The position numbers were made by a program, and so were the translations under genes. DNA of 64,000 nucleotides from Thainema sp. (GTDB taxonomy: Bacteria > Cyanobacteriota > Cyanobacteriia > Phormidesmidales > Phormidesmidaceae): NCBI GenBank assembly GCA_052168235.1, contig JBQLZK010000003.1, positions 96,001 through 160,000 of the forward strand. The letters are read 5' to 3'. Numbering within the stretch: the stretch's first letter is position 1; the number at the start of each line of letters is the position of its first letter. The notes beneath the pieces are model-generated. The model was not told the origin of the DNA. It saw nothing but the letters and a program-made list of their open reading frames with translations, and searched no databases. Below are positions 1-64,000 of the stretch, piece after piece.

Positions 1-1
1 C

Positions 2-742
2 ATGCGAGAGTCAGGCCTCGACCCCACCAACCGCTTTGGCCCTTTCAGCGTTGATATTATTCACTATGCCCCCGTTTGTCTCAACGTGCTGCTTTACCAA
101 ATGGAGCGGGACATCGCTGAAATTAACGACATCCTGGACCACAAGGATGCCTGGATTTCCTGGCGCGATCGCGCCATCAAGCGGCGAGCATTAATCAATC
201 AATTTCTCTGGGATGAGGAGCAGGGGCAGTACTACGACTACAACTTCCGTACGGGTCAGCATCGCTACTACGACTACATCACCACGTTCTATCCCCTCTG
301 GGTCGGCATCGCCAACCCACAGCAGGCCAAGCGCGTTGTAGAAAACCTTCACAAGTTTGAATGCCCAGGCGGATTGCGCACCAGCACCACCGTCACGGGC
401 AACCAGTGGGACGCCCCCTTCGGCTGGGCACCACTAAACTGGATTGCGATTGAAGGACTGCGTCGCTATGGCTATGAAGAAGAAGCAAAGCGAATTGCAG
501 GCAAGTTTATCAGTCTACTCGTGAAAGAGTTCAAGCGCACAGGCACACTGCTCGAAAAATATGACGTGGAAGCCTGTACTGGAGATGTGTCTTCCGAAAT
601 TCACTTTGGCTACAGCAGCAACGAAATCGGCTTTGGCTGGACAAATGGGGTACTGCTAGAACTGTTGGAAACAATCAACTTTGAAAATTGCCTGCTTTCA
701 ACCCGTCCCGCGAAAGAAGCCGATTTGATCAATCAGTTTTGA
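2..742 (+). CDS. Trehalase (GH37), C-terminal part; 5' end lies outside the window
   Basis: Motifs PVCLNVLLY, TFYPLW, GNQWDAPFGWAP, LLEKYDV and GFGWTNGV are typical of alpha,alpha-trehalases. Confidence 0.9.
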   Translation: MRESGLDPTNRFGPFSVDIIHYAPVCLNVLLYQMERDIAEINDILDHKDAWISWRDRAIKRRALINQFLWDEEQGQYYDYNFRTGQHRYYDYITTFYPLWVGIANPQQAKRVVENLHKFECPGGLRTSTTVTGNQWDAPFGWAPLNWIAIEGLRRYGYEEEAKRIAGKFISLLVKEFKRTGTLLEKYDVEACTGDVSSEIHFGYSSNEIGFGWTNGVLLELLETINFENCLLSTRPAKEADLINQF

Positions 743-2010
743 CTTTGGCTGCAAAATCCGGTGACTCAAGCCCCTGTCATCATGCGTTGTAGGAGAATTA
801 ATATCCCAAATATCCCAAAGCGGGTATTCTGCACCGTCATGCGGCAGCAGAATACCCGCTTTGGGTTTAGACCTCAAGAAATCATGACCTGATTCACCAA
901 TTTTCTTTTTCGGGTGCAAGTTTTACTGAACTAACGGTGAATACTAAGGATCTCATAAAATTCTCTGCAAAATCTCAGGTTTTGGGGTGATGATAGGGTA
1001 ATGGAACATTCGTTCCGTTATTTTCGTTATACAGATAGCGTCAAGCCTAGCTAAAACCCTACCGCTATTTCTGGTCACGCTTGCACCGCAGGCGCTTCTC
1101 TAGAAAGAGTCGGGTCTATTCACATGAGGCTTGGTATAAAAACTGGCAGGTCACTTTACCGATTTTTTACCTACATGAACCAAACTAAGTGGCTAAAAGA
1201 CAGAGCAGTCTTTAACAAAGCCGTCTTCAAGCGTGGGGGTGAGGGTTACTCAAACTTGCCAATGCTAATGATAAATGCCATGTAATTCATGATCGATGAG
1301 GTGAATTTAGTATGCTTCCGCCACCCGATCTACCGGGACTACATACGTAGGGCTAACGCGATCTATTCTGGTTGGGTTATCCGTATTTCCCTCGCTAAAT
1401 GGTTCAGGCATAATTTACATAACTCGCCAGTAATAAACTCAATCGTCCCCTAGTCCCCAAACAGATTCTATCAACAGGATGAGTTATTTCAATCAATTCA
1501 TTTCTAGGCTAGATATTGAAGCGTGATAAACTAAACTCATAATGATTCCGAATTAGCATCTGTAGTCGTTTTGAAGCCGCTTGGCACTTGAGCCGTTATT
1601 GAGCTGTTAGAATTGGTGGCTGAGCCGTTTAAATCTGTGAGTTGAACTTTCCCAACAGTTAATTATGCTCCTGATTTCGCTCCATCAGCAAATGGGTTTA
1701 TGAATTCGACTGATTAAAGTCTTGACCCTATCTCTGTAGCTGTTACATCCCTCAAGCTTCTGTAATGTTCATCACCTCAACCCGCCACACCAAAGCGCAG
1801 GCTGGTTCTGAGTTTCAACGCTGCCCTTTCAATTTCGTTATAGCTCTTCTTTAAGATTGACCGTTTTGGTTTCATTCACCTGTCTACTTTCATTCTAGAA
1901 CCCAGAGCAATATTCGTAGGCTCTGTCCTCTAGGTTCTCTAACTTTTTACTTCTACTATCCTTGTTCTTCCCTGTTGCCGAATTTATTTCGATCGGAGTT
2001 GTTTAACCCC

Positions 2011-2991
2011 ATGCCCAACGCAAAAATCCAGAAGAATACTAAACCCACCTTCTCAGCGGATATGGTACGAACCTATCTGCATGAGATTGGTCGAGTTCCC
2101 TTGTTGACCCATGAGCAGGAAATTGTGTTGGGTAAGCAAGTTCAGCAGCTAATGGAACTGCTCGACATCCAGGCGAATTTGACCGAAACGCTAGAGCGCG
2201 AGCCGACTCAGCAAGAGTGGGCTGATAAAGCTGATATGACTGTAGATGAGCTAGAGCAGCATCTGCGGGTCGGACAGCGTGCGAAACAAAAAATGATTGA
2301 GGCGAATTTGCGCCTAGTCGTTGCGATCGCAAAGAAATACCAAAAGCGGAATCTAGAGTTTCTTGACTTAATCCAAGAGGGAACGCTGGGCCTAGAGCGT
2401 GGTGTAGAGAAGTTTGACCCCACTAAGGGCTACAAATTCTCAACCTACGCCTACTGGTGGATTCGTCAGGCTATCACACGTGCGATTGCACAGCAGGCTC
2501 GTACGATCCGCTTGCCGATTCACATTACTGAGAAACTGAACAAAATCAAGAAAGTTCAGCGCGAACTATCCCAAACGTTAGGTCGTAGCCCCAACGCCGT
2601 CGAGATTGCGGAAGCGCTGGAGCTGGAACCGAAACAGGTACGTGAATATCTGCTGATGGCTCGTCAGCCCGTTTCCTTAGATCTGCGGATTGGTGACAAT
2701 CAAGATACCGAGCTGCAAGACCTATTAGAAGACGAAGATGCATCGCCGGAAGATTATACGGTGCAGGAGTCGTTGCGGTCTGACATCCAGGGGATGCTCT
2801 CAGAGCTAACCCCTCAGCAGCGAGAAGTGCTGACGCTGCGGTTTGGCCTCAATGATGGTCATGAGCTATCTTTGGCTAAAGTTGGTCAGCGGATGAGCAT
2901 TAGCCGTGAGCGGGTACGCCAGCTTGAACGGCAGGCACTTGATCATCTGCGTCGGAAGAAAGCCAATATTCGAGGCTATCTAGCCAGCTAG
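2011..2991 (+). CDS. sigB: Group 2 RNA polymerase sigma factor (RpoD family, SigB-like)
   Basis: Region 1.2 MVRTYLHEIGRVPLLT, region 2 DLIQEG...KGYKFSTYAYWWIRQ, region 4 SRERVRQ; no region 1.1; ATG at 2011 preferred over TTG at 1975. Confidence 0.85.
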   Translation: MPNAKIQKNTKPTFSADMVRTYLHEIGRVPLLTHEQEIVLGKQVQQLMELLDIQANLTETLEREPTQQEWADKADMTVDELEQHLRVGQRAKQKMIEANLRLVVAIAKKYQKRNLEFLDLIQEGTLGLERGVEKFDPTKGYKFSTYAYWWIRQAITRAIAQQARTIRLPIHITEKLNKIKKVQRELSQTLGRSPNAVEIAEALELEPKQVREYLLMARQPVSLDLRIGDNQDTELQDLLEDEDASPEDYTVQESLRSDIQGMLSELTPQQREVLTLRFGLNDGHELSLAKVGQRMSISRERVRQLERQALDHLRRKKANIRGYLAS

Positions 2992-3004
2992 GTTCTGTAT
3001 TACA

Positions 3005-3053
3005 CCACATATAGCAAAGCGGGGCACAATGTGCCCCGCTTTGCTATATGTGG
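3005..3053. terminator. Perfect 23-bp inverted repeat between convergent genes (bidirectional terminator candidate)
   Basis: CCACATATAGCAAAGCGGGGCAC-AAT-GTGCCCCGCTTTGCTATATGTGG. Confidence 0.7.
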
Positions 3054-3059
3054 CTGAAT

Positions 3060-3374
3060 CTACTTTTCGCGCACTAAAAACTCGATATTTGAAGTCAAGG
3101 GGTCTTTGACTAACCCAACCCCGATAAAGCCCCAGCGCTCCAGTAATTTGCCTAGTTGAGTCCCCGGTACCGATTCGACGGCAAACCGATCTGCGACATC
3201 GGGAGCGTGCGTATTCAGATAGCTCAATGCCTCATACTGCTCCTGGAACAGCAGCAAAAAACCAGCCTGCGGTGCCGCCGCTTCTTCTGTATCGGTTGTG
3301 CGTCGTGGATGAGCCACCAAATACTGGCCATCCATGCGCGATCGCAATAAATAATGAATCTGTGAAACCACCAT
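3060..3374 (-). CDS. Conserved cyanobacterial hypothetical protein
   Basis: 104-aa ORF co-oriented downstream of the ABC permease; motifs YLLRSRMDGQYL and ALSYLNTHA...RWGFxGVG. Confidence 0.75.
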   Translation of the reverse strand: MVVSQIHYLLRSRMDGQYLVAHPRRTTDTEEAAAPQAGFLLLFQEQYEALSYLNTHAPDVADRFAVESVPGTQLGKLLERWGFIGVGLVKDPLTSNIEFLVREK

Positions 3375-3425
3375 AGGCTTATGGAACGGTACAACTTAGT
3401 ACAACTTGGGACGGTTTGATCAGTA

Positions 3426-4511
3426 CTACTTGATATCGGTAAAGCTAATCCGCGGATCGGCTGCCCTCAACATCAGATCAGCTAGCAAGTTACCAACAAT
3501 CAGCATCGTTGCACCAATCATCAAGCTCGCCATAATCAAGTATTCATCCTGAAAGATCACCGCTTGCAGGGTTAGGCGACCCAGACCCGGCCAGTTAAAA
3601 AACGTCTCGGTAATAAACGCTCCGCCCAGCAAACCTGCAAACTCAAAGCCCAGCAGAGTGATCAGCGGGTTGATGGCGTTGCGCAATGCATGAACATAGA
3701 TCACGCGATTCTCGGGTAATCCCTTGGCTCTTGCTGTCTTGATATAGTCCTGCCGCAGCACGTCCAGCAGTTGACCCCGCATAATTCGCTGTAGTCCGGC
3801 AAAGCTAGTAATGCTCAGCGCCAAGGTTGGCAAAATCATATGCCAGCCGATATCTAACACCTTACCAATCGGATTGAGATCCGCATGGTTAATACTGGTC
3901 ATGCCGCCCACGGGAAAAATTGGGGATGTGGCCTGGGCAAACATCAAGAAGAGTAGGCCCGTGACAATGCTCGGCATTCCCTGTCCCAGGTACGACAAAA
4001 CTCGCAAACCCCGATCAGCAAACTGATTTTGCCGCACTGCGCCAACGATGCCCAAGGGAATCGCAACTGCCCAGGTTAATAAGAACGAAGAAATAGACAG
4101 CAGCAGCGTGTTAAACGCCCGCTCCCACAGCAGTTCCACCACGGGCCGTTGATAGGTCAAACTGTTACCAAAGTCCTGATTAAACACCACTTGTCTGAGC
4201 CAGAGCCAGTAGCGCTCCCAAGCCGGCTTATCCAAGCCAAATCGCTCTGTGAGCTGTTGCAGCGTTTCGGCGGAAACTGATGGGTCTTGGCGAAACTTAT
4301 CAACGTAGTCGCCCGGAGCAAGTTGAATCACGAAAAAAGCCAGAATGGAGGCCAGAAACAGCGTAAATATAGCCTGCAACACGCGCTTGACGATGAACAA
4401 GAACGTATCGCTGGTCAGAAAATCAACTATGCGATCGCGGATCGACGACATGCGATTGTCACGCTTGGGCGACTTGGGAGCATCAGACGGTGAATCAGGG
4501 ATGAAGGTCAT
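3426..4511 (-). CDS. Peptide/nickel ABC transporter permease (DppB/OppB family)
   Basis: N-terminal LAPGD...FGLDKP, EAA loop DYIKTARAKGL...HALRNA, multiple TM segments. Confidence 0.92.
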   Translation of the reverse strand: MTFIPDSPSDAPKSPKRDNRMSSIRDRIVDFLTSDTFLFIVKRVLQAIFTLFLASILAFFVIQLAPGDYVDKFRQDPSVSAETLQQLTERFGLDKPAWERYWLWLRQVVFNQDFGNSLTYQRPVVELLWERAFNTLLLSISSFLLTWAVAIPLGIVGAVRQNQFADRGLRVLSYLGQGMPSIVTGLLFLMFAQATSPIFPVGGMTSINHADLNPIGKVLDIGWHMILPTLALSITSFAGLQRIMRGQLLDVLRQDYIKTARAKGLPENRVIYVHALRNAINPLITLLGFEFAGLLGGAFITETFFNWPGLGRLTLQAVIFQDEYLIMASLMIGATMLIVGNLLADLMLRAADPRISFTDIK

Positions 4512-4531
4512 AAAAGGCTAAATCCTGAACC

Positions 4532-5044
4532 TTAATATTCCACTAGGGTAACAACTGGAACCTGAGGTAGCTTCTGACGACCCGCTAGCGCCAGCAGTTC
4601 GACAATAAAGCCAAAGCCGATCACCTCGGCTCCGGTTTGTTCAACAAGCTGTGCCGTGGCGGCGGCTGTGCCACCCGTGGCGATTAAATCGTCTACGATC
4701 AGCACCTTTGCACCCTCATGCAGGGCATCCTGGTGCATTTCTAGACTATCGGTTCCGTATTCAAGTTCATACTCGACGGCGTGGACAGCGGCTGGCAGCT
4801 TACCCGGTTTCCGCACGGGTACAAATCCCGTGCCCAGCTTATAAGCCAGCGGTGGCCCAAAGATGAAACCACGGGACTCCATACCCAAGATGTAGTCCGG
4901 CTGGAGACTGGCACACTTTTCAGCCATTAGATCAATGGTGTAGCGCAATCCGTCGGGATTTTGCAGCAGGGTTGTAATGTCACGAAACAAAATACCGGGT
5001 TTAGGAAAGTCAGGAATATCGCGAATCAGCGCTTTGAGATCCAT
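4532..5044 (-). CDS. apt: Adenine phosphoribosyltransferase
   Basis: [37 protein letters not shown] motif [10 protein letters not shown]. Confidence 0.97.
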
Positions 5045-5230
5045 GAGTTAATTCGGGTAAGTAAATGGCGGACGATTAAACGGACAATTGGATCGTGTAG
5101 ATCGTAGAAATCCTACCATTTTCACCTGTCACAGATTGGTATCACAAATTGGTTCACGGATTCGGATTACAGATTGAGTCACGAATTGGGCTCGTCTGGA
5201 ACGTTTGGGAGGTGGGGCTGTAGAGGCTTA

Positions 5231-5323
5231 TATAGCGGTTCTAGATAAGAATGAGAGAGGAGAGTGCCTCATCCTGAGGCACTCTCCTCTCTCGTTTTCT
5301 CACTCTTAACTGGAATCACTATA
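5231..5323. mobile_element. MITE-like element with TA-flanked imperfect 20-bp terminal inverted repeats and an internal hairpin
   Basis: Left end TATAGCGGTTCTAGATAAGA vs reverse complement of right end TATAGTGATTCCAGTTAAGA (16/20); internal perfect 19-bp stem at 5253-5293. Confidence 0.6.
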
Positions 5324-5364
5324 GAAGCTGTGAAAGGCTGTAAAGGCATTAGGCTGCTCACCCC

Positions 5365-6564
5365 TTACCGTCGAATGGTTGTAAAGTTCTCGAACCAGCC
5401 TCGTCGCCAGAAAAAGGCAATTAGGCTGGCGCTAATTGTGATCATGATGGCCCAGGCAAATGGATAGCCCAAGTACCAGTCCAGCTCCGGCATATTGAGC
5501 GGCGAGGCTTCCGGGTTGAAGTTCATGCCGTAGAGTCCGGTGACAAAGGTGAGGGGAATAAAGATGGTCGAAATGACGGTCAGTAGCTTCATCACTTCGT
5601 TCATCCGGTTGCTGACTGAGGAGAGATAGACATCCATCAAACTGGATACCAGTTCGCGATAGGTTTCTACGATGTCGAGTACCTGAATGATGTGGTCATA
5701 GCAGTCTCGCAGATAGACCTGCACTTCTGGGCTAATAAACTCGGTACTGTCGCGAATTAGGGTGTTAATGGCGCTGCGGAGAGGCCAGATGGAGCGACGC
5801 AGAGAAAATAACTCTCGGCGCAGGTCGTGAATTCGTTCTAGGGTTTGGCGAGTGGGATTACTGACCACCTCTTCTTCTAAATTTTCGATATGTTCTCCAT
5901 AAACTTCCAGAACTGGAAAAAAACCATCAATAATCGAGTCCAGCAGCGCATAGGCTAAATAGTCCACGCCTTGCCGTCGAATCAATCCCTTATTACGCCG
6001 AATGCGATCGCGGACTGGATCGAAGGAATCCTGTTCCGGTTCTTCCTGTACCGTCAGTAAATAGTGCTGGCCCAGGATTAAACTCACCTGCTCGCTGTAG
6101 AAGCCCTGGCCGGATTCTTTAGGAGCTACCATACGGGCAATGATCAGCAGGTGCTCGTCGTAGCGCTCCACCTTGGGTCGCTGCGGCACGTTGACCACGT
6201 CTTCCAATACCAGCGGATGCAGGTGAAACACGCTACCCATACGGCGCAGGACGTTTTCGCTGCCCAGCCCCTGCACATCCACCCAGGAAACGCTGTCGGT
6301 ATCGAGATAAGGAGCGCAGGCTTCAGGCGCGTCTAACTGAACAATGTGAGCATGGCGAGGCTGATAATCAATCAGCATGATAACGGGTGGGTGGGCGTCC
6401 TCCTCAATGGTTAAGGTGCCAGGAGAACTGCCCGGTGCATCAAAGTGATAGTCAAAGTAAGGTTCTTCTTCCTCTTCCTCTATTTCTTCGTTCTCCGGTT
6501 CTCGCTCCAGGCGTCGTAGTTCAGTTTCGGTGAGTCCTGACGACCGCAGTGGTGAATTTGACAT
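5365..6564 (-). CDS. corA: Magnesium/cobalt transporter CorA
   Basis: WVDVQG, LHPLVLED, QRPK, signature YGMNF and MPEL, two C-terminal TM helices. Confidence 0.95.
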   Translation of the reverse strand: MSNSPLRSSGLTETELRRLEREPENEEIEEEEEEPYFDYHFDAPGSSPGTLTIEEDAHPPVIMLIDYQPRHAHIVQLDAPEACAPYLDTDSVSWVDVQGLGSENVLRRMGSVFHLHPLVLEDVVNVPQRPKVERYDEHLLIIARMVAPKESGQGFYSEQVSLILGQHYLLTVQEEPEQDSFDPVRDRIRRNKGLIRRQGVDYLAYALLDSIIDGFFPVLEVYGEHIENLEEEVVSNPTRQTLERIHDLRRELFSLRRSIWPLRSAINTLIRDSTEFISPEVQVYLRDCYDHIIQVLDIVETYRELVSSLMDVYLSSVSNRMNEVMKLLTVISTIFIPLTFVTGLYGMNFNPEASPLNMPELDWYLGYPFAWAIMITISASLIAFFWRRGWFENFTTIRR

Positions 6565-6841
6565 GGATTTTCCTTTGTGTTGAACCTTATTGAACTCTGT
6601 TGACTCGAACCTTACATGGAAATTTGGTCAACAGGTGACAGTCCGATCAGCGACAGCGTTGGCGATTTAGGCTAAAACAGATTCAGTCTGAATGATTGAT
6701 GGCTACCGTCATCGCCAGCGCATGTTTAGACGGCTCTATTTTAGGTTGAGTTGATTTGTACCAGCCTGTTTTGTCTATCTCCGTCATGATGCCGTTTACC
6801 CATGTTTGGATTAGCATCAAACCATGTCGTGATTGCCAACC

Positions 6842-9040
6842 ATGATCGAACAGCACCCCCATCTTGATTTTGCCCATTTGCCGCTGGTTCTAGCAGGACC
6901 AGTTCTGCGCCGGACTGAACCAGACGCGGTAACGGTTTGGCTAGCGCTACAGCAGCCTTGTCAGATTACGCTGACGGTATACGACACGACGAGGGCTGGT
7001 GCGGCAGTGGGGCAAGCGCTGCTATCAAGCGTGGCGGAAACGGTGGCTATTGGTCGCCGTTTACATCTGTTGGCGATTACCGCTCGTCCAGTTACGGGCC
7101 AGGTTTTAGAGAGCGATCGCATTTACGCGTACGATTTGCAGTTTGCGATCGCAAATTCAGCAGATTCACTCCAGTCACCCCTTTCACTCAGCGAGGCAAT
7201 TGGCGACAGCGTTGAAGGCTTGAGCTATTTCGACCACGGCCTACCAACGTTTATCCTGCCGCCGACCGATTGGCATGACTTGAAGCTGGCGCATGGTTCC
7301 TGCCGCAAGCCCCACGGCACAGGCCACGATGCGCTGCCGCTACTGGATAAGTTACTGACACACACAGCAGCAGATCCGAAACAGCGACCGCATCAGATCT
7401 ACTTCACGGGCGACCAGATCTACGGCGATGACGTAGCGGAGCCGATGCTGTGGCTGGTGCACTATTTGGGGCCGGATCTGCTGGGTTGGGAAGAATTACT
7501 GCCCACGGGCGATCCGACTAAGTCGCTGAAGCCTGGACAAAGACGCGCAGCGGCTGAAGACTATGGTGGCCTGACGGCGGCCTTAGGCAAAAAAGATGCC
7601 AGCAAGGTCAGTAGCCATTTGCTGAGCTTGGGCGAATATTTGGCCGCTTATCTGCTGAATCACTCTCCTACCTGCTGGCCGCAGCGGTTTCCAACGGCCA
7701 ATGAGGCGGGACAGGGCAAAAACTGGACGAAACAGGTTGAAAATCTGCAACTGTTTGCTCAGCCGCTGGGGCGGGTGCGCCGCGCTTTGGCCAATATCCC
7801 GGTCTACGCCATTTTCGATGACCATGATGTGAGTGACGATTGGAACCTGAACCAAACCTGGTGCTTGCGCGTGTACGGTCGGCCAATGGGCTACCGGGTG
7901 GTGCAGAATGCGCTGCTGGCCTATGCGCTGGTGCAAGCGTGGGGCAATACGCCCTGGCAGTTTGCTGCTGATCAACCCGGTAGCTCCTTACTCAATTCGG
8001 TGCAGCGCTGGTCAGCGTCGGCTGGGGGAGATGCTGAGAGCGGAATTGCGATCGCACATTACCTGGGTTTACCGCCAGTTGATTCTCACACCGGATTGCC
8101 CAAATTTGACCAAGAAGCAGACTGTTTTGTTCTGAGTCGCGAAGCCGGATCATTGACCTGGCACTACACGGTAGGAAGCTCTTGCCATCAGGTGATTGCC
8201 CTGGATACGCGAACGCATCGGGGCTATCCTATGAATGACCACGCTTTAGCTCCCCCCAAGCTGCTCACCCCGTTCGGATTGGAGACTCAACTGACCCAAA
8301 ACCTCCAACCTGAAACTGATCAGCAGTTGACGTTAGTAATTGCGCCAACCAATGTGTTCAGCATCAAGCTGATTGATGTCATTCACCAGTATTTCCTGCG
8401 CCAAAAAAAGGTCTTTGGCTCGGATGTTGGTGATGCCTGGAACCTGCCAACTGAGGCGCTGGCCAGTTTAATTACGACGTTATTCCAGCAGCGCAAACGG
8501 GTAATTGTCCTGTCCGGTGATATTCACTTCAGCTTTGCCGTCCGCCTAGAACTAACCAGCCAAGATCCAAGCGTTAATTCGGGCGTGTTGGTGCAGCTTA
8601 CGGCCAGCTCGATTGACAATGAAGAAACCCTGACCCGAATTATTCACACGCGCTTGAAGGACATACTTTGGCCCGAACGCACCCGCCACCTACAGGGCTG
8701 GATCAATCCACCACAGTTGGCGGAAACCAAAACTCCCCGCTTTCATCACCCCACGAAGCCCGATTGGTTTGGCAAACTTACTTGGGTTCCCCGCCAGCCG
8801 ACCCAATCGCCCGCATTCAGCCCCATTGCTGAGTGGGTGCCCGTCAAGCGGCGTGGACGCTGGTTGCGATCGCTAAAGTTTTGGAAAAGCCGCTGGGTTC
8901 AGGAGGGGCGTGAACTGGTCGGACGCAATAACTTATCCGTCGTCCATTTTAGTCAAGATAAGGTTCAGCAAGACAGCTACTGGTATGCACCCTGGTCAGA
9001 AGGTGAAATTGTTCGCAGCCGCTTTGAAAGTGAGTTGTAA
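6842..9040 (+). CDS. PhoD-like metallophosphatase
   Basis: LAGPVLRR, HGSCRKPHG, GDQIYGDD, IFDDHDVSDDWN, LDTR, LSGDIH. Confidence 0.85.
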   Translation: MIEQHPHLDFAHLPLVLAGPVLRRTEPDAVTVWLALQQPCQITLTVYDTTRAGAAVGQALLSSVAETVAIGRRLHLLAITARPVTGQVLESDRIYAYDLQFAIANSADSLQSPLSLSEAIGDSVEGLSYFDHGLPTFILPPTDWHDLKLAHGSCRKPHGTGHDALPLLDKLLTHTAADPKQRPHQIYFTGDQIYGDDVAEPMLWLVHYLGPDLLGWEELLPTGDPTKSLKPGQRRAAAEDYGGLTAALGKKDASKVSSHLLSLGEYLAAYLLNHSPTCWPQRFPTANEAGQGKNWTKQVENLQLFAQPLGRVRRALANIPVYAIFDDHDVSDDWNLNQTWCLRVYGRPMGYRVVQNALLAYALVQAWGNTPWQFAADQPGSSLLNSVQRWSASAGGDAESGIAIAHYLGLPPVDSHTGLPKFDQEADCFVLSREAGSLTWHYTVGSSCHQVIALDTRTHRGYPMNDHALAPPKLLTPFGLETQLTQNLQPETDQQLTLVIAPTNVFSIKLIDVIHQYFLRQKKVFGSDVGDAWNLPTEALASLITTLFQQRKRVIVLSGDIHFSFAVRLELTSQDPSVNSGVLVQLTASSIDNEETLTRIIHTRLKDILWPERTRHLQGWINPPQLAETKTPRFHHPTKPDWFGKLTWVPRQPTQSPAFSPIAEWVPVKRRGRWLRSLKFWKSRWVQEGRELVGRNNLSVVHFSQDKVQQDSYWYAPWSEGEIVRSRFESEL

Positions 9041-9096
9041 GTCGGCAACTGGGCATGCTGAGGATACTAGGCTTTATTGGGAATAAGGTTTTGGGG

Positions 9097-9147
9097 TCGG
9101 AAATTGTTTTGTAGCGCGGCTGAGCCGCGCTACAAAACAATTTCCGA
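9097..9147. repeat. Perfect 24-bp inverted repeat with a GTAG...CTAC core (REP-like or terminator)
   Basis: TCGGAAATTGTTTTGTAGCGCGGC-TGA-GCCGCGCTACAAAACAATTTCCGA. Confidence 0.7.
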
Positions 9148-9175
9148 TAAAGTCTACTGATGTGGGGATCACAGC

Positions 9176-10222
9176 ATGGATGTGAAGTGGCTGTTACAGA
9201 TAAGTGGAGGGCTGACCGCTGCGGCGGCAGGCGCGATCGCAGTTTTCTTTCTCTGGGCTACTTCTGGCGTCTATCCTATTGATCGGTACACCGAGATTCG
9301 CTCGTCTGAGGACGGTGCTGAGGACAGTACTGATAACGGTGCGACTGCTGATCCGCTCTCCAATCTAGGGGGCACGACTGACACGCTAACCGTTGTCACC
9401 TATAACATCGGCTATTTATCTGGACTCACAAATAATCAAGCTGTTGAGCGCGATCGCAGCTTGTTTGACACCAACCAGCAAACTGCGATCGCAGCTCTCA
9501 ACTCTGCCGATGCCGATTTTATTGCCTTTCAGGAAATTGATTTCGACGCCAAGCGGTCATTTTTTGTCGATCAGGTGGCCGCGATTGCTCAGGGTTTGGG
9601 ATTTCCTCAAGCTGCGATCGCAATTAACTGGAATAAGCGCTACGTACCGTTTCCCTATTGGCCACCTGCGGCCCATTTCGGCCAAGTGGTCTCCGGTCAG
9701 GCAGTACTGAGTCGTTATCCCATTACCGAAAACGAGCGGGTTGTGCTGCAAAAAGTGGCGGACAAACCGTTCTATTACAACGCGCTATACCTGGATCGAC
9801 TGGCGCAGGTCACACAAGTTGACGTTGATGGGCAGCCGCTGGTGCTGATCAACGTGCATTTGGAAGCGTTTGACGAACCGACACGACGCCAGCAAACGGC
9901 AACCGTTCTGGAGCTGTACAACCAATACGCCGCCGACTATCCGGTTATCCTGCTGGGCGACTTCAACAGTTCAATTCCCGGCAGTGAAGAAGCCGACCCA
10001 ACGATTAATCAACTGCTCCAAGCTGAAGGAATTGCTGTCGCCACACCACCCGCCGACTTCGCCAATCAGCTCACCTTTCCCTCAGACACCCCCACCGTCA
10101 AGCTCGACTACATCTTCTACGATCCAGCAGACATCGAACCACTCAACGCCAGCGTGATGACCAACGCCGCCCAAGCCTCCGATCACCTACCCGTGCGGAT
10201 GGATTTTCGTTTACGCGATTAA
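9176..10222 (+). CDS. Endonuclease/exonuclease/phosphatase (EEP) family protein with N-terminal membrane anchor
   Basis: TYNIG, FQEID, NVHL, GDFN, LDYI, SDHLPV motifs. Confidence 0.9.
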   Translation: MDVKWLLQISGGLTAAAAGAIAVFFLWATSGVYPIDRYTEIRSSEDGAEDSTDNGATADPLSNLGGTTDTLTVVTYNIGYLSGLTNNQAVERDRSLFDTNQQTAIAALNSADADFIAFQEIDFDAKRSFFVDQVAAIAQGLGFPQAAIAINWNKRYVPFPYWPPAAHFGQVVSGQAVLSRYPITENERVVLQKVADKPFYYNALYLDRLAQVTQVDVDGQPLVLINVHLEAFDEPTRRQQTATVLELYNQYAADYPVILLGDFNSSIPGSEEADPTINQLLQAEGIAVATPPADFANQLTFPSDTPTVKLDYIFYDPADIEPLNASVMTNAAQASDHLPVRMDFRLRD

Positions 10223-10263
10223 GATTTTGGCTACTAAAAAATCCTGAAAAATGATGCGCGGCT

Positions 10264-10331
10264 GTAGGGGCAGGTTTAGCCGCCAAATGGTTTATCTCAG
10301 TCCAGCTTGACTATCAAAACCTGCCCCCTAC
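10264..10331. repeat. GTAG-family REP-like hairpin element
   Basis: GTAGGGGCAGGTTT...AAACCTGCCCCCTAC; similar element at 27722-27787. Confidence 0.65.
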
Positions 10332-10368
10332 GGGATGTTTCGGTATTTTAAGGTTAAATTTGTCGATT

Positions 10369-10899
10369 ATGTCATCTGCATCTTCTTCGCCACAAAACGA
10401 CCTCGGCCAGTGGGGAGAAGATTTTGTTGCCAAGTGGCTAGAGAAACAGGGCTGGATAATATTGCAGCGTCGCTGGCACTGTCGCTGGGGTGAGCTGGAT
10501 TTAGTGGCGCAGTTTCCGTTACAGAGACAAGTGCGATCGCACTTCAACCAACCTGTCCAATCTTGTGAATCAGATCAGAGCACAACAGGCATCGCCTTTG
10601 TCGAAGTCAAAACCCGCAGCCAGGGCAGTTGGGACGCCAATGGCTTGCAGTCGATCACTCCCGCCAAGCAGCAAAAACTCTGGCAGGCAGCTCACCTATT
10701 TTTAGCGGACTATCCAGACTTAGCCACATTACCCTGTCGGTTTGACGTGGCGCTTGTATATCACCAGCGCTTCCAATCATCTCAATCTCGCCCAGTACCC
10801 ACCCCGAAATGGGTCGCACCCTCGCCGCAGATTGGCTACACGCTCGTACTACAAGATTACATTCCCTCTGCCTTTGAACTGAGTGAGGGAAACGCCTGA
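10369..10899 (+). CDS. yraN: YraN/UPF0102 family putative endonuclease
   Basis: LGQWGE, GELDLV, FVEVKTR, RFDV motifs. Confidence 0.88.
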   Translation: MSSASSSPQNDLGQWGEDFVAKWLEKQGWIILQRRWHCRWGELDLVAQFPLQRQVRSHFNQPVQSCESDQSTTGIAFVEVKTRSQGSWDANGLQSITPAKQQKLWQAAHLFLADYPDLATLPCRFDVALVYHQRFQSSQSRPVPTPKWVAPSPQIGYTLVLQDYIPSAFELSEGNA

Positions 10900-10901
10900 C
10901 A

Positions 10902-12245
10902 TTACAGCGTATAAGTAAATCCATCGACGATGATGCCGGGAACCCTGATGCCGCCTAAGCTGCGGCTGCCGTAGGTGCCGACATCGGGGACGAATTCCTG
11001 GAAATCGGTCAGCGCCACGAGCTGATCGCCAAAACAGCGATAGAGGCTTTCGTCAAAGCGCAGATTTTCAATCGGGGCAACAATTTCGCCGTTTTCCACC
11101 CAGAAACAGGCGTAGCGGGTCATGCCAGTAATTCGTCCGCTGGGCTGGTCGCTCCAGTTGAGATAGTGCAGATTCGACAGGTAAAGTCCTCTATCCAGCG
11201 TTTTAAGAATATCGTCAGCCGCGAGTGAACCGGGACACACTTCGGGCGATCGCAAATATTCACCGCTAGCTGCACCGTTAGCAGTTTTGCCATATTCTTT
11301 GGCGGTGCGGGAACTGATCAGCGTGTTCTTAAGCTGACCGTTTTCAATAATTGACAGCTCTTTCGGGGCAACTTCCCCCAAATCGTTGAACCGAGGCACG
11401 GCACCATACTGAAAGTTTTCCCGCAGCGTAAACTGAGACGAGAGCTGCTTTTCGCCCCGCTGGAGTGCGCCTAGAGCGCTGCCGCCCCGCTGCAGAGAGG
11501 CTTCACTAACGGCTCCCCAAGAAAACATAGAAATCAGTTCAGCCAGAGCTTCTGGAGCGAGATAGGTGCGATATTGCCCTCGTGCGATCGCTTTTGGTGG
11601 ATTGGCCATCAGCTGCTCCAGCTGGTTCTTGGAGGTGTGAATTTTGTCGGCGTAGGTGTCGGTATGCCAATCGCTGCCAGCAAAGATGCCTTTGACAGCC
11701 TGATTGTCGGGCGTAAACAGGGAATAGTCGAGGGAAAATGTTTCCGTCGCGAACCAGTGGCGCTGTCCGGCAGAATCGGCATAGGCGCGCACAATCCAGC
11801 CGCCAGCATAGAGTCCCACAAAGTCTAAGTTTTCAACTTGGGACAGGACGGTTGAAACCACCTTTTCCGGTTCCAGAAGATGCCCGGTGTAAACATCATG
11901 ACTTTGGGCATCTCCAGTTGGAATCACAAGATAAGGATCTTCGGGCAGTTGGGCGACTTCGTCTCGCAGATCGGCCAGCGCCATCTGTACCATTGCACCG
12001 TCAGTTTCCGCATTGCCCGTGAACGGCACTTCACAGGACGCTGTCCGCTGATTGTGTATCAGGGTCAGCTCGATGTTGCCGTCAATCACGGAACCCGTTT
12101 GACGCACTTTGGCGTGATTGAATCGGGTAAACTGGCTCTCTTCGGCAGATAGCGTGATGACTAAATGTTCGCTGGCTTGCACCTGTTCGAGGAGCTGGTG
12201 GACAAGCTGATTAAAGGCCGTTTCCAGATGATTCAACATGACCAA
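10902..12245 (-). CDS. TldD/PmbA family protein (PmbA/TldE-like)
   Basis: SQFTRFNHAKVRQ, YLAPEA, NLHYLNWSD...ITGMTR, NLRFDES. Confidence 0.88.
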   Translation of the reverse strand: MVMLNHLETAFNQLVHQLLEQVQASEHLVITLSAEESQFTRFNHAKVRQTGSVIDGNIELTLIHNQRTASCEVPFTGNAETDGAMVQMALADLRDEVAQLPEDPYLVIPTGDAQSHDVYTGHLLEPEKVVSTVLSQVENLDFVGLYAGGWIVRAYADSAGQRHWFATETFSLDYSLFTPDNQAVKGIFAGSDWHTDTYADKIHTSKNQLEQLMANPPKAIARGQYRTYLAPEALAELISMFSWGAVSEASLQRGGSALGALQRGEKQLSSQFTLRENFQYGAVPRFNDLGEVAPKELSIIENGQLKNTLISSRTAKEYGKTANGAASGEYLRSPEVCPGSLAADDILKTLDRGLYLSNLHYLNWSDQPSGRITGMTRYACFWVENGEIVAPIENLRFDESLYRCFGDQLVALTDFQEFVPDVGTYGSRSLGGIRVPGIIVDGFTYTL

Positions 12246-12315
12246 AGTTCAACACAAATAGGGGACAAAGGTTGCGAGATGCAGTTCTCCTTAGCCTATC
12301 TTATGTCTGTGTCAC

Positions 12316-12696
12316 TTATCGGCCTGCGTAGTAGGTTTCAATCCAGCTCCGTAGCTCATTATCGGATTCGGCGTAGATGGCTCGGCCTGTGATCGGGTCA
12401 TAGCCATACCACCAGTGCTGGCCTTGGGAATCCGTAAATTCGCTCACCTTCAAATCTGACCAATGCATCACGATATTCATGACTTGGTTCCAAATTCTGC
12501 GGATAGGATGTGCAGGAACAGAACTGGCGGTTGCAGTGGAATTAACCAGTTGGCGCTCTTCTTGCCGAAGCTGAGCCATCAGTGCCGCATCGTGGCGGGC
12601 TTCTGCGGCCTGAAAACGACGGACTAGCAATCTTGCCATATTGGCTCGATGCCGGGCGGTTAAAGCAGACAAACGTTTGAGTGAAGCAGTAGTCAT
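12316..12696 (-). CDS. Hypothetical protein: PirA-like N-terminal helix plus C-terminal WxxYDP domain
   Basis: HRANMARLLVRRFQAAEARHDAALMAQLRQE resembles the PirA pattern; C-terminus is similar to the ORF at 41432-41719. Confidence 0.7.
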   Translation of the reverse strand: MTTASLKRLSALTARHRANMARLLVRRFQAAEARHDAALMAQLRQEERQLVNSTATASSVPAHPIRRIWNQVMNIVMHWSDLKVSEFTDSQGQHWWYGYDPITGRAIYAESDNELRSWIETYYAGR

Positions 12697-12760
12697 AACA
12701 TTGACACCTAGAAAATAAAGTATTTGGAGAATTTTCAGATCTTAATTTTAAAATTATTTC

Positions 12761-12776
12761 TGTAAATCTAGCTACA
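12761..12776. promoter_or_regulatory. NtcA box (TGTA-N8-TACA) upstream of the 12316-12696 gene
   Basis: TGTAAATCTAGCTACA, 65 nt upstream of the ATG; a minus-strand TAAAAT lies at 12750-12745. Confidence 0.6.
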
Positions 12777-12890
12777 GAATTGTCTTGTTTTCATGAAAAT
12801 ACATCGCTCGCAAGAAAAACGGATAGAGAATGGCGTTGTGCGGTTCTCTATCCGTTCTGATCAGTTTTTTAATATGAGCGCTTTTAAGCC

Positions 12891-13484
12891 TTAAGCTCGT
12901 CCTCGAACAAACTGGAGCGTAATTTCTGCCACGCGTTTGCCATAGGCTTCTGCCGTAGCAAGATCACCTGGAGACGGCGCACCCGGTGGATCAACCTGGA
13001 AGCTGGTTGCCATTGCGCCTGCAAACGAGCCGACGCGATTCATTACATCAGGACCAGGACCAGCCAAACTATTCATTGAATCAGGATCAGATGCCGCTGG
13101 CATCATACCTGTACCGACGTAGATCATGCCGTGCTGCATAGCATTAATCATCAGGCCAACCAGCGTGTTGAGTTTGTCACCCGAAAAAGAGCTGGAGTTC
13201 GTAAAGGCTCCGGCAATTTTGTTACTCCAGGCTTGAGTGAACCATTTTTTAGCGGCGACCTCAATAAACTCCTTCATCTTGGCGGAAATGTTGCCCATGT
13301 ACGTTGGACAACCAAAGATCATGGCATCGGCACTATCAAGATCGTCCAAACGCGCGATCGCATCTTCGGTAGTGATCAGTTCTGCGTCAATTCCGTCTAC
13401 ACCCGCAGCACCTTTATAAACGGCCTCGGCCTGCTGCTTGGTATGACCGTAACCACTGTGATAAATGACAAAGAGCTTGTTCAT
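12891..13484 (-). CDS. Multimeric flavodoxin, WrbA family NAD(P)H:quinone oxidoreductase
   Basis: YHSGYGHT FMN-phosphate loop, FGCPTYMG, GAFTNS..SGDK. Confidence 0.9.
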   Translation of the reverse strand: MNKLFVIYHSGYGHTKQQAEAVYKGAAGVDGIDAELITTEDAIARLDDLDSADAMIFGCPTYMGNISAKMKEFIEVAAKKWFTQAWSNKIAGAFTNSSSFSGDKLNTLVGLMINAMQHGMIYVGTGMMPAASDPDSMNSLAGPGPDVMNRVGSFAGAMATSFQVDPPGAPSPGDLATAEAYGKRVAEITLQFVRGRA

Positions 13485-13942
13485 GATGGTTGTTGCAAGA
13501 CCTGTGTGATTGAGAAATTACATGCGTAGCGTCAGCACAATAGCAATTCGGAGAATGGGCTGGAAGTCGTATGAAGCACAGTTTTCAGAAAGCAAACTTC
13601 AACCTCAAACCAAGCCATCTGCTGTATCGATCATGAATTAACTTCTCAAGGAAGACAATACGCCATATCAAATACACACTGTCCCTATTTAGATGACAAT
13701 AAGTGTGACTATTTTTGCGATCGCAATATTTGCGCTTGCAACAAAGTGAAAGTGGTAGAAGTAGATGGATTGGCTGGTGGTGGTGAGAAATTCATGCTTC
13801 TCGCTTACGGTAATAAGCTGGCGATTAATCTGGAAATGGATGGTGTGGGCAAGTCTGCACCTGCGATCGCAAGTTCATCGCCAGTTCAGAAGGCTACTGG
13901 TCGAAAAGCTTTAGAGAACGGGAAGCTATGGAGAAATAGGGC

Positions 13943-14464
13943 ATGTTGGGAACGAGGTGGGAACGGGTTGAATATACGACACACTGTCGCTGGATGGAGC
14001 GGGCGATGGAGTTGGCGGCGGCAGCAGGTGCGGCGGGGGATGTGCCAGTTGGGGCGGTGATTGTCGATGAGCAGGGGCAGTTAGTTGCGGAAGCGGAGAA
14101 TCGCAAGGAGCGCGATCTCGATCCGACGGGTCATGCAGAAATCTTAGCGCTGCGGCAGGCCGGCCAAATACTTAACAACTGGCACCTCAATACCTGCACG
14201 CTGTATGTAACGCTGGAACCCTGCCCAATGTGTGCGGGGGCCATTGTGCAAGCGCGGGTGGGACTGCTGGTTTACGGAGTGGATGATCCTAAAACGGGTG
14301 CTGTGCGTACAGCTATGAATATTCCCGATAGTGCCTGTTCCAATCATCGGCTGACGGTGCTGGGTGGAATTCAAGCAGAACGTTGTCGGGAGCAGCTTCA
14401 GAAGTGGTTTCAGCGGCGGCGGGAGGTAAGGAGTGAGAAAGTGAGGAGTAAGGGAAGAAAGTAA
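13943..14464 (+). CDS. tadA: tRNA adenosine(34) deaminase
   Basis: VPVGAV, DPTGHAE, TLEPCPMC, DPKTGA. Confidence 0.93.
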   Translation: MLGTRWERVEYTTHCRWMERAMELAAAAGAAGDVPVGAVIVDEQGQLVAEAENRKERDLDPTGHAEILALRQAGQILNNWHLNTCTLYVTLEPCPMCAGAIVQARVGLLVYGVDDPKTGAVRTAMNIPDSACSNHRLTVLGGIQAERCREQLQKWFQRRREVRSEKVRSKGRK

Positions 14465-14877
14465 AAGCGTGGGAGAGTAGGAGCGTAGGAGTGTGGCTTG
14501 GGGTTAAGTGTGGGATGGAGAGTGGGAGTGAAGTTTTGGGTTAAAGAAATTTGAGTGGTTTCTATCGGGAGTTGGACGGAAAATTCGGCCAAAATCAGTC
14601 GATTGAACGTGACACCAGGGAAAGTGTCTAAGAGAGGATCAAGAAGTGTGGCATCACCCTTTAGGGTTTAGGAAGGTTAATCGAGCAGCATCAAATGCGT
14701 TAGCTTCGTTAATCTCATCAGTTGTTTACCTATCCAGCCTATTGGAGCGCCAGGTCGAAGTTTATTTGATTGAAAATCCATTTTGCTAAGGGATTCGATA
14801 TCAGTATCAGTTTCGATCGGGCTGCTTGGGGTGCAATCCATTGCAACCTTGTATCCTGAACCGCGATAGATCCTTAC

Positions 14878-15678
14878 ATGGCTTCAAATCATCCAGCTCA
14901 ATCGTCATCTCAATCATCTAATCAACCATCCGGCGCGATCGCAACGTCTGCATCTTGTCAGCCAACAACCTCTCGATTTTCGCCGTGGCTGACTCCGACA
15001 GCCTACTGGTTGGGAAACAAGATTGTTTTCCCGGCCTATTTTGGCGACATTCGGGTGACAGGGCAGCACTATCTGCCGCGTCACGGCCCAGTGATTCTGG
15101 CTCCGCTGCATAAGTCCCGCTGGGATGCCCTGATGGTTCCCTATGCGGCGGGTCGAGCGGTGACGGGGCGCGATTTGCACTTTATGGTGACCGCCAATGA
15201 AGTTAAAGGACTACAGGGCTGGTTTATCCGCCGTCTGGGAGGATTTCCCATTGACCCGAACCGACCGGGAATCAGCAGTTTGCGTCACGGGATCGAACTG
15301 CTGGGCCAGGGTGAAATGATGGTAATTTTTCCGGAAGGCGGTATCTTCCGCGATCGCGAAGTTCACCCGTTAAAGCCAGGATTAGCGCGTCTAGCCCTCC
15401 AGGCTCAGTCTATCCAGACGGATCAAGACGTGCGGATTGTTCCCATTTCGATTGCTTACGATCCGCTAAATCCGCGCTGGGGCTGTGATGTCGAGGTCAA
15501 TATTGGCAAACCGCTGAACGTGCGGCACTACCAAACCGCTCCAACCAAGCAGGCCGCGCAGCAGTTGACTACCGACCTCAATCGCTCATTGTCCTATCTG
15601 CTGACGGGGAAACGCCAAATTGAGGCAGCAGACGACTCGCGGCGCGAATTGTTGCTCACGTCTTCTGGACATCGTTAG
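14878..15678 (+). CDS. plsC: 1-acyl-sn-glycerol-3-phosphate acyltransferase family protein
   Basis: HKSRWD (HX4D) and FPEGG motifs. Confidence 0.85.
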   Translation: MASNHPAQSSSQSSNQPSGAIATSASCQPTTSRFSPWLTPTAYWLGNKIVFPAYFGDIRVTGQHYLPRHGPVILAPLHKSRWDALMVPYAAGRAVTGRDLHFMVTANEVKGLQGWFIRRLGGFPIDPNRPGISSLRHGIELLGQGEMMVIFPEGGIFRDREVHPLKPGLARLALQAQSIQTDQDVRIVPISIAYDPLNPRWGCDVEVNIGKPLNVRHYQTAPTKQAAQQLTTDLNRSLSYLLTGKRQIEAADDSRRELLLTSSGHR

Positions 15679-15695
15679 GAACTCACCCAAGACCC

Positions 15696-15731
15696 AAAAA
15701 AGAGCCACCCCGTGCGAGGTGGCTCTTTTTT
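15696..15731. terminator. Bidirectional rho-independent terminator
   Basis: AAAAAAGAGCCACC...GGTGGCTCTTTTTT between convergent genes. Confidence 0.75.
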
Positions 15732-15744
15732 GTCTGGCTGTAAT

Positions 15745-16950
15745 TCAGCTTGTGCCAGCGTGGGAGGCGTGACGCGTTAAGCAGATGAAACCAACTGCGA
15801 TCGCAACTGCTGATCCAACAAAAAAGACGGCGATGCCGTAGTACTTCCAAACTGGGCCAAGCAGCAGCGGCGACAAAAACTGTCCCAGCGACGATGCACC
15901 TGTGCCAATCGCCAGCACGCCAGCCCGCTGACCTTCGGGCGCAAACTTAGCCAAGATGTCGTACAGATTGGGCATCACGACGCCAAAGCCCAAACCAAAG
16001 CCCAGAGCCGCAAGTAAAATTGACCCTGGTTGATCCAGATAGGGCACGGTGGCGAGTGCCATCGCCATGCCCAAAAAGCCCACCATAATGGCACCATTGA
16101 TCCCCAATCGTCTGGCAATGCGGCTGGCTCCCACTGCCGAGATCACCGACGCACCAATTGCCCGTGAAGCCAGAATCGCCCCGTTCAGGAGCGTACTCGC
16201 ATCAATCGTCTGCTTGTAGTAGAGCGGTGCATAGACAATCACGATGTAGAAAACAGCAGAGGCCATCGCTAGGGCTAGAAAAGCGAGCAGCACACCGGGT
16301 TTGACCAACACGCGCAGCAGTTCGTCTTTGTGGCTGAGATCAACCGTAGACGCGGATTGAGTGACGGGTTTGCGTAGAACAAATATTGCCAGCAGCATAA
16401 TTGGAATCGCCATCACATATAGCCCAAAGGCATAGCGCCAGTTGTATGATCCCAGCCAGCCTCCCAGCAGCGGAAAGAAGATGCTGGAGGAGGCCAGAGC
16501 ACTGGTGGCATAGCCCATTGCCCGCGATCGCGCATCACCATCAAACATGCTGGCCAGGAAGCCAATCCCTCCAGCCGCAATGCCTCCAGCCGCTACTCCG
16601 ACCAGAGCGCGGCTCACCATCATAAATGCAAAACTTTGGGCAAACGCACCCATCATGCCAAAGATGCTGTAGAGCAGCAGCGACGGGATCAGGACTTTGA
16701 ACTTGCCAATCCGGTCGGCCAGGATACCGCAGATGGGACTGGCTAGAGCAATTGTCAGCGTGTGCATGCCCACCATGACGCCCGCCCACTGGGGATCAAT
16801 ATTGAACTGTTCCACCACCTCCGGAAAAACGGGGGCCACAACGCCACCCACCACGCTGGTGAGCGCACCTGCCGACATGAGTACGAGCAACAGTGGCAAA
16901 TTGCGACGGGTAAACACTCTGGAAGATTTAGACGAATCGGCAGATGACAT
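15745..16950 (-). CDS. MFS transporter
   Basis: About 12 TM segments; motif A GILADRIGK. Confidence 0.9.
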   Translation of the reverse strand: MSSADSSKSSRVFTRRNLPLLLVLMSAGALTSVVGGVVAPVFPEVVEQFNIDPQWAGVMVGMHTLTIALASPICGILADRIGKFKVLIPSLLLYSIFGMMGAFAQSFAFMMVSRALVGVAAGGIAAGGIGFLASMFDGDARSRAMGYATSALASSSIFFPLLGGWLGSYNWRYAFGLYVMAIPIMLLAIFVLRKPVTQSASTVDLSHKDELLRVLVKPGVLLAFLALAMASAVFYIVIVYAPLYYKQTIDASTLLNGAILASRAIGASVISAVGASRIARRLGINGAIMVGFLGMAMALATVPYLDQPGSILLAALGFGLGFGVVMPNLYDILAKFAPEGQRAGVLAIGTGASSLGQFLSPLLLGPVWKYYGIAVFFVGSAVAIAVGFICLTRHASHAGTS

Positions 16951-17328
16951 AAATATTGTGGTTAAGTACGACGGAAACAGGCAGAACGCTTTATGGCAGA
17001 TAGACTCCTATCTTGCACCAAAACCTAGCAGGAGACTATTGTCATCGTGCGGTGACAGCAAATTAGGCAGCAACAAAAGACGGTTGGGGTTGTTGTACCA
17101 AATTTCGGGACACCAAATTTCATCCAGAGTTGTGCCAACTGGATGAGCTGTCATTGAGCCAATCCACACCGAACCCCAAATCAGGTATGTGTAGAGTCAG
17201 GTCTGCTCCAGCTCATTTGAATCTGTGACGACTCAAATAGTTCCAATGATCTTCTCCCCCACCTGAAGCCGTTAGGCTGAGCTGGATTAACGAGTATCGT
17301 AGTATCACCTTCTGATCAGGCATCATTC

Positions 17329-18480
17329 ATGGATATCGAAACAACTCTCAAAAGCCAAATTGTGCAGAATCGCGTGCGGGAAGTAGGGATCAATCCCAAC
17401 CACTGGTATCCCGTGGAGTGGGCCAATCAGCTTAAGCCCGGTAACGTCATGCCCGTCAAAATCTGGCAGCGTGCGATCGCAGTTTATCGTGACGACCAGG
17501 GTCAGCTTCATGCCCTCGAAGATGCCTGTCCCCATCGTGGCGTGGCGCTGAGCGAAGGCAAAGTCCAGGGTCAGCATCTGGCCTGTGCCTATCACGGCTG
17601 GCAGTTCAGCGGCGAAACGGGCGACTGTGTGCATATTCCCTATCTGCCCCAAGGCCAAAAGCTGCCCTGCGCCCAGGCCCATAGCTTTCCTATTCAAGAA
17701 AAATACGGCCTGATTTGGATTTTTCCTGGCGATCCAGAATTGGCTAATGTGCGATCGCTACCCGATATCAAAGAATTTGATCAACCGGGCTGGCTGATGA
17801 TTCCGATTACGGGGCAGTTTAATGCCCACTTCTCCATCTGCAACGAAAACACGATGGATGTCTTCCACGGCTTTTTGCATGAGGAATTGCAGGGCTGGTT
17901 TGATCCTGTTCTCATCGACCTGAGCGCCACTGACTCCTCCGTCACAGCCAAGTACAACGTGTCCTACAAAGGCCAAATGGCCAAGTTCCTGGGGCTGGCT
18001 GAAAGTGCTGACGAAGTGACCACACTGCCCATCACCATTGACTACCAGTATCCCCACTACCAAAGCACGCTCCAGGGCGTGTCGTCCCTCTATCTGCATC
18101 GGCTCCCGGTGGATCAAACCCACAGTCGATCCTTTGCGTTCTTCTTTTTCCGCGTGCGCCTGCCTCAGTGGATGATTAACTCAATGGCTCCCGTTCTCAG
18201 TCCGGTGCTGCGGCGCTTTGTGCTAGAGCGCTTCCTGGCTCAAGACATTGGCATGATCGAAAGCGAACAGCAAACGTACCTGCAAAATCCTCAGCGACGC
18301 TATGTTGAAATCAACCCCGCCATCATCGCTATTCAGCGGGTGACGGTGCGCCAGTACGATGCCTTTCTCCAGCAGCAGGATCAGTCCGAAGTGCGATCGC
18401 ACTCTGCCCCAGTCACTGGAGAGAACGCACCTTCTGGCACAACGAATCACCTATCCTCAACGGCAACAGAGAGTCGCTAG
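17329..18480 (+). CDS. Rieske non-heme iron oxygenase, alpha subunit
   Basis: Rieske CPHR...CAYHGW; mononuclear iron site ENTMDVFHGFLH and C-terminal QD. Confidence 0.9.
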   Translation: MDIETTLKSQIVQNRVREVGINPNHWYPVEWANQLKPGNVMPVKIWQRAIAVYRDDQGQLHALEDACPHRGVALSEGKVQGQHLACAYHGWQFSGETGDCVHIPYLPQGQKLPCAQAHSFPIQEKYGLIWIFPGDPELANVRSLPDIKEFDQPGWLMIPITGQFNAHFSICNENTMDVFHGFLHEELQGWFDPVLIDLSATDSSVTAKYNVSYKGQMAKFLGLAESADEVTTLPITIDYQYPHYQSTLQGVSSLYLHRLPVDQTHSRSFAFFFFRVRLPQWMINSMAPVLSPVLRRFVLERFLAQDIGMIESEQQTYLQNPQRRYVEINPAIIAIQRVTVRQYDAFLQQQDQSEVRSHSAPVTGENAPSGTTNHLSSTATESR

Positions 18481-18548
18481 ATTGAATGCGTAATTGAACA
18501 GGCATTATGCCAAGGCTAAACGACCTGTTGACTCACAAATTTTACTGA

Positions 18549-18605
18549 AACCAGAAGAGGCTACTGTGCTGCCGCATCGCGGCAGCACAGTAGCCTCTTC
18601 TGGTT
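18549..18605. repeat. Perfect 27-bp inverted repeat (terminator candidate)
   Basis: AACCAGAAGAGGCTACTGTGCTGCCGC-ATC-GCGGCAGCACAGTAGCCTCTTCTGGTT. Confidence 0.7.
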
Positions 18606-18716
18606 CTTGATTTGTCAGGGCAAAGTGAAGTCATCCAAAATCGTGGTTTGTTCGTACTTACAACAGACCGTCGCTATCCAATGGAATCTTCGGTCATGAT
18701 GCTCAAAAATTAAATC

Positions 18717-19439
18717 ATGAATAATCTTGGCACAATCTCGTTCCTCAGCACGATTCTGCTTGGGCTGTTTGCCTCCTCGGCCCAAGCTGCCAGCTTTCAA
18801 GTCGATTTAGATGAGTTGAATGATTCTGGCGTGACCGGAACAGTCATGCTTGATCTGTCTGACGACATGGAATCGCTCACGGTAACGCTGGATGCGATGG
18901 GCTTTGAGCCAAATGTTGATCACGTGGGGCACATCCACGGAGCTTTCGACATGATGGGAGCAGTCGTTGACTCTCAGACTCCAACCCTAGCTCAAGATAC
19001 TGACGAAGACGGCTTTGTTGAACTGGGTGAAGGTGCTCCTGTCTATGGCCCAATCGTGCTGCCCATTGAAACGGTTAATACTCCAGATGGCAGCGCCAGC
19101 TACACCATGACCTACGATCTAACCGATAGCAGCATTTTTGGTAGCAACGTGCTTACATCCGACGATATGGATACCTTCACGGCATCCGACCTTTTTCCTC
19201 TGGACTTTCGCGAGATTGTTTATCACGGTTTGACGGTTGAGCCAGGAGTCGGTACTGGAACGCCAGGTGAGGTTGATGGCACAGGTGGATATCTCGCCGT
19301 TTTGCCTGCCACCGCTGGCGAAATTGTCGCTATCGATGAAGATATGGCTTCTACGCCTGAACCTGCGGCAACAGCAGCACTTGCGATCGCGGGTGTGGGT
19401 AGCATTTTCGGCCTGCGCCGCCGCCAACGCAGGGCATAA
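18717..19439 (+). CDS. Secreted PEP-CTERM protein with a CHRD/Cu-Zn-SOD-like HxxHIH domain
   Basis: Signal peptide ending AQAA, LNDSGVTG, HVGHIHG, C-terminal TPEP + TM helix + RRRQRR. Confidence 0.8.
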   Translation: MNNLGTISFLSTILLGLFASSAQAASFQVDLDELNDSGVTGTVMLDLSDDMESLTVTLDAMGFEPNVDHVGHIHGAFDMMGAVVDSQTPTLAQDTDEDGFVELGEGAPVYGPIVLPIETVNTPDGSASYTMTYDLTDSSIFGSNVLTSDDMDTFTASDLFPLDFREIVYHGLTVEPGVGTGTPGEVDGTGGYLAVLPATAGEIVAIDEDMASTPEPAATAALAIAGVGSIFGLRRRQRRA

Positions 19440-19828
19440 CTGAACGGCATAACTGATTAGTTCTTCATTTCAGTTGTGTCGTCCTTATTTCAATCAGGGT
19501 GAGCATCTAGGACAAAATCTAATGTGAAATTACTCCTGTTTTGCACAAAAACCAACGAGGCACTGCGCTGATCTTTTATAAAAATGCAGTGCCTCTTTAG
19601 TTTTGAATGTGGCAATCGCGCTGAGAGCAGTACTCTGGCAGCCAAATTTTATCGATTTGCCCCTTTTCGAGCGCGACCGAAATTCGATAAGATTAGAGAC
19701 TTATTGAACGTAGCAACGCTAATAGTTGGCGACAGCTGAAATTCAGCTGATATTCGGCTGTTCTCCATTAGCGTATTTGAGAACTTTGAGAAGCAGCTCC
19801 TAGCAACCGGGGCACAGAAGGCAGCCAA

Positions 19829-20347
19829 ATGAAACACACCCTCTCCGTATTAGTTGAAGACGAAGCAGGCGTTCTGACGCGCATCGCTGGGCTGTTTGCT
19901 CGGCGGGGTTTCAATATTGAAAGTCTAGCCGTTGGCCCAGCCGAGCAGATGGGCATTTCTCGGATCACGATGGTGGTGCCCGGTGACGATAGCGCGATTG
20001 AACAGCTAACCAAGCAGCTTTATAAGCTGATTAATGTGATCAAGGTGCAGGACATCACGGAAACCCCCTGCGTGGAACGTGAGCTGATGCTGCTGAAGGT
20101 GAGCGCTAATAGCAACACGCGATCGGAGATTGTCGAGCTGGCCCAAATCTTCCGGGCACGCGTGGTAGACGTAGCCGAAGATTCACTCACGATTGAGGTG
20201 GTTGGCGATCCCGGCAAAATGGTGGCAATTGTCCAGGTACTTAACCGCTTCGGCCTAAAGGAAGTCGCCCGGACAGGCAAGATTGCGCTGACTCGCGAGT
20301 CCGGCGTTAACACGGAATACCTCAAGTCGCTAGAAGCCAAACTGTAA
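19829..20347 (+). CDS. ilvN: Acetolactate synthase small (regulatory) subunit
   Basis: [39 protein letters not shown] domain; ERELMLLKV. Confidence 0.97.
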
Positions 20348-20630
20348 AAACTGCTGGGTTTAAGTCATGAGTTCAAGATACGAGGGCATTGCTCCTAGAT
20401 CTTGAACTCGTTGCTGTATTTGCTCCTACTCAACACTCAATTCTCAGCACTCACTCCACCTAATCCACTTCACCCAATCGTCATTCATCCTCAAGACAGA
20501 TTGATGCTCGAATTAGCTCCTCCTCAAGATAGAATCGCTGTTGCGAGTGTCCTAATCAGACTGGCAGACCGCTAACATGAAGTCAGTTTGACTTTTTTTA
20601 CCCAATTTGAACACAATAGAAGAGAAACAG

Positions 20631-20647
20631 ATCCCCTCAGGGGGGAT
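20631..20647. promoter_or_regulatory. CsoR/RcnR-family (InrS-like) operator candidate upstream of sodN
   Basis: ATCCCC-TCAGG-GGGGAT C-tract/G-tract palindrome about 95 nt upstream of the sodN ATG. Confidence 0.5.
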
Positions 20648-20742
20648 AGTTTGAATTGGGTCTATTCTGCCTCAGAAGTAACTTGCAAAGTGCTTCTAGT
20701 CCTAGAATTGAGTTCAGTTGTAGAAATAGAAATTTTGCCATT

Positions 20743-21198
20743 ATGTTAAAGAGATTCGCGTCTACAGTTAAAGCCCTGTTCCCAGCAGCAGAGGTTCATG
20801 CTCACTGTGATGGGCCTTGTGGTGTATATGACCCTGCTTCTGCTCGGATTGCGGCTGAGGCTGTTGTCTCCATGACCAAGAAGCTGCTTGATATGGGCAC
20901 GCCCGACACCGTTGAGAAGGCCAACACCTTCTCTCGTTACGTTGCCATCAAGGAAGAGCAGGCTCAAATCGCTAAAGAGGAACTACTAATCCTCTGGACT
21001 GATTACTTCAAGCCTGTTCATCTCGATAAGTATCCTGATCTGCACGACACCTTCTGGAAGGCAGCTAAGCTCTGCTCCGCTTGTAAGGTTGAAGTCAGCG
21101 CTCAGCATGCCGATGAACTGATGGAAGCTATCCACAAGATCCACGACATGTTCTGGGCAACCAAAGAAAAAGATGTGAACTGGTACAAAGCTAGCTAG
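20743..21198 (+). CDS. sodN: Nickel superoxide dismutase precursor
   Basis: Nickel hook HCDGPCGVYDP after a propeptide ending VHA; LWTDYFK; ATG at 20743. Confidence 0.97.
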   Translation: MLKRFASTVKALFPAAEVHAHCDGPCGVYDPASARIAAEAVVSMTKKLLDMGTPDTVEKANTFSRYVAIKEEQAQIAKEELLILWTDYFKPVHLDKYPDLHDTFWKAAKLCSACKVEVSAQHADELMEAIHKIHDMFWATKEKDVNWYKAS

Positions 21199-21276
21199 TC
21201 ACAGCAAGTTGTATAAAAACTGAAAGTGGTCATTTTGTTGCCGTCTGGTGACAAAATGACCACTTTCAGCTTGTGA

Positions 21277-21648
21277 ATGCGTGAGAATAATAGAATGCAT
21301 CAGCCATTGCGGGACAGTCGAACCATTGATTTGATACTGTGGCTTTTGCGGCGGCGGCGGCGGTTTCGCGTGACGGGAGAATCGATGCTGCCGACCTTGC
21401 AACCGGGGGATGAAGTTCTGGTCAATCCCTATGCTTATCAACAGCAACTGCCAAACCCCGGTGAATTAGTGATTGCTCAACATCCACTCAAACCTGAACT
21501 GCGGCTGATTAAACGCTTGGTCACGGTACGAGCAAATGGCGATTGCTTGCTGATGGGCGATAATCCTGCCGAAAGTACCGATAGCCGATCATTTGGAGCA
21601 GTGCCGCATCAGCTAATCCTGGGTCAGGTGGTCTGTCGATTTCCCTAA
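21277..21648 (+). CDS. sodX: NiSOD maturation protease (S26 family)
   Basis: GESMLPTL, IKR, GDN..STDSRSFG; directly downstream of sodN. Confidence 0.93.
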   Translation: MRENNRMHQPLRDSRTIDLILWLLRRRRRFRVTGESMLPTLQPGDEVLVNPYAYQQQLPNPGELVIAQHPLKPELRLIKRLVTVRANGDCLLMGDNPAESTDSRSFGAVPHQLILGQVVCRFP

Positions 21649-21651
21649 CAA

Positions 21652-22293
21652 TTAAAGTTTATATGGCTGCAATCGCTTCTGCGCTTGGCTGAGGCTGATT
21701 TCAGCTAGTAATGCGAGTAGCGCGACGGGAATTGCGCCAACTAGCAAAATACTCGTGTCGTAAGTAGCAAATCCCAACACGATGAATTGACCCAAGCCGC
21801 CGCTGCCAATAAAAGCAGCCAGCGTAGCGCTGGCAATCACCTCTACCGTAGCTGTTTTAATTCCCGCGATGATTACAGGCAGGGCCAGTGGAATTTCAAC
21901 TTGGCGCAGTTGCTGACTAGCAGCCATGCCCATGCCCTGAGCTGCTTCCAAAACCGCAGGTTCAATACTGCGAAACGCCACGTCTGTACTCACCAAAACG
22001 GGCGGTAGGGCTAGAAGCGTAAGCGCGATCGCAGCCGATTGGAAACTCAGACCGAAATAGGGAATCGCTAAAAACAAAATCGCCAAACTGGGAATGACGC
22101 GCAGCGCATTGAACGTATTGATCAGTACCGTCGAGGCCAATTGAGATCGCGCACTCCACAGTCCCGCTGGCAGGCCAATCAAAAGTGCGATCGCTAACGG
22201 CACTGCAACTAACAGCAGGTGCTCACCCAGGGCGGCCCAGACCTGATCAGCATGATCAGCCGCGTAGCGATAAGCCTGAATGAGGACATCCAT
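21652..22293 (-). CDS. Osmoprotectant (glycine betaine/proline) ABC transporter permease
   Basis: IPSLA, EAAQGMGM...VEIPLALPVI, ATLAAFIGSGGLG. Confidence 0.9.
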   Translation of the reverse strand: MDVLIQAYRYAADHADQVWAALGEHLLLVAVPLAIALLIGLPAGLWSARSQLASTVLINTFNALRVIPSLAILFLAIPYFGLSFQSAAIALTLLALPPVLVSTDVAFRSIEPAVLEAAQGMGMAASQQLRQVEIPLALPVIIAGIKTATVEVIASATLAAFIGSGGLGQFIVLGFATYDTSILLVGAIPVALLALLAEISLSQAQKRLQPYKL

Positions 22294-22762
22294 TCGTATT
22301 TACCCGATTGGTTAGTGGTGCGCTTGTTGTTTAGGTTAGAACATTTGGAGGAGGATTAGGAGTAAGGGAGAGGGAGTAAAGGAGTAAGGGAGAGGGGGAG
22401 CAGGGGAGCCAGGGAGATGTTTGGAACTCTGTGTTTTGAAGATTGAGGCAACTTTAGGAGGCGTGGCGGTAGATTTTGGATTTTGGGAGCATAATAATTT
22501 TGATTTACGTCATTAGGATTTAGCGATTCAAAGTCTGAAATTGGAAATCGATAGCAGTAACTGCATCGGTTAGGACGTTGAGAAATTCTGAAAACGTCTC
22601 ACGCTGGAACATCGAACTTTATCAACATCTCACCCAACTTGGCGACAACTATTCGATTTCCATGACAGATAACGGACATTGAAGTTAACCTTCTGCTCCA
22701 GTTGGCATCTCGACTTACGTTTAGGGAAGTTTAAACCCAAAGCCCTTTCTTTACGGAACCTT

Positions 22763-23800
22763 ATGCACCAAACGCAGACCTTTCACTGTCCAGACTGTGT
22801 GCTGAATGTGCCCTACGGAGAATCTCAGCCGCAGAAAATCCGACGACTGCGGTTAGCCTTTGTGCTGCTGCTGCTGTTTGCTGCGGGTGAGTGCTGGGCG
22901 GGGTGGCTGAGCCATAGCCTAGCGCTTCAGGCGGAAGCGGGACACATGGTGGCGGACTGTGGCGCGATCGCACTGGCGTTGTTTGCGGCTTGGTTAGCCC
23001 AGCGTTCCCATCAGCGGCTAATCGGCGGCTACCGAATCGAAGTGCTGGCGGCACTGGTGAACGGCATCGGTTTGCTGGTAGTGGGCGGACTGATTGGTTG
23101 GGAAGCGATTGAGCAGTTTCAAACTCCGCCCAGTGAGATTTTGAGTACTCCCATGCTAATCACAGCCAGCGTTGGCCTGGTGATTAACACCCTCAACGCC
23201 CTGCTGCTGCACCAGCATAGCCATGCTGATCTCAATCTGCGCGGCGCGTTTCTGCACATGGTGGCCGATATTATCAGCTCGATTGGCGTAATTATTGCCG
23301 CGATCGCAGTTTGGCAGTTCCACTGGGTCTGGATGGATAGCGCCATAAGTTTTGTCGTAGCAGGGCTAATCCTGGTAGGCGCTGCGCCGCTGATTCGTCA
23401 AAGTTTAACTGCGCTACTGGCTCAGTCACCATTGGGGGTCACGCCGGATGCGATCGCAACTCAAATTCAGCAAATTGACGGCATCAATCAGGTGCTTTAT
23501 CTCCAGTTTCGGTCGAGCCAAGCAGCCTCTACATCTATATCAGATACGAATATAGATACGAAACCTACAAATACGAAACCTACAAATACGAAACCTACAG
23601 GCACATATTCCGCTGTCCATCTCATCCTGGATGCTACCGTTCCCTCCGGTCAGTCGCGCGAACACCTGATTCACACGGTACACACCTTGCTTCAGGCTGA
23701 GTTTGGCATTGAAACCGTCACGATTCAATTTGCCCAGCCACAGACGCTCTTACCAATGTTGACCACAACGAAACTAACGGATCTCATTCAGCTCAATTAA
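22763..23800 (+). CDS. Cation diffusion facilitator (CzcD/ZitB-like) transporter
   Basis: SLALQAEAGHMVAD, GYRIEVLAALVNG, LNLRGAFLHMVAD. Confidence 0.9.
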   Translation: MHQTQTFHCPDCVLNVPYGESQPQKIRRLRLAFVLLLLFAAGECWAGWLSHSLALQAEAGHMVADCGAIALALFAAWLAQRSHQRLIGGYRIEVLAALVNGIGLLVVGGLIGWEAIEQFQTPPSEILSTPMLITASVGLVINTLNALLLHQHSHADLNLRGAFLHMVADIISSIGVIIAAIAVWQFHWVWMDSAISFVVAGLILVGAAPLIRQSLTALLAQSPLGVTPDAIATQIQQIDGINQVLYLQFRSSQAASTSISDTNIDTKPTNTKPTNTKPTGTYSAVHLILDATVPSGQSREHLIHTVHTLLQAEFGIETVTIQFAQPQTLLPMLTTTKLTDLIQLN

Positions 23801-23805
23801 CGCGA

Positions 23806-23833
23806 GTAGGGGCGAATGGCCATCCGACCTTAC
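23806..23833. repeat. GTAG-family REP (degenerate copy)
   Basis: GTAGGGGCGAATGGCCATCCGACCTTAC; related to the copies at 26425 and 36579. Confidence 0.65.
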
Positions 23834-23933
23834 CAGGTTTTCAAATCCCCAAAATTATTCGAAGTCCCTTTGCCCCTTGTGGGCCAAAGGATTTAGGAAT
23901 GAGGGGAAAACGATTATCAGTCAACTAGGAGCA

Positions 23934-25637
23934 TCAAGACCAATCAATCGCAAACTGGAGCTGTAGCGGACTCAAACCCAGGGTGGTGGGTTCAACCAAA
24001 TTCACTTCGTAAATCGCCATCAGGTCGCGTAGTTGAGGATTACCGCGATTTTTGCCCGTAACCCCTTTTGCGATCGCAATGCCACAGCGGCCCTTAAGCT
24101 TTTTACATACGGCTTCCCACTGCTGCCGTTGTTTCCGGTAGCGAGGATTATCGCGCAGATATTCCGCCATCAGATGAAACAGACCATCCTGAGTTTGCAC
24201 CAGCGCCAGATCATACTCTTCGGCATTAAACGGATCTTCTCCCAAGTTGAAGCAGAAGTGCCGCACTCCGCCTGCGGATTGAATCCTGCTCATCATGTCG
24301 CTGCCCTTGGGCTGTGAAGTATGGATCATGATGACGGGTAAACCCTTGCCCGTTTCGGAAACGGATGGCTTGAGCGGGTTGTAAACCAGACGGCGCGCCT
24401 CTTTAGCATATTCAACCCATTCCCAAGACAAAACGCTGAACTGGATGATGGACTTCTCCGGCACCAAATCATCTTGCAATACGGGGGCCGGTGGCTGCAT
24501 CTCATCCAGCGACATCGGCAATGACAGCGACATCGGGCTGTCATCGGCCATTTGAATCAGCTCCTCTGCAATCTCAGGTAGCGTCTGTACCTTAATGGAG
24601 ATGGTTTTCGGAGATGCGCCTGGTTCCGGATTCGGAATTCGATAGCGTTCCTTCAAATCTGGTAAGTCATCCTGACTCAGGTCATCGGCATAGCGCCGCA
24701 AAAACCGCTGAAAGGCCGTCAGAATTGCGATGCAGGCAAAGGCTTCTTCCTGGACTAGCTGAGTTCTCAAGCCTTCTAGCGGATGAATCACGCCGTAGGA
24801 GGGTTCGCGTTCCGTATCCGAGACAAACGCTTCAATCCAGTTCTGAATATTGAGATCCTGCGGCAGCGCTAAATCCGGCGTGTCTGATTCATCCTCTAGC
24901 GGATCAAAAGTCAAGAAGATGCAGTCTTGCTCTAGAAACGCCTGCTGCATTTGGTTAGATGACTGGTCAGTGCGCAGAACCCGCTGCCGGAACTGCTTCA
25001 GCGACTCCAGTGAGCGGTACATCAACACACCAAACTCCATGCCCATCATGCCCAGAACGGAGAGGTAAACCGTGTCAATATCCCAGCGATTTAGCTCGAC
25101 CGCGATAATTTGCTGTTCATCCAGGATTGTCCAAGGCGCAATATCCCACAGCGCATCGGCCTGCTGACGTAGCGCCTCAACACAATCCTCCGGTAAAGGC
25201 GGCAGGTGGCTGTCTTCAATCTGCTGCTGTAACCCCTGAAAAACCTCGTCAATCAGCGGCAGTTCCGGCACGTACTCAATCACGATGTCGAGATTCTGTA
25301 AGGCACCGCGCAGGAAAAACTGAATTTCGCGATCGCGCACCACAATTTTGCCCGGACGAGACGGCGGCACTGAGCCGTGGGGATGCTCCATCGCCTGCAA
25401 CAGCGTCCGCACCACGGCTTCATGGCCCGTATCTGACGGCACAACATCCACACCGCGCACAAATCCCTCACTACCATCTACCCAAAGAATGCAGTCCCCT
25501 TTCATATCCGCACTCGGTTCCAGCCCCAGCGACGGAGCTAAGTGCTGAGTGAGTAGGCGACGGTCGCCCTCCCAAACTGACTGGGTCTTGGGGAGCTGCT
25601 GTAGGCGACGACAGGATATCGGACTAAGAATGGTCAT
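23934..25637 (-). CDS. Conserved cyanobacterial hypothetical protein
   Basis: 567-aa ORF; VWEGDRR, CILWVDGS, LLQAMEHP, SVLGMMGMEFG, YGVIHPLEG. Confidence 0.8.
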   Translation of the reverse strand: MTILSPISCRRLQQLPKTQSVWEGDRRLLTQHLAPSLGLEPSADMKGDCILWVDGSEGFVRGVDVVPSDTGHEAVVRTLLQAMEHPHGSVPPSRPGKIVVRDREIQFFLRGALQNLDIVIEYVPELPLIDEVFQGLQQQIEDSHLPPLPEDCVEALRQQADALWDIAPWTILDEQQIIAVELNRWDIDTVYLSVLGMMGMEFGVLMYRSLESLKQFRQRVLRTDQSSNQMQQAFLEQDCIFLTFDPLEDESDTPDLALPQDLNIQNWIEAFVSDTEREPSYGVIHPLEGLRTQLVQEEAFACIAILTAFQRFLRRYADDLSQDDLPDLKERYRIPNPEPGASPKTISIKVQTLPEIAEELIQMADDSPMSLSLPMSLDEMQPPAPVLQDDLVPEKSIIQFSVLSWEWVEYAKEARRLVYNPLKPSVSETGKGLPVIMIHTSQPKGSDMMSRIQSAGGVRHFCFNLGEDPFNAEEYDLALVQTQDGLFHLMAEYLRDNPRYRKQRQQWEAVCKKLKGRCGIAIAKGVTGKNRGNPQLRDLMAIYEVNLVEPTTLGLSPLQLQFAIDWS

Positions 25638-26049
25638 AGAGAGGCCAGCGGACTAGGTAACCAATGAACACAGTAGCAAATAGCTTAAATGACTCACCGA
25701 AATAATTCAGTACAGCAGAATGAATCTAGGAAATCTATGGATCAGGTAGATCAGGTAAGAATCAGGTCAACGGGTGGGTCATGTTAATGCGTTTGGGGGC
25801 ATTGCTAAGGGCACTGCTGCAATCTTATGTTTCATCTTAAGCATAGAAGCCGAGATCGAAAGCGGTTCTTATTAAGTCAGGGGGTTAGAGTTTATGAAAC
25901 GTCACATTTAGATCCTTTCAGGTCAATCATTACAGACGGATTCAGTATGAGTTGAATAGATTCGATAGAATGGTGACAGATCACAGGCTATTCTCGTTTA
26001 CTGGTTAGATTAGCTGACCATTTTGTTGCAGAAGGAGTCCAGCAGACTA

Positions 26050-26412
26050 ATGACACAAACCACTCAGCAAACGGCCCAACAGGGCATTCAGATGACGGAC
26101 GCGGCGCTGAAGCATGTTCTGGCTCTGAAGGAAAAGCAGGGTAACGATCAGCTTTGTTTGCGGGTTGGTGTCCGCCAAGGCGGTTGCTCTGGTATGTCCT
26201 ACATGATGGATTTTGAGGACATTAGCAATGCCCGTGATGATGATGAAGTTTACGATTATGAAGGCTTCAAGGTGATCTGCGATCGCAAAAGCCTGCTCTA
26301 CCTCTACGGCCTAGTTCTGGACTACAGCGACGCCCTGATCGGCGGTGGCTTCCAGTTCACCAACCCCAACGCCAACCAAACCTGCGGCTGCGGCAAGTCC
26401 TTCGGCGCTTAA
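26050..26412 (+). CDS. iscA: Iron-sulfur cluster assembly accessory protein (HesB/IscA/SufA)
   Basis: GGCSGMSY and [12 protein letters not shown]. Confidence 0.92.
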
Positions 26413-26424
26413 CGCCAAATCTTG

Positions 26425-26493
26425 GTAGGGGCGAATGGCCATTCGCCCTGAACCCATTAACATTACGTAAGGGCGAATGCCATTCGCCCCTAC
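26425..26493. repeat. Tandem pair of GTAG-family REP palindromes
   Basis: GTAGGGGCGAATGGCCATTCGCCC followed by GTAAGGGCGAATGCCATTCGCCCCTAC. Confidence 0.75.
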
Positions 26494-26511
26494 AGGTGTT
26501 TATTTTTGGCC

Positions 26512-26955
26512 TCAAATAATTCCGTCTAGGTCGATGCCAAAATCGGTTTCAGACTGTTGCTGCTGATTCATTAACATCAGCAAAATGTGGTTTAGGTAGC
26601 CATCAACGCCGCGCAGTTTCTCTTCTAAAATCTGCAGCCCACCGTTGGCATATTCCTGAAACAGATTGGCCCGCATCTGCTCATGGTCTTCGTCGTGCAT
26701 CAGGACTTTGGCATCTTGCTCATGAGCCACGGCAATCAGATCAATAATTTGAGCATTCTTGAACTGATTTAACGGAATCGGATCCGGTTCTTTTCGGGAT
26801 GTCTCGCCCAGCGGTAGACGCCGTTGATAATGAAACCCCACGACCGCCGCGAACGTAATCGCCTCAGCGTAGGTCTGAAAAACCTCGTTTCTGAGCCGTC
26901 TGACTAACTCAGCTTTTTCCGTGGCAACTTTAATTCGAATTGCAACCATGAGCAA
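26512..26955 (-). CDS. DNA phosphorothioation-associated protein 4 (PbeD-like)
   Basis: RIKVATEKAELV...FQTYAEAITFAA..G, EPDPI, FQEYANGGL; co-oriented downstream of the SMC-like ATPase. Confidence 0.75.
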   Translation of the reverse strand: MLMVAIRIKVATEKAELVRRLRNEVFQTYAEAITFAAVVGFHYQRRLPLGETSRKEPDPIPLNQFKNAQIIDLIAVAHEQDAKVLMHDEDHEQMRANLFQEYANGGLQILEEKLRGVDGYLNHILLMLMNQQQQSETDFGIDLDGII

Positions 26956-27009
26956 CAGGTAGTGTTTTGGTTGGGGGGCGAGGGAACAGAGAAGCTATTG
27001 AGTAAACGA

Positions 27010-27660
27010 CTATTGACTGAACAATCCAATTAGCCAGCGGTTAATCGCGCCATCATCTTCGGTCTGTCCCCGTTTGAGCGCTTCTTCTACCGTGATTAAT
27101 TCTAATCCTGGTAGGACTTGTGAAGACTGAATTTCACCACTGCGTCCATCTGCGACTTCAAATGCGATCGCGCTGCCGCTCGTGACATCAACCACCCAGT
27201 ATTCGCACACACCGAACCGCTCGTAGAGCAAACGCTTGCGGCCTAAGTCATCGCTGAGCGTAGTTGACGCAATCTCCACCACCAACTGGGGCACGCCATA
27301 GCGATCCACATCTAAGGGTTCTGATTCGCGCGGCGGCAACTGAAATGTTGATCCAATATAAAACGCAATATCGGGCTGTCCATCTCGCATTCCCGACTTG
27401 CGCAGGGTGGGATTGGTGAGTTCTACGATGCGGATATCTTTCAGCGTGGCAAACAGGCTGATTACATTGGACAAAATTGAATTTTCGCGCGCGTGCAGTG
27501 GCCCTAGTGCTGCCATTTCAATCCTCATCCAGCCATTGTCGTAATAGCATCGTCCAGGCTCATAGGCTGGATGGTCGGCCAAGCTCGCATACTGCTGCCA
27601 AGTCGCTTGTACCCAAGTATCTGTTTCAATTCTGGGTGATGACGGTACCGCTCGAACCAT
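27010..27660 (-). CDS. Uma2 family endonuclease
   Basis: QPDIAFYIG, PQLVVEIA, KRLLYERFGVCEYWVVD. Confidence 0.9.
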   Translation of the reverse strand: MVRAVPSSPRIETDTWVQATWQQYASLADHPAYEPGRCYYDNGWMRIEMAALGPLHARENSILSNVISLFATLKDIRIVELTNPTLRKSGMRDGQPDIAFYIGSTFQLPPRESEPLDVDRYGVPQLVVEIASTTLSDDLGRKRLLYERFGVCEYWVVDVTSGSAIAFEVADGRSGEIQSSQVLPGLELITVEEALKRGQTEDDGAINRWLIGLFSQ

Positions 27661-27721
27661 CTTGATGTCCTCAGCCTTAACTTAAATGTCGCTCAACTTG
27701 AGTTAAATACATTCGACATTG

Positions 27722-27787
27722 GTAGGGGCGGGTTTAGTAGGCCAATCTGCACCGAGTCATAGATTTGACAGCAAAACCCGCCCCTAC
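27722..27787. repeat. GTAG-family REP-like hairpin element
   Basis: GTAGGGGCGGGTTT...AAACCCGCCCCTAC. Confidence 0.7.
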
Positions 27788-27821
27788 AGTTTGCGAATTT
27801 ATCAAATCCATGATCCTTATC

Positions 27822-28478
27822 CTATTGCACACCCAAGAACTTATGCGTTTGCAGACTCACGCGCCACTGTGGATGTTTGAGAACGTAGTTAAACACAATG
27901 TCTTGGCTGTTGAGCGACTGCCATTCCGGTTGCAGCAGCTTGACTATAGCATCTGGAACATGAGCTGCCTGCTGTTCGGCCCACTCCAGATCTGATTCGT
28001 CGGCAATTACCACTTTCAGTTCATTGGCATGGGCATAGATGCTGGGATGGGGAGCCTTAGATCGCTTGGGCGAAAACGTCACCCAGTCAAACTTGCCGCT
28101 AAAGGGATGAGCGCCGGAGGTTTCTAAATTTACTTGTAGGTTAGCTGCCTTAAGCTGCCGAGTCAGTTCCGTTAAATCGTGCATCAGCGGTTCTCCGCCC
28201 GTGATGACGACAATTTGGGGATTGGCGGCACGGGCAGCGGTGACCAGAGCGGCGATCTCCTGACGGGGATGGCGCTTGGGATTCCAGGAGTGTTTGGTGT
28301 CGCACCAGGGACAGCCAACATCACAGCCCGCCAGTCGGATAAAAAAGGCATTGGTGCCAGCCCAAAAGCCCTCGCCTTGAATCGAATGAAAGGTTTCGAC
28401 AATCGGCAGATCCGTTGCGCTCACCTGACTGACTGGTCGATGAATTGTGTTTGGATTGATCATTTCAGCGTTAGTCAT
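27822..28478 (-). CDS. queE: 7-carboxy-7-deazaguanine synthase (radical SAM)
   Basis: ETFHSIQGEG, FIRLAGCDVGCPWCDT (CxxxCxxC), ITGGEP, SPK, SLQTHK. Confidence 0.95.
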   Translation of the reverse strand: MTNAEMINPNTIHRPVSQVSATDLPIVETFHSIQGEGFWAGTNAFFIRLAGCDVGCPWCDTKHSWNPKRHPRQEIAALVTAARAANPQIVVITGGEPLMHDLTELTRQLKAANLQVNLETSGAHPFSGKFDWVTFSPKRSKAPHPSIYAHANELKVVIADESDLEWAEQQAAHVPDAIVKLLQPEWQSLNSQDIVFNYVLKHPQWRVSLQTHKFLGVQ

Positions 28479-28860
28479 CTTCGTATTCCACCCAGGAGTT
28501 CGGCGTTTCGGAGACGCAAACCTTCAGCTTCACGCCTTCTGGGACTTCTTTCTTGGTGCGATCGTAAATGTATTGAGCAATCATTTCCGCCGTGGTTTCA
28601 TAGCCCTCCGGCAGCACTTCATTCAGCACGCAGTGATCGAGGCCGCCCTTGAGCATATCCCGCTTGGCCCAGCGCAGCGTCCGAAAATCGCAGACCATCA
28701 CCTCATGGGGACAGTATGCCGACGAATGCAGCCGATGCGATTCAGCTTCGATGCGGACTCGGTAGGTGTGACCGTGCATCCGCCCACAAGGCCCGTCGTA
28801 GTCGCGAATTGAATGGGCAGCATCAAACGTAAATTCAGTTGAGAGTTTCCACTTTGGCAT
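28471..28860 (-). CDS. queD: 6-carboxy-5,6,7,8-tetrahydropterin synthase
   Basis: FDAAH, CGRMHGHTY, LDH..LN, TAEMIA, VSET. Confidence 0.93.
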   Translation of the reverse strand: MPKWKLSTEFTFDAAHSIRDYDGPCGRMHGHTYRVRIEAESHRLHSSAYCPHEVMVCDFRTLRWAKRDMLKGGLDHCVLNEVLPEGYETTAEMIAQYIYDRTKKEVPEGVKLKVCVSETPNSWVEYEDD

Positions 28861-28875
28861 AAATTCCAGCCTATC

Positions 28876-30948
28876 CTATTCCCGATCAACCCTTAATACT
28901 TCTGTCCAGGTATGCTCATTGGCGCTTGGCTTCACCAGCGGATAGGTGCGCCCGTGCAGATGAATGTCATCCAGCTCGGCATCAGGTTTGGCCGTATAGT
29001 AAACCAGCACATATTCAGCTGCGATCGCACTATCCATTTCAGTTTCCACTTCACCGCGCCACTGGGTTTTGCTGACCAGGACGATCAGTTGATCGGCCAG
29101 TTGGGTGATTGCCTGGGCAATATTGCGCCGATTCAGTTCGTCCAAGCTGCCAAAGGGCGAATCCATCACCACTGGGAAGCCGCCGCTGTCTAATCCTAGC
29201 GCTGAATGCTTCTGACTCCAGTAGCGCACCCGCTCAATCACGCTGCCGATAAAGGCCAAGCTGAGGATTTGATTCTGCCCCGTAGAGGCGGCAACGGGCA
29301 CTCCTTCCGCCTGGGCCGGATCGACCAGCATCAGCTCGTAGTCCTCCGTCAGCTTCGGCAGGTAGGAGGTAAACGAAATCGACCGCCAAATTTCCCGCAC
29401 TTTCTCCTCCAGCTTGGCCCGAAAGGCCAAATCCACCCGCCGCGTCACTTCTTCCAGCCGCTCCACGGCATCTTGGGCGGCGGCAATTTGGCGCTTGACC
29501 CGAGCCTGCTCCTTATCTTTGGCCTTGTGCTCTTTAATTTGCTTATTCGCCGCCAGAATATCGCCATCTAGTCGCTGAATCGCTTCATCTACGCGGCTGT
29601 CCTCCCGATGCAGATCAATAATCCGCAGTTCAATATTTTCCAGCCGCTGCTCCATGCCCTGCACATTGACATCTTCATTGCCCTTGAGCTGCTCTCGAAT
29701 CGCCGCCAGCTTATCCTCGGTTGCGCCAATCTGCCGCCGCAGGTTGTCAATACTGGCCTGCTCCTGCTCAATCTCGGCCCAAAACTCCGGCACCTGCCGC
29801 TCCCAGGTTCTCACATCGCCATTGAGCGCCAGCACCGATTCTTCCACATCCTGTAGTCCCGCCCGATTCAGCCAGGTTTCCACCTGATGACGATGCTCGC
29901 TCTCCGGCGTCAGCGGCGCACCGCAGATACAGCGCTGATCATCCAGCAAATCCTGGACAAACTGCTGCTTAATCCCGGCGGGCAGTTCCCCCCGCTGGCG
30001 CAGGTCGTTGGCTAGGTTGCGAAACTGCGCGATCGCACTATCCAGAAACACCACATAGCCCCGCGCCGAAATCGTTCGCCGCAGCCGATCTTCACTGCGC
30101 TCCAGCTGGCGGGTCAGCTCATTCTGCTGACGGTCGAGGTCATCCCGTCGCCCCTGAATTTCGCCCACGCTGGCCAAATCGCGCAACTGGGCGCTGATGC
30201 GCTCCTTCAGTTCCTGCTGATTGTCCAGCTCAACCGCGATTTCCTCTTTGCGCTTCACCTGCTGATCGCGCTGCTCCTCCAGCAGGGCCTTGTCGGCCAG
30301 TAACCGCTGCGTTTCCGAATCGCCAATATCCCGCAGCTCCCGCTCCAGTGCCCGCCGCGCATCGTCCAAATGCCGCACCGAGCGCTCCAGCACTTCCACG
30401 CTCAGCAGCGTTTTAATCGCCCGCGCCATGTCGGCCTTGTTTTCCGACTTGACGATCCGCTCAATCCGCTCACCGTCAAAGAAAAAGTAGCGATGCAAAC
30501 TCTGCGGCAGCACCAAGCCAATCGCCGCTTCCACCTCATCTTCCGGCTGAGGCTTGCCGTTGATTGTCAGCTGTAGCGCACTTTCCGTCTCGGAAACTTC
30601 CCCATCCGCAGGTTTGCTTTTGGTCGATTTGGGCTTAACCTGCGATCGCAGTCTCTTGGCCTGGTACAGCTTGCCATTATGCTCAAACGCCACTTCCACC
30701 CAGCAGTCTACCGACTTGCCAGCCTTAGCCTCCGCCACAGCACGACTGTTTACCATTGGCCCCGGCGCAAAAGCGGCACTGGTTTCGCCATACAGCACCC
30801 AGGTAAACGCATTCAGCAGCGTCGTTTTGCCTGCCCCATTGTTACCGTGAATCACCGTCGTGCGGCGCTCCCCCTGATAGGCCAGTTCCAGTTCCACCTC
30901 TCCCCAAAACTGCCGAAAATTAAAGAGCTTGAGCGACATCAGCTTCAT
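28876..30948 (-). CDS. SMC/Rad50-like ATPase, DndD-related (PbeC-like)
   Basis: NFRQF, Walker A GNNGAGKTT, YFFFDGE, long coiled coil with CICG hook, signature ASTGQ, Walker B/D-loop VMDSPFGSLD. Confidence 0.85.
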   Translation of the reverse strand: MKLMSLKLFNFRQFWGEVELELAYQGERRTTVIHGNNGAGKTTLLNAFTWVLYGETSAAFAPGPMVNSRAVAEAKAGKSVDCWVEVAFEHNGKLYQAKRLRSQVKPKSTKSKPADGEVSETESALQLTINGKPQPEDEVEAAIGLVLPQSLHRYFFFDGERIERIVKSENKADMARAIKTLLSVEVLERSVRHLDDARRALERELRDIGDSETQRLLADKALLEEQRDQQVKRKEEIAVELDNQQELKERISAQLRDLASVGEIQGRRDDLDRQQNELTRQLERSEDRLRRTISARGYVVFLDSAIAQFRNLANDLRQRGELPAGIKQQFVQDLLDDQRCICGAPLTPESEHRHQVETWLNRAGLQDVEESVLALNGDVRTWERQVPEFWAEIEQEQASIDNLRRQIGATEDKLAAIREQLKGNEDVNVQGMEQRLENIELRIIDLHREDSRVDEAIQRLDGDILAANKQIKEHKAKDKEQARVKRQIAAAQDAVERLEEVTRRVDLAFRAKLEEKVREIWRSISFTSYLPKLTEDYELMLVDPAQAEGVPVAASTGQNQILSLAFIGSVIERVRYWSQKHSALGLDSGGFPVVMDSPFGSLDELNRRNIAQAITQLADQLIVLVSKTQWRGEVETEMDSAIAAEYVLVYYTAKPDAELDDIHLHGRTYPLVKPSANEHTWTEVLRVDRE

Positions 30949-31115
30949 CGAACCGTTTCCTTAATAATCCGCAGCACGTCGGCCTTGATGCGCGGTCGAT
31001 CAATCGCCAGATGCGCCTTCTCAAGCTGAATCACATCCCGAATGATTTTCTCCACCTTCGGCGGCGCAGTTTTGATCGGTTCTTCGATTTCGCTTTGGGG
31101 ATTCTTGGCAGACAT
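30945..31115 (-). CDS. Small helical protein translationally coupled to the ATPase (PbeB-like)
   Basis: 56-aa ORF KVEKIIRDVIQLEKAHL...RIKADVLRIIKE; its stop overlaps the ATPase start (ATGA). Confidence 0.65.
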   Translation of the reverse strand: MSAKNPQSEIEEPIKTAPPKVEKIIRDVIQLEKAHLAIDRPRIKADVLRIIKETVR

Positions 31116-31419
31116 GGAGTGAGGAGTAGTAGATGAGCAGTTTCGGTTGAGCAAACCATGAAACCCAGCACCAGCATAGGTTCCATTATTGTTAGCTTAT
31201 CCTACACACTCTAATTCAGTTTTACTAGTGCGATCGCACTTCCTAACTAGATACAAAGCGCGATCGCACCCACTCATCAACACAAAACCGATCACCTTCA
31301 ACTTACCTTCGACGAGGTCCAGGACGGTCGTTCGTCCTGGTCGAAGGGGTCTGGGGGCAATCGAAATGCCCCCAGTAGCCAGGTTCTACAACCCCTCAAC
31401 TATCATCAAACGCATCCCA

Positions 31420-31653
31420 TTACGGCATCGTTCGCTTCCGACTCATCACGCTGATGTACTCCCCACTGCGACCCGTCGGCAGCGGCTTACTCCAGGCAAT
31501 GCGATCGCAATAGCCCAGCGCATCCAAACGATGAATGGCATCGGTCAGTGCAGAGTAGTCGCCGAGCAGAATATGGCGAACGGTTTCCTGATTGAAGGTT
31601 GGCAAGCTGAAGGCGGGAGAGACAGTAGCCTCTCCGGTGGGTGATTGAAACAT
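31420..31653 (-). CDS. Small cyanobacterial hypothetical protein
   Basis: ETVRHILLG...IHRLDALGY...WSKPLPT...GEYISV; ATG at 31653 preceded by a GGAGA Shine-Dalgarno. Confidence 0.7.
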   Translation of the reverse strand: MFQSPTGEATVSPAFSLPTFNQETVRHILLGDYSALTDAIHRLDALGYCDRIAWSKPLPTGRSGEYISVMSRKRTMP

Positions 31654-31749
31654 ACGGGTGTCTCCGTTTTCAACTAAAGGAAAACGGGGAACTATCCAGA
31701 TCCCTATTTGATGCGGTAAAGGCAAGATAGCAGGACTAAAATGATCCCA

Positions 31750-31822
31750 GTCATCTCGACTTACCTAGGTTAAGTTGGGATGATCAGGAGATTTGGGAGG
31801 TGGCACCCTCTCAGATCTCCGC
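31750..31822 (+). ncRNA. Candidate cis-antisense small RNA (two 14-bp hairpins)
   Basis: Both stems pair fully on the + strand using G-U wobbles; TAAAAT at 31737-31742 just upstream. Confidence 0.4.
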
Positions 31823-32051
31823 CTAGAATCATTCCCCGCAAGACTAAAAGTATCAAGAAGCAGCTAGGCAGTTCAACCGTATTTATCTGTTTGTAAGGAT
31901 TAGGTTTGGAACTGCTGACTTGAAGCGGTTTTGTTTGGGTACATGGGAGTGCGATCGCACTTCCCCAAACTAAAACCGCGATCGCACCTTTCCAATCCAA
32001 AATCCAAAGGCGCAATTTGTATGATTGAGAGAGATCGCTGTAGGTTGCACC

Positions 32052-32636
32052 GTGATTGCCAATCCTCAATCTAATTACATGTCACCGCAAGACTATCTCG
32101 ACTGGGAAGCGACCCAAGAGATTAAGCACGCCTATGTTGATGGTGATGTGTTTGCCATGACGGGGGGCACAGTTGCCCATAACCTAATTGCTGGCAATCT
32201 GTTCGCGCTGCTGAAAGCCCATCTGCGGGGCAAGGGCTGTCGAGTTTTTATTGCTGATGTCAAAGTCGAAGTCTCTGAAACTGGACCCTATCACTATCCT
32301 GATGTCATGGTCAGTTGCGATCCGCGAGATAACAATGCTGTCAAGCTGATTCGCTATCCCTGCTTAATTGTCGAAGTGCTCTCGCCGAGTACCGCCAATT
32401 ACGACCGAGGAGATAAGTTTATGCACTATCGCCAAATTCCGACGGTGCAAGAGTATGTCCTGATTGATGCTCATCAAATCAGCGTTGACCGTTATCGCCG
32501 CCTTGCTCCAGATCACTGGGATTTACAAACCTACTCGGCAGATAGCGTGCTTGATTTGACTAGTGTAGACTGGCAAGAGTCGATTGCGCTCCTCTACGAA
32601 GATGTGCAGTTTGATCTAGCTGAAGAGTCTTTTTGA
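32052..32636 (+). CDS. Uma2 family endonuclease
   Basis: AMTGGT..HN, YPDVMV, PCLIVEVLSPST..YDRGDKF..Y, EYVLID. Confidence 0.92.
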   Translation: MIANPQSNYMSPQDYLDWEATQEIKHAYVDGDVFAMTGGTVAHNLIAGNLFALLKAHLRGKGCRVFIADVKVEVSETGPYHYPDVMVSCDPRDNNAVKLIRYPCLIVEVLSPSTANYDRGDKFMHYRQIPTVQEYVLIDAHQISVDRYRRLAPDHWDLQTYSADSVLDLTSVDWQESIALLYEDVQFDLAEESF

Positions 32637-32649
32637 GCAGTGTTCTATC

Positions 32650-32682
32650 GTCGGTTGGCGTTGAGCAACGCGAAACCCAACA
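32650..32682 (+). repeat. REP-like repeat (GTxGGTTG...TTGAGC...CGAAACCCAAC type)
   Basis: GTCGGTTGGCGTTGAGCAACGCGAAACCCAAC; an inverted related copy lies at 35909-35940. Confidence 0.6.
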
Positions 32683-32839
32683 TTATTGATGGGAATGTAG
32701 TGTGAATGCGATCGCACTTTACCCTTCATCTCATCACTCAAAAGCGCGATCGCACGTCTTCCCCATTCTCATCACTGATCGCACTTCCCCCCACAGATCG
32801 CACTTTCCAAAACTAAACTCACCAATCCAAAATCTAAAA

Positions 32840-34267
32840 TCACGAAGAGGTTTTGATAGTTTGAACAATTCTCTGAATCAGCGGATGATCGCTGAGGATA
32901 GATTCTTGCCCGCTGCTGATCACCTGTTGTACAAAAAACTGCAAGTTCTCCAGCACTGTCCTTGTATGAGGATGTGCGTCTCCCAGCAGCTTAGAAAATA
33001 GCTCAACAGCCTTCACATAGAGCGGTTCGGCTTCCTCATATCTCCCTTGCGACCGATAGAGTCCGGCCAGATTGTTCAAACTGCTCGCCACATCTGGATG
33101 CTGCTCGCCCAGCAGCTGTTTACTCATCGCCAAGGCTTCCACATAGAGCGGTTCGGCTTCCTCATATCTTCCTTGCGACCGATAGAGTCCGGCCAGATTG
33201 TTCAAACTGCTCGCCACATCTGGATGCTGCTCGCCCAGCAGCTGTTTCCTCATCGCCAAGGCTTCCACATAGAGCGGTTCGGCTTCCTCATATCTCCCTT
33301 GCGACCGATAGAGTCCGGCCAGATTGTTCAAACTGCTCGCCACATCTGGATGCTGCTCGCCCAGCAGCTGTTTACTCATCGCCAAGGCTTCCACATAGAG
33401 CGGTTCGGCTTGCGCATATCGCCCTTGCGACTTGTAGAGATAAGCTAACCAATGTAAGCAATCTGCAATTTGAACAGATTCGGTTTCCTGTTGACGAAAT
33501 AGGTTTAGGGCTTTTTGAAAATAGTTAATGGCACGTTGTTGCTCAGCCCGATATTCCTGCGCGCCCCCTTCAATCGTGCGCCAACCGAGAATTTTACCCG
33601 CTTCAAAATAGAGCGAAGCCAGCAGTGGATCATGGGGATTGTTCGTTTCAGTTTGTTCAATTAGCCGTTCCAGATCACTGAGCGGAATTGTCGTTTCCTC
33701 ATCGCCATCCGGCAGTTCCAGCAGCGGTCGAAACGTCTCTAAGTCCTGTGTCGGCACCACCAAGCTACGGCGAGAAGCAAACCGAAAGACGCTTTTGCGC
33801 CAGCTCCAGAAGTCGGGAGCTTTGCGGCTAATTTCCGTGAGGACTTGACTGGTCAGCCAGAGAACAATTGGATAGGGATACTGCCGCAGGGCTTCTCGCG
33901 TCCACTGGAGATAGCCCAGAAATTCCTCCTGCTGAGACTTTTCCGCCCCAAACCGTAGTCGAAACAGTCGATTTGCACCTAAAACGGTAAAAACAGCCAG
34001 TCCGCCCTGCTGGAGATAGTCATCTGCGGCTACTTGGTCAGCTAGGGTGCTCTTGATACTGGGTTTGTCAGGCTGCACTGTGACCCGATATGGTTTGAAC
34101 TGCGGCGCAACCTCCGCTTCGTAGCGGTCAATCAGTTCTGCTTGCAAACTGGCATCATCACACACCGCCAGCAGCAGACTTAATTGGCGATCGCTGTTTT
34201 CAATCGCCACCACCAGGTCATAAAAAGCCGTTTCGTTTTGAGCGTGGATGTCGTCAAGTTGAACCAT
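32840..34267 (-). CDS. Tetratricopeptide repeat protein with an N-terminal degenerate ATPase-like domain
   Basis: 42-aa TPRs HPDVASSLNNLAGLYRSQGRYEEAEPLY; N-terminal LQWTREAL..PIVLW..APDFWSW; start overlaps the stop of the upstream ATPase. Confidence 0.88.
   Translation of the reverse strand: MVQLDDIHAQNETAFYDLVVAIENSDRQLSLLLAVCDDASLQAELIDRYEAEVAPQFKPYRVTVQPDKPSIKSTLADQVAADDYLQQGGLAVFTVLGANRLFRLRFGAEKSQQEEFLGYLQWTREALRQYPYPIVLWLTSQVLTEISRKAPDFWSWRKSVFRFASRRSLVVPTQDLETFRPLLELPDGDEETTIPLSDLERLIEQTETNNPHDPLLASLYFEAGKILGWRTIEGGAQEYRAEQQRAINYFQKALNLFRQQETESVQIADCLHWLAYLYKSQGRYAQAEPLYVEALAMSKQLLGEQHPDVASSLNNLAGLYRSQGRYEEAEPLYVEALAMRKQLLGEQHPDVASSLNNLAGLYRSQGRYEEAEPLYVEALAMSKQLLGEQHPDVASSLNNLAGLYRSQGRYEEAEPLYVKAVELFSKLLGDAHPHTRTVLENLQFFVQQVISSGQESILSDHPLIQRIVQTIKTSS
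33014..33430. repeat. 126-bp near-identical tandem repeats (three full copies plus a partial) encoding TPRs
   Basis: CACATAGAGCGGTTCGGCT recurs at 33014, 33140, 33266 and 33392. Confidence 0.92.
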
Positions 34268-35579
34268 TGACTAAGCCTTTGCGCCGCAGCAAATCCGTCA
34301 CAATCGGGTGCGTGTCGTACCAAATTTCGGCATTGCGATACTCCAGCGTATGCAGAGCATGTAATAAGTCTAAAAACTTTTGCTCCTTCGGATCATCCGG
34401 TTCAAATTTTTCGTAAACGTTAACCAAGATCTCATAGTCGTTTTTGCCCAGTGGCGTTTCGAAATCGAGCCGTAGATCTTTAATGGCTTCATCCAGAACC
34501 GCTTGGTCGATCCGAATATCGGCAAGCTCTGCCTGCCCTTCTGCCATTGCTAACCGAATTTGCCGCAGACAGATTCGGCAGCAGGTGTTCGCCAAGCGAA
34601 TTAGTTCCCGCAACACACCACCGCTATTGGTCACAATCTGCCGAGCAAGGCCCGATTCCAGCAAATCAGCCGAGATTCGTTTTTCTAGCACATCGCAAAG
34701 GGTCTGAATGGCACTGTCGATGGGCTGTGGATCGGGTTTACGCCGTTCTCCTTTTGCAAACAGCTTGGTGACAGGCATTTCCACGATCTGATTATTCGTC
34801 TCTGTGATCATCATCGCTCGCAGCGTCGCCTCCCGCAGTGCCGCCACTGGAGTTGTAAAGATGATCTGAAATCCAGGTAGGAACAGCGCTTTGATATTTT
34901 GCTTATAAACCTGTTCGACCACGGCTAAATCGATCTTGTCAAGGTCGTCAATAATCACCAGAACTTTCTTGTTGCTAGCGGCCTGAATCGCTGCCGCAAT
35001 CACGTTGATCTGGGCAACCAGTTCTGTAATTTTGCGCTCGAATTCCTGCTTCAGTTCGTTGCGAATCGTCGCTTCTGATTTGAGCTTGCCTTGAATGAGC
35101 TGAAACAGATTAAATCCAACCGAGACTTCAGCGATCGCAGGTGTTTCGATTTCGGTACGAGTTTTAGTCGCAAACCATTTGTAAAACGCTGTTCGAGTTG
35201 TTTCTGGAATTTGAATTCGCTGATGCTCCGCTTCTTGCATCAGGTTAACTGCGATCGCAAATAGAATCGTAATGTGATTCACATCCGACATTTCAATCGT
35301 GTCGGAGATAGAGAAAAACACCACAAACCGATTGCGATCGCGACATTGCTGCCCAAATTTAGCCAGTAGCGTTGACTTGCCGCAGCCGCGATGTCCCGCA
35401 AAGATGATCTTGCCGCTGTCGGTATCGTCGTCTTCTACCAGTTGCTCCAGTTCCAGTAGCACATGCTTGCCATATTCCACCCGAAACCGCTCCATCTCTG
35501 TCTGATGAATCAGCGGTAGCAAATCTAGATTGCGATACGCTTCACGAAATGCCTCTAAGCGTTCATTGGACGGGGACAT
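34254..35579 (-). CDS. P-loop NTPase (AAA/KAP/STAND-like)
   Basis: Walker A GHRGCGKST, Walker B VIIDDLDK, SGGVLRELIR, C-terminal LEY.N...WYDTHP. Confidence 0.88.
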   Translation of the reverse strand: MSPSNERLEAFREAYRNLDLLPLIHQTEMERFRVEYGKHVLLELEQLVEDDDTDSGKIIFAGHRGCGKSTLLAKFGQQCRDRNRFVVFFSISDTIEMSDVNHITILFAIAVNLMQEAEHQRIQIPETTRTAFYKWFATKTRTEIETPAIAEVSVGFNLFQLIQGKLKSEATIRNELKQEFERKITELVAQINVIAAAIQAASNKKVLVIIDDLDKIDLAVVEQVYKQNIKALFLPGFQIIFTTPVAALREATLRAMMITETNNQIVEMPVTKLFAKGERRKPDPQPIDSAIQTLCDVLEKRISADLLESGLARQIVTNSGGVLRELIRLANTCCRICLRQIRLAMAEGQAELADIRIDQAVLDEAIKDLRLDFETPLGKNDYEILVNVYEKFEPDDPKEQKFLDLLHALHTLEYRNAEIWYDTHPIVTDLLRRKGLVNGST

Positions 35580-35621
35580 GGCTCAAAAATCACGACGGCT
35601 CACTGATTGTAATCTTACTTG

Positions 35622-35873
35622 CTGTAGCGGCTTCCGAGATCCCTGCAATCATTTCCAAGCAGTCTGTTGTTGTTACAGAGAAGTCCGTTATCGCAACAGA
35701 CTTCCCTGTTGTCGTTCCCGACAAGTCTGCAACGCTTCCCGACAAGTCTGTTCTTGTTGCAGAGAAGTCTGCAACGCCTCCCGACAAGTCTGCAACCCTA
35801 ACAGACTTCCCTGTTGTTGCTCCCGACAAGTCTGCAACGCTTCCCGACATCTCTGCAACGCTTTTCAGGTGGA
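35622..35873. repeat. Degenerate 21-nt tandem array (12 units)
   Basis: Units such as CTGCAACGCTTCCCGACAAGT, CTGTTGTTGCTCCCGACAAGT and CTGTTCTTGTTGCAGAGAAGT in exact 21-nt register. Confidence 0.85.
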
Positions 35874-35908
35874 TGTCGAGCTGGCGAGACACAACAACTT
35901 TGGTTCAT

Positions 35909-35940
35909 CGTCGGGTTTCGCATTGCTCAATCCAACCTAC
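35909..35940 (-). repeat. REP-like repeat, inverted relative to 32650-32682
   Basis: Minus strand reads GTAGGTTGGATTGAGCAATGCGAAACCCGACG. Confidence 0.6.
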
Positions 35941-36186
35941 ATCGCTAAACCCCAAAACCACAATTGCTACATCCCAAAATATTCCTTCTCCGTATTCAAA
36001 CCAGCTCAACGCCCCATATTCAACAAACCTTTGCAATATTACCAACCCCGATTCTGTACTCCTCCAGACGGCATTTCCAACCCCCAAGGCTACCTTAGAG
36101 AAATCACATCGCCAAAGTCAGCCAGCCCTTGAACTGACTGGCAAACAGCGACTGTGACACAACCTATCCATCAGGAACCATCTACT

Positions 36187-36573
36187 ATGAGTTACCAAAA
36201 ACGTAAATCCACCCGCATCCTCGAACGGGCCGAAATGCGCGCCGCCGGACTCGCCGCCATCGACCCCGATCTCGACCTCGGTGACGGTCGCACCCTCAGC
36301 CACCTGAACGAGCAAATCGCCCAGCTACAGGCCCAAATCAACACCTACAACACCGCCCTCGCCGAAATCGACACCATCCGCAGCAGCATCCAAGACCGCG
36401 AGAAAAAACTCAGCGACCTCTCCGCCCAAATGCTGCTCGGCGTCGCCTTCCAATACGGCAAAGACAGCCCCGAATATCAGATGGCAGGCGGTGTAAAAAG
36501 TAGCGATCGCAAACGCCGCAACCCCACACCCCGCCCCAAACCCGACAACACAACCCTACCCGCAGCAATGTAA
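36187..36573 (+). CDS. Hypothetical helical/coiled-coil protein
   Basis: KRKSTRILERAE.RAAGL.AIDP.LDLG...YN...GVAFQYGKDSPEYQMAGG; ATG at 36187. Confidence 0.75.
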   Translation: MSYQKRKSTRILERAEMRAAGLAAIDPDLDLGDGRTLSHLNEQIAQLQAQINTYNTALAEIDTIRSSIQDREKKLSDLSAQMLLGVAFQYGKDSPEYQMAGGVKSSDRKRRNPTPRPKPDNTTLPAAM

Positions 36574-36578
36574 AGTAC

Positions 36579-36606
36579 GTAGGGGCGAATGGCCATTCGC
36601 CCCTAC
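36579..36606. repeat. Perfect GTAG-family REP palindrome
   Basis: GTAGGGGCGAATGGCCATTCGCCCCTAC between convergent stop codons. Confidence 0.8.
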
Positions 36607-36613
36607 CAGGTAA

Positions 36614-38791
36614 TCACAAATCCAACAACCCATACCGCTCCTGCAACCCATACAGCCGCTGCCGCACCTCGCCCGCATTCGTCGCCAAATCGGCAAACTC
36701 CGCCACCCGAATCAGCTCCTTACGCAGCAGATTACGCTCCGTCGCCAGCGTCTTGCGATCAAAATCCGGCGGCACCACAATCATGTCAAACAGTTCTGCC
36801 CGATCCTTACCCGCAGCCGGACGCAGAATCCGGCCTCGACGCTGGACAAACTGACGCGGATTGCTGCTGCTGGCCAGAATAATTGCCGTGCGCGTCGCCG
36901 GAATATCCACCCCTTCATCCAAACAGCGAATCGCCACCACTCCCGGCAGCAGTCCCGCCGCAAACGTATAGCGCAGATCCTCCCGCTCATCCAGCGTCGT
37001 CTCCGCCGTGTAGGACTTGGCCTGAAAACCCAGTTCCTGGTTCAAAATCTGCATCACCGCATCCAATTGGCGCACGCTGTCATCGGTTGCCTCGTCGCGC
37101 ACCGCCCCATCGTCGCAGTAGAACAGCGTATGGGTCGTCTCTAGCCGCTGCCGCATCAACTCACGCAGCACGTCCAGCTTATTCACCGCCGAGCCGAGCA
37201 GGTGCGATCGCTGTGTGACCAGAGCCGTCAGCTTGGCGCTTTCCTCCGCGTCATCCATCGCCAGCAGTTGCATAATCCGCATGGTCAGCTTCTTATACTG
37301 CTCCGCTTCCCGGTCAGTCAGCTCCACCAGCAGCGGATGGTAGGAATAGGGCACCAGCGCCCCGGCTGCGATCGCATCTTTCAGCGTAAATTCGGGTTGA
37401 ATCACCGAGCCGAAATAGTCGAACAGCCGCTCGGTGCCTTCTTCGTCAAAGTAGCGCTCCGGCGTAGCCGACAGAGCCAAACGAAAGGGAACATGGGCAG
37501 GTAAGCTCTGCTCCAGATGCTGGGCACCCAGGTTATGCGCTTCGTCGCCGATAATTAGCGTCCGTTTCGGAAAGAAATCCAGCACCGCCTGGAAGCTGTC
37601 GCCCCGCAGCGTCGAGTTGGTGGTGATCACCGCGATAAAGTCTCGCTGCTGCCGCTTCAGGGCAATCAGTTGCGCTTGCAGTTCCGTCTGCCAGGTGTAG
37701 GCGCGGTCGAAGGCCAGAATCGGCTCAAGCTGAAACTGCCGACAGTTGGCGGCCCACTGCGTCACCAAATGACGATAGGGACAAATGATGATCAGCGCTT
37801 GCAGAGGCTGCTGCTGGTCGGCACTTTTGCGGTAGAGAGCAGCTGCGATCGCAAGTGCCGTGATCGTCTTGCCGCTGCCCGTGGCCATTTTCAGCGTGCC
37901 GCGTCCTTTATTTTGAAACCAATTTGCGATCGCGTCTTCTTGGTACCAGCGCAGATTCAGGTTCGGTGGCAGCAGGGGGAAGTGAGGTTCGGGCGGTAGC
38001 AGGTCAAGGGATAGGGGTTGATGGTTGATGGTGGATTGGTCGGGATTGGTGGCGGTTTTAGGGTTGGATTGGGTCGTGGTGCGGGACTTTTGCTCAACGG
38101 GTTCCTTGTGGGGTGGTCGGTTGGGGCACAACTTTAGCAGCGAACGCGATACCGCTTCTGGAAAGGCGAGAACTTCTACATTTTGGGTGCGGTTATGCCA
38201 TAAATCCTGAAAATGCTGGACCTTTCGAAAGGCTCGCTGCTGCACACCCTTGTCCCAGGACGGATAGACTTCAATGCATTCAAAGTTGTCGATCAGGGCG
38301 CTGGCGCTTTCGTTGGCTGAGCCAGTGAAGGCAATTACGTTGCCCGCTTCGTCGGCAAAGATGCCCAGCTTCTCGTGATAAATACCCTGCTGACGCAGCG
38401 TTTTGGGCACCGCTAGTTTAATTTCCAGCAGTCCCTGACTGAGCAGCCAGGTCAGTGCCGCCAGCCGATCCTGCACCAGTTGCGGCAGTTCTGTCTCCAG
38501 TTCACGCAGCAGCGCCGTGGTGAACACTTGCTCCCGCTGCTCCAGTCCCTGCTCAATCGCCTGGACATCTTCAGCAGATAGCTTGGGCGACGTAACCAGC
38601 CGCATCTGCCCACCGGAACGGATAAACGCGGTCAATCCTGCCGCCACGGCTGACATGGAGGTGCTGGAGAAAAAGCCAACGGCTCGGTCATAAACCGTCG
38701 CTCGCTCCAGACAGGGAATGTAGAAGTCCTGAATCAGATCATCGCGATCGCTACGATATTCATCCTGAATCGTTAGATCTTGCAGACTCAA
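36614..38791 (-). CDS. PLD nuclease + SF2 (DEAH) helicase, DNA phosphorothioation system restriction enzyme family (PbeA-like)
   Basis: YDRAVGFFSS, PLD-like YHEKLGIFAD...GSAN, Walker A MATGSGKT, DEAH, LSATPER, LDEGVDIP, QRRGRILR; TTG start preceded by AAGGAG. Confidence 0.88.
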   Translation of the reverse strand: MSLQDLTIQDEYRSDRDDLIQDFYIPCLERATVYDRAVGFFSSTSMSAVAAGLTAFIRSGGQMRLVTSPKLSAEDVQAIEQGLEQREQVFTTALLRELETELPQLVQDRLAALTWLLSQGLLEIKLAVPKTLRQQGIYHEKLGIFADEAGNVIAFTGSANESASALIDNFECIEVYPSWDKGVQQRAFRKVQHFQDLWHNRTQNVEVLAFPEAVSRSLLKLCPNRPPHKEPVEQKSRTTTQSNPKTATNPDQSTINHQPLSLDLLPPEPHFPLLPPNLNLRWYQEDAIANWFQNKGRGTLKMATGSGKTITALAIAAALYRKSADQQQPLQALIIICPYRHLVTQWAANCRQFQLEPILAFDRAYTWQTELQAQLIALKRQQRDFIAVITTNSTLRGDSFQAVLDFFPKRTLIIGDEAHNLGAQHLEQSLPAHVPFRLALSATPERYFDEEGTERLFDYFGSVIQPEFTLKDAIAAGALVPYSYHPLLVELTDREAEQYKKLTMRIMQLLAMDDAEESAKLTALVTQRSHLLGSAVNKLDVLRELMRQRLETTHTLFYCDDGAVRDEATDDSVRQLDAVMQILNQELGFQAKSYTAETTLDEREDLRYTFAAGLLPGVVAIRCLDEGVDIPATRTAIILASSSNPRQFVQRRGRILRPAAGKDRAELFDMIVVPPDFDRKTLATERNLLRKELIRVAEFADLATNAGEVRQRLYGLQERYGLLDL

Positions 38792-38873
38792 GTCAAACTC
38801 CTTTTATCCGCCTAAAACAGCCCATCAATATTAAAATCTATAAAGCAAATCAGTAAAAAAGAGAAAAGCCAGC

Positions 38874-40343
38874 ATGCGAGTTGCGATCGTTGGAGCCGGA
38901 TTAGCGGGTCTGTCTGCCGCCGTTGAACTAGTCGATGCCGGACATGAGGTGGAAATATTTGAATCTCGTCCCTTTGTTGGCGGCAAAGTGGGCAGTTGGG
39001 TCGATGGCGATGGCAACCATATTGAAATGGGTTTGCATGTCTTTTTCGGCTGCTACTACAATCTGTTTGCCCTAATGCAAAAGATCGGCACGTTCGACTC
39101 CCTGCTGCAAAAAGATCACGTTCACACCTTCGTGAATCGGGGTGGACAAACCGGGGCTTTAGACTTCCGCTTCATCACAGGCGCACCGTTCAACGGGTTA
39201 AAGGCATTTTTCACCACCAATCAGCTTTCGCTCCAGGATAAGCTGCAAAACTCGCTAGCCCTCGGTACCAGTCCTCTAGTGCGCGGCCTGATTGACTTCA
39301 ACGGCGCGATGAAGACGATTCGCAATCTGGACGACATCAGCTTTGCCGACTGGTTCCGCAGCCACGGCGGTTCCAACGGCAGCCTCAAGCGCATGTGGAA
39401 TCCAATTGCCTACGCGCTGGGCTTTATCGATACTGAAAATATTTCGGCTCGCTGTATGCTGACCATCTTCCAGTTCTTCGCCGCCAAGACCGAGGCGTCG
39501 GTGCTGCGGATGCTAGAAGGATCGCCCTACGAGTATATTCACAAACCGATTCTGGACTACCTGGCCGAACGGGGTGGCCAAGTTCATACCCGTCGCGGCG
39601 TTCGCGAGATTACCTTCGCCGAAGAGAACGGCCAAACTCGCGTCACCGGACTGCAAGTTGCCAACGGCGATCGCACTGAAACAATCACTGCCGATGCTTA
39701 CCTCTGTGCCTGCGATGTGCCCGGCGTGCAGCGTCTCCTGCCTAACACTTGGCGCAAGTGGCCGCAGTTCGACAATATTTACAAGCTGGAAGCCGTCCCC
39801 GTTGCCACGGTTCAGCTCCGCTTCGATGGCTGGGTGACAGAGCTGCAGAACGACGAAAAGCGCCGTCAGCTCGGACAAGCCGCAGGGTTAGACAACTTAC
39901 TCTATACGCCCGATGCCGATTTCTCCTGCTTTGCCGATCTGGCATTGACCAGTCCCAGCGACTACTACCGGGAAGGCCAGGGTTCCCTCATGCAGCTGGT
40001 GCTGACTCCTGGCGATCCGTTTATTAAAGAAAGCAACGATGCGATCGCACAGCACGTGCTCAAACAGGTACATGATCTATTCCCGTCGTCGCGCGATCTG
40101 AACATGACCTGGTACAGTGTGGTCAAGCTGGCCCAGTCCCTGTACCGTGAAGCACCCGGTATGGAACCCTATCGTCCGGCCCAAAAAACACCAGTTGATA
40201 ACTTTTTCCTAGCCGGAAGCTACACACAGCAGGACTACATCGATAGTATGGAAGGAGCGGTGATCTCTGGCAAACAGGCCGCCTACGTCATGCTGGAGCC
40301 GACAGGCTACCGTGTCCAAGGCGCAGGTTTATTCAAGTACTAA
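38874..40343 (+). CDS. zds: 9,9'-di-cis-zeta-carotene desaturase
   Basis: [53 protein letters not shown]. Confidence 0.95.
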
Positions 40344-40479
40344 TCAAACCTTTCTAAGTTCTATGTTTTGAATGTTGAGTTTTGAATGTTGAATTAACCG
40401 TCAACTATGAACTCAAAACTCAAAACTGAGAACTCAAAACTCGCACAGCTCAACTGACTCTAATACCTACCAACCACTT

Positions 40480-40929
40480 ATGGCAGACTGGCTCGAACAT
40501 ACCGTCCAAATTGAGGTCGATGTCCCGATCGAACTGGCGTGGGAACTGTGGTCAGACCTGGAGCAAATGCCGCGCTGGATGAAGTGGATCGAGTCGGTAG
40601 AGGTGCTGCAAGATGATCCAGAACTGTCGCGCTGGAAGTTAGCATCCACGGGCTTTGAGTTTAGCTGGCTCTCGCGAATTCTGAAGGTTGTACCGCAGCA
40701 GATTATCCAGTGGGAGTCCGTCGATGGCTTACCTAATCGCGGTGCCATCCGATTCTACGATCGCAAAGGCAGCAGCATCGTCAAACTCAGCGCCGCCTAC
40801 GCCATTCCGGGCGTGATCGGCAAAATCATGGACAATCTCTTCCTCGGTCGCGTTGTTGAAGGTACTCTCAAAGCGGATTTAGAGCGGTTCCGCGACTACG
40901 CAATGCAGGCCAAAGCCAACGCCACATAA
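40480..40929 (+). CDS. SRPBCC (polyketide cyclase/dehydrase) family protein
   Basis: WLEHTVQIEV, WSDLEQMPRWM, WESVDGLPNRG; usual neighbour of zds. Confidence 0.88.
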   Translation: MADWLEHTVQIEVDVPIELAWELWSDLEQMPRWMKWIESVEVLQDDPELSRWKLASTGFEFSWLSRILKVVPQQIIQWESVDGLPNRGAIRFYDRKGSSIVKLSAAYAIPGVIGKIMDNLFLGRVVEGTLKADLERFRDYAMQAKANAT

Positions 40930-40987
40930 TATCCAAGTCCGCGTATAGGAACCCAGCTTATTTTTTCTGACGCGCTTGCTTCGCAAG

Positions 40988-41152
40988 GTACTTGTTTAGC
41001 GAAACACTCTGATAAATCCCCCTAAATCCCCCTTAAAAAGGGGGACTTTGAGCTAGCGGTGGTATAGCCCCTTTTTCCTACGCGAAGCCATGCCCGAAGG
41101 GCTATAGGGGGCGGCGACAGCGGGGGATCGTACAACTACGCTAAACACATAC
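40988..41152. mobile_element. MITE with 14-bp TIRs and an 8-bp target-site duplication
   Basis: Ends GTACTTGTTTAGCG / CGCTAAACACATAC (12/14); TTCGCAAG directly repeated at 40980-40987 and 41153-41160; internal AATCCCCCTAAATCCCCCTTAAAAAGGGGGACTT. Confidence 0.75.
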
Positions 41153-41431
41153 TTCGCAAGCGCTTCAGGAAAAATAAACTATGGGCTTTCAACCGAACCG
41201 CATATAAGTCATTCAGCTATATACACCATTCAAAGAAAACGGGAGCCGTGTCTACGGCTCCCGTTTTTTGGCTTTTCTAACACCCTATTCCATGAATGTT
41301 ATTCATAACATCTATGCACTATACATTTTGATCTGTATCAACGGTCACAATACGCTGGAGATAAGCAGAGGTTACACCTTAAACATCTTGAACAAAACGA
41401 AGGATGTAGCCCAATCAAGGAGGTACGAAAC

Positions 41432-41719
41432 ATGTCATTCAATTCCAAAGCTCTCAACTGGCGTCCGAGCCATGACCGCTCAAACTCCCCAGCGACCATT
41501 ACTCGCCCCACTCTATTTGATCATCTACGTATGACGTGGGAAAGCTGGAAACATGGTTTGTCTGCTAGCGGCGAACCCCACATTTGGCAAACCCGCGATC
41601 GCAACGGCAACGTTCTCTGGAACGCGTATGATCCAGTTAGCGATCGCAGTTTGTACTACGCATCGGAGGCAGAAGTTCGGATTTGGCTGGAAAACCGCTA
41701 CTCCTATCCTACCGCTTAA
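41432..41719 (+). CDS. Conserved hypothetical protein (WxAYDP domain)
   Basis: EPHIWQTRDRNGNVLWNAYDP...SEAEVRIWLENRY; AGGAGG Shine-Dalgarno upstream. Confidence 0.75.
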   Translation: MSFNSKALNWRPSHDRSNSPATITRPTLFDHLRMTWESWKHGLSASGEPHIWQTRDRNGNVLWNAYDPVSDRSLYYASEAEVRIWLENRYSYPTA

Positions 41720-41818
41720 CAACGTGAGCAGGTGTGCGGAGATTGCTGTTTAATTCAGTCAACCTATTCCGGACAAGCACCATGAATCTAACTTCACATT
41801 TAACGATTACTGGTTCAA

Positions 41819-41853
41819 AAAAACAGAGCCGCGCAGTGCGCGGCTCTGTTTTT
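41819..41853. terminator. Bidirectional terminator
   Basis: AAAAACAGAGCCGCGC-AGT-GCGCGGCTCTGTTTTT between convergent genes. Confidence 0.75.
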
Positions 41854-41864
41854 GCCATCAATTC

Positions 41865-44800
41865 TCAGTCCTGATCACGCAACTCCATACTCGTTTGCAC
41901 ACCTAGCAGATGCTGTTCCCCGTAGTTGAGCAAATTATCCAGCGTGATCAGCCGATGTTCCCAGGCGCGTACCCGATAGCGGCTGCTCACTGACTGAACA
42001 TAAACCTGTCCCCGTAGCCGCTGACGAAACTGATTTAACCGCGATCGCGCTTGATTCAAGTGGGAAGCTGAGGGAGATGCAGCCAGCTTAGTCAGCGCTT
42101 CGTCTAGCTCCTGAGCTGACCGAACCCACTGCTCAGATGCGCCACCCTGCACCCACATTTGGCGGTTTTCCAGTAACCAGTTCCACTCCCGCAGCAGGGC
42201 CTGATAACGAGCCGAGGCCGCTTCAAACGGTTGACGATAGGGAATTGGCTCGTCCGCAACGGACTCACCACCCTGAGTCTGATCAAAAATTTCCTGGAGT
42301 TCAGGATTGAGGTTTTCAACCGCAAACAGCGCGTATCCGCCCGTCGGCAAATCGCGCAGGAACTGAATTTGATCCAGCGCCACTTCATTAGGCATGTCGA
42401 GCAGCCTAATCCCTGGCAGAATCAGCGTTGAATCAAACCGATTTTCCATCAGCCAGGGCCGCGTTACTCGCTCTAGCTGATCGGTGTTTTGCACATAGCT
42501 CATCAAAACGACCAGATCAACATCACCCTCCTCAGCCCAAGCTTCCCAGTGCTGCTGCAGCTTCTGCAAGCGCTCATGTTCGGAGTGAGGGAAAACGGCG
42601 ACGGATAGGTTCAGATCGGGATACTGGCGCTCCAGCAGGTTCGAAACTTCGCCGACGAATGAGCTAACTTGTTCAGTCCGGAAGTCCGTCCAGGCTTGCC
42701 ACAGCCGCCGCTGCTGCTGCCGTTCGGCAGGTGAATGCTCGGGATTGTCACGCGGCGAAAGCTGGAGTGGATCAACTCCAGTACGCTGATAGAACTGCTG
42801 GCGGGCGGCAAGACCGTAACCGTAGGTGCGACCCGCGCTGGGATCTTGGAACGGATAGCGAATATAGTCAAGCTGAATACCGTCTACGTCATAGCGGCTG
42901 GCAATCTCGTCCACCATACGTAAGAGGTAACTGCGGACCTCTGGATTGGCCGGATCCAGGAAGGGCTTGTTTTGGCCCAGCGGGATCATCTCGCCGCGAT
43001 TGTCGTAGTTGGCCCAGTCACGATGAGCGGCAATTAGCGGACCAGGATAGCTGTCAGGCTGATTCAGAATGCGGTTATGGGCCTGGTTGCCTGCTGCAAA
43101 CGTCCACATCCAGGCGTGAATCGCCATGCCGCGCTCATGAGCCAGTTCCACCGCAGCTTCTAGCGGATCCCAGTGACGCGTGAGTGGATTCTGCTCCGGT
43201 GCCACGCGGCTGGGATAGATCGGATAGCCTGCATTGACGGTTTCAAAGAAAACGGTGTTGATGCCCGCCGCGGCCAGTCGGTCAAACACCCGCTCTAGTC
43301 CTCGGGGCGATCCTGCCGCCACAATTGTGCCCCGATCAAGCCACATGGCGCGGATTTCAGGCTGGGCAAAGCGATTGTCAACCGGAAAATCACTCCAGAG
43401 CGCATCCCGTACCGCCAACCAGCGAGATCGCACTTCTTCGTACTGGCGCTGTTCGATCAAGCCGTTCCAATCATTGAGTAGCGACTCGGCCTGCTGGAGG
43501 GCAGGGGGAAGTGCGATCGCAGGTTGATCCAGTCCAGCACCTTCACTGCTAGCGGTCAAAATCGGTGCGGCACTAGCTTGTAGGCTGGTATCGGCATCTT
43601 GCGATCGCGCAGCAAATAGGGCGCTTTCATAGCGACCGACTAGGCTTTCCAGTTCCTGACGCATGGTGAGTGCATCATAGGTATTGATCGGCAGCGCACT
43701 CGGGGTCACGTTTAAGCCCGGTGGCACCATCTGTTCGGCTGGGTCATTGGGTTCCCGCAGGCTGGGCAGCTGCTCGGTGGGCCGAATCCAAAAGCGGGAT
43801 GACGGGGATGGACTGGCCGCACTGGTCGTAGATGGCGTAGCAGGTGTCGCTGCATCTCTCGCCGCTAGACCCACTCGGTTGGACGCAGGTGCAGACGGGG
43901 TAGAAGACGGACTAGAGGAAGCCGTATCGGGTTCCACCAGCGGCGTCAATCGATAGCTGGATGGCAGGTCGGTTGACGTACGGCGCGACGTTTGATCGGT
44001 GGGTGGGTTAGATTCAGATACCGCATCTCCGGCTAGCGCTACAGGCGCTTCGGATCTGGCTGATGGACGCGGTGCCTGAGCCGTTTGATTCGGTGCTGGA
44101 TTAGACGGAGCTGATTGAGCAGATGTTGAGGAAGCAGAATCAGCTGGAGCCGCCACTCTGGGCGTGTTTTGATAATAAGACAGAGCAGCTTGCAGCCACT
44201 GACTATCAAACTGGGCCGATTGGGACGACCCCATGCCCCAGCGCCAGCCCAGCAGAGTTGCCCGCTCATTCGAAATCACCGCTGCGGCCTGCTCATTACT
44301 GAACAACTCCATCTCCGACTGCTGAATATTGGCTGCTGCACTGCGCCAGGTGACGACAACGTTGCTCATGGAATGGGTCGGCAGCAGCACTCCGCCCCAT
44401 ACTTCCTCACTGGTGTTGCCGTCCTGTACCCAGCGGTAGGAGGGATTGGGCACGGTTTGCAGATTGGCGGGTTGGGCCAGGGGAAACGCCCAGTATGCGC
44501 CCAGAAGCGATCGCAGTTGCTGACGCACTTGCGTTTCGGCCAAATTCCCGACTGGGCCACTAGCAATGATGCGTCCGCCCCGATTCACCCAGGCTTCCAG
44601 CACCGTTACCTGCCCGGCTGAAATTGCTTCTACGCTGGGAATAAAGAGCACATTGACATTGGCCAGATCAGCCACCGAGCGAATTTGGCCCAGTTCAACT
44701 TCCTGAAAGGTAATACCAGCAGCCTGAATGCGACTGGTGATGTTTGACCACTGGGCCTGATTATCCGGGCTGCGTACAACCCCTAAAACCAACTGCTCCG

Positions 44801-45011
44801 TGCCCGGATTCGCTGAGGCCACTTCCGTCTGCGCCTGGGCAGCGGGTAAACCGCGATCGCAGGTGTATCCCACCAGCGTCAGCAGTAATGCAGCAAACAG
44901 CAGCCGTCCTGTGCCTTGAGTCATCAGGCGATATACCAACCGAGTCATGAACGGTGCCGTGAATGATGCCATAAACGGTTTAGCGTGGCGCAAATGCTGG
45001 ACTAGTCTCAC
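41865..45011 (-). CDS. Family 10 glycosyl hydrolase-like protein (GHL10/DUF187) with a long Ser/Pro linker
   Basis: EIRAMWLD, GINTVFFET, DPLEAAVELAHERG, LDPANPEVR, YDVDGIQLDYIRYP. Confidence 0.88.
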   Translation of the reverse strand: MRLVQHLRHAKPFMASFTAPFMTRLVYRLMTQGTGRLLFAALLLTLVGYTCDRGLPAAQAQTEVASANPGTEQLVLGVVRSPDNQAQWSNITSRIQAAGITFQEVELGQIRSVADLANVNVLFIPSVEAISAGQVTVLEAWVNRGGRIIASGPVGNLAETQVRQQLRSLLGAYWAFPLAQPANLQTVPNPSYRWVQDGNTSEEVWGGVLLPTHSMSNVVVTWRSAAANIQQSEMELFSNEQAAAVISNERATLLGWRWGMGSSQSAQFDSQWLQAALSYYQNTPRVAAPADSASSTSAQSAPSNPAPNQTAQAPRPSARSEAPVALAGDAVSESNPPTDQTSRRTSTDLPSSYRLTPLVEPDTASSSPSSTPSAPASNRVGLAARDAATPATPSTTSAASPSPSSRFWIRPTEQLPSLREPNDPAEQMVPPGLNVTPSALPINTYDALTMRQELESLVGRYESALFAARSQDADTSLQASAAPILTASSEGAGLDQPAIALPPALQQAESLLNDWNGLIEQRQYEEVRSRWLAVRDALWSDFPVDNRFAQPEIRAMWLDRGTIVAAGSPRGLERVFDRLAAAGINTVFFETVNAGYPIYPSRVAPEQNPLTRHWDPLEAAVELAHERGMAIHAWMWTFAAGNQAHNRILNQPDSYPGPLIAAHRDWANYDNRGEMIPLGQNKPFLDPANPEVRSYLLRMVDEIASRYDVDGIQLDYIRYPFQDPSAGRTYGYGLAARQQFYQRTGVDPLQLSPRDNPEHSPAERQQQRRLWQAWTDFRTEQVSSFVGEVSNLLERQYPDLNLSVAVFPHSEHERLQKLQQHWEAWAEEGDVDLVVLMSYVQNTDQLERVTRPWLMENRFDSTLILPGIRLLDMPNEVALDQIQFLRDLPTGGYALFAVENLNPELQEIFDQTQGGESVADEPIPYRQPFEAASARYQALLREWNWLLENRQMWVQGGASEQWVRSAQELDEALTKLAASPSASHLNQARSRLNQFRQRLRGQVYVQSVSSRYRVRAWEHRLITLDNLLNYGEQHLLGVQTSMELRDQD

Positions 45012-45520
45012 GATTTCAGACCTTATTCGACGACGATACCTTGAGAACCTAATTGAAAATCTACAGGGTTAGCATGCCCAATTATTCTGTAGCTTCAACG
45101 AATTTCTACAAAGAGATTGCAAATAAACCGTGAAATTACGATGAGTTTGGGCATTTCATTACCAGATCACAACTATTCAATCAAAACAGCTTGATCAGCC
45201 AACGGGTTCTATCACTCAGGAATTGGGCTGATGCAGATGAGTCTTGCCCAGTCAGGTTAAAAACTCACCGTTCTTTTTGAAAGCTCACTGCATAAAGCTT
45301 TTCTAAAAAAGAATTGAGTTTCTCTACAAAACAATTTCCAACCCCAAAAACTTTATTTCCAATAAAGTTTATTGACTGGGTACAGGATTCAGGAAAACGG
45401 TGAGATTTTGTGGCGGCAGATGGGCACTCCAACGCAAATCATGACACCGATTGGTGACACGCTACAAGGTTGCGATCGCAGATTTTGATGAAAATTGGGT
45501 GAAGACCACAGCAAATCCAC

Positions 45521-46183
45521 TTAAATCAGGCCAATTAGCTCTAGCCAATCGGCAATCCCGTTCAGAATCAACTGCACACCAATCGCCATAATGAACAGAC
45601 CCAAAATGCGGCTGAGAGCACTGATGCCCCGTTCGCCCAGCAGTTTCAGCAGCAGAGTCGAAGAGCGCAGCGATAGGTAAATCAGTAAGCCTAAAACTGC
45701 GATCGCGGCTCCGGCTGCGGCCAAGTTGATGAATGTCCCGGTAGATAAGTCTCGTCCGGCTTGAGCGGCTAAGCCCAGCGTTACTGCGATTGAACCAGGG
45801 CCAGCCAGCATCGGAATCGTCATCGGAATCAGCGCAATGTCTTCGTGATGCTCTAACTGCTGAATCGCGCCTCGATTTTCCCGTCTGGAGATTTTGGGCT
45901 GAGCATTCATCGTTTGCCAAGCCGCATTGAAGACAACAATGCCCCCAGCAATCCGCACCACCTCCAGCGAAATGCCAAAAAACCGCAAAATGCCGCCACC
46001 CACCAGCAAAAACAGCAGCAGGACAGCCATCACATTCAGCGCCACTCGTCCCGCTAATTGACGGCGCACAGTCGGCGACGCATCGGGCGTCACAACCAGA
46101 AAAATGGGCGCTCCGCCAATCGGATCAACGACCGGAATCAGCGCCAGTAGGCTACCAACCGCAAACTCAAAAAACTGCTGCAT
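45521..46183 (-). CDS. marC: MarC family membrane protein
   Basis: VDPIG..PIF, FFGIS...RIAGG, PMTIPMLAGPGSI, RILGL. Confidence 0.9.
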   Translation of the reverse strand: MQQFFEFAVGSLLALIPVVDPIGGAPIFLVVTPDASPTVRRQLAGRVALNVMAVLLLFLLVGGGILRFFGISLEVVRIAGGIVVFNAAWQTMNAQPKISRRENRGAIQQLEHHEDIALIPMTIPMLAGPGSIAVTLGLAAQAGRDLSTGTFINLAAAGAAIAVLGLLIYLSLRSSTLLLKLLGERGISALSRILGLFIMAIGVQLILNGIADWLELIGLI

Positions 46184-46301
46184 GGAAATTGCTCAGTATC
46201 GCCAAATCTCGATCAATGTTAACGACAGCAAAATAAGACAGATTGCCTTCCCGCCTGAATCCGCCACAATAGTAGAGTATGGTTCTCCATGATGAGCGTT
46301 T

Positions 46302-47456
46302 ATGTCTATTGCTACCGTTGATCAGATTCTTAGCCGATCCCTAGCGGGTAAAGATATTTCAGTCGAGGATGGGGTGGTGCTGCTAAGCCAAACTGATCCA
46401 AGTGCGATCGCAGCCATTCGAGCGGCGGCGGATCAGCTCCGGCAACAGCAGGCAGGCGATACTGTCACCTATGTGATCAACCGCAACATCAACTTCACCA
46501 ATATCTGCGAGCAGCACTGCAACTTCTGCGCCTTTCGGCGCGACGCAGATCAGGATGGAGCCTACTGGCTCAACGAAGCGACGATTCTGGAAAAAGCGGC
46601 AGCAGCCGTGCAGCTTGGCGCTACAGAAATTTGTATGCAGGGCGGCCTAAATCTGGAGGCCAAACTAGACGGCCAATCGCTGCCCTACTACGTTCGGCTG
46701 GTGAGAACCATTAAAGATGAATTTCCAGATCTGCATCTGCACGCCTTTTCACCCCAGGAAATTCAGTTTATTGCCCGCGAAGATGACCTCAGCTATCGCA
46801 CCGTGATTGAAGCGCTGCAAGAGGCGGGCCTTGGCTCCATGCCCGGTACTGCCGCTGAAGTGCTAGACGACTCCGTTCGCCGCATTCTCTGTCCCGAAAA
46901 AATCAACACCGCTATCTGGCTGGAAATCATCGGCCTCGCACATCAGGTTGGCTTGCCGACTACCAGCACAATGCTGTCCGGTCATATTGAAACACCCATG
47001 CAGCAAATGCAGCATTTTCAGCACCTCCGCACGCTGCAACAGCAAGCCGTTGAACGCGACTATCCAACCCAGATTACTGAATTTATTTTGCTGCCCTTCA
47101 TCGGTCAAGACGCGCCCAAGCCACTGCGAAAACGAGTCGGACGCGATCAGCCAATCCTGAGTGATGCCTTGTTACTCACGGCAGTGGCTCGTATTTTCCT
47201 GGGTAACTGGATTGCCAATCACCAGCCGAGCTGGGTCAAACTGGGCTTACACGGCGCATCCGAAGCCCTCACCTGGGGCTGCAACGACATCGGCGGCACG
47301 CTGATGGAAGAACATATCACCTCAATGGCTGGGGCACAGGGCGGCACCTGTATGACGGTAGATGAATTGAGATCTGCGATCGCAGATCTGAACCGTCCCT
47401 ATCAGCAGCGAGATACACTATATAATCCTGTTCTCACGCCCATCGCTGTTTCGTAA
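46302..47456 (+). CDS. cofH: FO synthase subunit 2 (7,8-didemethyl-8-hydroxy-5-deazariboflavin synthase)
   Basis: [54 protein letters not shown]. Confidence 0.93.
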
Positions 47457-47470
47457 TCCAGACCCGATTT

Positions 47471-48691
47471 ATGCTGCCAACGGATTTGCTGAGCTATCGG
47501 CTGAGCGGTGATTCCCTAATTCCGAAAAAGCTGTCGATTTGCGATCGCAACTTAGAGATGGCGGTTGATCTGATCACCCTGTTTCAGGACTGCCAGGGCG
47601 ACACCCAGGGCAATTTAGATCGACGGTTGCAAGATTTAGAAGGTGAAGATACCGATTACCGAATTAGGCGGGGACTGGCTCACATTCTCCGCAGCAGCTT
47701 CAGCACGTTTGACATCGTTAGTCCCTTGGAACCGCAGGATCTGCGGCAGCGGGTGTTTAGCTTAGCGGCGCAGACGGTGCCGAGTATGCCCAATGCTCAA
47801 GTGCATTTGACCAAGCTAGCCGATCAGCTCAGTGTAGAGTGCGATCGCGAAGTGTCGGTCAAAGACATCCAGCACGGACTGTATGCTGACCTGCAAGAAA
47901 ACCGGATCTTGACCGAGTTTGATGCGCCGACTCCGGAAGCCTTGCTGCATCGCTACAACCTGTCGCAGGTGCAGGGTGTGTTCTACAAAGCCAGCCACAT
48001 CACGCTCAACGTCCACCGCAACGATCCGGGTGAGTACAAGCTGCTGTTTCGCTATCTCAAGTTTTTTCGGCTGATGACCTATATTGAGGGCGATGCCGAT
48101 CAGGGCTTTACGATTACGATTGACGGCCCCACTAGTTTATTCAAAGCCAGCACCCGCTACGGATTGGATATTGCTAAGCTGCTGCCTGCCTTGCTACACG
48201 TGACGCGCTGGAGTCTGCGGGCGACGCTACAGGTGAAGGATTCCTACAGTAAAACGCCGAAGCGCAAGCAGTTTATGCTGGATTCCGAACGCTGTGACTT
48301 GGTGACGCACTATCCGCCGGGTAAGCCCTACGACAGCATGCTAGAGGAGTCGTTTGCCAACCGCTGGGATCAGCTCAGCAGCGACTGGCGGCTGGAACGC
48401 GAGGTGGATCTCATCCCGATTCCCGGCAGCGTGATGATTCCCGATTTCCGGCTGGTGCACGAGGATGGCCGCACCTATTTGCTGGAAATTGTCGGCTACT
48501 GGCGACCGGAGTATCTGCGGAAAAAGTTCTCCCAGGTGCGACAGTCGGGCTGTCCGAATCTCATCCTGGCGGTTTCAGAGCGGCTGAATTTGGAGAAGGC
48601 CGGGGTGAATATTGCTAATACGCCTGCACGAGTCGTGTGGTTCAAAAACAAGCTCGCACCTAAAGATGTTCTTAAAATCTTGGAGAATTAA
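47471..48691 (+). CDS. DUF790 family protein (Bax1-like PD-(D/E)xK nuclease)
   Basis: LYADL, RYNLSQVQG, IDGPTSLF..STRYG, MIPDF...LEIVGYWRPEYL. Confidence 0.88.
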   Translation: MLPTDLLSYRLSGDSLIPKKLSICDRNLEMAVDLITLFQDCQGDTQGNLDRRLQDLEGEDTDYRIRRGLAHILRSSFSTFDIVSPLEPQDLRQRVFSLAAQTVPSMPNAQVHLTKLADQLSVECDREVSVKDIQHGLYADLQENRILTEFDAPTPEALLHRYNLSQVQGVFYKASHITLNVHRNDPGEYKLLFRYLKFFRLMTYIEGDADQGFTITIDGPTSLFKASTRYGLDIAKLLPALLHVTRWSLRATLQVKDSYSKTPKRKQFMLDSERCDLVTHYPPGKPYDSMLEESFANRWDQLSSDWRLEREVDLIPIPGSVMIPDFRLVHEDGRTYLLEIVGYWRPEYLRKKFSQVRQSGCPNLILAVSERLNLEKAGVNIANTPARVVWFKNKLAPKDVLKILEN

Positions 48692-48717
48692 GCCAGTGAG
48701 ATTGCGATCGCACTGAC

Positions 48718-49044
48718 CTATTGCATGCACTTTATTTCATTACAAATCTCACTATCTGAAGCCACCGACTTTCCATGAAACGTACACCAACCAAACTCAT
48801 AAAACGAGCAATAAGCACAGGTTTCTTGAGTTACGTTTATATCTTGATGATCAGAATTATCACTAGGATTCAATGAATCTTTTGATACATCATCTGACTC
48901 AATATCAGGGTGATCTTTACCATGAATCACCCAACTTAGGAACTGGTTCCAAGGGGATGACTGAACAGATGACTGACGCTTATTCGATATTAAAATAGCT
49001 ATCGTGTTTGTGATCGAAATAGTCATCATCTTTACCTCAAGCAT
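48718..49044 (-). CDS. Hypothetical AT-rich ORF with a C-terminal Cys cluster
   Basis: 108-aa ORF ending CAYCSFYEFGWCTFHG...EICNEIKC. Confidence 0.4.
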   Translation of the reverse strand: MLEVKMMTISITNTIAILISNKRQSSVQSSPWNQFLSWVIHGKDHPDIESDDVSKDSLNPSDNSDHQDINVTQETCAYCSFYEFGWCTFHGKSVASDSEICNEIKCMQ

Positions 49045-49549
49045 CTTTAATACAAAGTTATCAAAGCCTTGATCAAGTAAATACAGTAAATACTAGCAAA
49101 GCGTCCAAAACTGGATTTGATTACTCAATAACCATTCAGTTATAATGCGCTTCAACGTCCTCTGTCAAGCCGCTGTCAAGGTGGTCAAAAAGCAAATGAA
49201 GTTGAGCTGTTTGCCTCGTGAATTGAATTTTGGAGTCAATTCTGGCTGTATCAAACCGCTCAAAAACAAGCATTTGAAGATTAAAAGCCTCGAATATTAT
49301 CTGATCAAATTTTAAATGTTTTGGCAGGTTTGGCGGCACTTAGAATACTAAAGACTTTGTAAAAAAACGCTCAGGTTAGAGTATGGCAAATAGGCAGCAG
49401 GCTTGGCGTCTCTCTGAAGGTGTATAGATATATTTCGAAAAAGCTGCATTTCCTAAATTAGTTATCGCGTAGCACTGGGAGAGTATGGTCTGTTGCAAAG
49501 AGGCTTCCATTGCTATAGTTGCAACGTTTGCTACTGTAATGCTGAGCTG

Positions 49550-50827
49550 ATGGCAATGAAGCTTCTCTGTTTAAGTAACGGTCATGGTGAAGACATAATC
49601 GGCTTGCGGATTTTGCAAGCGCTTCAGCAACAGGCTCCCGAACTGGAGATTGCTGCGCTACCGATTGTGGGGGAAGGACTGAGTTATCAGCGGGCGGAGA
49701 TTCCCATTATCGGAGCAGTCAAACCCATGCCGTCCGGTGGCTTTATCTATATGGATGGTCGTCAACTGGCCAGAGATTTGCAGGGGGGGTTGCTGGCACT
49801 GACGAGATCGCAACTCAAAACTATCCGAGCTTGGGCCAAAGAGGGCGGCTTCATCTTAGCCGTGGGCGATATTGTGCCGCTGCTGTTTGCGTGGCTGAGT
49901 AGGGCCAACTATGCCTTTGTAGGAACAGCCAAATCAGAATATTATCTGCGGGATGAGGTGGGCTGGTTGCCGCGCGATTCTTGGGTGGCCACGCTGGAAA
50001 ACTGGTCAGGATCGGTTTATTTACCGTGGGAGCGCTGGCTCATGGGGCGCAAACGCTGTCAGGCCATTTTTCCTAGAGATTCCCTCACCAGCCACGTTTT
50101 GCAAGCCAAGTCGTTACCTGCTTATGACCTAGGCAATCCCATGATGGACGGCTTGGTTACAGCTACTAGCAAGGCTACCGATTCAGAATTGCACAATACT
50201 AACTCCACGGTCGGTACAGAGGACGCACCGCAACCGCTGACGGTTGTACTGTTACCGGGTTCGCGTCCGCCAGAAGCCTATCACAACTGGCAAACTGTTC
50301 TGACCGCTGGATCTTACGTGATGCGAGATTTAGATCGGCAGTCCGTGCGCTTTTTAGCGGCGATCGCACCTAGCCTTGATTTAGCACCACTCCGTGAACG
50401 TTTAGAGATGGAAGGCTGGCGACCGGATTCGACCGATGCTCTAACCTATATCCGAGGAGCGTCAACATTAACCATTGCCACCGATCGATACGCAGAATTT
50501 TTGCAGCAGGCGGATTTTGCGATCGCAATGGCAGGTACCGCAACAGAACAGTTTGTGGGATTGGGTAAACCAGCGCTCATTCTACCCGGAACGGGGCCGC
50601 AATTTACACCCCGCTTTGCCGAAGCCCAGACACGGCTATTGGGGCCATCTGTCACTCTGATCAAGCCGGAACAGGCGGGTCAGGTTGTACAAAACTTTTT
50701 AACTCGGCCTGATTTGCTGCAACTAGTAGCTGAAAACGGCCAGCGCCGCATGGGCGCACCCGGTGCAGCAGCTCGGATTGCGGCTTGTTTACGAGAGAAA
50801 TGTTTGGCTTTGGAGAGTAAGGCGTGA
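49550..50827 (+). CDS. Lipid-A-disaccharide synthase-related protein (cyanobacterial)
   Basis: LSNGHGED, MPSGGF, AVGD, GTAKS, GNPMMD, LLPGSR, AMAGTATEQ. Confidence 0.88.
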   Translation: MAMKLLCLSNGHGEDIIGLRILQALQQQAPELEIAALPIVGEGLSYQRAEIPIIGAVKPMPSGGFIYMDGRQLARDLQGGLLALTRSQLKTIRAWAKEGGFILAVGDIVPLLFAWLSRANYAFVGTAKSEYYLRDEVGWLPRDSWVATLENWSGSVYLPWERWLMGRKRCQAIFPRDSLTSHVLQAKSLPAYDLGNPMMDGLVTATSKATDSELHNTNSTVGTEDAPQPLTVVLLPGSRPPEAYHNWQTVLTAGSYVMRDLDRQSVRFLAAIAPSLDLAPLRERLEMEGWRPDSTDALTYIRGASTLTIATDRYAEFLQQADFAIAMAGTATEQFVGLGKPALILPGTGPQFTPRFAEAQTRLLGPSVTLIKPEQAGQVVQNFLTRPDLLQLVAENGQRRMGAPGAAARIAACLREKCLALESKA

Positions 50828-50939
50828 GGAGCAAGGCGTAGAAAGGTCATAAAAGACTGTAAAAAGCTGCAAAGACTCAACCCAGCACCTAGAACCCAAA
50901 ACCTAATATTTAGCACTCAGCACCCAGCCCCCCAATTAG

Positions 50940-53921
50940 TCACCCCGCAGCAGCAAAACTCAGTGGAAGCTGCACAATAAAATGCGTTTGGTTGTCTTGG
51001 CTTTCGACGCGAATTGTGCCCTGTAGAGCCTCAACGAGCTGTTTCACCAGCGCGAGGCCCAAGCCCGTACCGCCATGCTTCCAGGGGTCATTGTTCGGGA
51101 TGCGATAGAACCGATCAAAAATGCGATCGCAGTCTGCGGGAGAAATTTCTGTTCCAGAGTTGCTGATTCGAAGCGTGATACCAGCAGCAGTGGCCGCACA
51201 GCCAACAGTGATTGTGCCGTGGGCTGGGGTGTATTTACAAGCGTTGTTGAGCAATTCCAGTACGATACGTTCTAGATAATCCAAATCAGTAACAATCGTG
51301 GGCAGGTGATTGGGCAGCTCAAACGCTAACCGTTGCTGATGCTGTTGCGATCGCTCGATAAACGGTTCACCGAGCTGCAAAATCACGGATCGAAGCTGGA
51401 TCGGCGTCAACTGAAGAGACTCTGTCCCCGCCTCTAAGCGCGTCAAATCCAGCAAATTATTGATTAGAGTGGTTTCACGCTGGCACTCTTCCTGCAAAAT
51501 GTCGAGATAGCGCTGAATCATTGGCATTTTAGGGTTTTGTGAGTTCTGCAACCCCTCCAGCGAGGCCAAACTGACGTTTAGCATGTGCGTCGCCATTTTG
51601 ATACTGGCCATCGGCGTGCGCAACTCATGCGACACCGTGCTGAGGAAGTCGTCCTTAAGCTGATGCAGCCGTTCCAGCTCACGCACCTGTGACTGAGCCG
51701 TTTGATAAAGACGGGCCTGCCGGAGCGCGATCGCACATTGGTTAGCAAACTGTTCCGCCAGCCAAATTTCGCGGTCTGAAAAGTAACTTTTGGCCGTCCG
51801 AAAAATCCACAGCGTCCCCAAAATCCGAGTTTCACCGATCAGGGGACAGGTCAAAATGGTAAACGGCTGCTTCAAAATTCGAGCTGGCGCAGGTGGAATT
51901 GGGAGCGAGCAAAATTGGACACTTTGCCCCCGGAGCGTCTGCTGATGGACGCTGGTTAAGGAATCAACCGGAAAAACACAGCCTTGAACCGATGGCAGAT
52001 TGTCTTTTACCCAATCGTGATGAATCGTAACAGTTGCCTGTTCCAGATCGTAGAGGCCCAAATCGCAGGCTTCAGCGGCCAGGGCTTGTCCCAGTTCTGC
52101 CACGGCGGTGCGTAGAATTTGCTGCTCATCCAAACTGTCGCGCACCCGGTCACTCAGCCGTTTGAGCGTTTCTCCATACATCAGCGCCTGACGGATTTGA
52201 GCAGTTCGTTCCCGGACTTGAATTTCGAGATTGATATTGAGTTGTTGCATGCGCTGATGGAGTTCGGCCTGCTGAATTGCGATCGCAAGCTGATCGGCAA
52301 TTTGCTGCAACAGGCTGGCTTCATCCGGTTGCCACACTCGGCATTCCGCGCAGGCATGAACAATCAGCAATCCCCAAACTCGGCGGGATGGATGGGACGA
52401 TGCATCAGGCAATACCTGCACAATGGGCGCAACGACTTTCGACTGCACCCCCACCGATTGCATAAACTCAACCAAACAACTGCCCCAGTCATCTGTGGCA
52501 ATATCCGGCACGATGCGAGGTTTGCCACTGCGATAGTGCTCGTAACAGGCGGGCGGAAAATGCTCATCCAGCCAGCGCATATCGTTTGTCATTGGATAAT
52601 CGGGCAGCACCGATTCTTGAATCACTTGCCCTGAACCATCCGACAGCAGCCGAAATATCAGAACCCGATCGGCCTGTAAAACCTGCCGAATTTCGCTAAC
52701 CGCCACTGCTAACATGCCGTCTAAATCCAGTGACTTGCGGATTTGTTTGGTAATTTGATGCAGCAGATGTTCTCGTTCAAATTGGGTTCGCAGAATGGCC
52801 TCTGCCTGTTTGCGATCGCTAATATCCTGAACTGTTCCTAAAAGCTGCGTCACCTGTCCTTGCTCATCTCGCAAAAACGCGCTTTCTCGGCTTTGCAGCC
52901 AAACCCAGTGACCGTCAGCATGGCGAAAGCGATACTCGATTTCTACTACGTCATGATTGACCAAAGTTTGGCAGCGCTGGAGGTGCTGCATCACTCGCTC
53001 TCGGTCATCAGGATGACAGAGGTAGGACAACACTTGACTGCCCATCGCGTGAATGGCGTCCTTCGTATACCCCAGCAGTTCCAGCATATTGGCAGTGCTA
53101 TAGACATTCCGCTGCTGTTCGAGGTCATAGACATAAATCGTGCTGGGGCTAGTTTCCAGAATGCTGTTGATAAACCGCTGATTTCGATAGTGAGCGGAAT
53201 GAAGGTCAGCCTGTTCTGTCGCGTAATCGGCAGCGCAATCAACCTGGGGCTGCTTCTTTTCCCTTGCAGATTCCTCTTTAGATTCCGATAGAGAGACTCC
53301 CTGCTGCTCAAGGGTTTGCATTTGCTGCCGCAGTGTCGCACACTGCACGGCCAAGCCGAGCTGCATTGCAACCTGCTGCAAAAAGGTTTGATCCAAGCTG
53401 CTCCACTGCCGTGGAGCTTGGCACTGATGAGCAATCAGGAGCCCCCAAAGGTGACGATCAACCAGCACAGGCACGACCAAATTAGCCTGCACCTGAAATC
53501 GGGTTAGTAACTCAGCATGGCACGGCTGAATATGACTCTCATGAACATTGTCAATCGCACTAATTCGCCCCTGCTCGTAAGCAGACACCCAGTCACGATG
53601 AAAGCAAGGATCGTCAATAAATTGGCCCAGAATAGCGATCCACTGTGGATCAACGGCTTCAGCCGCAACCACACCATCCTGATTCGGCAACAAACGATAA
53701 ATCAATGTGCGATCGCACTGCAAAGCTTTTTTGATTAATTGAACAATCTCGGCCAGCTGATGATGGATATCGCTTGGGGTCTGCAAGCAACGCGATATCT
53801 CGCCTATCACCTGAAAAAGCCGATAAGAATCTCGATCTAATGCTGGGGGTCGATCAACGTCCATCGAAACTTGCCAGTGTTTGCCGATAGTTGAGTGATT
53901 GGGGCATCCTAGAGTGTCCAC
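50940..53921 (-). CDS. Cyanobacteriochrome sensor histidine kinase (GAF-PAS-GAF-GAF-HisKA-HATPase)
   Basis: GAF1 DPCF...PCH; PAS HPDD...VQDISDRK; GAF2 DEHFP...CLVEF; SHELRTP; NACKY; GGTGLGL. Confidence 0.9.
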   Translation of the reverse strand: MDTLGCPNHSTIGKHWQVSMDVDRPPALDRDSYRLFQVIGEISRCLQTPSDIHHQLAEIVQLIKKALQCDRTLIYRLLPNQDGVVAAEAVDPQWIAILGQFIDDPCFHRDWVSAYEQGRISAIDNVHESHIQPCHAELLTRFQVQANLVVPVLVDRHLWGLLIAHQCQAPRQWSSLDQTFLQQVAMQLGLAVQCATLRQQMQTLEQQGVSLSESKEESAREKKQPQVDCAADYATEQADLHSAHYRNQRFINSILETSPSTIYVYDLEQQRNVYSTANMLELLGYTKDAIHAMGSQVLSYLCHPDDRERVMQHLQRCQTLVNHDVVEIEYRFRHADGHWVWLQSRESAFLRDEQGQVTQLLGTVQDISDRKQAEAILRTQFEREHLLHQITKQIRKSLDLDGMLAVAVSEIRQVLQADRVLIFRLLSDGSGQVIQESVLPDYPMTNDMRWLDEHFPPACYEHYRSGKPRIVPDIATDDWGSCLVEFMQSVGVQSKVVAPIVQVLPDASSHPSRRVWGLLIVHACAECRVWQPDEASLLQQIADQLAIAIQQAELHQRMQQLNINLEIQVRERTAQIRQALMYGETLKRLSDRVRDSLDEQQILRTAVAELGQALAAEACDLGLYDLEQATVTIHHDWVKDNLPSVQGCVFPVDSLTSVHQQTLRGQSVQFCSLPIPPAPARILKQPFTILTCPLIGETRILGTLWIFRTAKSYFSDREIWLAEQFANQCAIALRQARLYQTAQSQVRELERLHQLKDDFLSTVSHELRTPMASIKMATHMLNVSLASLEGLQNSQNPKMPMIQRYLDILQEECQRETTLINNLLDLTRLEAGTESLQLTPIQLRSVILQLGEPFIERSQQHQQRLAFELPNHLPTIVTDLDYLERIVLELLNNACKYTPAHGTITVGCAATAAGITLRISNSGTEISPADCDRIFDRFYRIPNNDPWKHGGTGLGLALVKQLVEALQGTIRVESQDNQTHFIVQLPLSFAAAG

Positions 53922-53940
53922 ATCTGGGATGTTTTCTCCT

Positions 53941-54192
53941 ATGCTACGTCGATTTATTGGGTTTGTTATGGGGATTGCGATCGCAATGACCGCTCTAACC
54001 CTGTATTCTCCGCTAGGCTTGGCTCAGACCAGTCACCAAACCAACTGCGACCCGTCCTATCCCGACGTGTGTATTGCACCACCGCCACCCGATCTGGACT
54101 GCGGCGAGATTGAGTATCGTAACTTTAGAGTAACGGGTGCTGATCCACATCGCTTCGACGGTGACCACGACGGTATTGGCTGCGAGTCATAG
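53941..54192 (+). CDS. Small secreted Excalibur-like Ca-binding domain protein
   Basis: Signal peptide followed by CDPSYPDVCI...DLDC...DPHRFDGDHDGIGCE. Confidence 0.8.
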   Translation: MLRRFIGFVMGIAIAMTALTLYSPLGLAQTSHQTNCDPSYPDVCIAPPPPDLDCGEIEYRNFRVTGADPHRFDGDHDGIGCES

Positions 54193-54399
54193 TCTAACCG
54201 AGTCATAGTTTAACTAAATTCTGAAAGCATGACTGTATCGCCGCAGTGTGGCGGCATCATCACCGCTGCGGGTTTTCGACTAGCACGACTAGCACGGTGC
54301 AGGCTGCAAGTACACCATACGAGGTTCTATCAGTCTAGCCAGTTGATCCGCTAAACTAGGAAAGAACAAATTGCTGAACTTTTCTCCAGTAGGTTTTCT

Positions 54400-54630
54400 A
54401 TGCTAAAGAAGCGCTCTCCGTTCGATTCTGCTCAGCTCATGCGTCGTTCAGAAGACCTAATCGAGGCAGCTTCTAACCGCTATCGGATTACAGTGCAGGT
54501 TGCTAACCGGGCACAGCGCCGTCGTTTTGAAGACTTCGAAAACCTCGACGACCCCAAAATGAAGCCCGTGATTCGCGCCATCATTGAAATGTCAGATGAA
54601 CTAACTCAGCCTGAGATTATTGGCGAGTAA
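54400..54630 (+). CDS. rpoZ: RNA polymerase subunit omega
   Basis: [34 protein letters not shown]. Confidence 0.93.
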
Positions 54631-54778
54631 GGTCATTTGTTCCCAATGTGATTATTTTTAATCAGTTTTAATTCCATCAGGGTTCGCGTGGAAGAGGGTG
54701 AATGTGCCACTCATTCTGCGCGAACCTTTTGGCGTTAAACCACGTCTTGTTCTGATAACTGCCATTTAGCTAAAGCCA

Positions 54779-55486
54779 ATGAAGCGATTTCATGTTGTCC
54801 TGAGCGTTCTGAGCTGTCTGGTTGTCATAGCTGGGTTTACGCTGTTGAATCCAATCGGTTTGCTGTCCAATTCCTCCAGTTCAACTCAGGCGAGACAGTG
54901 GTGGCATGGACAATCTGCGATCGCACAATTGCCCACTGAACGCGAACTCCGCCGCCTCATACCGGAGCAGATTGCGGCCTATGTGTACCAGCAATTTCCC
55001 GATTTACCGCTGGAAAATCAGTACATCGACGACAGTGATAACGAAGTGGATGAGGACGGCACCTTAGTCAGCCGCATGATTGACTACCATACCCGGATTG
55101 TGCGTCGTCCCACCCAATATCGCCTGGATTGGAAGCTAACGATAGCCGACTATCTGGATGAAAATGAAATTATTATCATCAGCCAGTATCCCGGATCATC
55201 CCGCTACGAAACGAATCCAGTGCGAGGCGACAAAGCTGCGATCGCACGTCTTTCGCCAGAACAGCGCAATGCGCTAGTCAACACGCTAGTGGCGATTTAC
55301 AATCCTGCATTTGCCGAGATCGCCGGATGGCGGACGTATCCAGAGGCATTCAGCTCACCCCAAATGACGCCGGAAGCACAGGCTGAACCTGCGACCGAAT
55401 CCTCAACGCCGACAGACAGTTCAATGCCCAATTCATCGTCTGGATCCCCAATCCCAGCACGGGGTTCAGCCGATCTGCTGCGCTAG
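54779..55486 (+). CDS. Conserved cyanobacterial hypothetical exported protein
   Basis: N-terminal hydrophobic segment; VYQQFPDLPLENQY, TLVSR...YH, YRLDWKLTIADYL. Confidence 0.75.
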   Translation: MKRFHVVLSVLSCLVVIAGFTLLNPIGLLSNSSSSTQARQWWHGQSAIAQLPTERELRRLIPEQIAAYVYQQFPDLPLENQYIDDSDNEVDEDGTLVSRMIDYHTRIVRRPTQYRLDWKLTIADYLDENEIIIISQYPGSSRYETNPVRGDKAAIARLSPEQRNALVNTLVAIYNPAFAEIAGWRTYPEAFSSPQMTPEAQAEPATESSTPTDSSMPNSSSGSPIPARGSADLLR

Positions 55487-55957
55487 AGGGGCATTTATTA
55501 GCCATTCCGTCTCCCGTTCCCCCACGGGAATCAACTCGACCTGGCGACCCGTTTCGTCCCGCAATAGGCGAATCTGGAGATAGTGATCGGGCCTGTAGAC
55601 CAATCTCTCTGCCCACTCGATCGCTACGATGCCTAGTTCGACTTCCAGCTCATCCCAGTACATATCGAGATAGAGCGTTTCGGTTTCAGCAGGTTCCAGC
55701 CGATATAAATCGGCGTGATAGAGCGGTATTCGCCCTTCCAGATATTCATTAATGAGCGTGAACGTCGGACTTGCGATCGCATCCGTCACACCCAAACCTT
55801 CACCAATCCCCTGCACCAGCGTTGTCTTGCCGCTACCGAGATTTCCTTCTAGTAGCAAGACAATTCCGGCTGGCAGCGTTTGGCCTAGAACAACCCCTAG
55901 TTGGCGCGTATGCTCTGCATCCGGCAGAAACAACGAAAGAACACTCTCCATGCCCAT
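55466..55957 (-). CDS. tsaE: tRNA threonylcarbamoyladenosine biosynthesis ATPase
   Basis: GNLGSGKTT, SPTFTLINEY, HADLYRL, IEWAE. Confidence 0.95.
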   Translation of the reverse strand: MGMESVLSLFLPDAEHTRQLGVVLGQTLPAGIVLLLEGNLGSGKTTLVQGIGEGLGVTDAIASPTFTLINEYLEGRIPLYHADLYRLEPAETETLYLDMYWDELEVELGIVAIEWAERLVYRPDHYLQIRLLRDETGRQVELIPVGERETEWLINAPLAQQIG

Positions 55958-55962
55958 TGCCG

Positions 55963-58182
55963 CTAAAACGGTTCTTGCTTCATTTCAGAAACACCTGCTG
56001 ATGGATTGCTCGTGCCAGCAGGTTGCTGAACTTCATTCTGGATCGTTTGATTTTGGATAGTTGGATTGGCGGGTGCGCTATACGGCACATTCGGCTGCAT
56101 TCCAGGTTGAACTGGAGGCATACCTGTGGAGTTCGAGGGTGAAAATGCAGGTTGATTGCCAGTTGGTCGTCCCGTCTGAGGATAGGCATTCGGTGGCGAA
56201 ACCCCATTTTCAAATGCTCCCGGCATCCCTTGCCCTGGACTGATTCCATTCATTGGTGCGTCCATCGGTGGGAAATATTCAACGGGCACACCCTGAAGCG
56301 CTTCCATCATATATCGCCGCCAGATCGGTGCAGCCACATCACCCGCTGCGGCTCCAGCCCCAATTGGATAGTTGTCGTCATTGCCAACCCAAATCGCCGT
56401 TGTCAGCTGGGGCACATAGCCCACAAACCACACATCGCGGGCATCGTCCGTCGTGCCGGTTTTGCCTGCCGCAGGCCGATCCGGCAGCCGCGCCTCCACA
56501 CCGCTCCCCTCTTCTAATACCCCTTGCAGAATACTGGTTAACTCGATTGTCGCCCTCGGATCAAGAACGAGCCGTGGTTCAGGAATGTTATCGAGAAGTA
56601 CCTGTCCTTGGCTGTCTGTAACCTGAGCAATGAAGGTTGGTTCAGCATACCAACCCTGACTGGCAAACGCCGAAAACGCATTCGCCATCTCAAGCGGCGT
56701 CACTTCCACAGCACCCAATGCCAAGGGCAAGACTGGTTCCATATCTCCTTTCAAGCCTAGCGATCGCGCCGTTTGAATCACTTGTTCAATACCGAGATCG
56801 TGCATCAGACGAATGGCCGGAATATTACGAGAGTGAATCAACGCTGTCCGTAGCGTAATTGGCCCCCAAAACTCACCTTCGTAGTTGCGTGGCGTATAGG
56901 TGCCGCCCCCATCGGGGTAGGTGACTTCCGTGTCATCAATCGTTGAGTAGGGAGTATACTGACCCGTTGCTAAGGCTGCGTAGTAAACAAACGGCTTGAA
57001 GGATGATCCAGGCTGTCGGCGAGCCTGAAGCGCCCGATTAAACTGACTTTGCTGATAGTTTACGCCGCCTACCACGGCTTTGACGAAATGAGTACGCGGG
57101 TCAATCGAAATTAGCGCCATTTGATCCGCATAATATCCCCGCTGGTACAAATCAAAAGCGCTGGCTTGCACCACTCCTTCGGCAGTAGTCTGTAGGTAAT
57201 CATCCACTGTCGCCTGAACGCGCATTCCACCTTTCAGCAACGGGCCTTCACCAAAATGTCGGATCAGTTCTTGAGTGACCGCATCGGTGACATAAGGGGA
57301 TTTGCTGCGCGAGAAAGAAGTAACTTCACCAAACTGAAGTTTTTCGGCTAAAGCAGCCCGTTCTTCCGTCTCTGTAATCCAACCCAGTTCCCGCATGCGT
57401 CGCAGGGCGAGCCGTTGCCCCGTCTTAGCCAATTCCATTGAGACAAACGGGCTATATTCTTCGGGAGCCTGAATCAAACCGGCCATCAGCGCCGATTCAG
57501 CCAGAGTTAAATCCGCCGCCGATTTCTTGAAGTAGCTTTGAGCTGCTGTTTCAACGCCGTAGGTGTTATGCCCCCAGTACACCTGGTTGAGATACAGCTC
57601 TAGGATTTTGTCTTTGCCATACACCTGTTCCATACGAACCGCTAGGACGGCTTCTGCAATTTTCCGGCTTAACGTCTGACGCGGTGTGAGAAACAGGTTT
57701 TTAGCAAGCTGCATCGTCAGGGTCGAGGCCCCTTCCACGGTCTCTTGATTCTGCACGTTCCGCAAAAACGCGCGGGCAATTCCGTTCGGGCTAACTCCCT
57801 CATGCTGATAGAAACGGTCATCTTCCATTGCCAGGACAGCCCGCTTGAGATGGGGAGAGATTTCATCTAGCGTAACAACTTCACGGTTGGCTTCATCGTG
57901 CAGACTGCTGAGCAGTTTGCCGTTGATGTCGTAAATATAAGTCGTCTCGACTGGGCTGTAGTGGGCCAGCAGTCGGACATCTGGTAGCCGTCGCAGAGTG
58001 ATGTCGAGTCCAATGAAGCCGCCTGCGATCGCAGCGGTTGACACCATGCCAACTGCAATCACCGTCGAGCCGGCAACTTGGCTGACTTCCCGCATATAGC
58101 TAGCCACATCAGCCCAGCGAATATCTGGACGTTGATGCAACCGAATCGATCGAAAACGGGATTTAACAGCGTCAAATGACAC
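55963..58182 (-). CDS. Class A penicillin-binding protein (PBP1A family)
   Basis: EDDRFYQH, GASTLTMQL, RKIAE, YLNQVY; transpeptidase motifs SSFK, SRN, KTG. Confidence 0.93.
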   Translation of the reverse strand: MSFDAVKSRFRSIRLHQRPDIRWADVASYMREVSQVAGSTVIAVGMVSTAAIAGGFIGLDITLRRLPDVRLLAHYSPVETTYIYDINGKLLSSLHDEANREVVTLDEISPHLKRAVLAMEDDRFYQHEGVSPNGIARAFLRNVQNQETVEGASTLTMQLAKNLFLTPRQTLSRKIAEAVLAVRMEQVYGKDKILELYLNQVYWGHNTYGVETAAQSYFKKSAADLTLAESALMAGLIQAPEEYSPFVSMELAKTGQRLALRRMRELGWITETEERAALAEKLQFGEVTSFSRSKSPYVTDAVTQELIRHFGEGPLLKGGMRVQATVDDYLQTTAEGVVQASAFDLYQRGYYADQMALISIDPRTHFVKAVVGGVNYQQSQFNRALQARRQPGSSFKPFVYYAALATGQYTPYSTIDDTEVTYPDGGGTYTPRNYEGEFWGPITLRTALIHSRNIPAIRLMHDLGIEQVIQTARSLGLKGDMEPVLPLALGAVEVTPLEMANAFSAFASQGWYAEPTFIAQVTDSQGQVLLDNIPEPRLVLDPRATIELTSILQGVLEEGSGVEARLPDRPAAGKTGTTDDARDVWFVGYVPQLTTAIWVGNDDNYPIGAGAAAGDVAAPIWRRYMMEALQGVPVEYFPPMDAPMNGISPGQGMPGAFENGVSPPNAYPQTGRPTGNQPAFSPSNSTGMPPVQPGMQPNVPYSAPANPTIQNQTIQNEVQQPAGTSNPSAGVSEMKQEPF

Positions 58183-58531
58183 AGTGACAACTCCCCAATG
58201 GCGAATAAAATCAAGGCGTTTAGTTCAAGGCGTCTATATTCAAGCGAATAAATCGCATAAAGACAATACATTGGTCGATTTTTTTAGATCTAGGAGGAGC
58301 GTTGTGTATTGCATCACGGCGACACAACGCTCCTTCTGGACTTGGAATTTGGGTTTTAATCATGCCAATCTATGTACTCGGCTCACCATGATAGAAGATT
58401 CCGTTGGTAAAAGCCCATTAATTTTCGCGCTCACCCTAAATGGGTGATCTCTGGGCGTCCTCTACGAAATGGATTCTTATTTCCTTGAAATGAATCGTGT
58501 AAGCACATTCAAACAAAGGCCCCCCCCCTTT

Positions 58532-58996
58532 ATGCGACTCATCATTATCAACGACACGGCCCTTAAGCAAAGCACTCAGCAGTCTTCCCAACTGCCCCCA
58601 GAAGCATTTGTCAAGGTTGCAGATGGAACTGAGTTTCAGATCAATGGCTATACCAGTGAATCGGGACACTACAAAGTGTTTTTGACCGATCCGTTTGAAG
58701 GCAAGCGCACCTGGTATGTCTACGCACTACACGCTGAAATCGCCTACGGCGTTGATGAAAAATTCTACATGCGTGTCGCTCAAGACACTTATCTGAAGCA
58801 AGAGACCAAGCAAGCAGATGAGCTATCAGATGCCAACAAATATAAAGTCACGGCACCTGATTCATTCAACCTGATGCAGTACTTCCCCGATCCAGCCGCT
58901 GCTCAGCATTTGAAGGTGAAGCTTGAGCAGCCGATCAATGGCATTATTACCTGGTACGCGTTTGGGCCTCACGTTGAGATCTTTACCCGTCCGTAG
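58532..58996 (+). CDS. Hypothetical protein with two internal repeats (paralog 1)
   Basis: DTxLKQ...GHYKV...WYVYxxH unit occurs twice; highly similar to 59231-59689; start set by alignment with the paralog. Confidence 0.75.
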   Translation: MRLIIINDTALKQSTQQSSQLPPEAFVKVADGTEFQINGYTSESGHYKVFLTDPFEGKRTWYVYALHAEIAYGVDEKFYMRVAQDTYLKQETKQADELSDANKYKVTAPDSFNLMQYFPDPAAAQHLKVKLEQPINGIITWYAFGPHVEIFTRP

Positions 58997-59230
58997 ACAG
59001 ACTGCATTTTTAAGGATACGCCTCGATTCGTGAAAGAGTGGTTAGCCGCTTGCTCACAGGAGGAATTTGCATAAACCCTAAAAGGAGTTTGGCTTAGGCC
59101 AAACTTCTTTTACGTGCGGCTACAACAGTCGTCACCCAGGCTGGGTGAACTTCGGGGATGGTCTGCGAAATGAGTTGACGTTGCCCTGAAATGAACAGTG
59201 TAAACACTACTCCACTCAAGGATACTCACC

Positions 59231-59689
59231 ATGAGACTTATCATTATCAACGACACCATCCTCAAGCCGAGCACACAGCAGTCCACTCAACTGTCTCCCA
59301 GTACTGTGGCAGAAGTAAAAGATGGCACCGAGTTTGAAATTAGCCGATTCACGAGTGAATCCGGACACTACAAAGTGTTTTTAACGACGCCCTTTAGAGG
59401 CCAACAAACCTGGTATGTCTACGCACTGCACGCTGAGATTGCCTACGGCATCAATGAGCGCTTCCAAATGCGGATTGCCCAAGATACCTATCTAAAACAA
59501 AATGCCGTTCAAGCTGCTGAGCTGTCCGATGCGAATAAGTACAAGGTCTTAGCTCCCTCTGCGTTTGACTTGGCTCAGTATTTCCCTGATCCAGCCGCAG
59601 CGCAGCATCTGAAAGTCAAGCTAGAGCAGCCCCTCAACGGTATTCTGACCTGGTATGTGTTTGCTCCCCACGTTGAAATTGTTGTCTAA
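59231..59689 (+). CDS. Hypothetical protein with two internal repeats (paralog 2)
   Basis: MRLIIINDT...; same architecture as 58532-58996. Confidence 0.75.
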   Translation: MRLIIINDTILKPSTQQSTQLSPSTVAEVKDGTEFEISRFTSESGHYKVFLTTPFRGQQTWYVYALHAEIAYGINERFQMRIAQDTYLKQNAVQAAELSDANKYKVLAPSAFDLAQYFPDPAAAQHLKVKLEQPLNGILTWYVFAPHVEIVV

Positions 59690-59719
59690 CCCGATTGCAC
59701 TAGACGATTGAATAAAAAT

Positions 59720-59756
59720 AAAAGAGGGCATCGCATAAGCGCAATGCCCTCTTTTT
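59720..59756. terminator. Bidirectional terminator
   Basis: AAAAGAGGGCAT...ATGCCCTCTTTTT between convergent genes. Confidence 0.7.
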
Positions 59757-59807
59757 AATGGCTTTTTACTGAAGCTAGATTTTTCGCAATCAAAATCTCT
59801 AGATCAA

Positions 59808-60812
59808 CTAGAACGTCATTTCAGCAGCCTGGACTTTCTCGACCTGCTTCTTCTTCAGCACTAGCATAATCTGGGTCAGGGTTGCTGCGGCCAAAAAGGC
59901 AATCAAACCCTTGATGCGAGTAGAGCTTTGCAGCACGATTTCAACATCACGCTGACCAAAACCACCCACGTTCGGATCATCGTTTAGCGCTTGACCTGCC
60001 GTAACGGCATCACCTTCGGCCACAGTTAGCGCTAGACCAGCGGGCACCGTATCCACAACGGTGTCGCCTGCATCAGTTTGAATGGTGACTTCGTATCCAC
60101 CTGCTTCAACTGCCGAGATGTTGGAGATGGTACCTGCAGCGGATGCGTTGTAGACGGTGTTGTTGCTCTTTTCACCCGTCGGGTAAACTTGGCCCCGACC
60201 GCGGTTACCGCCGACGTGAATCTGGTACTTACCAAAGCTGATTCCCTTTTGGGTTGCTGGATCGGGAGACAGAACTGGGAAGACGATCTCTTGATACTGC
60301 TCACCGGGCAGTGGACCAACAATGATGATATTTTCTTGGTCTTCGCTGTAGGGCTGGAAGTAGAGGCGACCCACCTTTTCCTGCATTTCTTCGGGAATGC
60401 GATCGGCAGGTGCAATCTTGAAGCCTTCCGGCAGCATCACAACAGCACCGACGTTGAGGCCACCTTTGCTGCCATCACCCAAGACCTGCTGGGTATCGAG
60501 GTCATAAGGAATTTTGACTACGGCTTCAAACACAGAGTCAGGCAGTACCGCTTGAGGTACTTCAACCTGAGTCGGCATTTCACCGAGGTGGCAGTTCGCA
60601 CAAACGATTCGGCCCGTTGCTTCACGGGGGCTGTCATAGTTCTGCTGCGCCCAGAACGGATAAGCCGCAGCGGATTGAGGCGCGATCGCATCTCCAATGG
60701 TCAAGAACAGAACAGCAGCCAAAACTACCGCAATGCCCTTGGCGATGCTGCGAAAACTTGCGATCGCACTCGTCAGGACAAAATCACTTCTCATCAGTAA
60801 CACGCTTTTCAA
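59808..60812 (-). CDS. petA: Apocytochrome f
   Basis: YPFWAQ...[35 protein letters not shown]. Confidence 0.98.
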
Positions 60813-60892
60813 TAACTCAGGACTCGGGGTTCAAACGTCGAAATAACTTAGGCTGAAAACAAAAACCAAGGCTTAAAGCTTTGCAAGGTGGG

Positions 60893-61438
60893 CTATGACC
60901 ACCACGGATCATCGCCCGTACGGAAATCGGTCTCTGTCCAAGGTGTCAGTGCAATCGTGTCGTTCTCAGTGACAGTGGCATGAGCCAGCGCCAAGGAGAG
61001 AGGAGCGGGGCCGCGCACAACCTTACCTGTGTTGTCGTACTGAGAACCGTGGCAAGGACAGATAAACTTGTTTTCGTTGGCGTTCCAGGGCACAACACAG
61101 CCCAAGTGGGTGCAAACCGCGTTGATGCCATAATCCGCAATTCCACCCTCGTTGCTAACTACGATGTAGGTCGGATCGCCCTTGAGACCCTGAGCCAATG
61201 AGCGCTCACCGGGCTTACGCTTAGAGACAAACTCACTAGCGTTAATGTCCTTGCCCAATGCATCTTTAGCGAGGACACCACCACCTGCGGCACCACTGGA
61301 TGGCGGAATGAAATACTTAACCACGGGATAAAGCGCGCCGAGTGCTGTTCCTGTAGCTGCACCAAACGTCAACAAATTCATAAACTGACGGCGTCCCATG
61401 CTGGGCACATCCGCATTCCCGGAAGAAATTTGAGTCAT
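60893..61438 (-). CDS. petC: Cytochrome b6f Rieske iron-sulfur subunit
   Basis: Tat-like [33 protein letters not shown]. Confidence 0.98.
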
Positions 61439-62008
61439 AACTTAAGCTGTATGTAGGCGTTCAAAATGGAGACTACGATAACTGCTGCGCTCAAATTCAG
61501 ACTGCAACGTTTGAACGAAGCGGAGCGCTTAGATTCATCAGCTAACTCACTAAACTTAATGAAAAATCCAGAACGAAAATTCAGATTAAATTCATTAAAC
61601 TTTGAGCTAACCCAATCCGTATAAAGGTATCTGCTAAAGCAGTTTACAGTTTTCTGAGACCATTGTTACACAACATAAACACGATTCAACCTCAAGGTCG
61701 TTAGGAAATGTAGATTGTGAACCAGCTTTTCGCTTTCCGTTAAGAAATGTATCAATTTGCGCTTCGTCTCTTGGTTCCAAAAACTAACAAGATGGTTGCG
61801 ATAGGCATATTGGTTAGGACGTTTTTGTGGCACGGCGAAGCTGTGCCACAAAAACGTCCGTATCCTAACAGAGCTGACTACGGTTAAATCTGCGATCGCA
61901 GCATAACAAGCTGATGATTCGCGTTCTAGTTTTGCAACGTGCAAAATGGGGGTTAAACAAAGTAGTAGTTGCTGCAAATATTGCGATTTGGATGAGTGAC
62001 CTGAAACG

Positions 62009-62323
62009 ATGACTGGACAAGAACTACATGAACTACTGCTGACCAAGTGGGGCCGATCCTTTGGCATGCAGCTCCGACGCACCCAGGGCAAAATCTTTGT
62101 GCAGGTGATGTGGAAGTACTTAGAGCAAGCTTCGTTTCCCATGACCGAAGATGAATATCTTGCTCATCTAGATGCGATCGCAGCCTATCTCAATGCCTGG
62201 GGCGGTGCCGACCAAATTCGCACCTACATCCAAGAAACCCGAGAAAGCCCCCGCCTCGGCAAGGCAGTCAGTATCCCGCTTGACTTAGGCATTCGCGAAT
62301 CGGAATGGATTCTGGATGAATAA
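62009..62323 (+). CDS. DUF3067 family protein
   Basis: KWGRS, QVMWKYLEQASFP, PRLGKAVSIPL; usual neighbour of petC. Confidence 0.88.
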   Translation: MTGQELHELLLTKWGRSFGMQLRRTQGKIFVQVMWKYLEQASFPMTEDEYLAHLDAIAAYLNAWGGADQIRTYIQETRESPRLGKAVSIPLDLGIRESEWILDE

Positions 62324-62343
62324 CTCTAGAATCCTCGAAAAAC

Positions 62344-62374
62344 AATAAGAGCCGCGCCTAACGCGGCTCTTATT
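62344..62374. terminator. Hairpin between convergent genes
   Basis: AATAAGAGCCGCG-CCTAA-CGCGGCTCTTATT. Confidence 0.65.
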
Positions 62375-62398
62375 CGTTTAGAAAGACGGGAAAGACAG

Positions 62399-63196
62399 CT
62401 AGCGGCCAGCTAATTTGACCATGCCAGTGCCGCCAAAGTAGAGCAACAGCACCGCACCGCCGAGCAAACTTTGGGTAATCGGATCAGTGGATGGAGTTAA
62501 CACCGCACCAAGGACTGCCGCTCCCAGCAGAACAAAGCGCCACCCCTTCAGCATCTGCTCTGACGACACAATGCCCAGTAGCCCCAACAAAAGCTGAACG
62601 ATGGGAATTTGAAACGCCAATCCAGTACTGAACATGAGCAGCAGTACAAACTCAAAATAGCGATCAATTGACCAAAGCTGTTCTACCACATCAGCTCCAT
62701 AGCTGATGAAGAAATTCAATGCAGCTGGAATTAAGGCTAAATAAGCAAATCCTAAACCCACAAAAAAGAGCACGCTAGAGCCGAGTACAATCGGTGCAAT
62801 CAGACGTCGCTCTCGCCGAGTCAGTCCCGGTAAAACAAACTGAATAATTTGGTAGAGAATAAACGGGCTAGCCAAAAGTAAGCCACTGTAGGCAGCCACT
62901 TTGAGAGAGACAAAGAAAAATTCGCCGGGCGAAAGCTGCAAGAACTTGACGCCTTTGGCTGGCAGTTCCAGCAGCTCAACAATTGGGCGCACCACTGCAA
63001 AGCAACCAACCACGCATACAATCACCGCGATTAGTGAATAGAAAATGCGCCAGCGCAACTCCTCTAGATGATCAAACAACGACATTTCCACGTCGTCCGG
63101 TAGATCATCCAAATAATCTCTTTCATCGGAGTCAGATGGGTCATTTGCCTGGGACGGCTTGATTTGAGCGGTTTCCAACTCAGGGGGAGGCGTCAT
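62399..63196 (-). CDS. tatC: Twin-arginine translocase subunit TatC
   Basis: [31 protein letters not shown]. Confidence 0.96.
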
Positions 63197-63308
63197 ACGC
63201 TAACGGTTGCTCTCCGGTTTAAATGAACGATGATTCTGTGTGCTTTAACCTATTGTATCGGTTGCTTCATGAATGCTCGAACCGAGACGATAACTTTAGG
63301 CTCTGGAA

Positions 63309-64000
63309 TTAGTTATTGGGTATCTCAAATGTGTTGGAATTCGTAGTCTTGCGAGCAGTGTACTGTTCCACCTTGGCCGCAATGTCTGAATTGTAGAGCC
63401 GTAGATAGTTCCAGTAGCCACCGAAGACGGAGCGCACATAATTTTTGGTTTCTGGAAACGGAATCTGCTGGGCAAATTCATCGGCATTTTTGAAATTGTC
63501 TCGCGTAATCCAGTCAGCCACGTTACCAGGGCCAGCGTTGTAGCTAGCGACAGCATAGAGCGAATTATCACCGTATTCTTGGTGGGTGTAGCTCAAATAC
63601 CAGGTTCCCAGCTTAATATTGTCAGCCGGATTCCCCAGATTGTATTCCCCAGCGCCAATGTTTTGATCAATCCAAGCTGCCGTATCGGGCATCACCTGCA
63701 TCAGCCCTTTTGCGCCTACAACCGACTCAATTTGTGTTTCAAAGCGGGATTCCTGACGGATCAACGCCGTCACCAACATGGGATTGAGATCGCGCTCGGC
63801 TGACCAGGTTTGAATCAGGTTTTGAAAAGGAAAAGGATACAAGGCTTGCCAGTAAGCATCCTGCTTCGCTAAGGTTTTGTACTGTTCAATTTCCTCTGGT
63901 TTTTCGCGCCATTCCAGGCTAGAAACCATGAAGATGCCGTCTAGGTTGTCGCCAACGCCCAGACGCATTAAACCATCGGTGAACTGCTCCGCGACCGTCG
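63309..64000 (-). CDS. Soluble lytic transglycosylase (SLT domain), C-terminal part; 5' end lies outside the window
   Basis: LIRQESRF, GLMQVMP.TA, ASYNAGPG, IPFPETKNYV. Confidence 0.92.
   Translation of the reverse strand, partial: TVAEQFTDGLMRLGVGDNLDGIFMVSSLEWREKPEEIEQYKTLAKQDAYWQALYPFPFQNLIQTWSAERDLNPMLVTALIRQESRFETQIESVVGAKGLMQVMPDTAAWIDQNIGAGEYNLGNPADNIKLGTWYLSYTHQEYGDNSLYAVASYNAGPGNVADWITRDNFKNADEFAQQIPFPETKNYVRSVFGGYWNYLRLYNSDIAAKVEQYTARKTTNSNTFEIPNN

Follow-up and report, generated by a model that had tools for sequence, protein, structure and literature searches.

The locus described here raises the question of why a PbeABCD-type defense module with no dnd genes beside it should carry queD and queE, two genes of the 7-deazaguanine pathway, among its own genes: do they serve the module, or are they an ordinary metabolic pair that has come to lie there? 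In the window (the whole 64-kb stretch of Thainema sp. DNA that was analyzed), the module occupies a chromosomal site between iscA and zds, and its four pbe ORFs are all on the minus strand, at the coordinates assigned to four co-oriented genes in a preliminary description of this DNA. From zds to iscA, the genes and other features are as follows.

38874..40343, plus strand: zeta-carotene desaturase gene, core-genome flank (TIGR02732, 904 bits)
36614..38791, minus strand: pbeA, PLD/HKD nuclease domain fused to an SF2 DEAH helicase (PADLOC PbeA, 821.7 bits)
36579..36606, no strand: 28-nt perfect palindrome of GTAGGGGCGAATGGC arms directly 3' of the pbeA stop (arms 36579-36593, plus, and 36592-36606, minus)
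34254..35579, minus strand: KAP/STAND-type P-loop NTPase gene between pbeA and pbeB (KAP_NTPase, NPHP3_N and AAA_22 matches)
32840..34267, minus strand: TPR-repeat protein gene, 14-nt overlap with the NTPase ORF (TPR_12, 234.9 bits)
32025..32636, plus strand: Uma2b, second Uma2-family endonuclease gene, on the opposite strand (PF05685, 133.4 bits)
31420..31725, minus strand: small ORF of 101 aa (tblastn matches in related loci L006, E 2e-9, L002, L008 and L011)
30945..31154, minus strand: pbeB, small protein of 56 aa from the ATG at 31115 or 69 aa from a TTG (position, size, tblastn)
28876..30948, minus strand: pbeC, CxC-type ABC ATPase, DndD paralog (PADLOC PbeC, 809.5 bits)
28471..28860, minus strand: queD, 6-carboxytetrahydropterin synthase, starting 15 nt past the pbeC stop (PF01242, 105.3 bits)
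27822..28478, minus strand: queE, 7-carboxy-7-deazaguanine synthase, radical SAM, 8-nt overlap with queD (TIGR04322, 139.6)
27722..27787, no strand: GTAGGGGCGGGTTT / AAACCCGCCCCTAC, perfect inverted repeat of 14 bp around a 38-nt spacer, in the 161-nt intergenic gap downstream of queE
27010..27660, minus strand: Uma2a, Uma2-family (PD-(D/E)xK) endonuclease (PF05685, 89.6 bits)
26512..26955, minus strand: pbeD, DndE-like small protein, dnd_assoc_4 (TIGR04062, 121.1 against a cut-off of 74.25)
26425..26493, no strand: cluster of GTAGGGGCGAATGGC palindromic arms directly 3' of the pbeD stop
26023..26412, plus strand: iscA/hesB-type Fe-S assembly gene, core-genome flank (TIGR00049, 127.5 bits)

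The PbeABCD composition and order proposed in the preliminary description hold. PbeA and PbeC match their PADLOC profiles end to end and PbeD matches TIGR04062 ('DNA phosphorothioation-associated protein 4'); only PbeB gave no profile match in the HMM scans (PADLOC at E ≤ 10 included), and it is identified by its position and by tblastn, which finds a homolog just upstream of PbeC in 66 of 80 related loci. The pbeB gene overlaps the start of pbeC by 4 nt. PbeA falls just below the TIGR04095 cut-off (599.9 vs 600) and has ResIII and Helicase_C domain matches, a weak PLDc_2 match (22.4 vs a cut-off of 27) and the motifs HEK..D..GSAN, GSGKT and DEAH. PbeC scores only 139.7 with the DndD model TIGR03185 (cut-off 245.85); it has the Walker A sequence GNNGAGKT and, at residues 340-342, the CxC motif CIC, which is invariant in 20/20 aligned homologs. 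The AF2 model of PbeD (pLDDT 86.7) retrieves, among the top-ranked PDB matches listed, DndE structures at ranks 1-10 and 14 (probability 0.84-0.98, but E about 0.13).

Proteins of these four kinds, arranged as here, PbeA (HKD plus SF2 helicase), PbeB overlapping PbeC, the CxC ABC ATPase PbeC and a roughly 150-aa DndE-like PbeD, make up the Pbe part of the haloarchaeal DndCDEA-PbeABCD system as Xiong et al. (2019; PMC6459918) describe it, which corresponds to the CxC ABC-ATPase/DndE-cognate system outlined by Aravind and co-workers (PMC10853773). Unlike that described system, the module here has no dnd genes within 64 kb, its genes are not contiguous, a queD-queE pair and a STAND/TPR block are inserted, and a Uma2 nuclease lies between PbeC and PbeD. 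This last feature is shared with cyanobacterial relatives. A PbeC search gave 547 confirmed relatives, of which the best 80 loci were kept (65 with cyanobacterial titles and 15 titled 'uncultured bacterium'); 30 of these 80 have a Uma2a ortholog downstream of PbeC, within 1.4 kb and in the same orientation, and one also follows PbeC on a Pseudanabaena plasmid. Uma2a and PbeC are correlated in their pairwise identities (rho 0.83). The plasmid Pbe loci of Ruegeria, Halorhabdus, Rhizobium and Lactiplantibacillus, by contrast, have no Uma2 gene, and PbeD directly follows PbeC. The Uma2 nuclease after PbeC thus seems to be a fifth component specific to this lineage, and the module is a complete PbeABCD (alias CxC ABC-ATPase) system of cyanobacterial type with this nuclease added.

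The common order among the relatives is PbeA-PbeB-PbeC-(Uma2a)-PbeD-(EEP)-DndB-like-DndB-(HNH)-DndC-DndD-DndE. The present module is unlike most of them in that no dnd genes adjoin it and in that it is split at two junctions, both of which are also variable in the relatives. Here pbeA and pbeC are 5.7 kb apart, with the STAND-NTPase/TPR/Uma2 block between pbeA and pbeB, and pbeC and pbeD are 1.9 kb apart, with queD-queE between pbeC and Uma2a-pbeD. In the relatives, PbeA and PbeC are separated by 175 to 6835 nt (68 loci) and PbeC and PbeD by 29 to 6234 nt (57 loci). The contents of the gaps include toxin-antitoxin pairs, and 133 representative ORFs from them comprise, among others, MNT/HEPN, MazF, PIN, HicA, Uma2 and NB-ARC/NACHT NTPase genes, IS605/TnpB, an integrase, a type IIG RM gene and GmrSD, as well as the metabolic genes RPE65, acyltransferase, RidA and DJ-1; none of the 133 is QueC, FolE or TGT. 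Both junctions are therefore insertion-prone in this group. The KAP/STAND NTPase has no ortholog among the 80 loci, and other STAND NTPases fill the PbeA-PbeB gap in L025, L026 and L027. In the closest relatives, homologs of the 101-aa ORF are located between PbeD and DndC. The GTAGGGGCGAATGGC arm has 6 matches in the window vs 0.14 expected, and the palindrome 3' of pbeA is likely a hairpin or transcript end; the inverted repeat after queE (3 matches vs 0.22 expected) is likewise a likely transcript end.

The preliminary description had reported no dnd, cysteine desulfurase or DGQHR gene in the 64 kb, and none came to light: HMM scans of the other window ORFs of at least 100 aa found no match for Dnd, Dpd, TGT, cysteine desulfurase, DGQHR or methyltransferase, and tblastn of the window with the relatives' DndB/C/D/E, HNH and EEP proteins found only PbeC paralogy. 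In this the module resembles the solitary Pbe systems described in PMC6459918 (320 of 553 pbeAC), which have no PT modification module within 10 kb. Those are often near DNA methyltransferases (155/320), unlike the present window, in which no methyltransferase was found. Independence of Pbe from Dnd is also stated in PMC10853773. Both Pbe without nearby dnd genes and the idea of its pairing with another modification are already published in these two papers. Of the 63 related loci that count as full length, having 8 kb or more beyond PbeC, 42 have dnd genes adjoining Pbe and 21 have none. Because of these 42, the lineage is normally PT-coupled, and the module may be an ordinary PT-dependent Pbe that reads phosphorothioation provided in trans by dndBCDE (or ssp) elsewhere in the genome, as in the archaeal DndCDEA-PbeABCD. 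The 64 kb of the window are only part of a 200,676-nt contig, which leaves room for such genes, but nothing in the window favors them, there are no dnd remnants near the module and solitary systems are frequent; this reading is less likely than not.

It is unlikely that the module is a decaying remnant, inactive after losing or leaving its dnd partner and broken up by insertions, with queDE merely using an old pbeBC promoter. Its split into at least three transcription units bounded by hairpins and the absence of the usual dnd neighbors, of which no remnants were found, would fit such decay, as would the partial modules without PbeD or PbeA among the relatives (e.g., L012, L032, L034, L040, L047 and L063) and the argument of Xiong et al., in the part of PMC6459918 that treats solitary Pbe, that such systems may be inactive because they are PT-dependent. 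However, none of the four pbe ORFs, nor Uma2a, is truncated, their catalytic motifs are intact, PbeA and PbeC are covered by their profiles from end to end, and equally large gaps occur in relatives that keep dnd, such as L025.

That 7-deazaguanine pathway genes lie inside the module, as had been noted, is correct: queD and queE are located between pbeC and pbeD. The queD ORF is intact, and QueE has an intact radical-SAM CX3CX2C motif (CDVGCPWC at residue 52). Both score below the NCBIfam equivalog cut-offs (QueD 75.3 vs 89.25 for TIGR03367; QueE 139.6 vs 200 for TIGR04322), and QueE models are the best NCBIfam match of the latter. Because of the 15-nt pbeC-queD spacing, the 8-nt queD/queE overlap and the position of the only hairpin of the pbeC-queD-queE run, after queE, queDE probably share a transcript with pbeBC, which is what one would expect of a functional partner. 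Neither GC nor GC3 sets queDE apart from the pbe genes or core genes. The best 120 QueD homologs are 75-91% identical and the best 120 QueE homologs 63-90% (the window's own entry 100%), the named ones coming from many cyanobacterial genera; PbeC, by contrast, has one cluster of relatives at 96%, followed by a drop to 67% and next to about 46-50%. Judged by these identities, both que proteins of the window fall within mainstream cyanobacterial ortholog groups and not to a diverged, module-specific lineage. Adjacency of queD and queE is ordinary in unrelated bacteria, being annotated in Deinococcus, Paracoccus, Bradyrhizobium, Halorubrum and others.

The linkage of pbe with que is not conserved. 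By tblastn (E < 1) and local profile HMMs on six-frame translations, QueD was found in 0 and QueE in 1 of the best 80 related loci, and the annotations covering 8-10 kb on either side of the 5 plasmid Pbe loci inspected (of 21 found) include no que gene. In the single case, L040 (PbeC 47% identical), the next gene downstream of PbeC, in the same orientation, is a QueE gene, with a score (131.5) similar to that of the window's QueE. This locus has no QueD, a 540-nt non-coding gap and era adjoining, and PbeA and PbeD are absent from its 13 kb; the adjacency looks like a breakpoint in a broken module. By a rough estimate, two PbeC-QueE adjacencies among 81 loci nevertheless exceed a naive random-neighbor expectation. 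The literature search found no paper linking Pbe with QueD or QueE, and the text of PMC10853773 contains 0 occurrences of either name.

The known system in which genes of the preQ0 pathway are found next to helicase and PLD-type defense genes is the Dpd 7-deazaguanine DNA modification/restriction island (dpdA-K), for which the review PMC5699537, in the part that bears on this, names dpdA as the signature gene of DNA deazaguanine modification and DpdB as DndB-like. The present locus differs from the island so described in that dpdA, dpdB/C and queC are missing and only queD and queE, of housekeeping type, are present; dpdA and dpdB/C are absent from the 64-kb window, and the HMM scans of its other ORFs of at least 100 aa gave no match for QueC or FolE. 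The pair is more like a bacterial queuosine (tRNA) queD-queE unit, with its overlapping genes, intact QueE motif and high identity to cyanobacterial QueD/QueE, and is unlike the usual unit in its place inside a defense module, 15 nt behind pbeC, and in its sub-cut-off scores. The preliminary proposal of a Pbe effector tied to deazaguanine chemistry is not supported: QueD occurs in 0/80 and QueE in 1/80 loci, the proteins are mainstream orthologs, dpdA, queC and folE are missing and the site is insertion-prone. That queD-queE were recruited as the source of a 7-deazaguanine precursor (CDG, or preQ0 with a QueC encoded elsewhere) that marks host DNA in place of phosphorothioate, or acts as a small-molecule signal or inhibitor in defense, is thus very improbable, even with the operon-like pbeC-queD spacing, the intact QueE motifs and QueD ORF, the lack of dnd genes in cis, the L040 adjacency and the suggestion by the authors of PMC6459918, where they consider solitary Pbe, that it may work with other modifications.

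The likely reading is that the locus is a split PbeABCD plus Uma2 without adjoining dnd, in which queDE are an ordinary queuosine pair lodged inside and not a DNA-modification arm. Following the literature on these systems, PbeC and PbeD would scan DNA, PbeA would translocate and cleave or block replication, PbeB, a small protein, could have a regulatory role, and Uma2a could serve as accessory or back-up nuclease; any self-mark would have to be supplied by dnd genes located elsewhere in the genome, unless the module acts without one. The queD-queE pair would most likely belong to the organism's ordinary queuosine (tRNA) pathway, having been inserted or captured at the junction, and is now probably read through from pbeBC.

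The gene content of the window is that of a cyanobacterial chromosome, with petA/petC, a cyanobacterial group-2 sigma factor, zeta-carotene desaturase, and CofH. The pbe genes lie in a 12.3-kb minus-strand gene block flanked by iscA and zds, with the following features in block order:

38874–40343, plus strand, zds, flank of the block
36614–38791, minus strand, pbeA, first in the block
34254–35579, minus strand, KAP/STAND NTPase gene, between pbeA and pbeB
32840–34267, minus strand, TPR protein gene, between the NTPase gene and pbeB
32025–32636, plus strand, Uma2 gene (Uma2b), the sole plus-strand gene named in the block
Between Uma2b and pbeB, two small ORFs
30945–31154, minus strand, pbeB
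28876–30948, minus strand, pbeC
28471–28860, minus strand, queD, between pbeC and Uma2a
27822–28478, minus strand, queE, between queD and Uma2a
27010–27660, minus strand, second Uma2 gene (Uma2a), between queE and pbeD
26512–26955, minus strand, pbeD, last in the block
26023–26412, plus strand, iscA, flank of the block

Profile, motif, fold, and position evidence on the four Pbe proteins confirms the PbeABCD-type module recognized here in the preliminary description. PbeA matches the PADLOC PbeA profile end to end (821.7 bits, residues 3–709), scores 599.9 against TIGR04095 (“DNA phosphorothioation system restriction enzyme”), just below its cut-off of 600, and carries the motifs HEK..D..GSAN, GSGKT, and DEAH; its PLD domain is weak in Pfam (PLDc_2, 22.4 against a cut-off of 27), and the protein has the HKD (PLD) nuclease and SF2 helicase make-up of the PbeABCD/CxC system. 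PbeC matches its PADLOC profile at 809.5 bits and the DndD model at 139.7, below the cut-off of 245.85, and its CxC (C340-I-C342) is unchanged in all 20 homologs of the alignment; it is a CxC zinc-hook ABC ATPase distinct from DndD. The candidate PbeB matches no Pfam, NCBIfam, or PADLOC profile (the last also at E ≤ 10), but its size (56–69 aa), its position (a 4-nt overlap with pbeC), and its detection by tblastn in 66 of 80 related loci (best 80 of 547) fit the small, fast-evolving protein expected just upstream of PbeC. PbeD, a protein of the ∼150 aa expected of the DndE cognate, passes TIGR04062 (121.1 against a cut-off of 74.25), and it has no relevant PADLOC match at E ≤ 10 and 0 profile matches among PDB sequences. 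Local hhalign of cyanobacterial PbeD against nine cyanobacterial DndE proteins, with shallow alignments, gave no similarity, so folds were compared instead. In a Foldseek search of the PDB with an AlphaFold (AF2) model built from 37 sequences (pLDDT 86.7), the top ranks (1–10 and 14 among the matches listed) are all DndE (4lrv, 7x4e, and 5wtu), with probabilities of 0.84–0.98 and TM scores of 0.53–0.65 on the target, although the E value is about 0.13. This predicted fold agrees with the statement in PMC10853773 that PbeD is the DndE cognate.

The reported lack of DndB, DndC, DndE, cysteine desulfurase, and DGQHR genes in the 64 kb also stands. HMM scans of 18 + 41 + 19 window ORFs found no DndA–E, cysteine desulfurase, DGQHR protein, or DNA methyltransferase, and tblastn of the relatives' DndB, DndC, DndD, DndE, HNH, and EEP proteins against the window returned only the paralogy of PbeC and DndD. 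The same ORF sets contain no TGT/DpdA, QueC, or FolE in Pfam and NCBIfam scans; the window has no match to DndB/ParB-like proteins or DUF328 (DpdB/DpdC), and none of 15 window proteins scanned matched PADLOC Dpd. Within the 64 kb the module departs from the PbeABCD/CxC pattern of a single operon coupled to dndCDEA, a pattern associated with phosphorothioate-dependent resistance to viruses. It differs from Dpd, where dpdA is given as the signature gene for deazaguanine in DNA (PMC5699537), in that the window lacks DpdA, DpdB (ParB/DndB-like), DpdC, and the QueC-including preQ0 supply.

Relatives were collected with a PbeC alignment, used to scan a single genome from each species; 547 relatives were confirmed and the best 80 loci kept (65 with cyanobacterial titles and 15 titled “uncultured bacterium”), and their ORFs were clustered and the cluster representatives named. 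The usual layout in these best 80 of 547 is PbeA-PbeB-PbeC-(Uma2a)-PbeD-(EEP)-DndB-like-DndB-(HNH)-DndC-DndD-DndE. Among the 63 of them with 8 kb or more of sequence beyond PbeC, dnd genes are present in 42 and absent in 21, so that lacking dnd in cis is a minority yet common state. This solitary state, Pbe without adjacent dnd genes, is already published: Xiong et al. report 320 solitary pbeAC among 553 and suggest pairing with other modifications (PMC6459918), and Aravind's group describes CxC systems independent of DndD systems in numerous taxa (PMC10853773).

Other features of the relatives deserve mention. Some loci of Microcoleus and Phormidium have two Pbe-like sets in tandem, the second of them divergent (PbeA 39–51%, PbeC 23–29%, PbeD 28%) (L051 14062–18037, L052 14701–19496, and L079 17467–19401). 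An endonuclease/exonuclease/phosphatase (EEP) gene is conserved between PbeD and DndB-like in 21 of 80 loci (e.g., L044 13595–14668), and 17 of 80 have an HNH gene that separates DndB from DndC (both among the best 80 of 547); neither adjoins the Pbe module of the window.

The window's pbe genes are not one contiguous operon; pbeA to pbeC spans 5.7 kb and pbeC to pbeD 1.9 kb, and hairpins follow pbeA, queE, and pbeD. Comparable gaps are found in a minority of the relatives (best 80 of 547); overall, the PbeA–PbeC gap in these loci ranges from 175 to 6835 nt (68 loci) and the PbeC–PbeD gap from 29 to 6234 nt (57 loci). The 133 representative gap ORFs include toxin–antitoxin pairs, Uma2, NB-ARC/NACHT NTPases, IS605/TnpB, an integrase, type IIG RM, and GmrSD, as well as stray metabolic genes (RPE65, acyltransferase, RidA, and DJ-1); none is a queuosine-pathway gene. 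The two insertions in the window, STAND/TPR and queDE, fit this pattern of variable junctions.

STAND-type NTPases (KAP/NB-ARC/NACHT) recur in the PbeA–PbeB gap of several loci that are not related to one another (window 32840–35579; L025 4837–6228; L026 3260–7225; L027 6443–7546), and the same gap holds a type IIG RM gene in L061 and a GmrSD gene in L036; this junction seems to gather other defense genes. The window's NTPase and TPR ORFs overlap by 14 nt (34254–34267) on the same strand; a frameshift may have divided what was a single STAND NTPase-TPR gene, or the two may be coupled genes. An identical 17-nt stem-loop-like string occurs three times in the TPR gene (33100, 33226, and 33352) with a 126-nt period (33100–33368), reflecting tandem TPR units nearly identical at the DNA level. 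A 101-aa ORF between pbeA and pbeB (31420–31725), without a family match, has homologs that in the closest relatives occupy the PbeD–DndC interval (L006 15408–15701; about L002 16637–16891, L008 16112–16297, and L011 16510–16671), and it may be a remnant of the dnd side of an ancestral island. The stretch of ∼1 kb that separates the NTPase gene from pbeA (35580–36613) contains only unsupported plus-strand ORFs of 202 and 139 aa with no family match, and 35560–36620 (1 kb) has no homolog by blastx/tblastx against all locus ORFs and the 80 loci (best 80 of 547).

Two related palindromic repeat types, with GTAGGGGCGAATGGC arms and GTAGGGGCGGGTTT arms, are far more frequent in the window than chance (10264, 23806, 26425–26493, 27722–27787, and 36579–36606). 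They lie directly 3′ of the pbeA, pbeD, and queE stops, and may be REP/MITE-like hairpins at transcript ends or recombination sites. Rfam (gathering thresholds) and ARAGORN each gave 0 matches over the whole window, and hence the window has neither a preQ1 riboswitch nor a tRNA integration site. Consensus scans of 26000–39200 were uninformative (promoter-like sites, 5 found and 9.0 expected; terminator-like sites, 15 found and 13.4 expected). Outside the block, a DUF790/Bax1-like nuclease gene (47471–48691; Pfam 519.5 bits) adjoins cofH, and the XPB-type helicase with which it usually pairs is not next to it.

The Uma2a gene looks like a lineage-specific fifth Pbe component, as judged from the sequence comparisons. 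In 30 of 80 loci (best 80 of 547; L005, L007, L009, L014, and others) its ortholog follows PbeC within 1.4 kb and in the same orientation, and it also follows PbeC on a Pseudanabaena plasmid; L081 12069–12299 is a further position noted for this ortholog. Four non-cyanobacterial plasmid Pbe loci have no Uma2a and their PbeD abuts PbeC. Pairwise identities of Uma2a vary in step with the PbeC identities (30 sequences, Spearman 0.83; for PbeD, 57 sequences and 0.71); since the pairs lack independence, no p-value is attached. Neither of the two key papers names this gene in its main text, and the terms “Uma2” and “DUF820” have 0 occurrences in the main text of PMC10853773.

The remaining genes of the block are queD and queE, which, as the preliminary description noted, do lie inside the module; they sit between pbeC and the Uma2a–pbeD pair. 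QueD is a PTPS family protein (PF01242, 105.3 bits), and QueE has Radical_SAM and Fer4_12 matches and the CX3CX2C motif (CDVGCPWC), the fold and motif of the queuosine pathway; the best NCBIfam matches are the QueD and QueE models, both below their equivalog cut-offs. Together they would most likely make CDG for tRNA queuosine. The 120 best homologs are 75–91% identical for QueD and 63–90% for QueE (the window's own entry aside), those with names coming from many cyanobacterial genera, whereas PbeC identities show a single 96% cluster, then 67%, then about 47%; the que pair therefore appears conserved like a core gene and the pbe genes do not. GC and GC1–3 values of the queDE, pbe, and core genes overlap and so give no signal of queDE origin. 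In unrelated bacteria, too, it is commonplace for queD and queE to form an overlapping pair. A reading of queD-queE adjacency in relatives from equal-sized longest contigs (29077, 3950, and 2263; by eye) gave, by rough estimate, about the chance number, and was dropped since about three equal values are expected by chance.

The preliminary description proposed that the module may be an effector tied to 7-deazaguanine chemistry, in place of phosphorothioate or in addition to it. On one such reading, queD-queE would have been recruited into the pbeBC unit of a dnd-less Pbe, with a 7-deazaguanine product serving as a self-mark in place of phosphorothioate or as a defense metabolite. The spacing favors such recruitment: queD starts 15 nt past the pbeC stop, queD and queE overlap by 8 nt, and the first strong hairpin past pbeC is a perfect 14-bp inverted repeat after queE (similar palindromes follow pbeA and pbeD), so that pbeB-pbeC-queD-queE are probably a single transcript. 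Co-localization of que genes with Pbe is not conserved among the relatives. Searches of the best 80 of 547 loci, by tblastn (E < 1) and with profile HMMs built from 120 homologs each and run on six-frame translations, found QueD in 0 of 80 and QueE in 1 of 80, and with dpdA absent from the window and the que pair core-like, the link is not upheld. Likewise, five annotated plasmid Pbe loci (of 21 found) have no que genes within 8–10 kb, and the plasmid records with PbeC (21) and with QueE (60 listed of 151) share no accession among the matches listed. The single QueE-bearing locus, L040, is a Symploca MAG contig whose PbeC is 47% identical to the window's and whose first gene past PbeC is QueE (43% identical to the window's QueE; TIGR04322, 131.5 bits; nearest ESM Atlas clusters named QueE and mostly cyanobacterial, which is a lead only). 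If recruitment were correct, this distantly related locus would make the association recurrent and not a coincidence. But its 13 kb contain no QueD, PbeA, or PbeD, 540 nt of non-coding DNA separate PbeC from QueE, and Era comes next on the other strand, and for these reasons L040 looks like a breakpoint against native chromosome. Two QueE–PbeC adjacencies in 81 loci are more than we would expect by chance and stand as an unexplained coincidence. The preferred reading of the que genes is that they are passengers in the Pbe module; recruitment is improbable, and a true Pbe–deazaguanine link retains a small residual chance.

Both the system found in the window and its solitary state are already known, and its novelty is low. 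By analogy, the module most likely works in the way put forward for Pbe/CxC systems (PMC10853773), in which the PbeC–PbeD pair would scan DNA, PbeA would be the helicase-nuclease effector, and PbeB a small regulator; genetics found pbeB, pbeC, and pbeD essential and pbeA partly so (PMC6459918). The module may depend on phosphorothioate provided in trans, may work by itself, or may be inactive. If queDE were recruited, Pbe-type restriction would be extended to base modification. If they are passengers, the locus is mostly ordinary and adds another solitary Pbe/CxC module to the hundreds already counted. Its two inner junctions are then landing sites for defense genes (STAND NTPases, toxin–antitoxin pairs, and RM) and stray metabolic genes, and since they take in unrelated genes, caution is due in inferring function from adjacency within Pbe modules. 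Besides this caution, specialists would find of use the apparently co-inherited gene for a Uma2 (PD-(D/E)xK) nuclease that cyanobacterial Pbe modules carry in the pbeC–pbeD interval.
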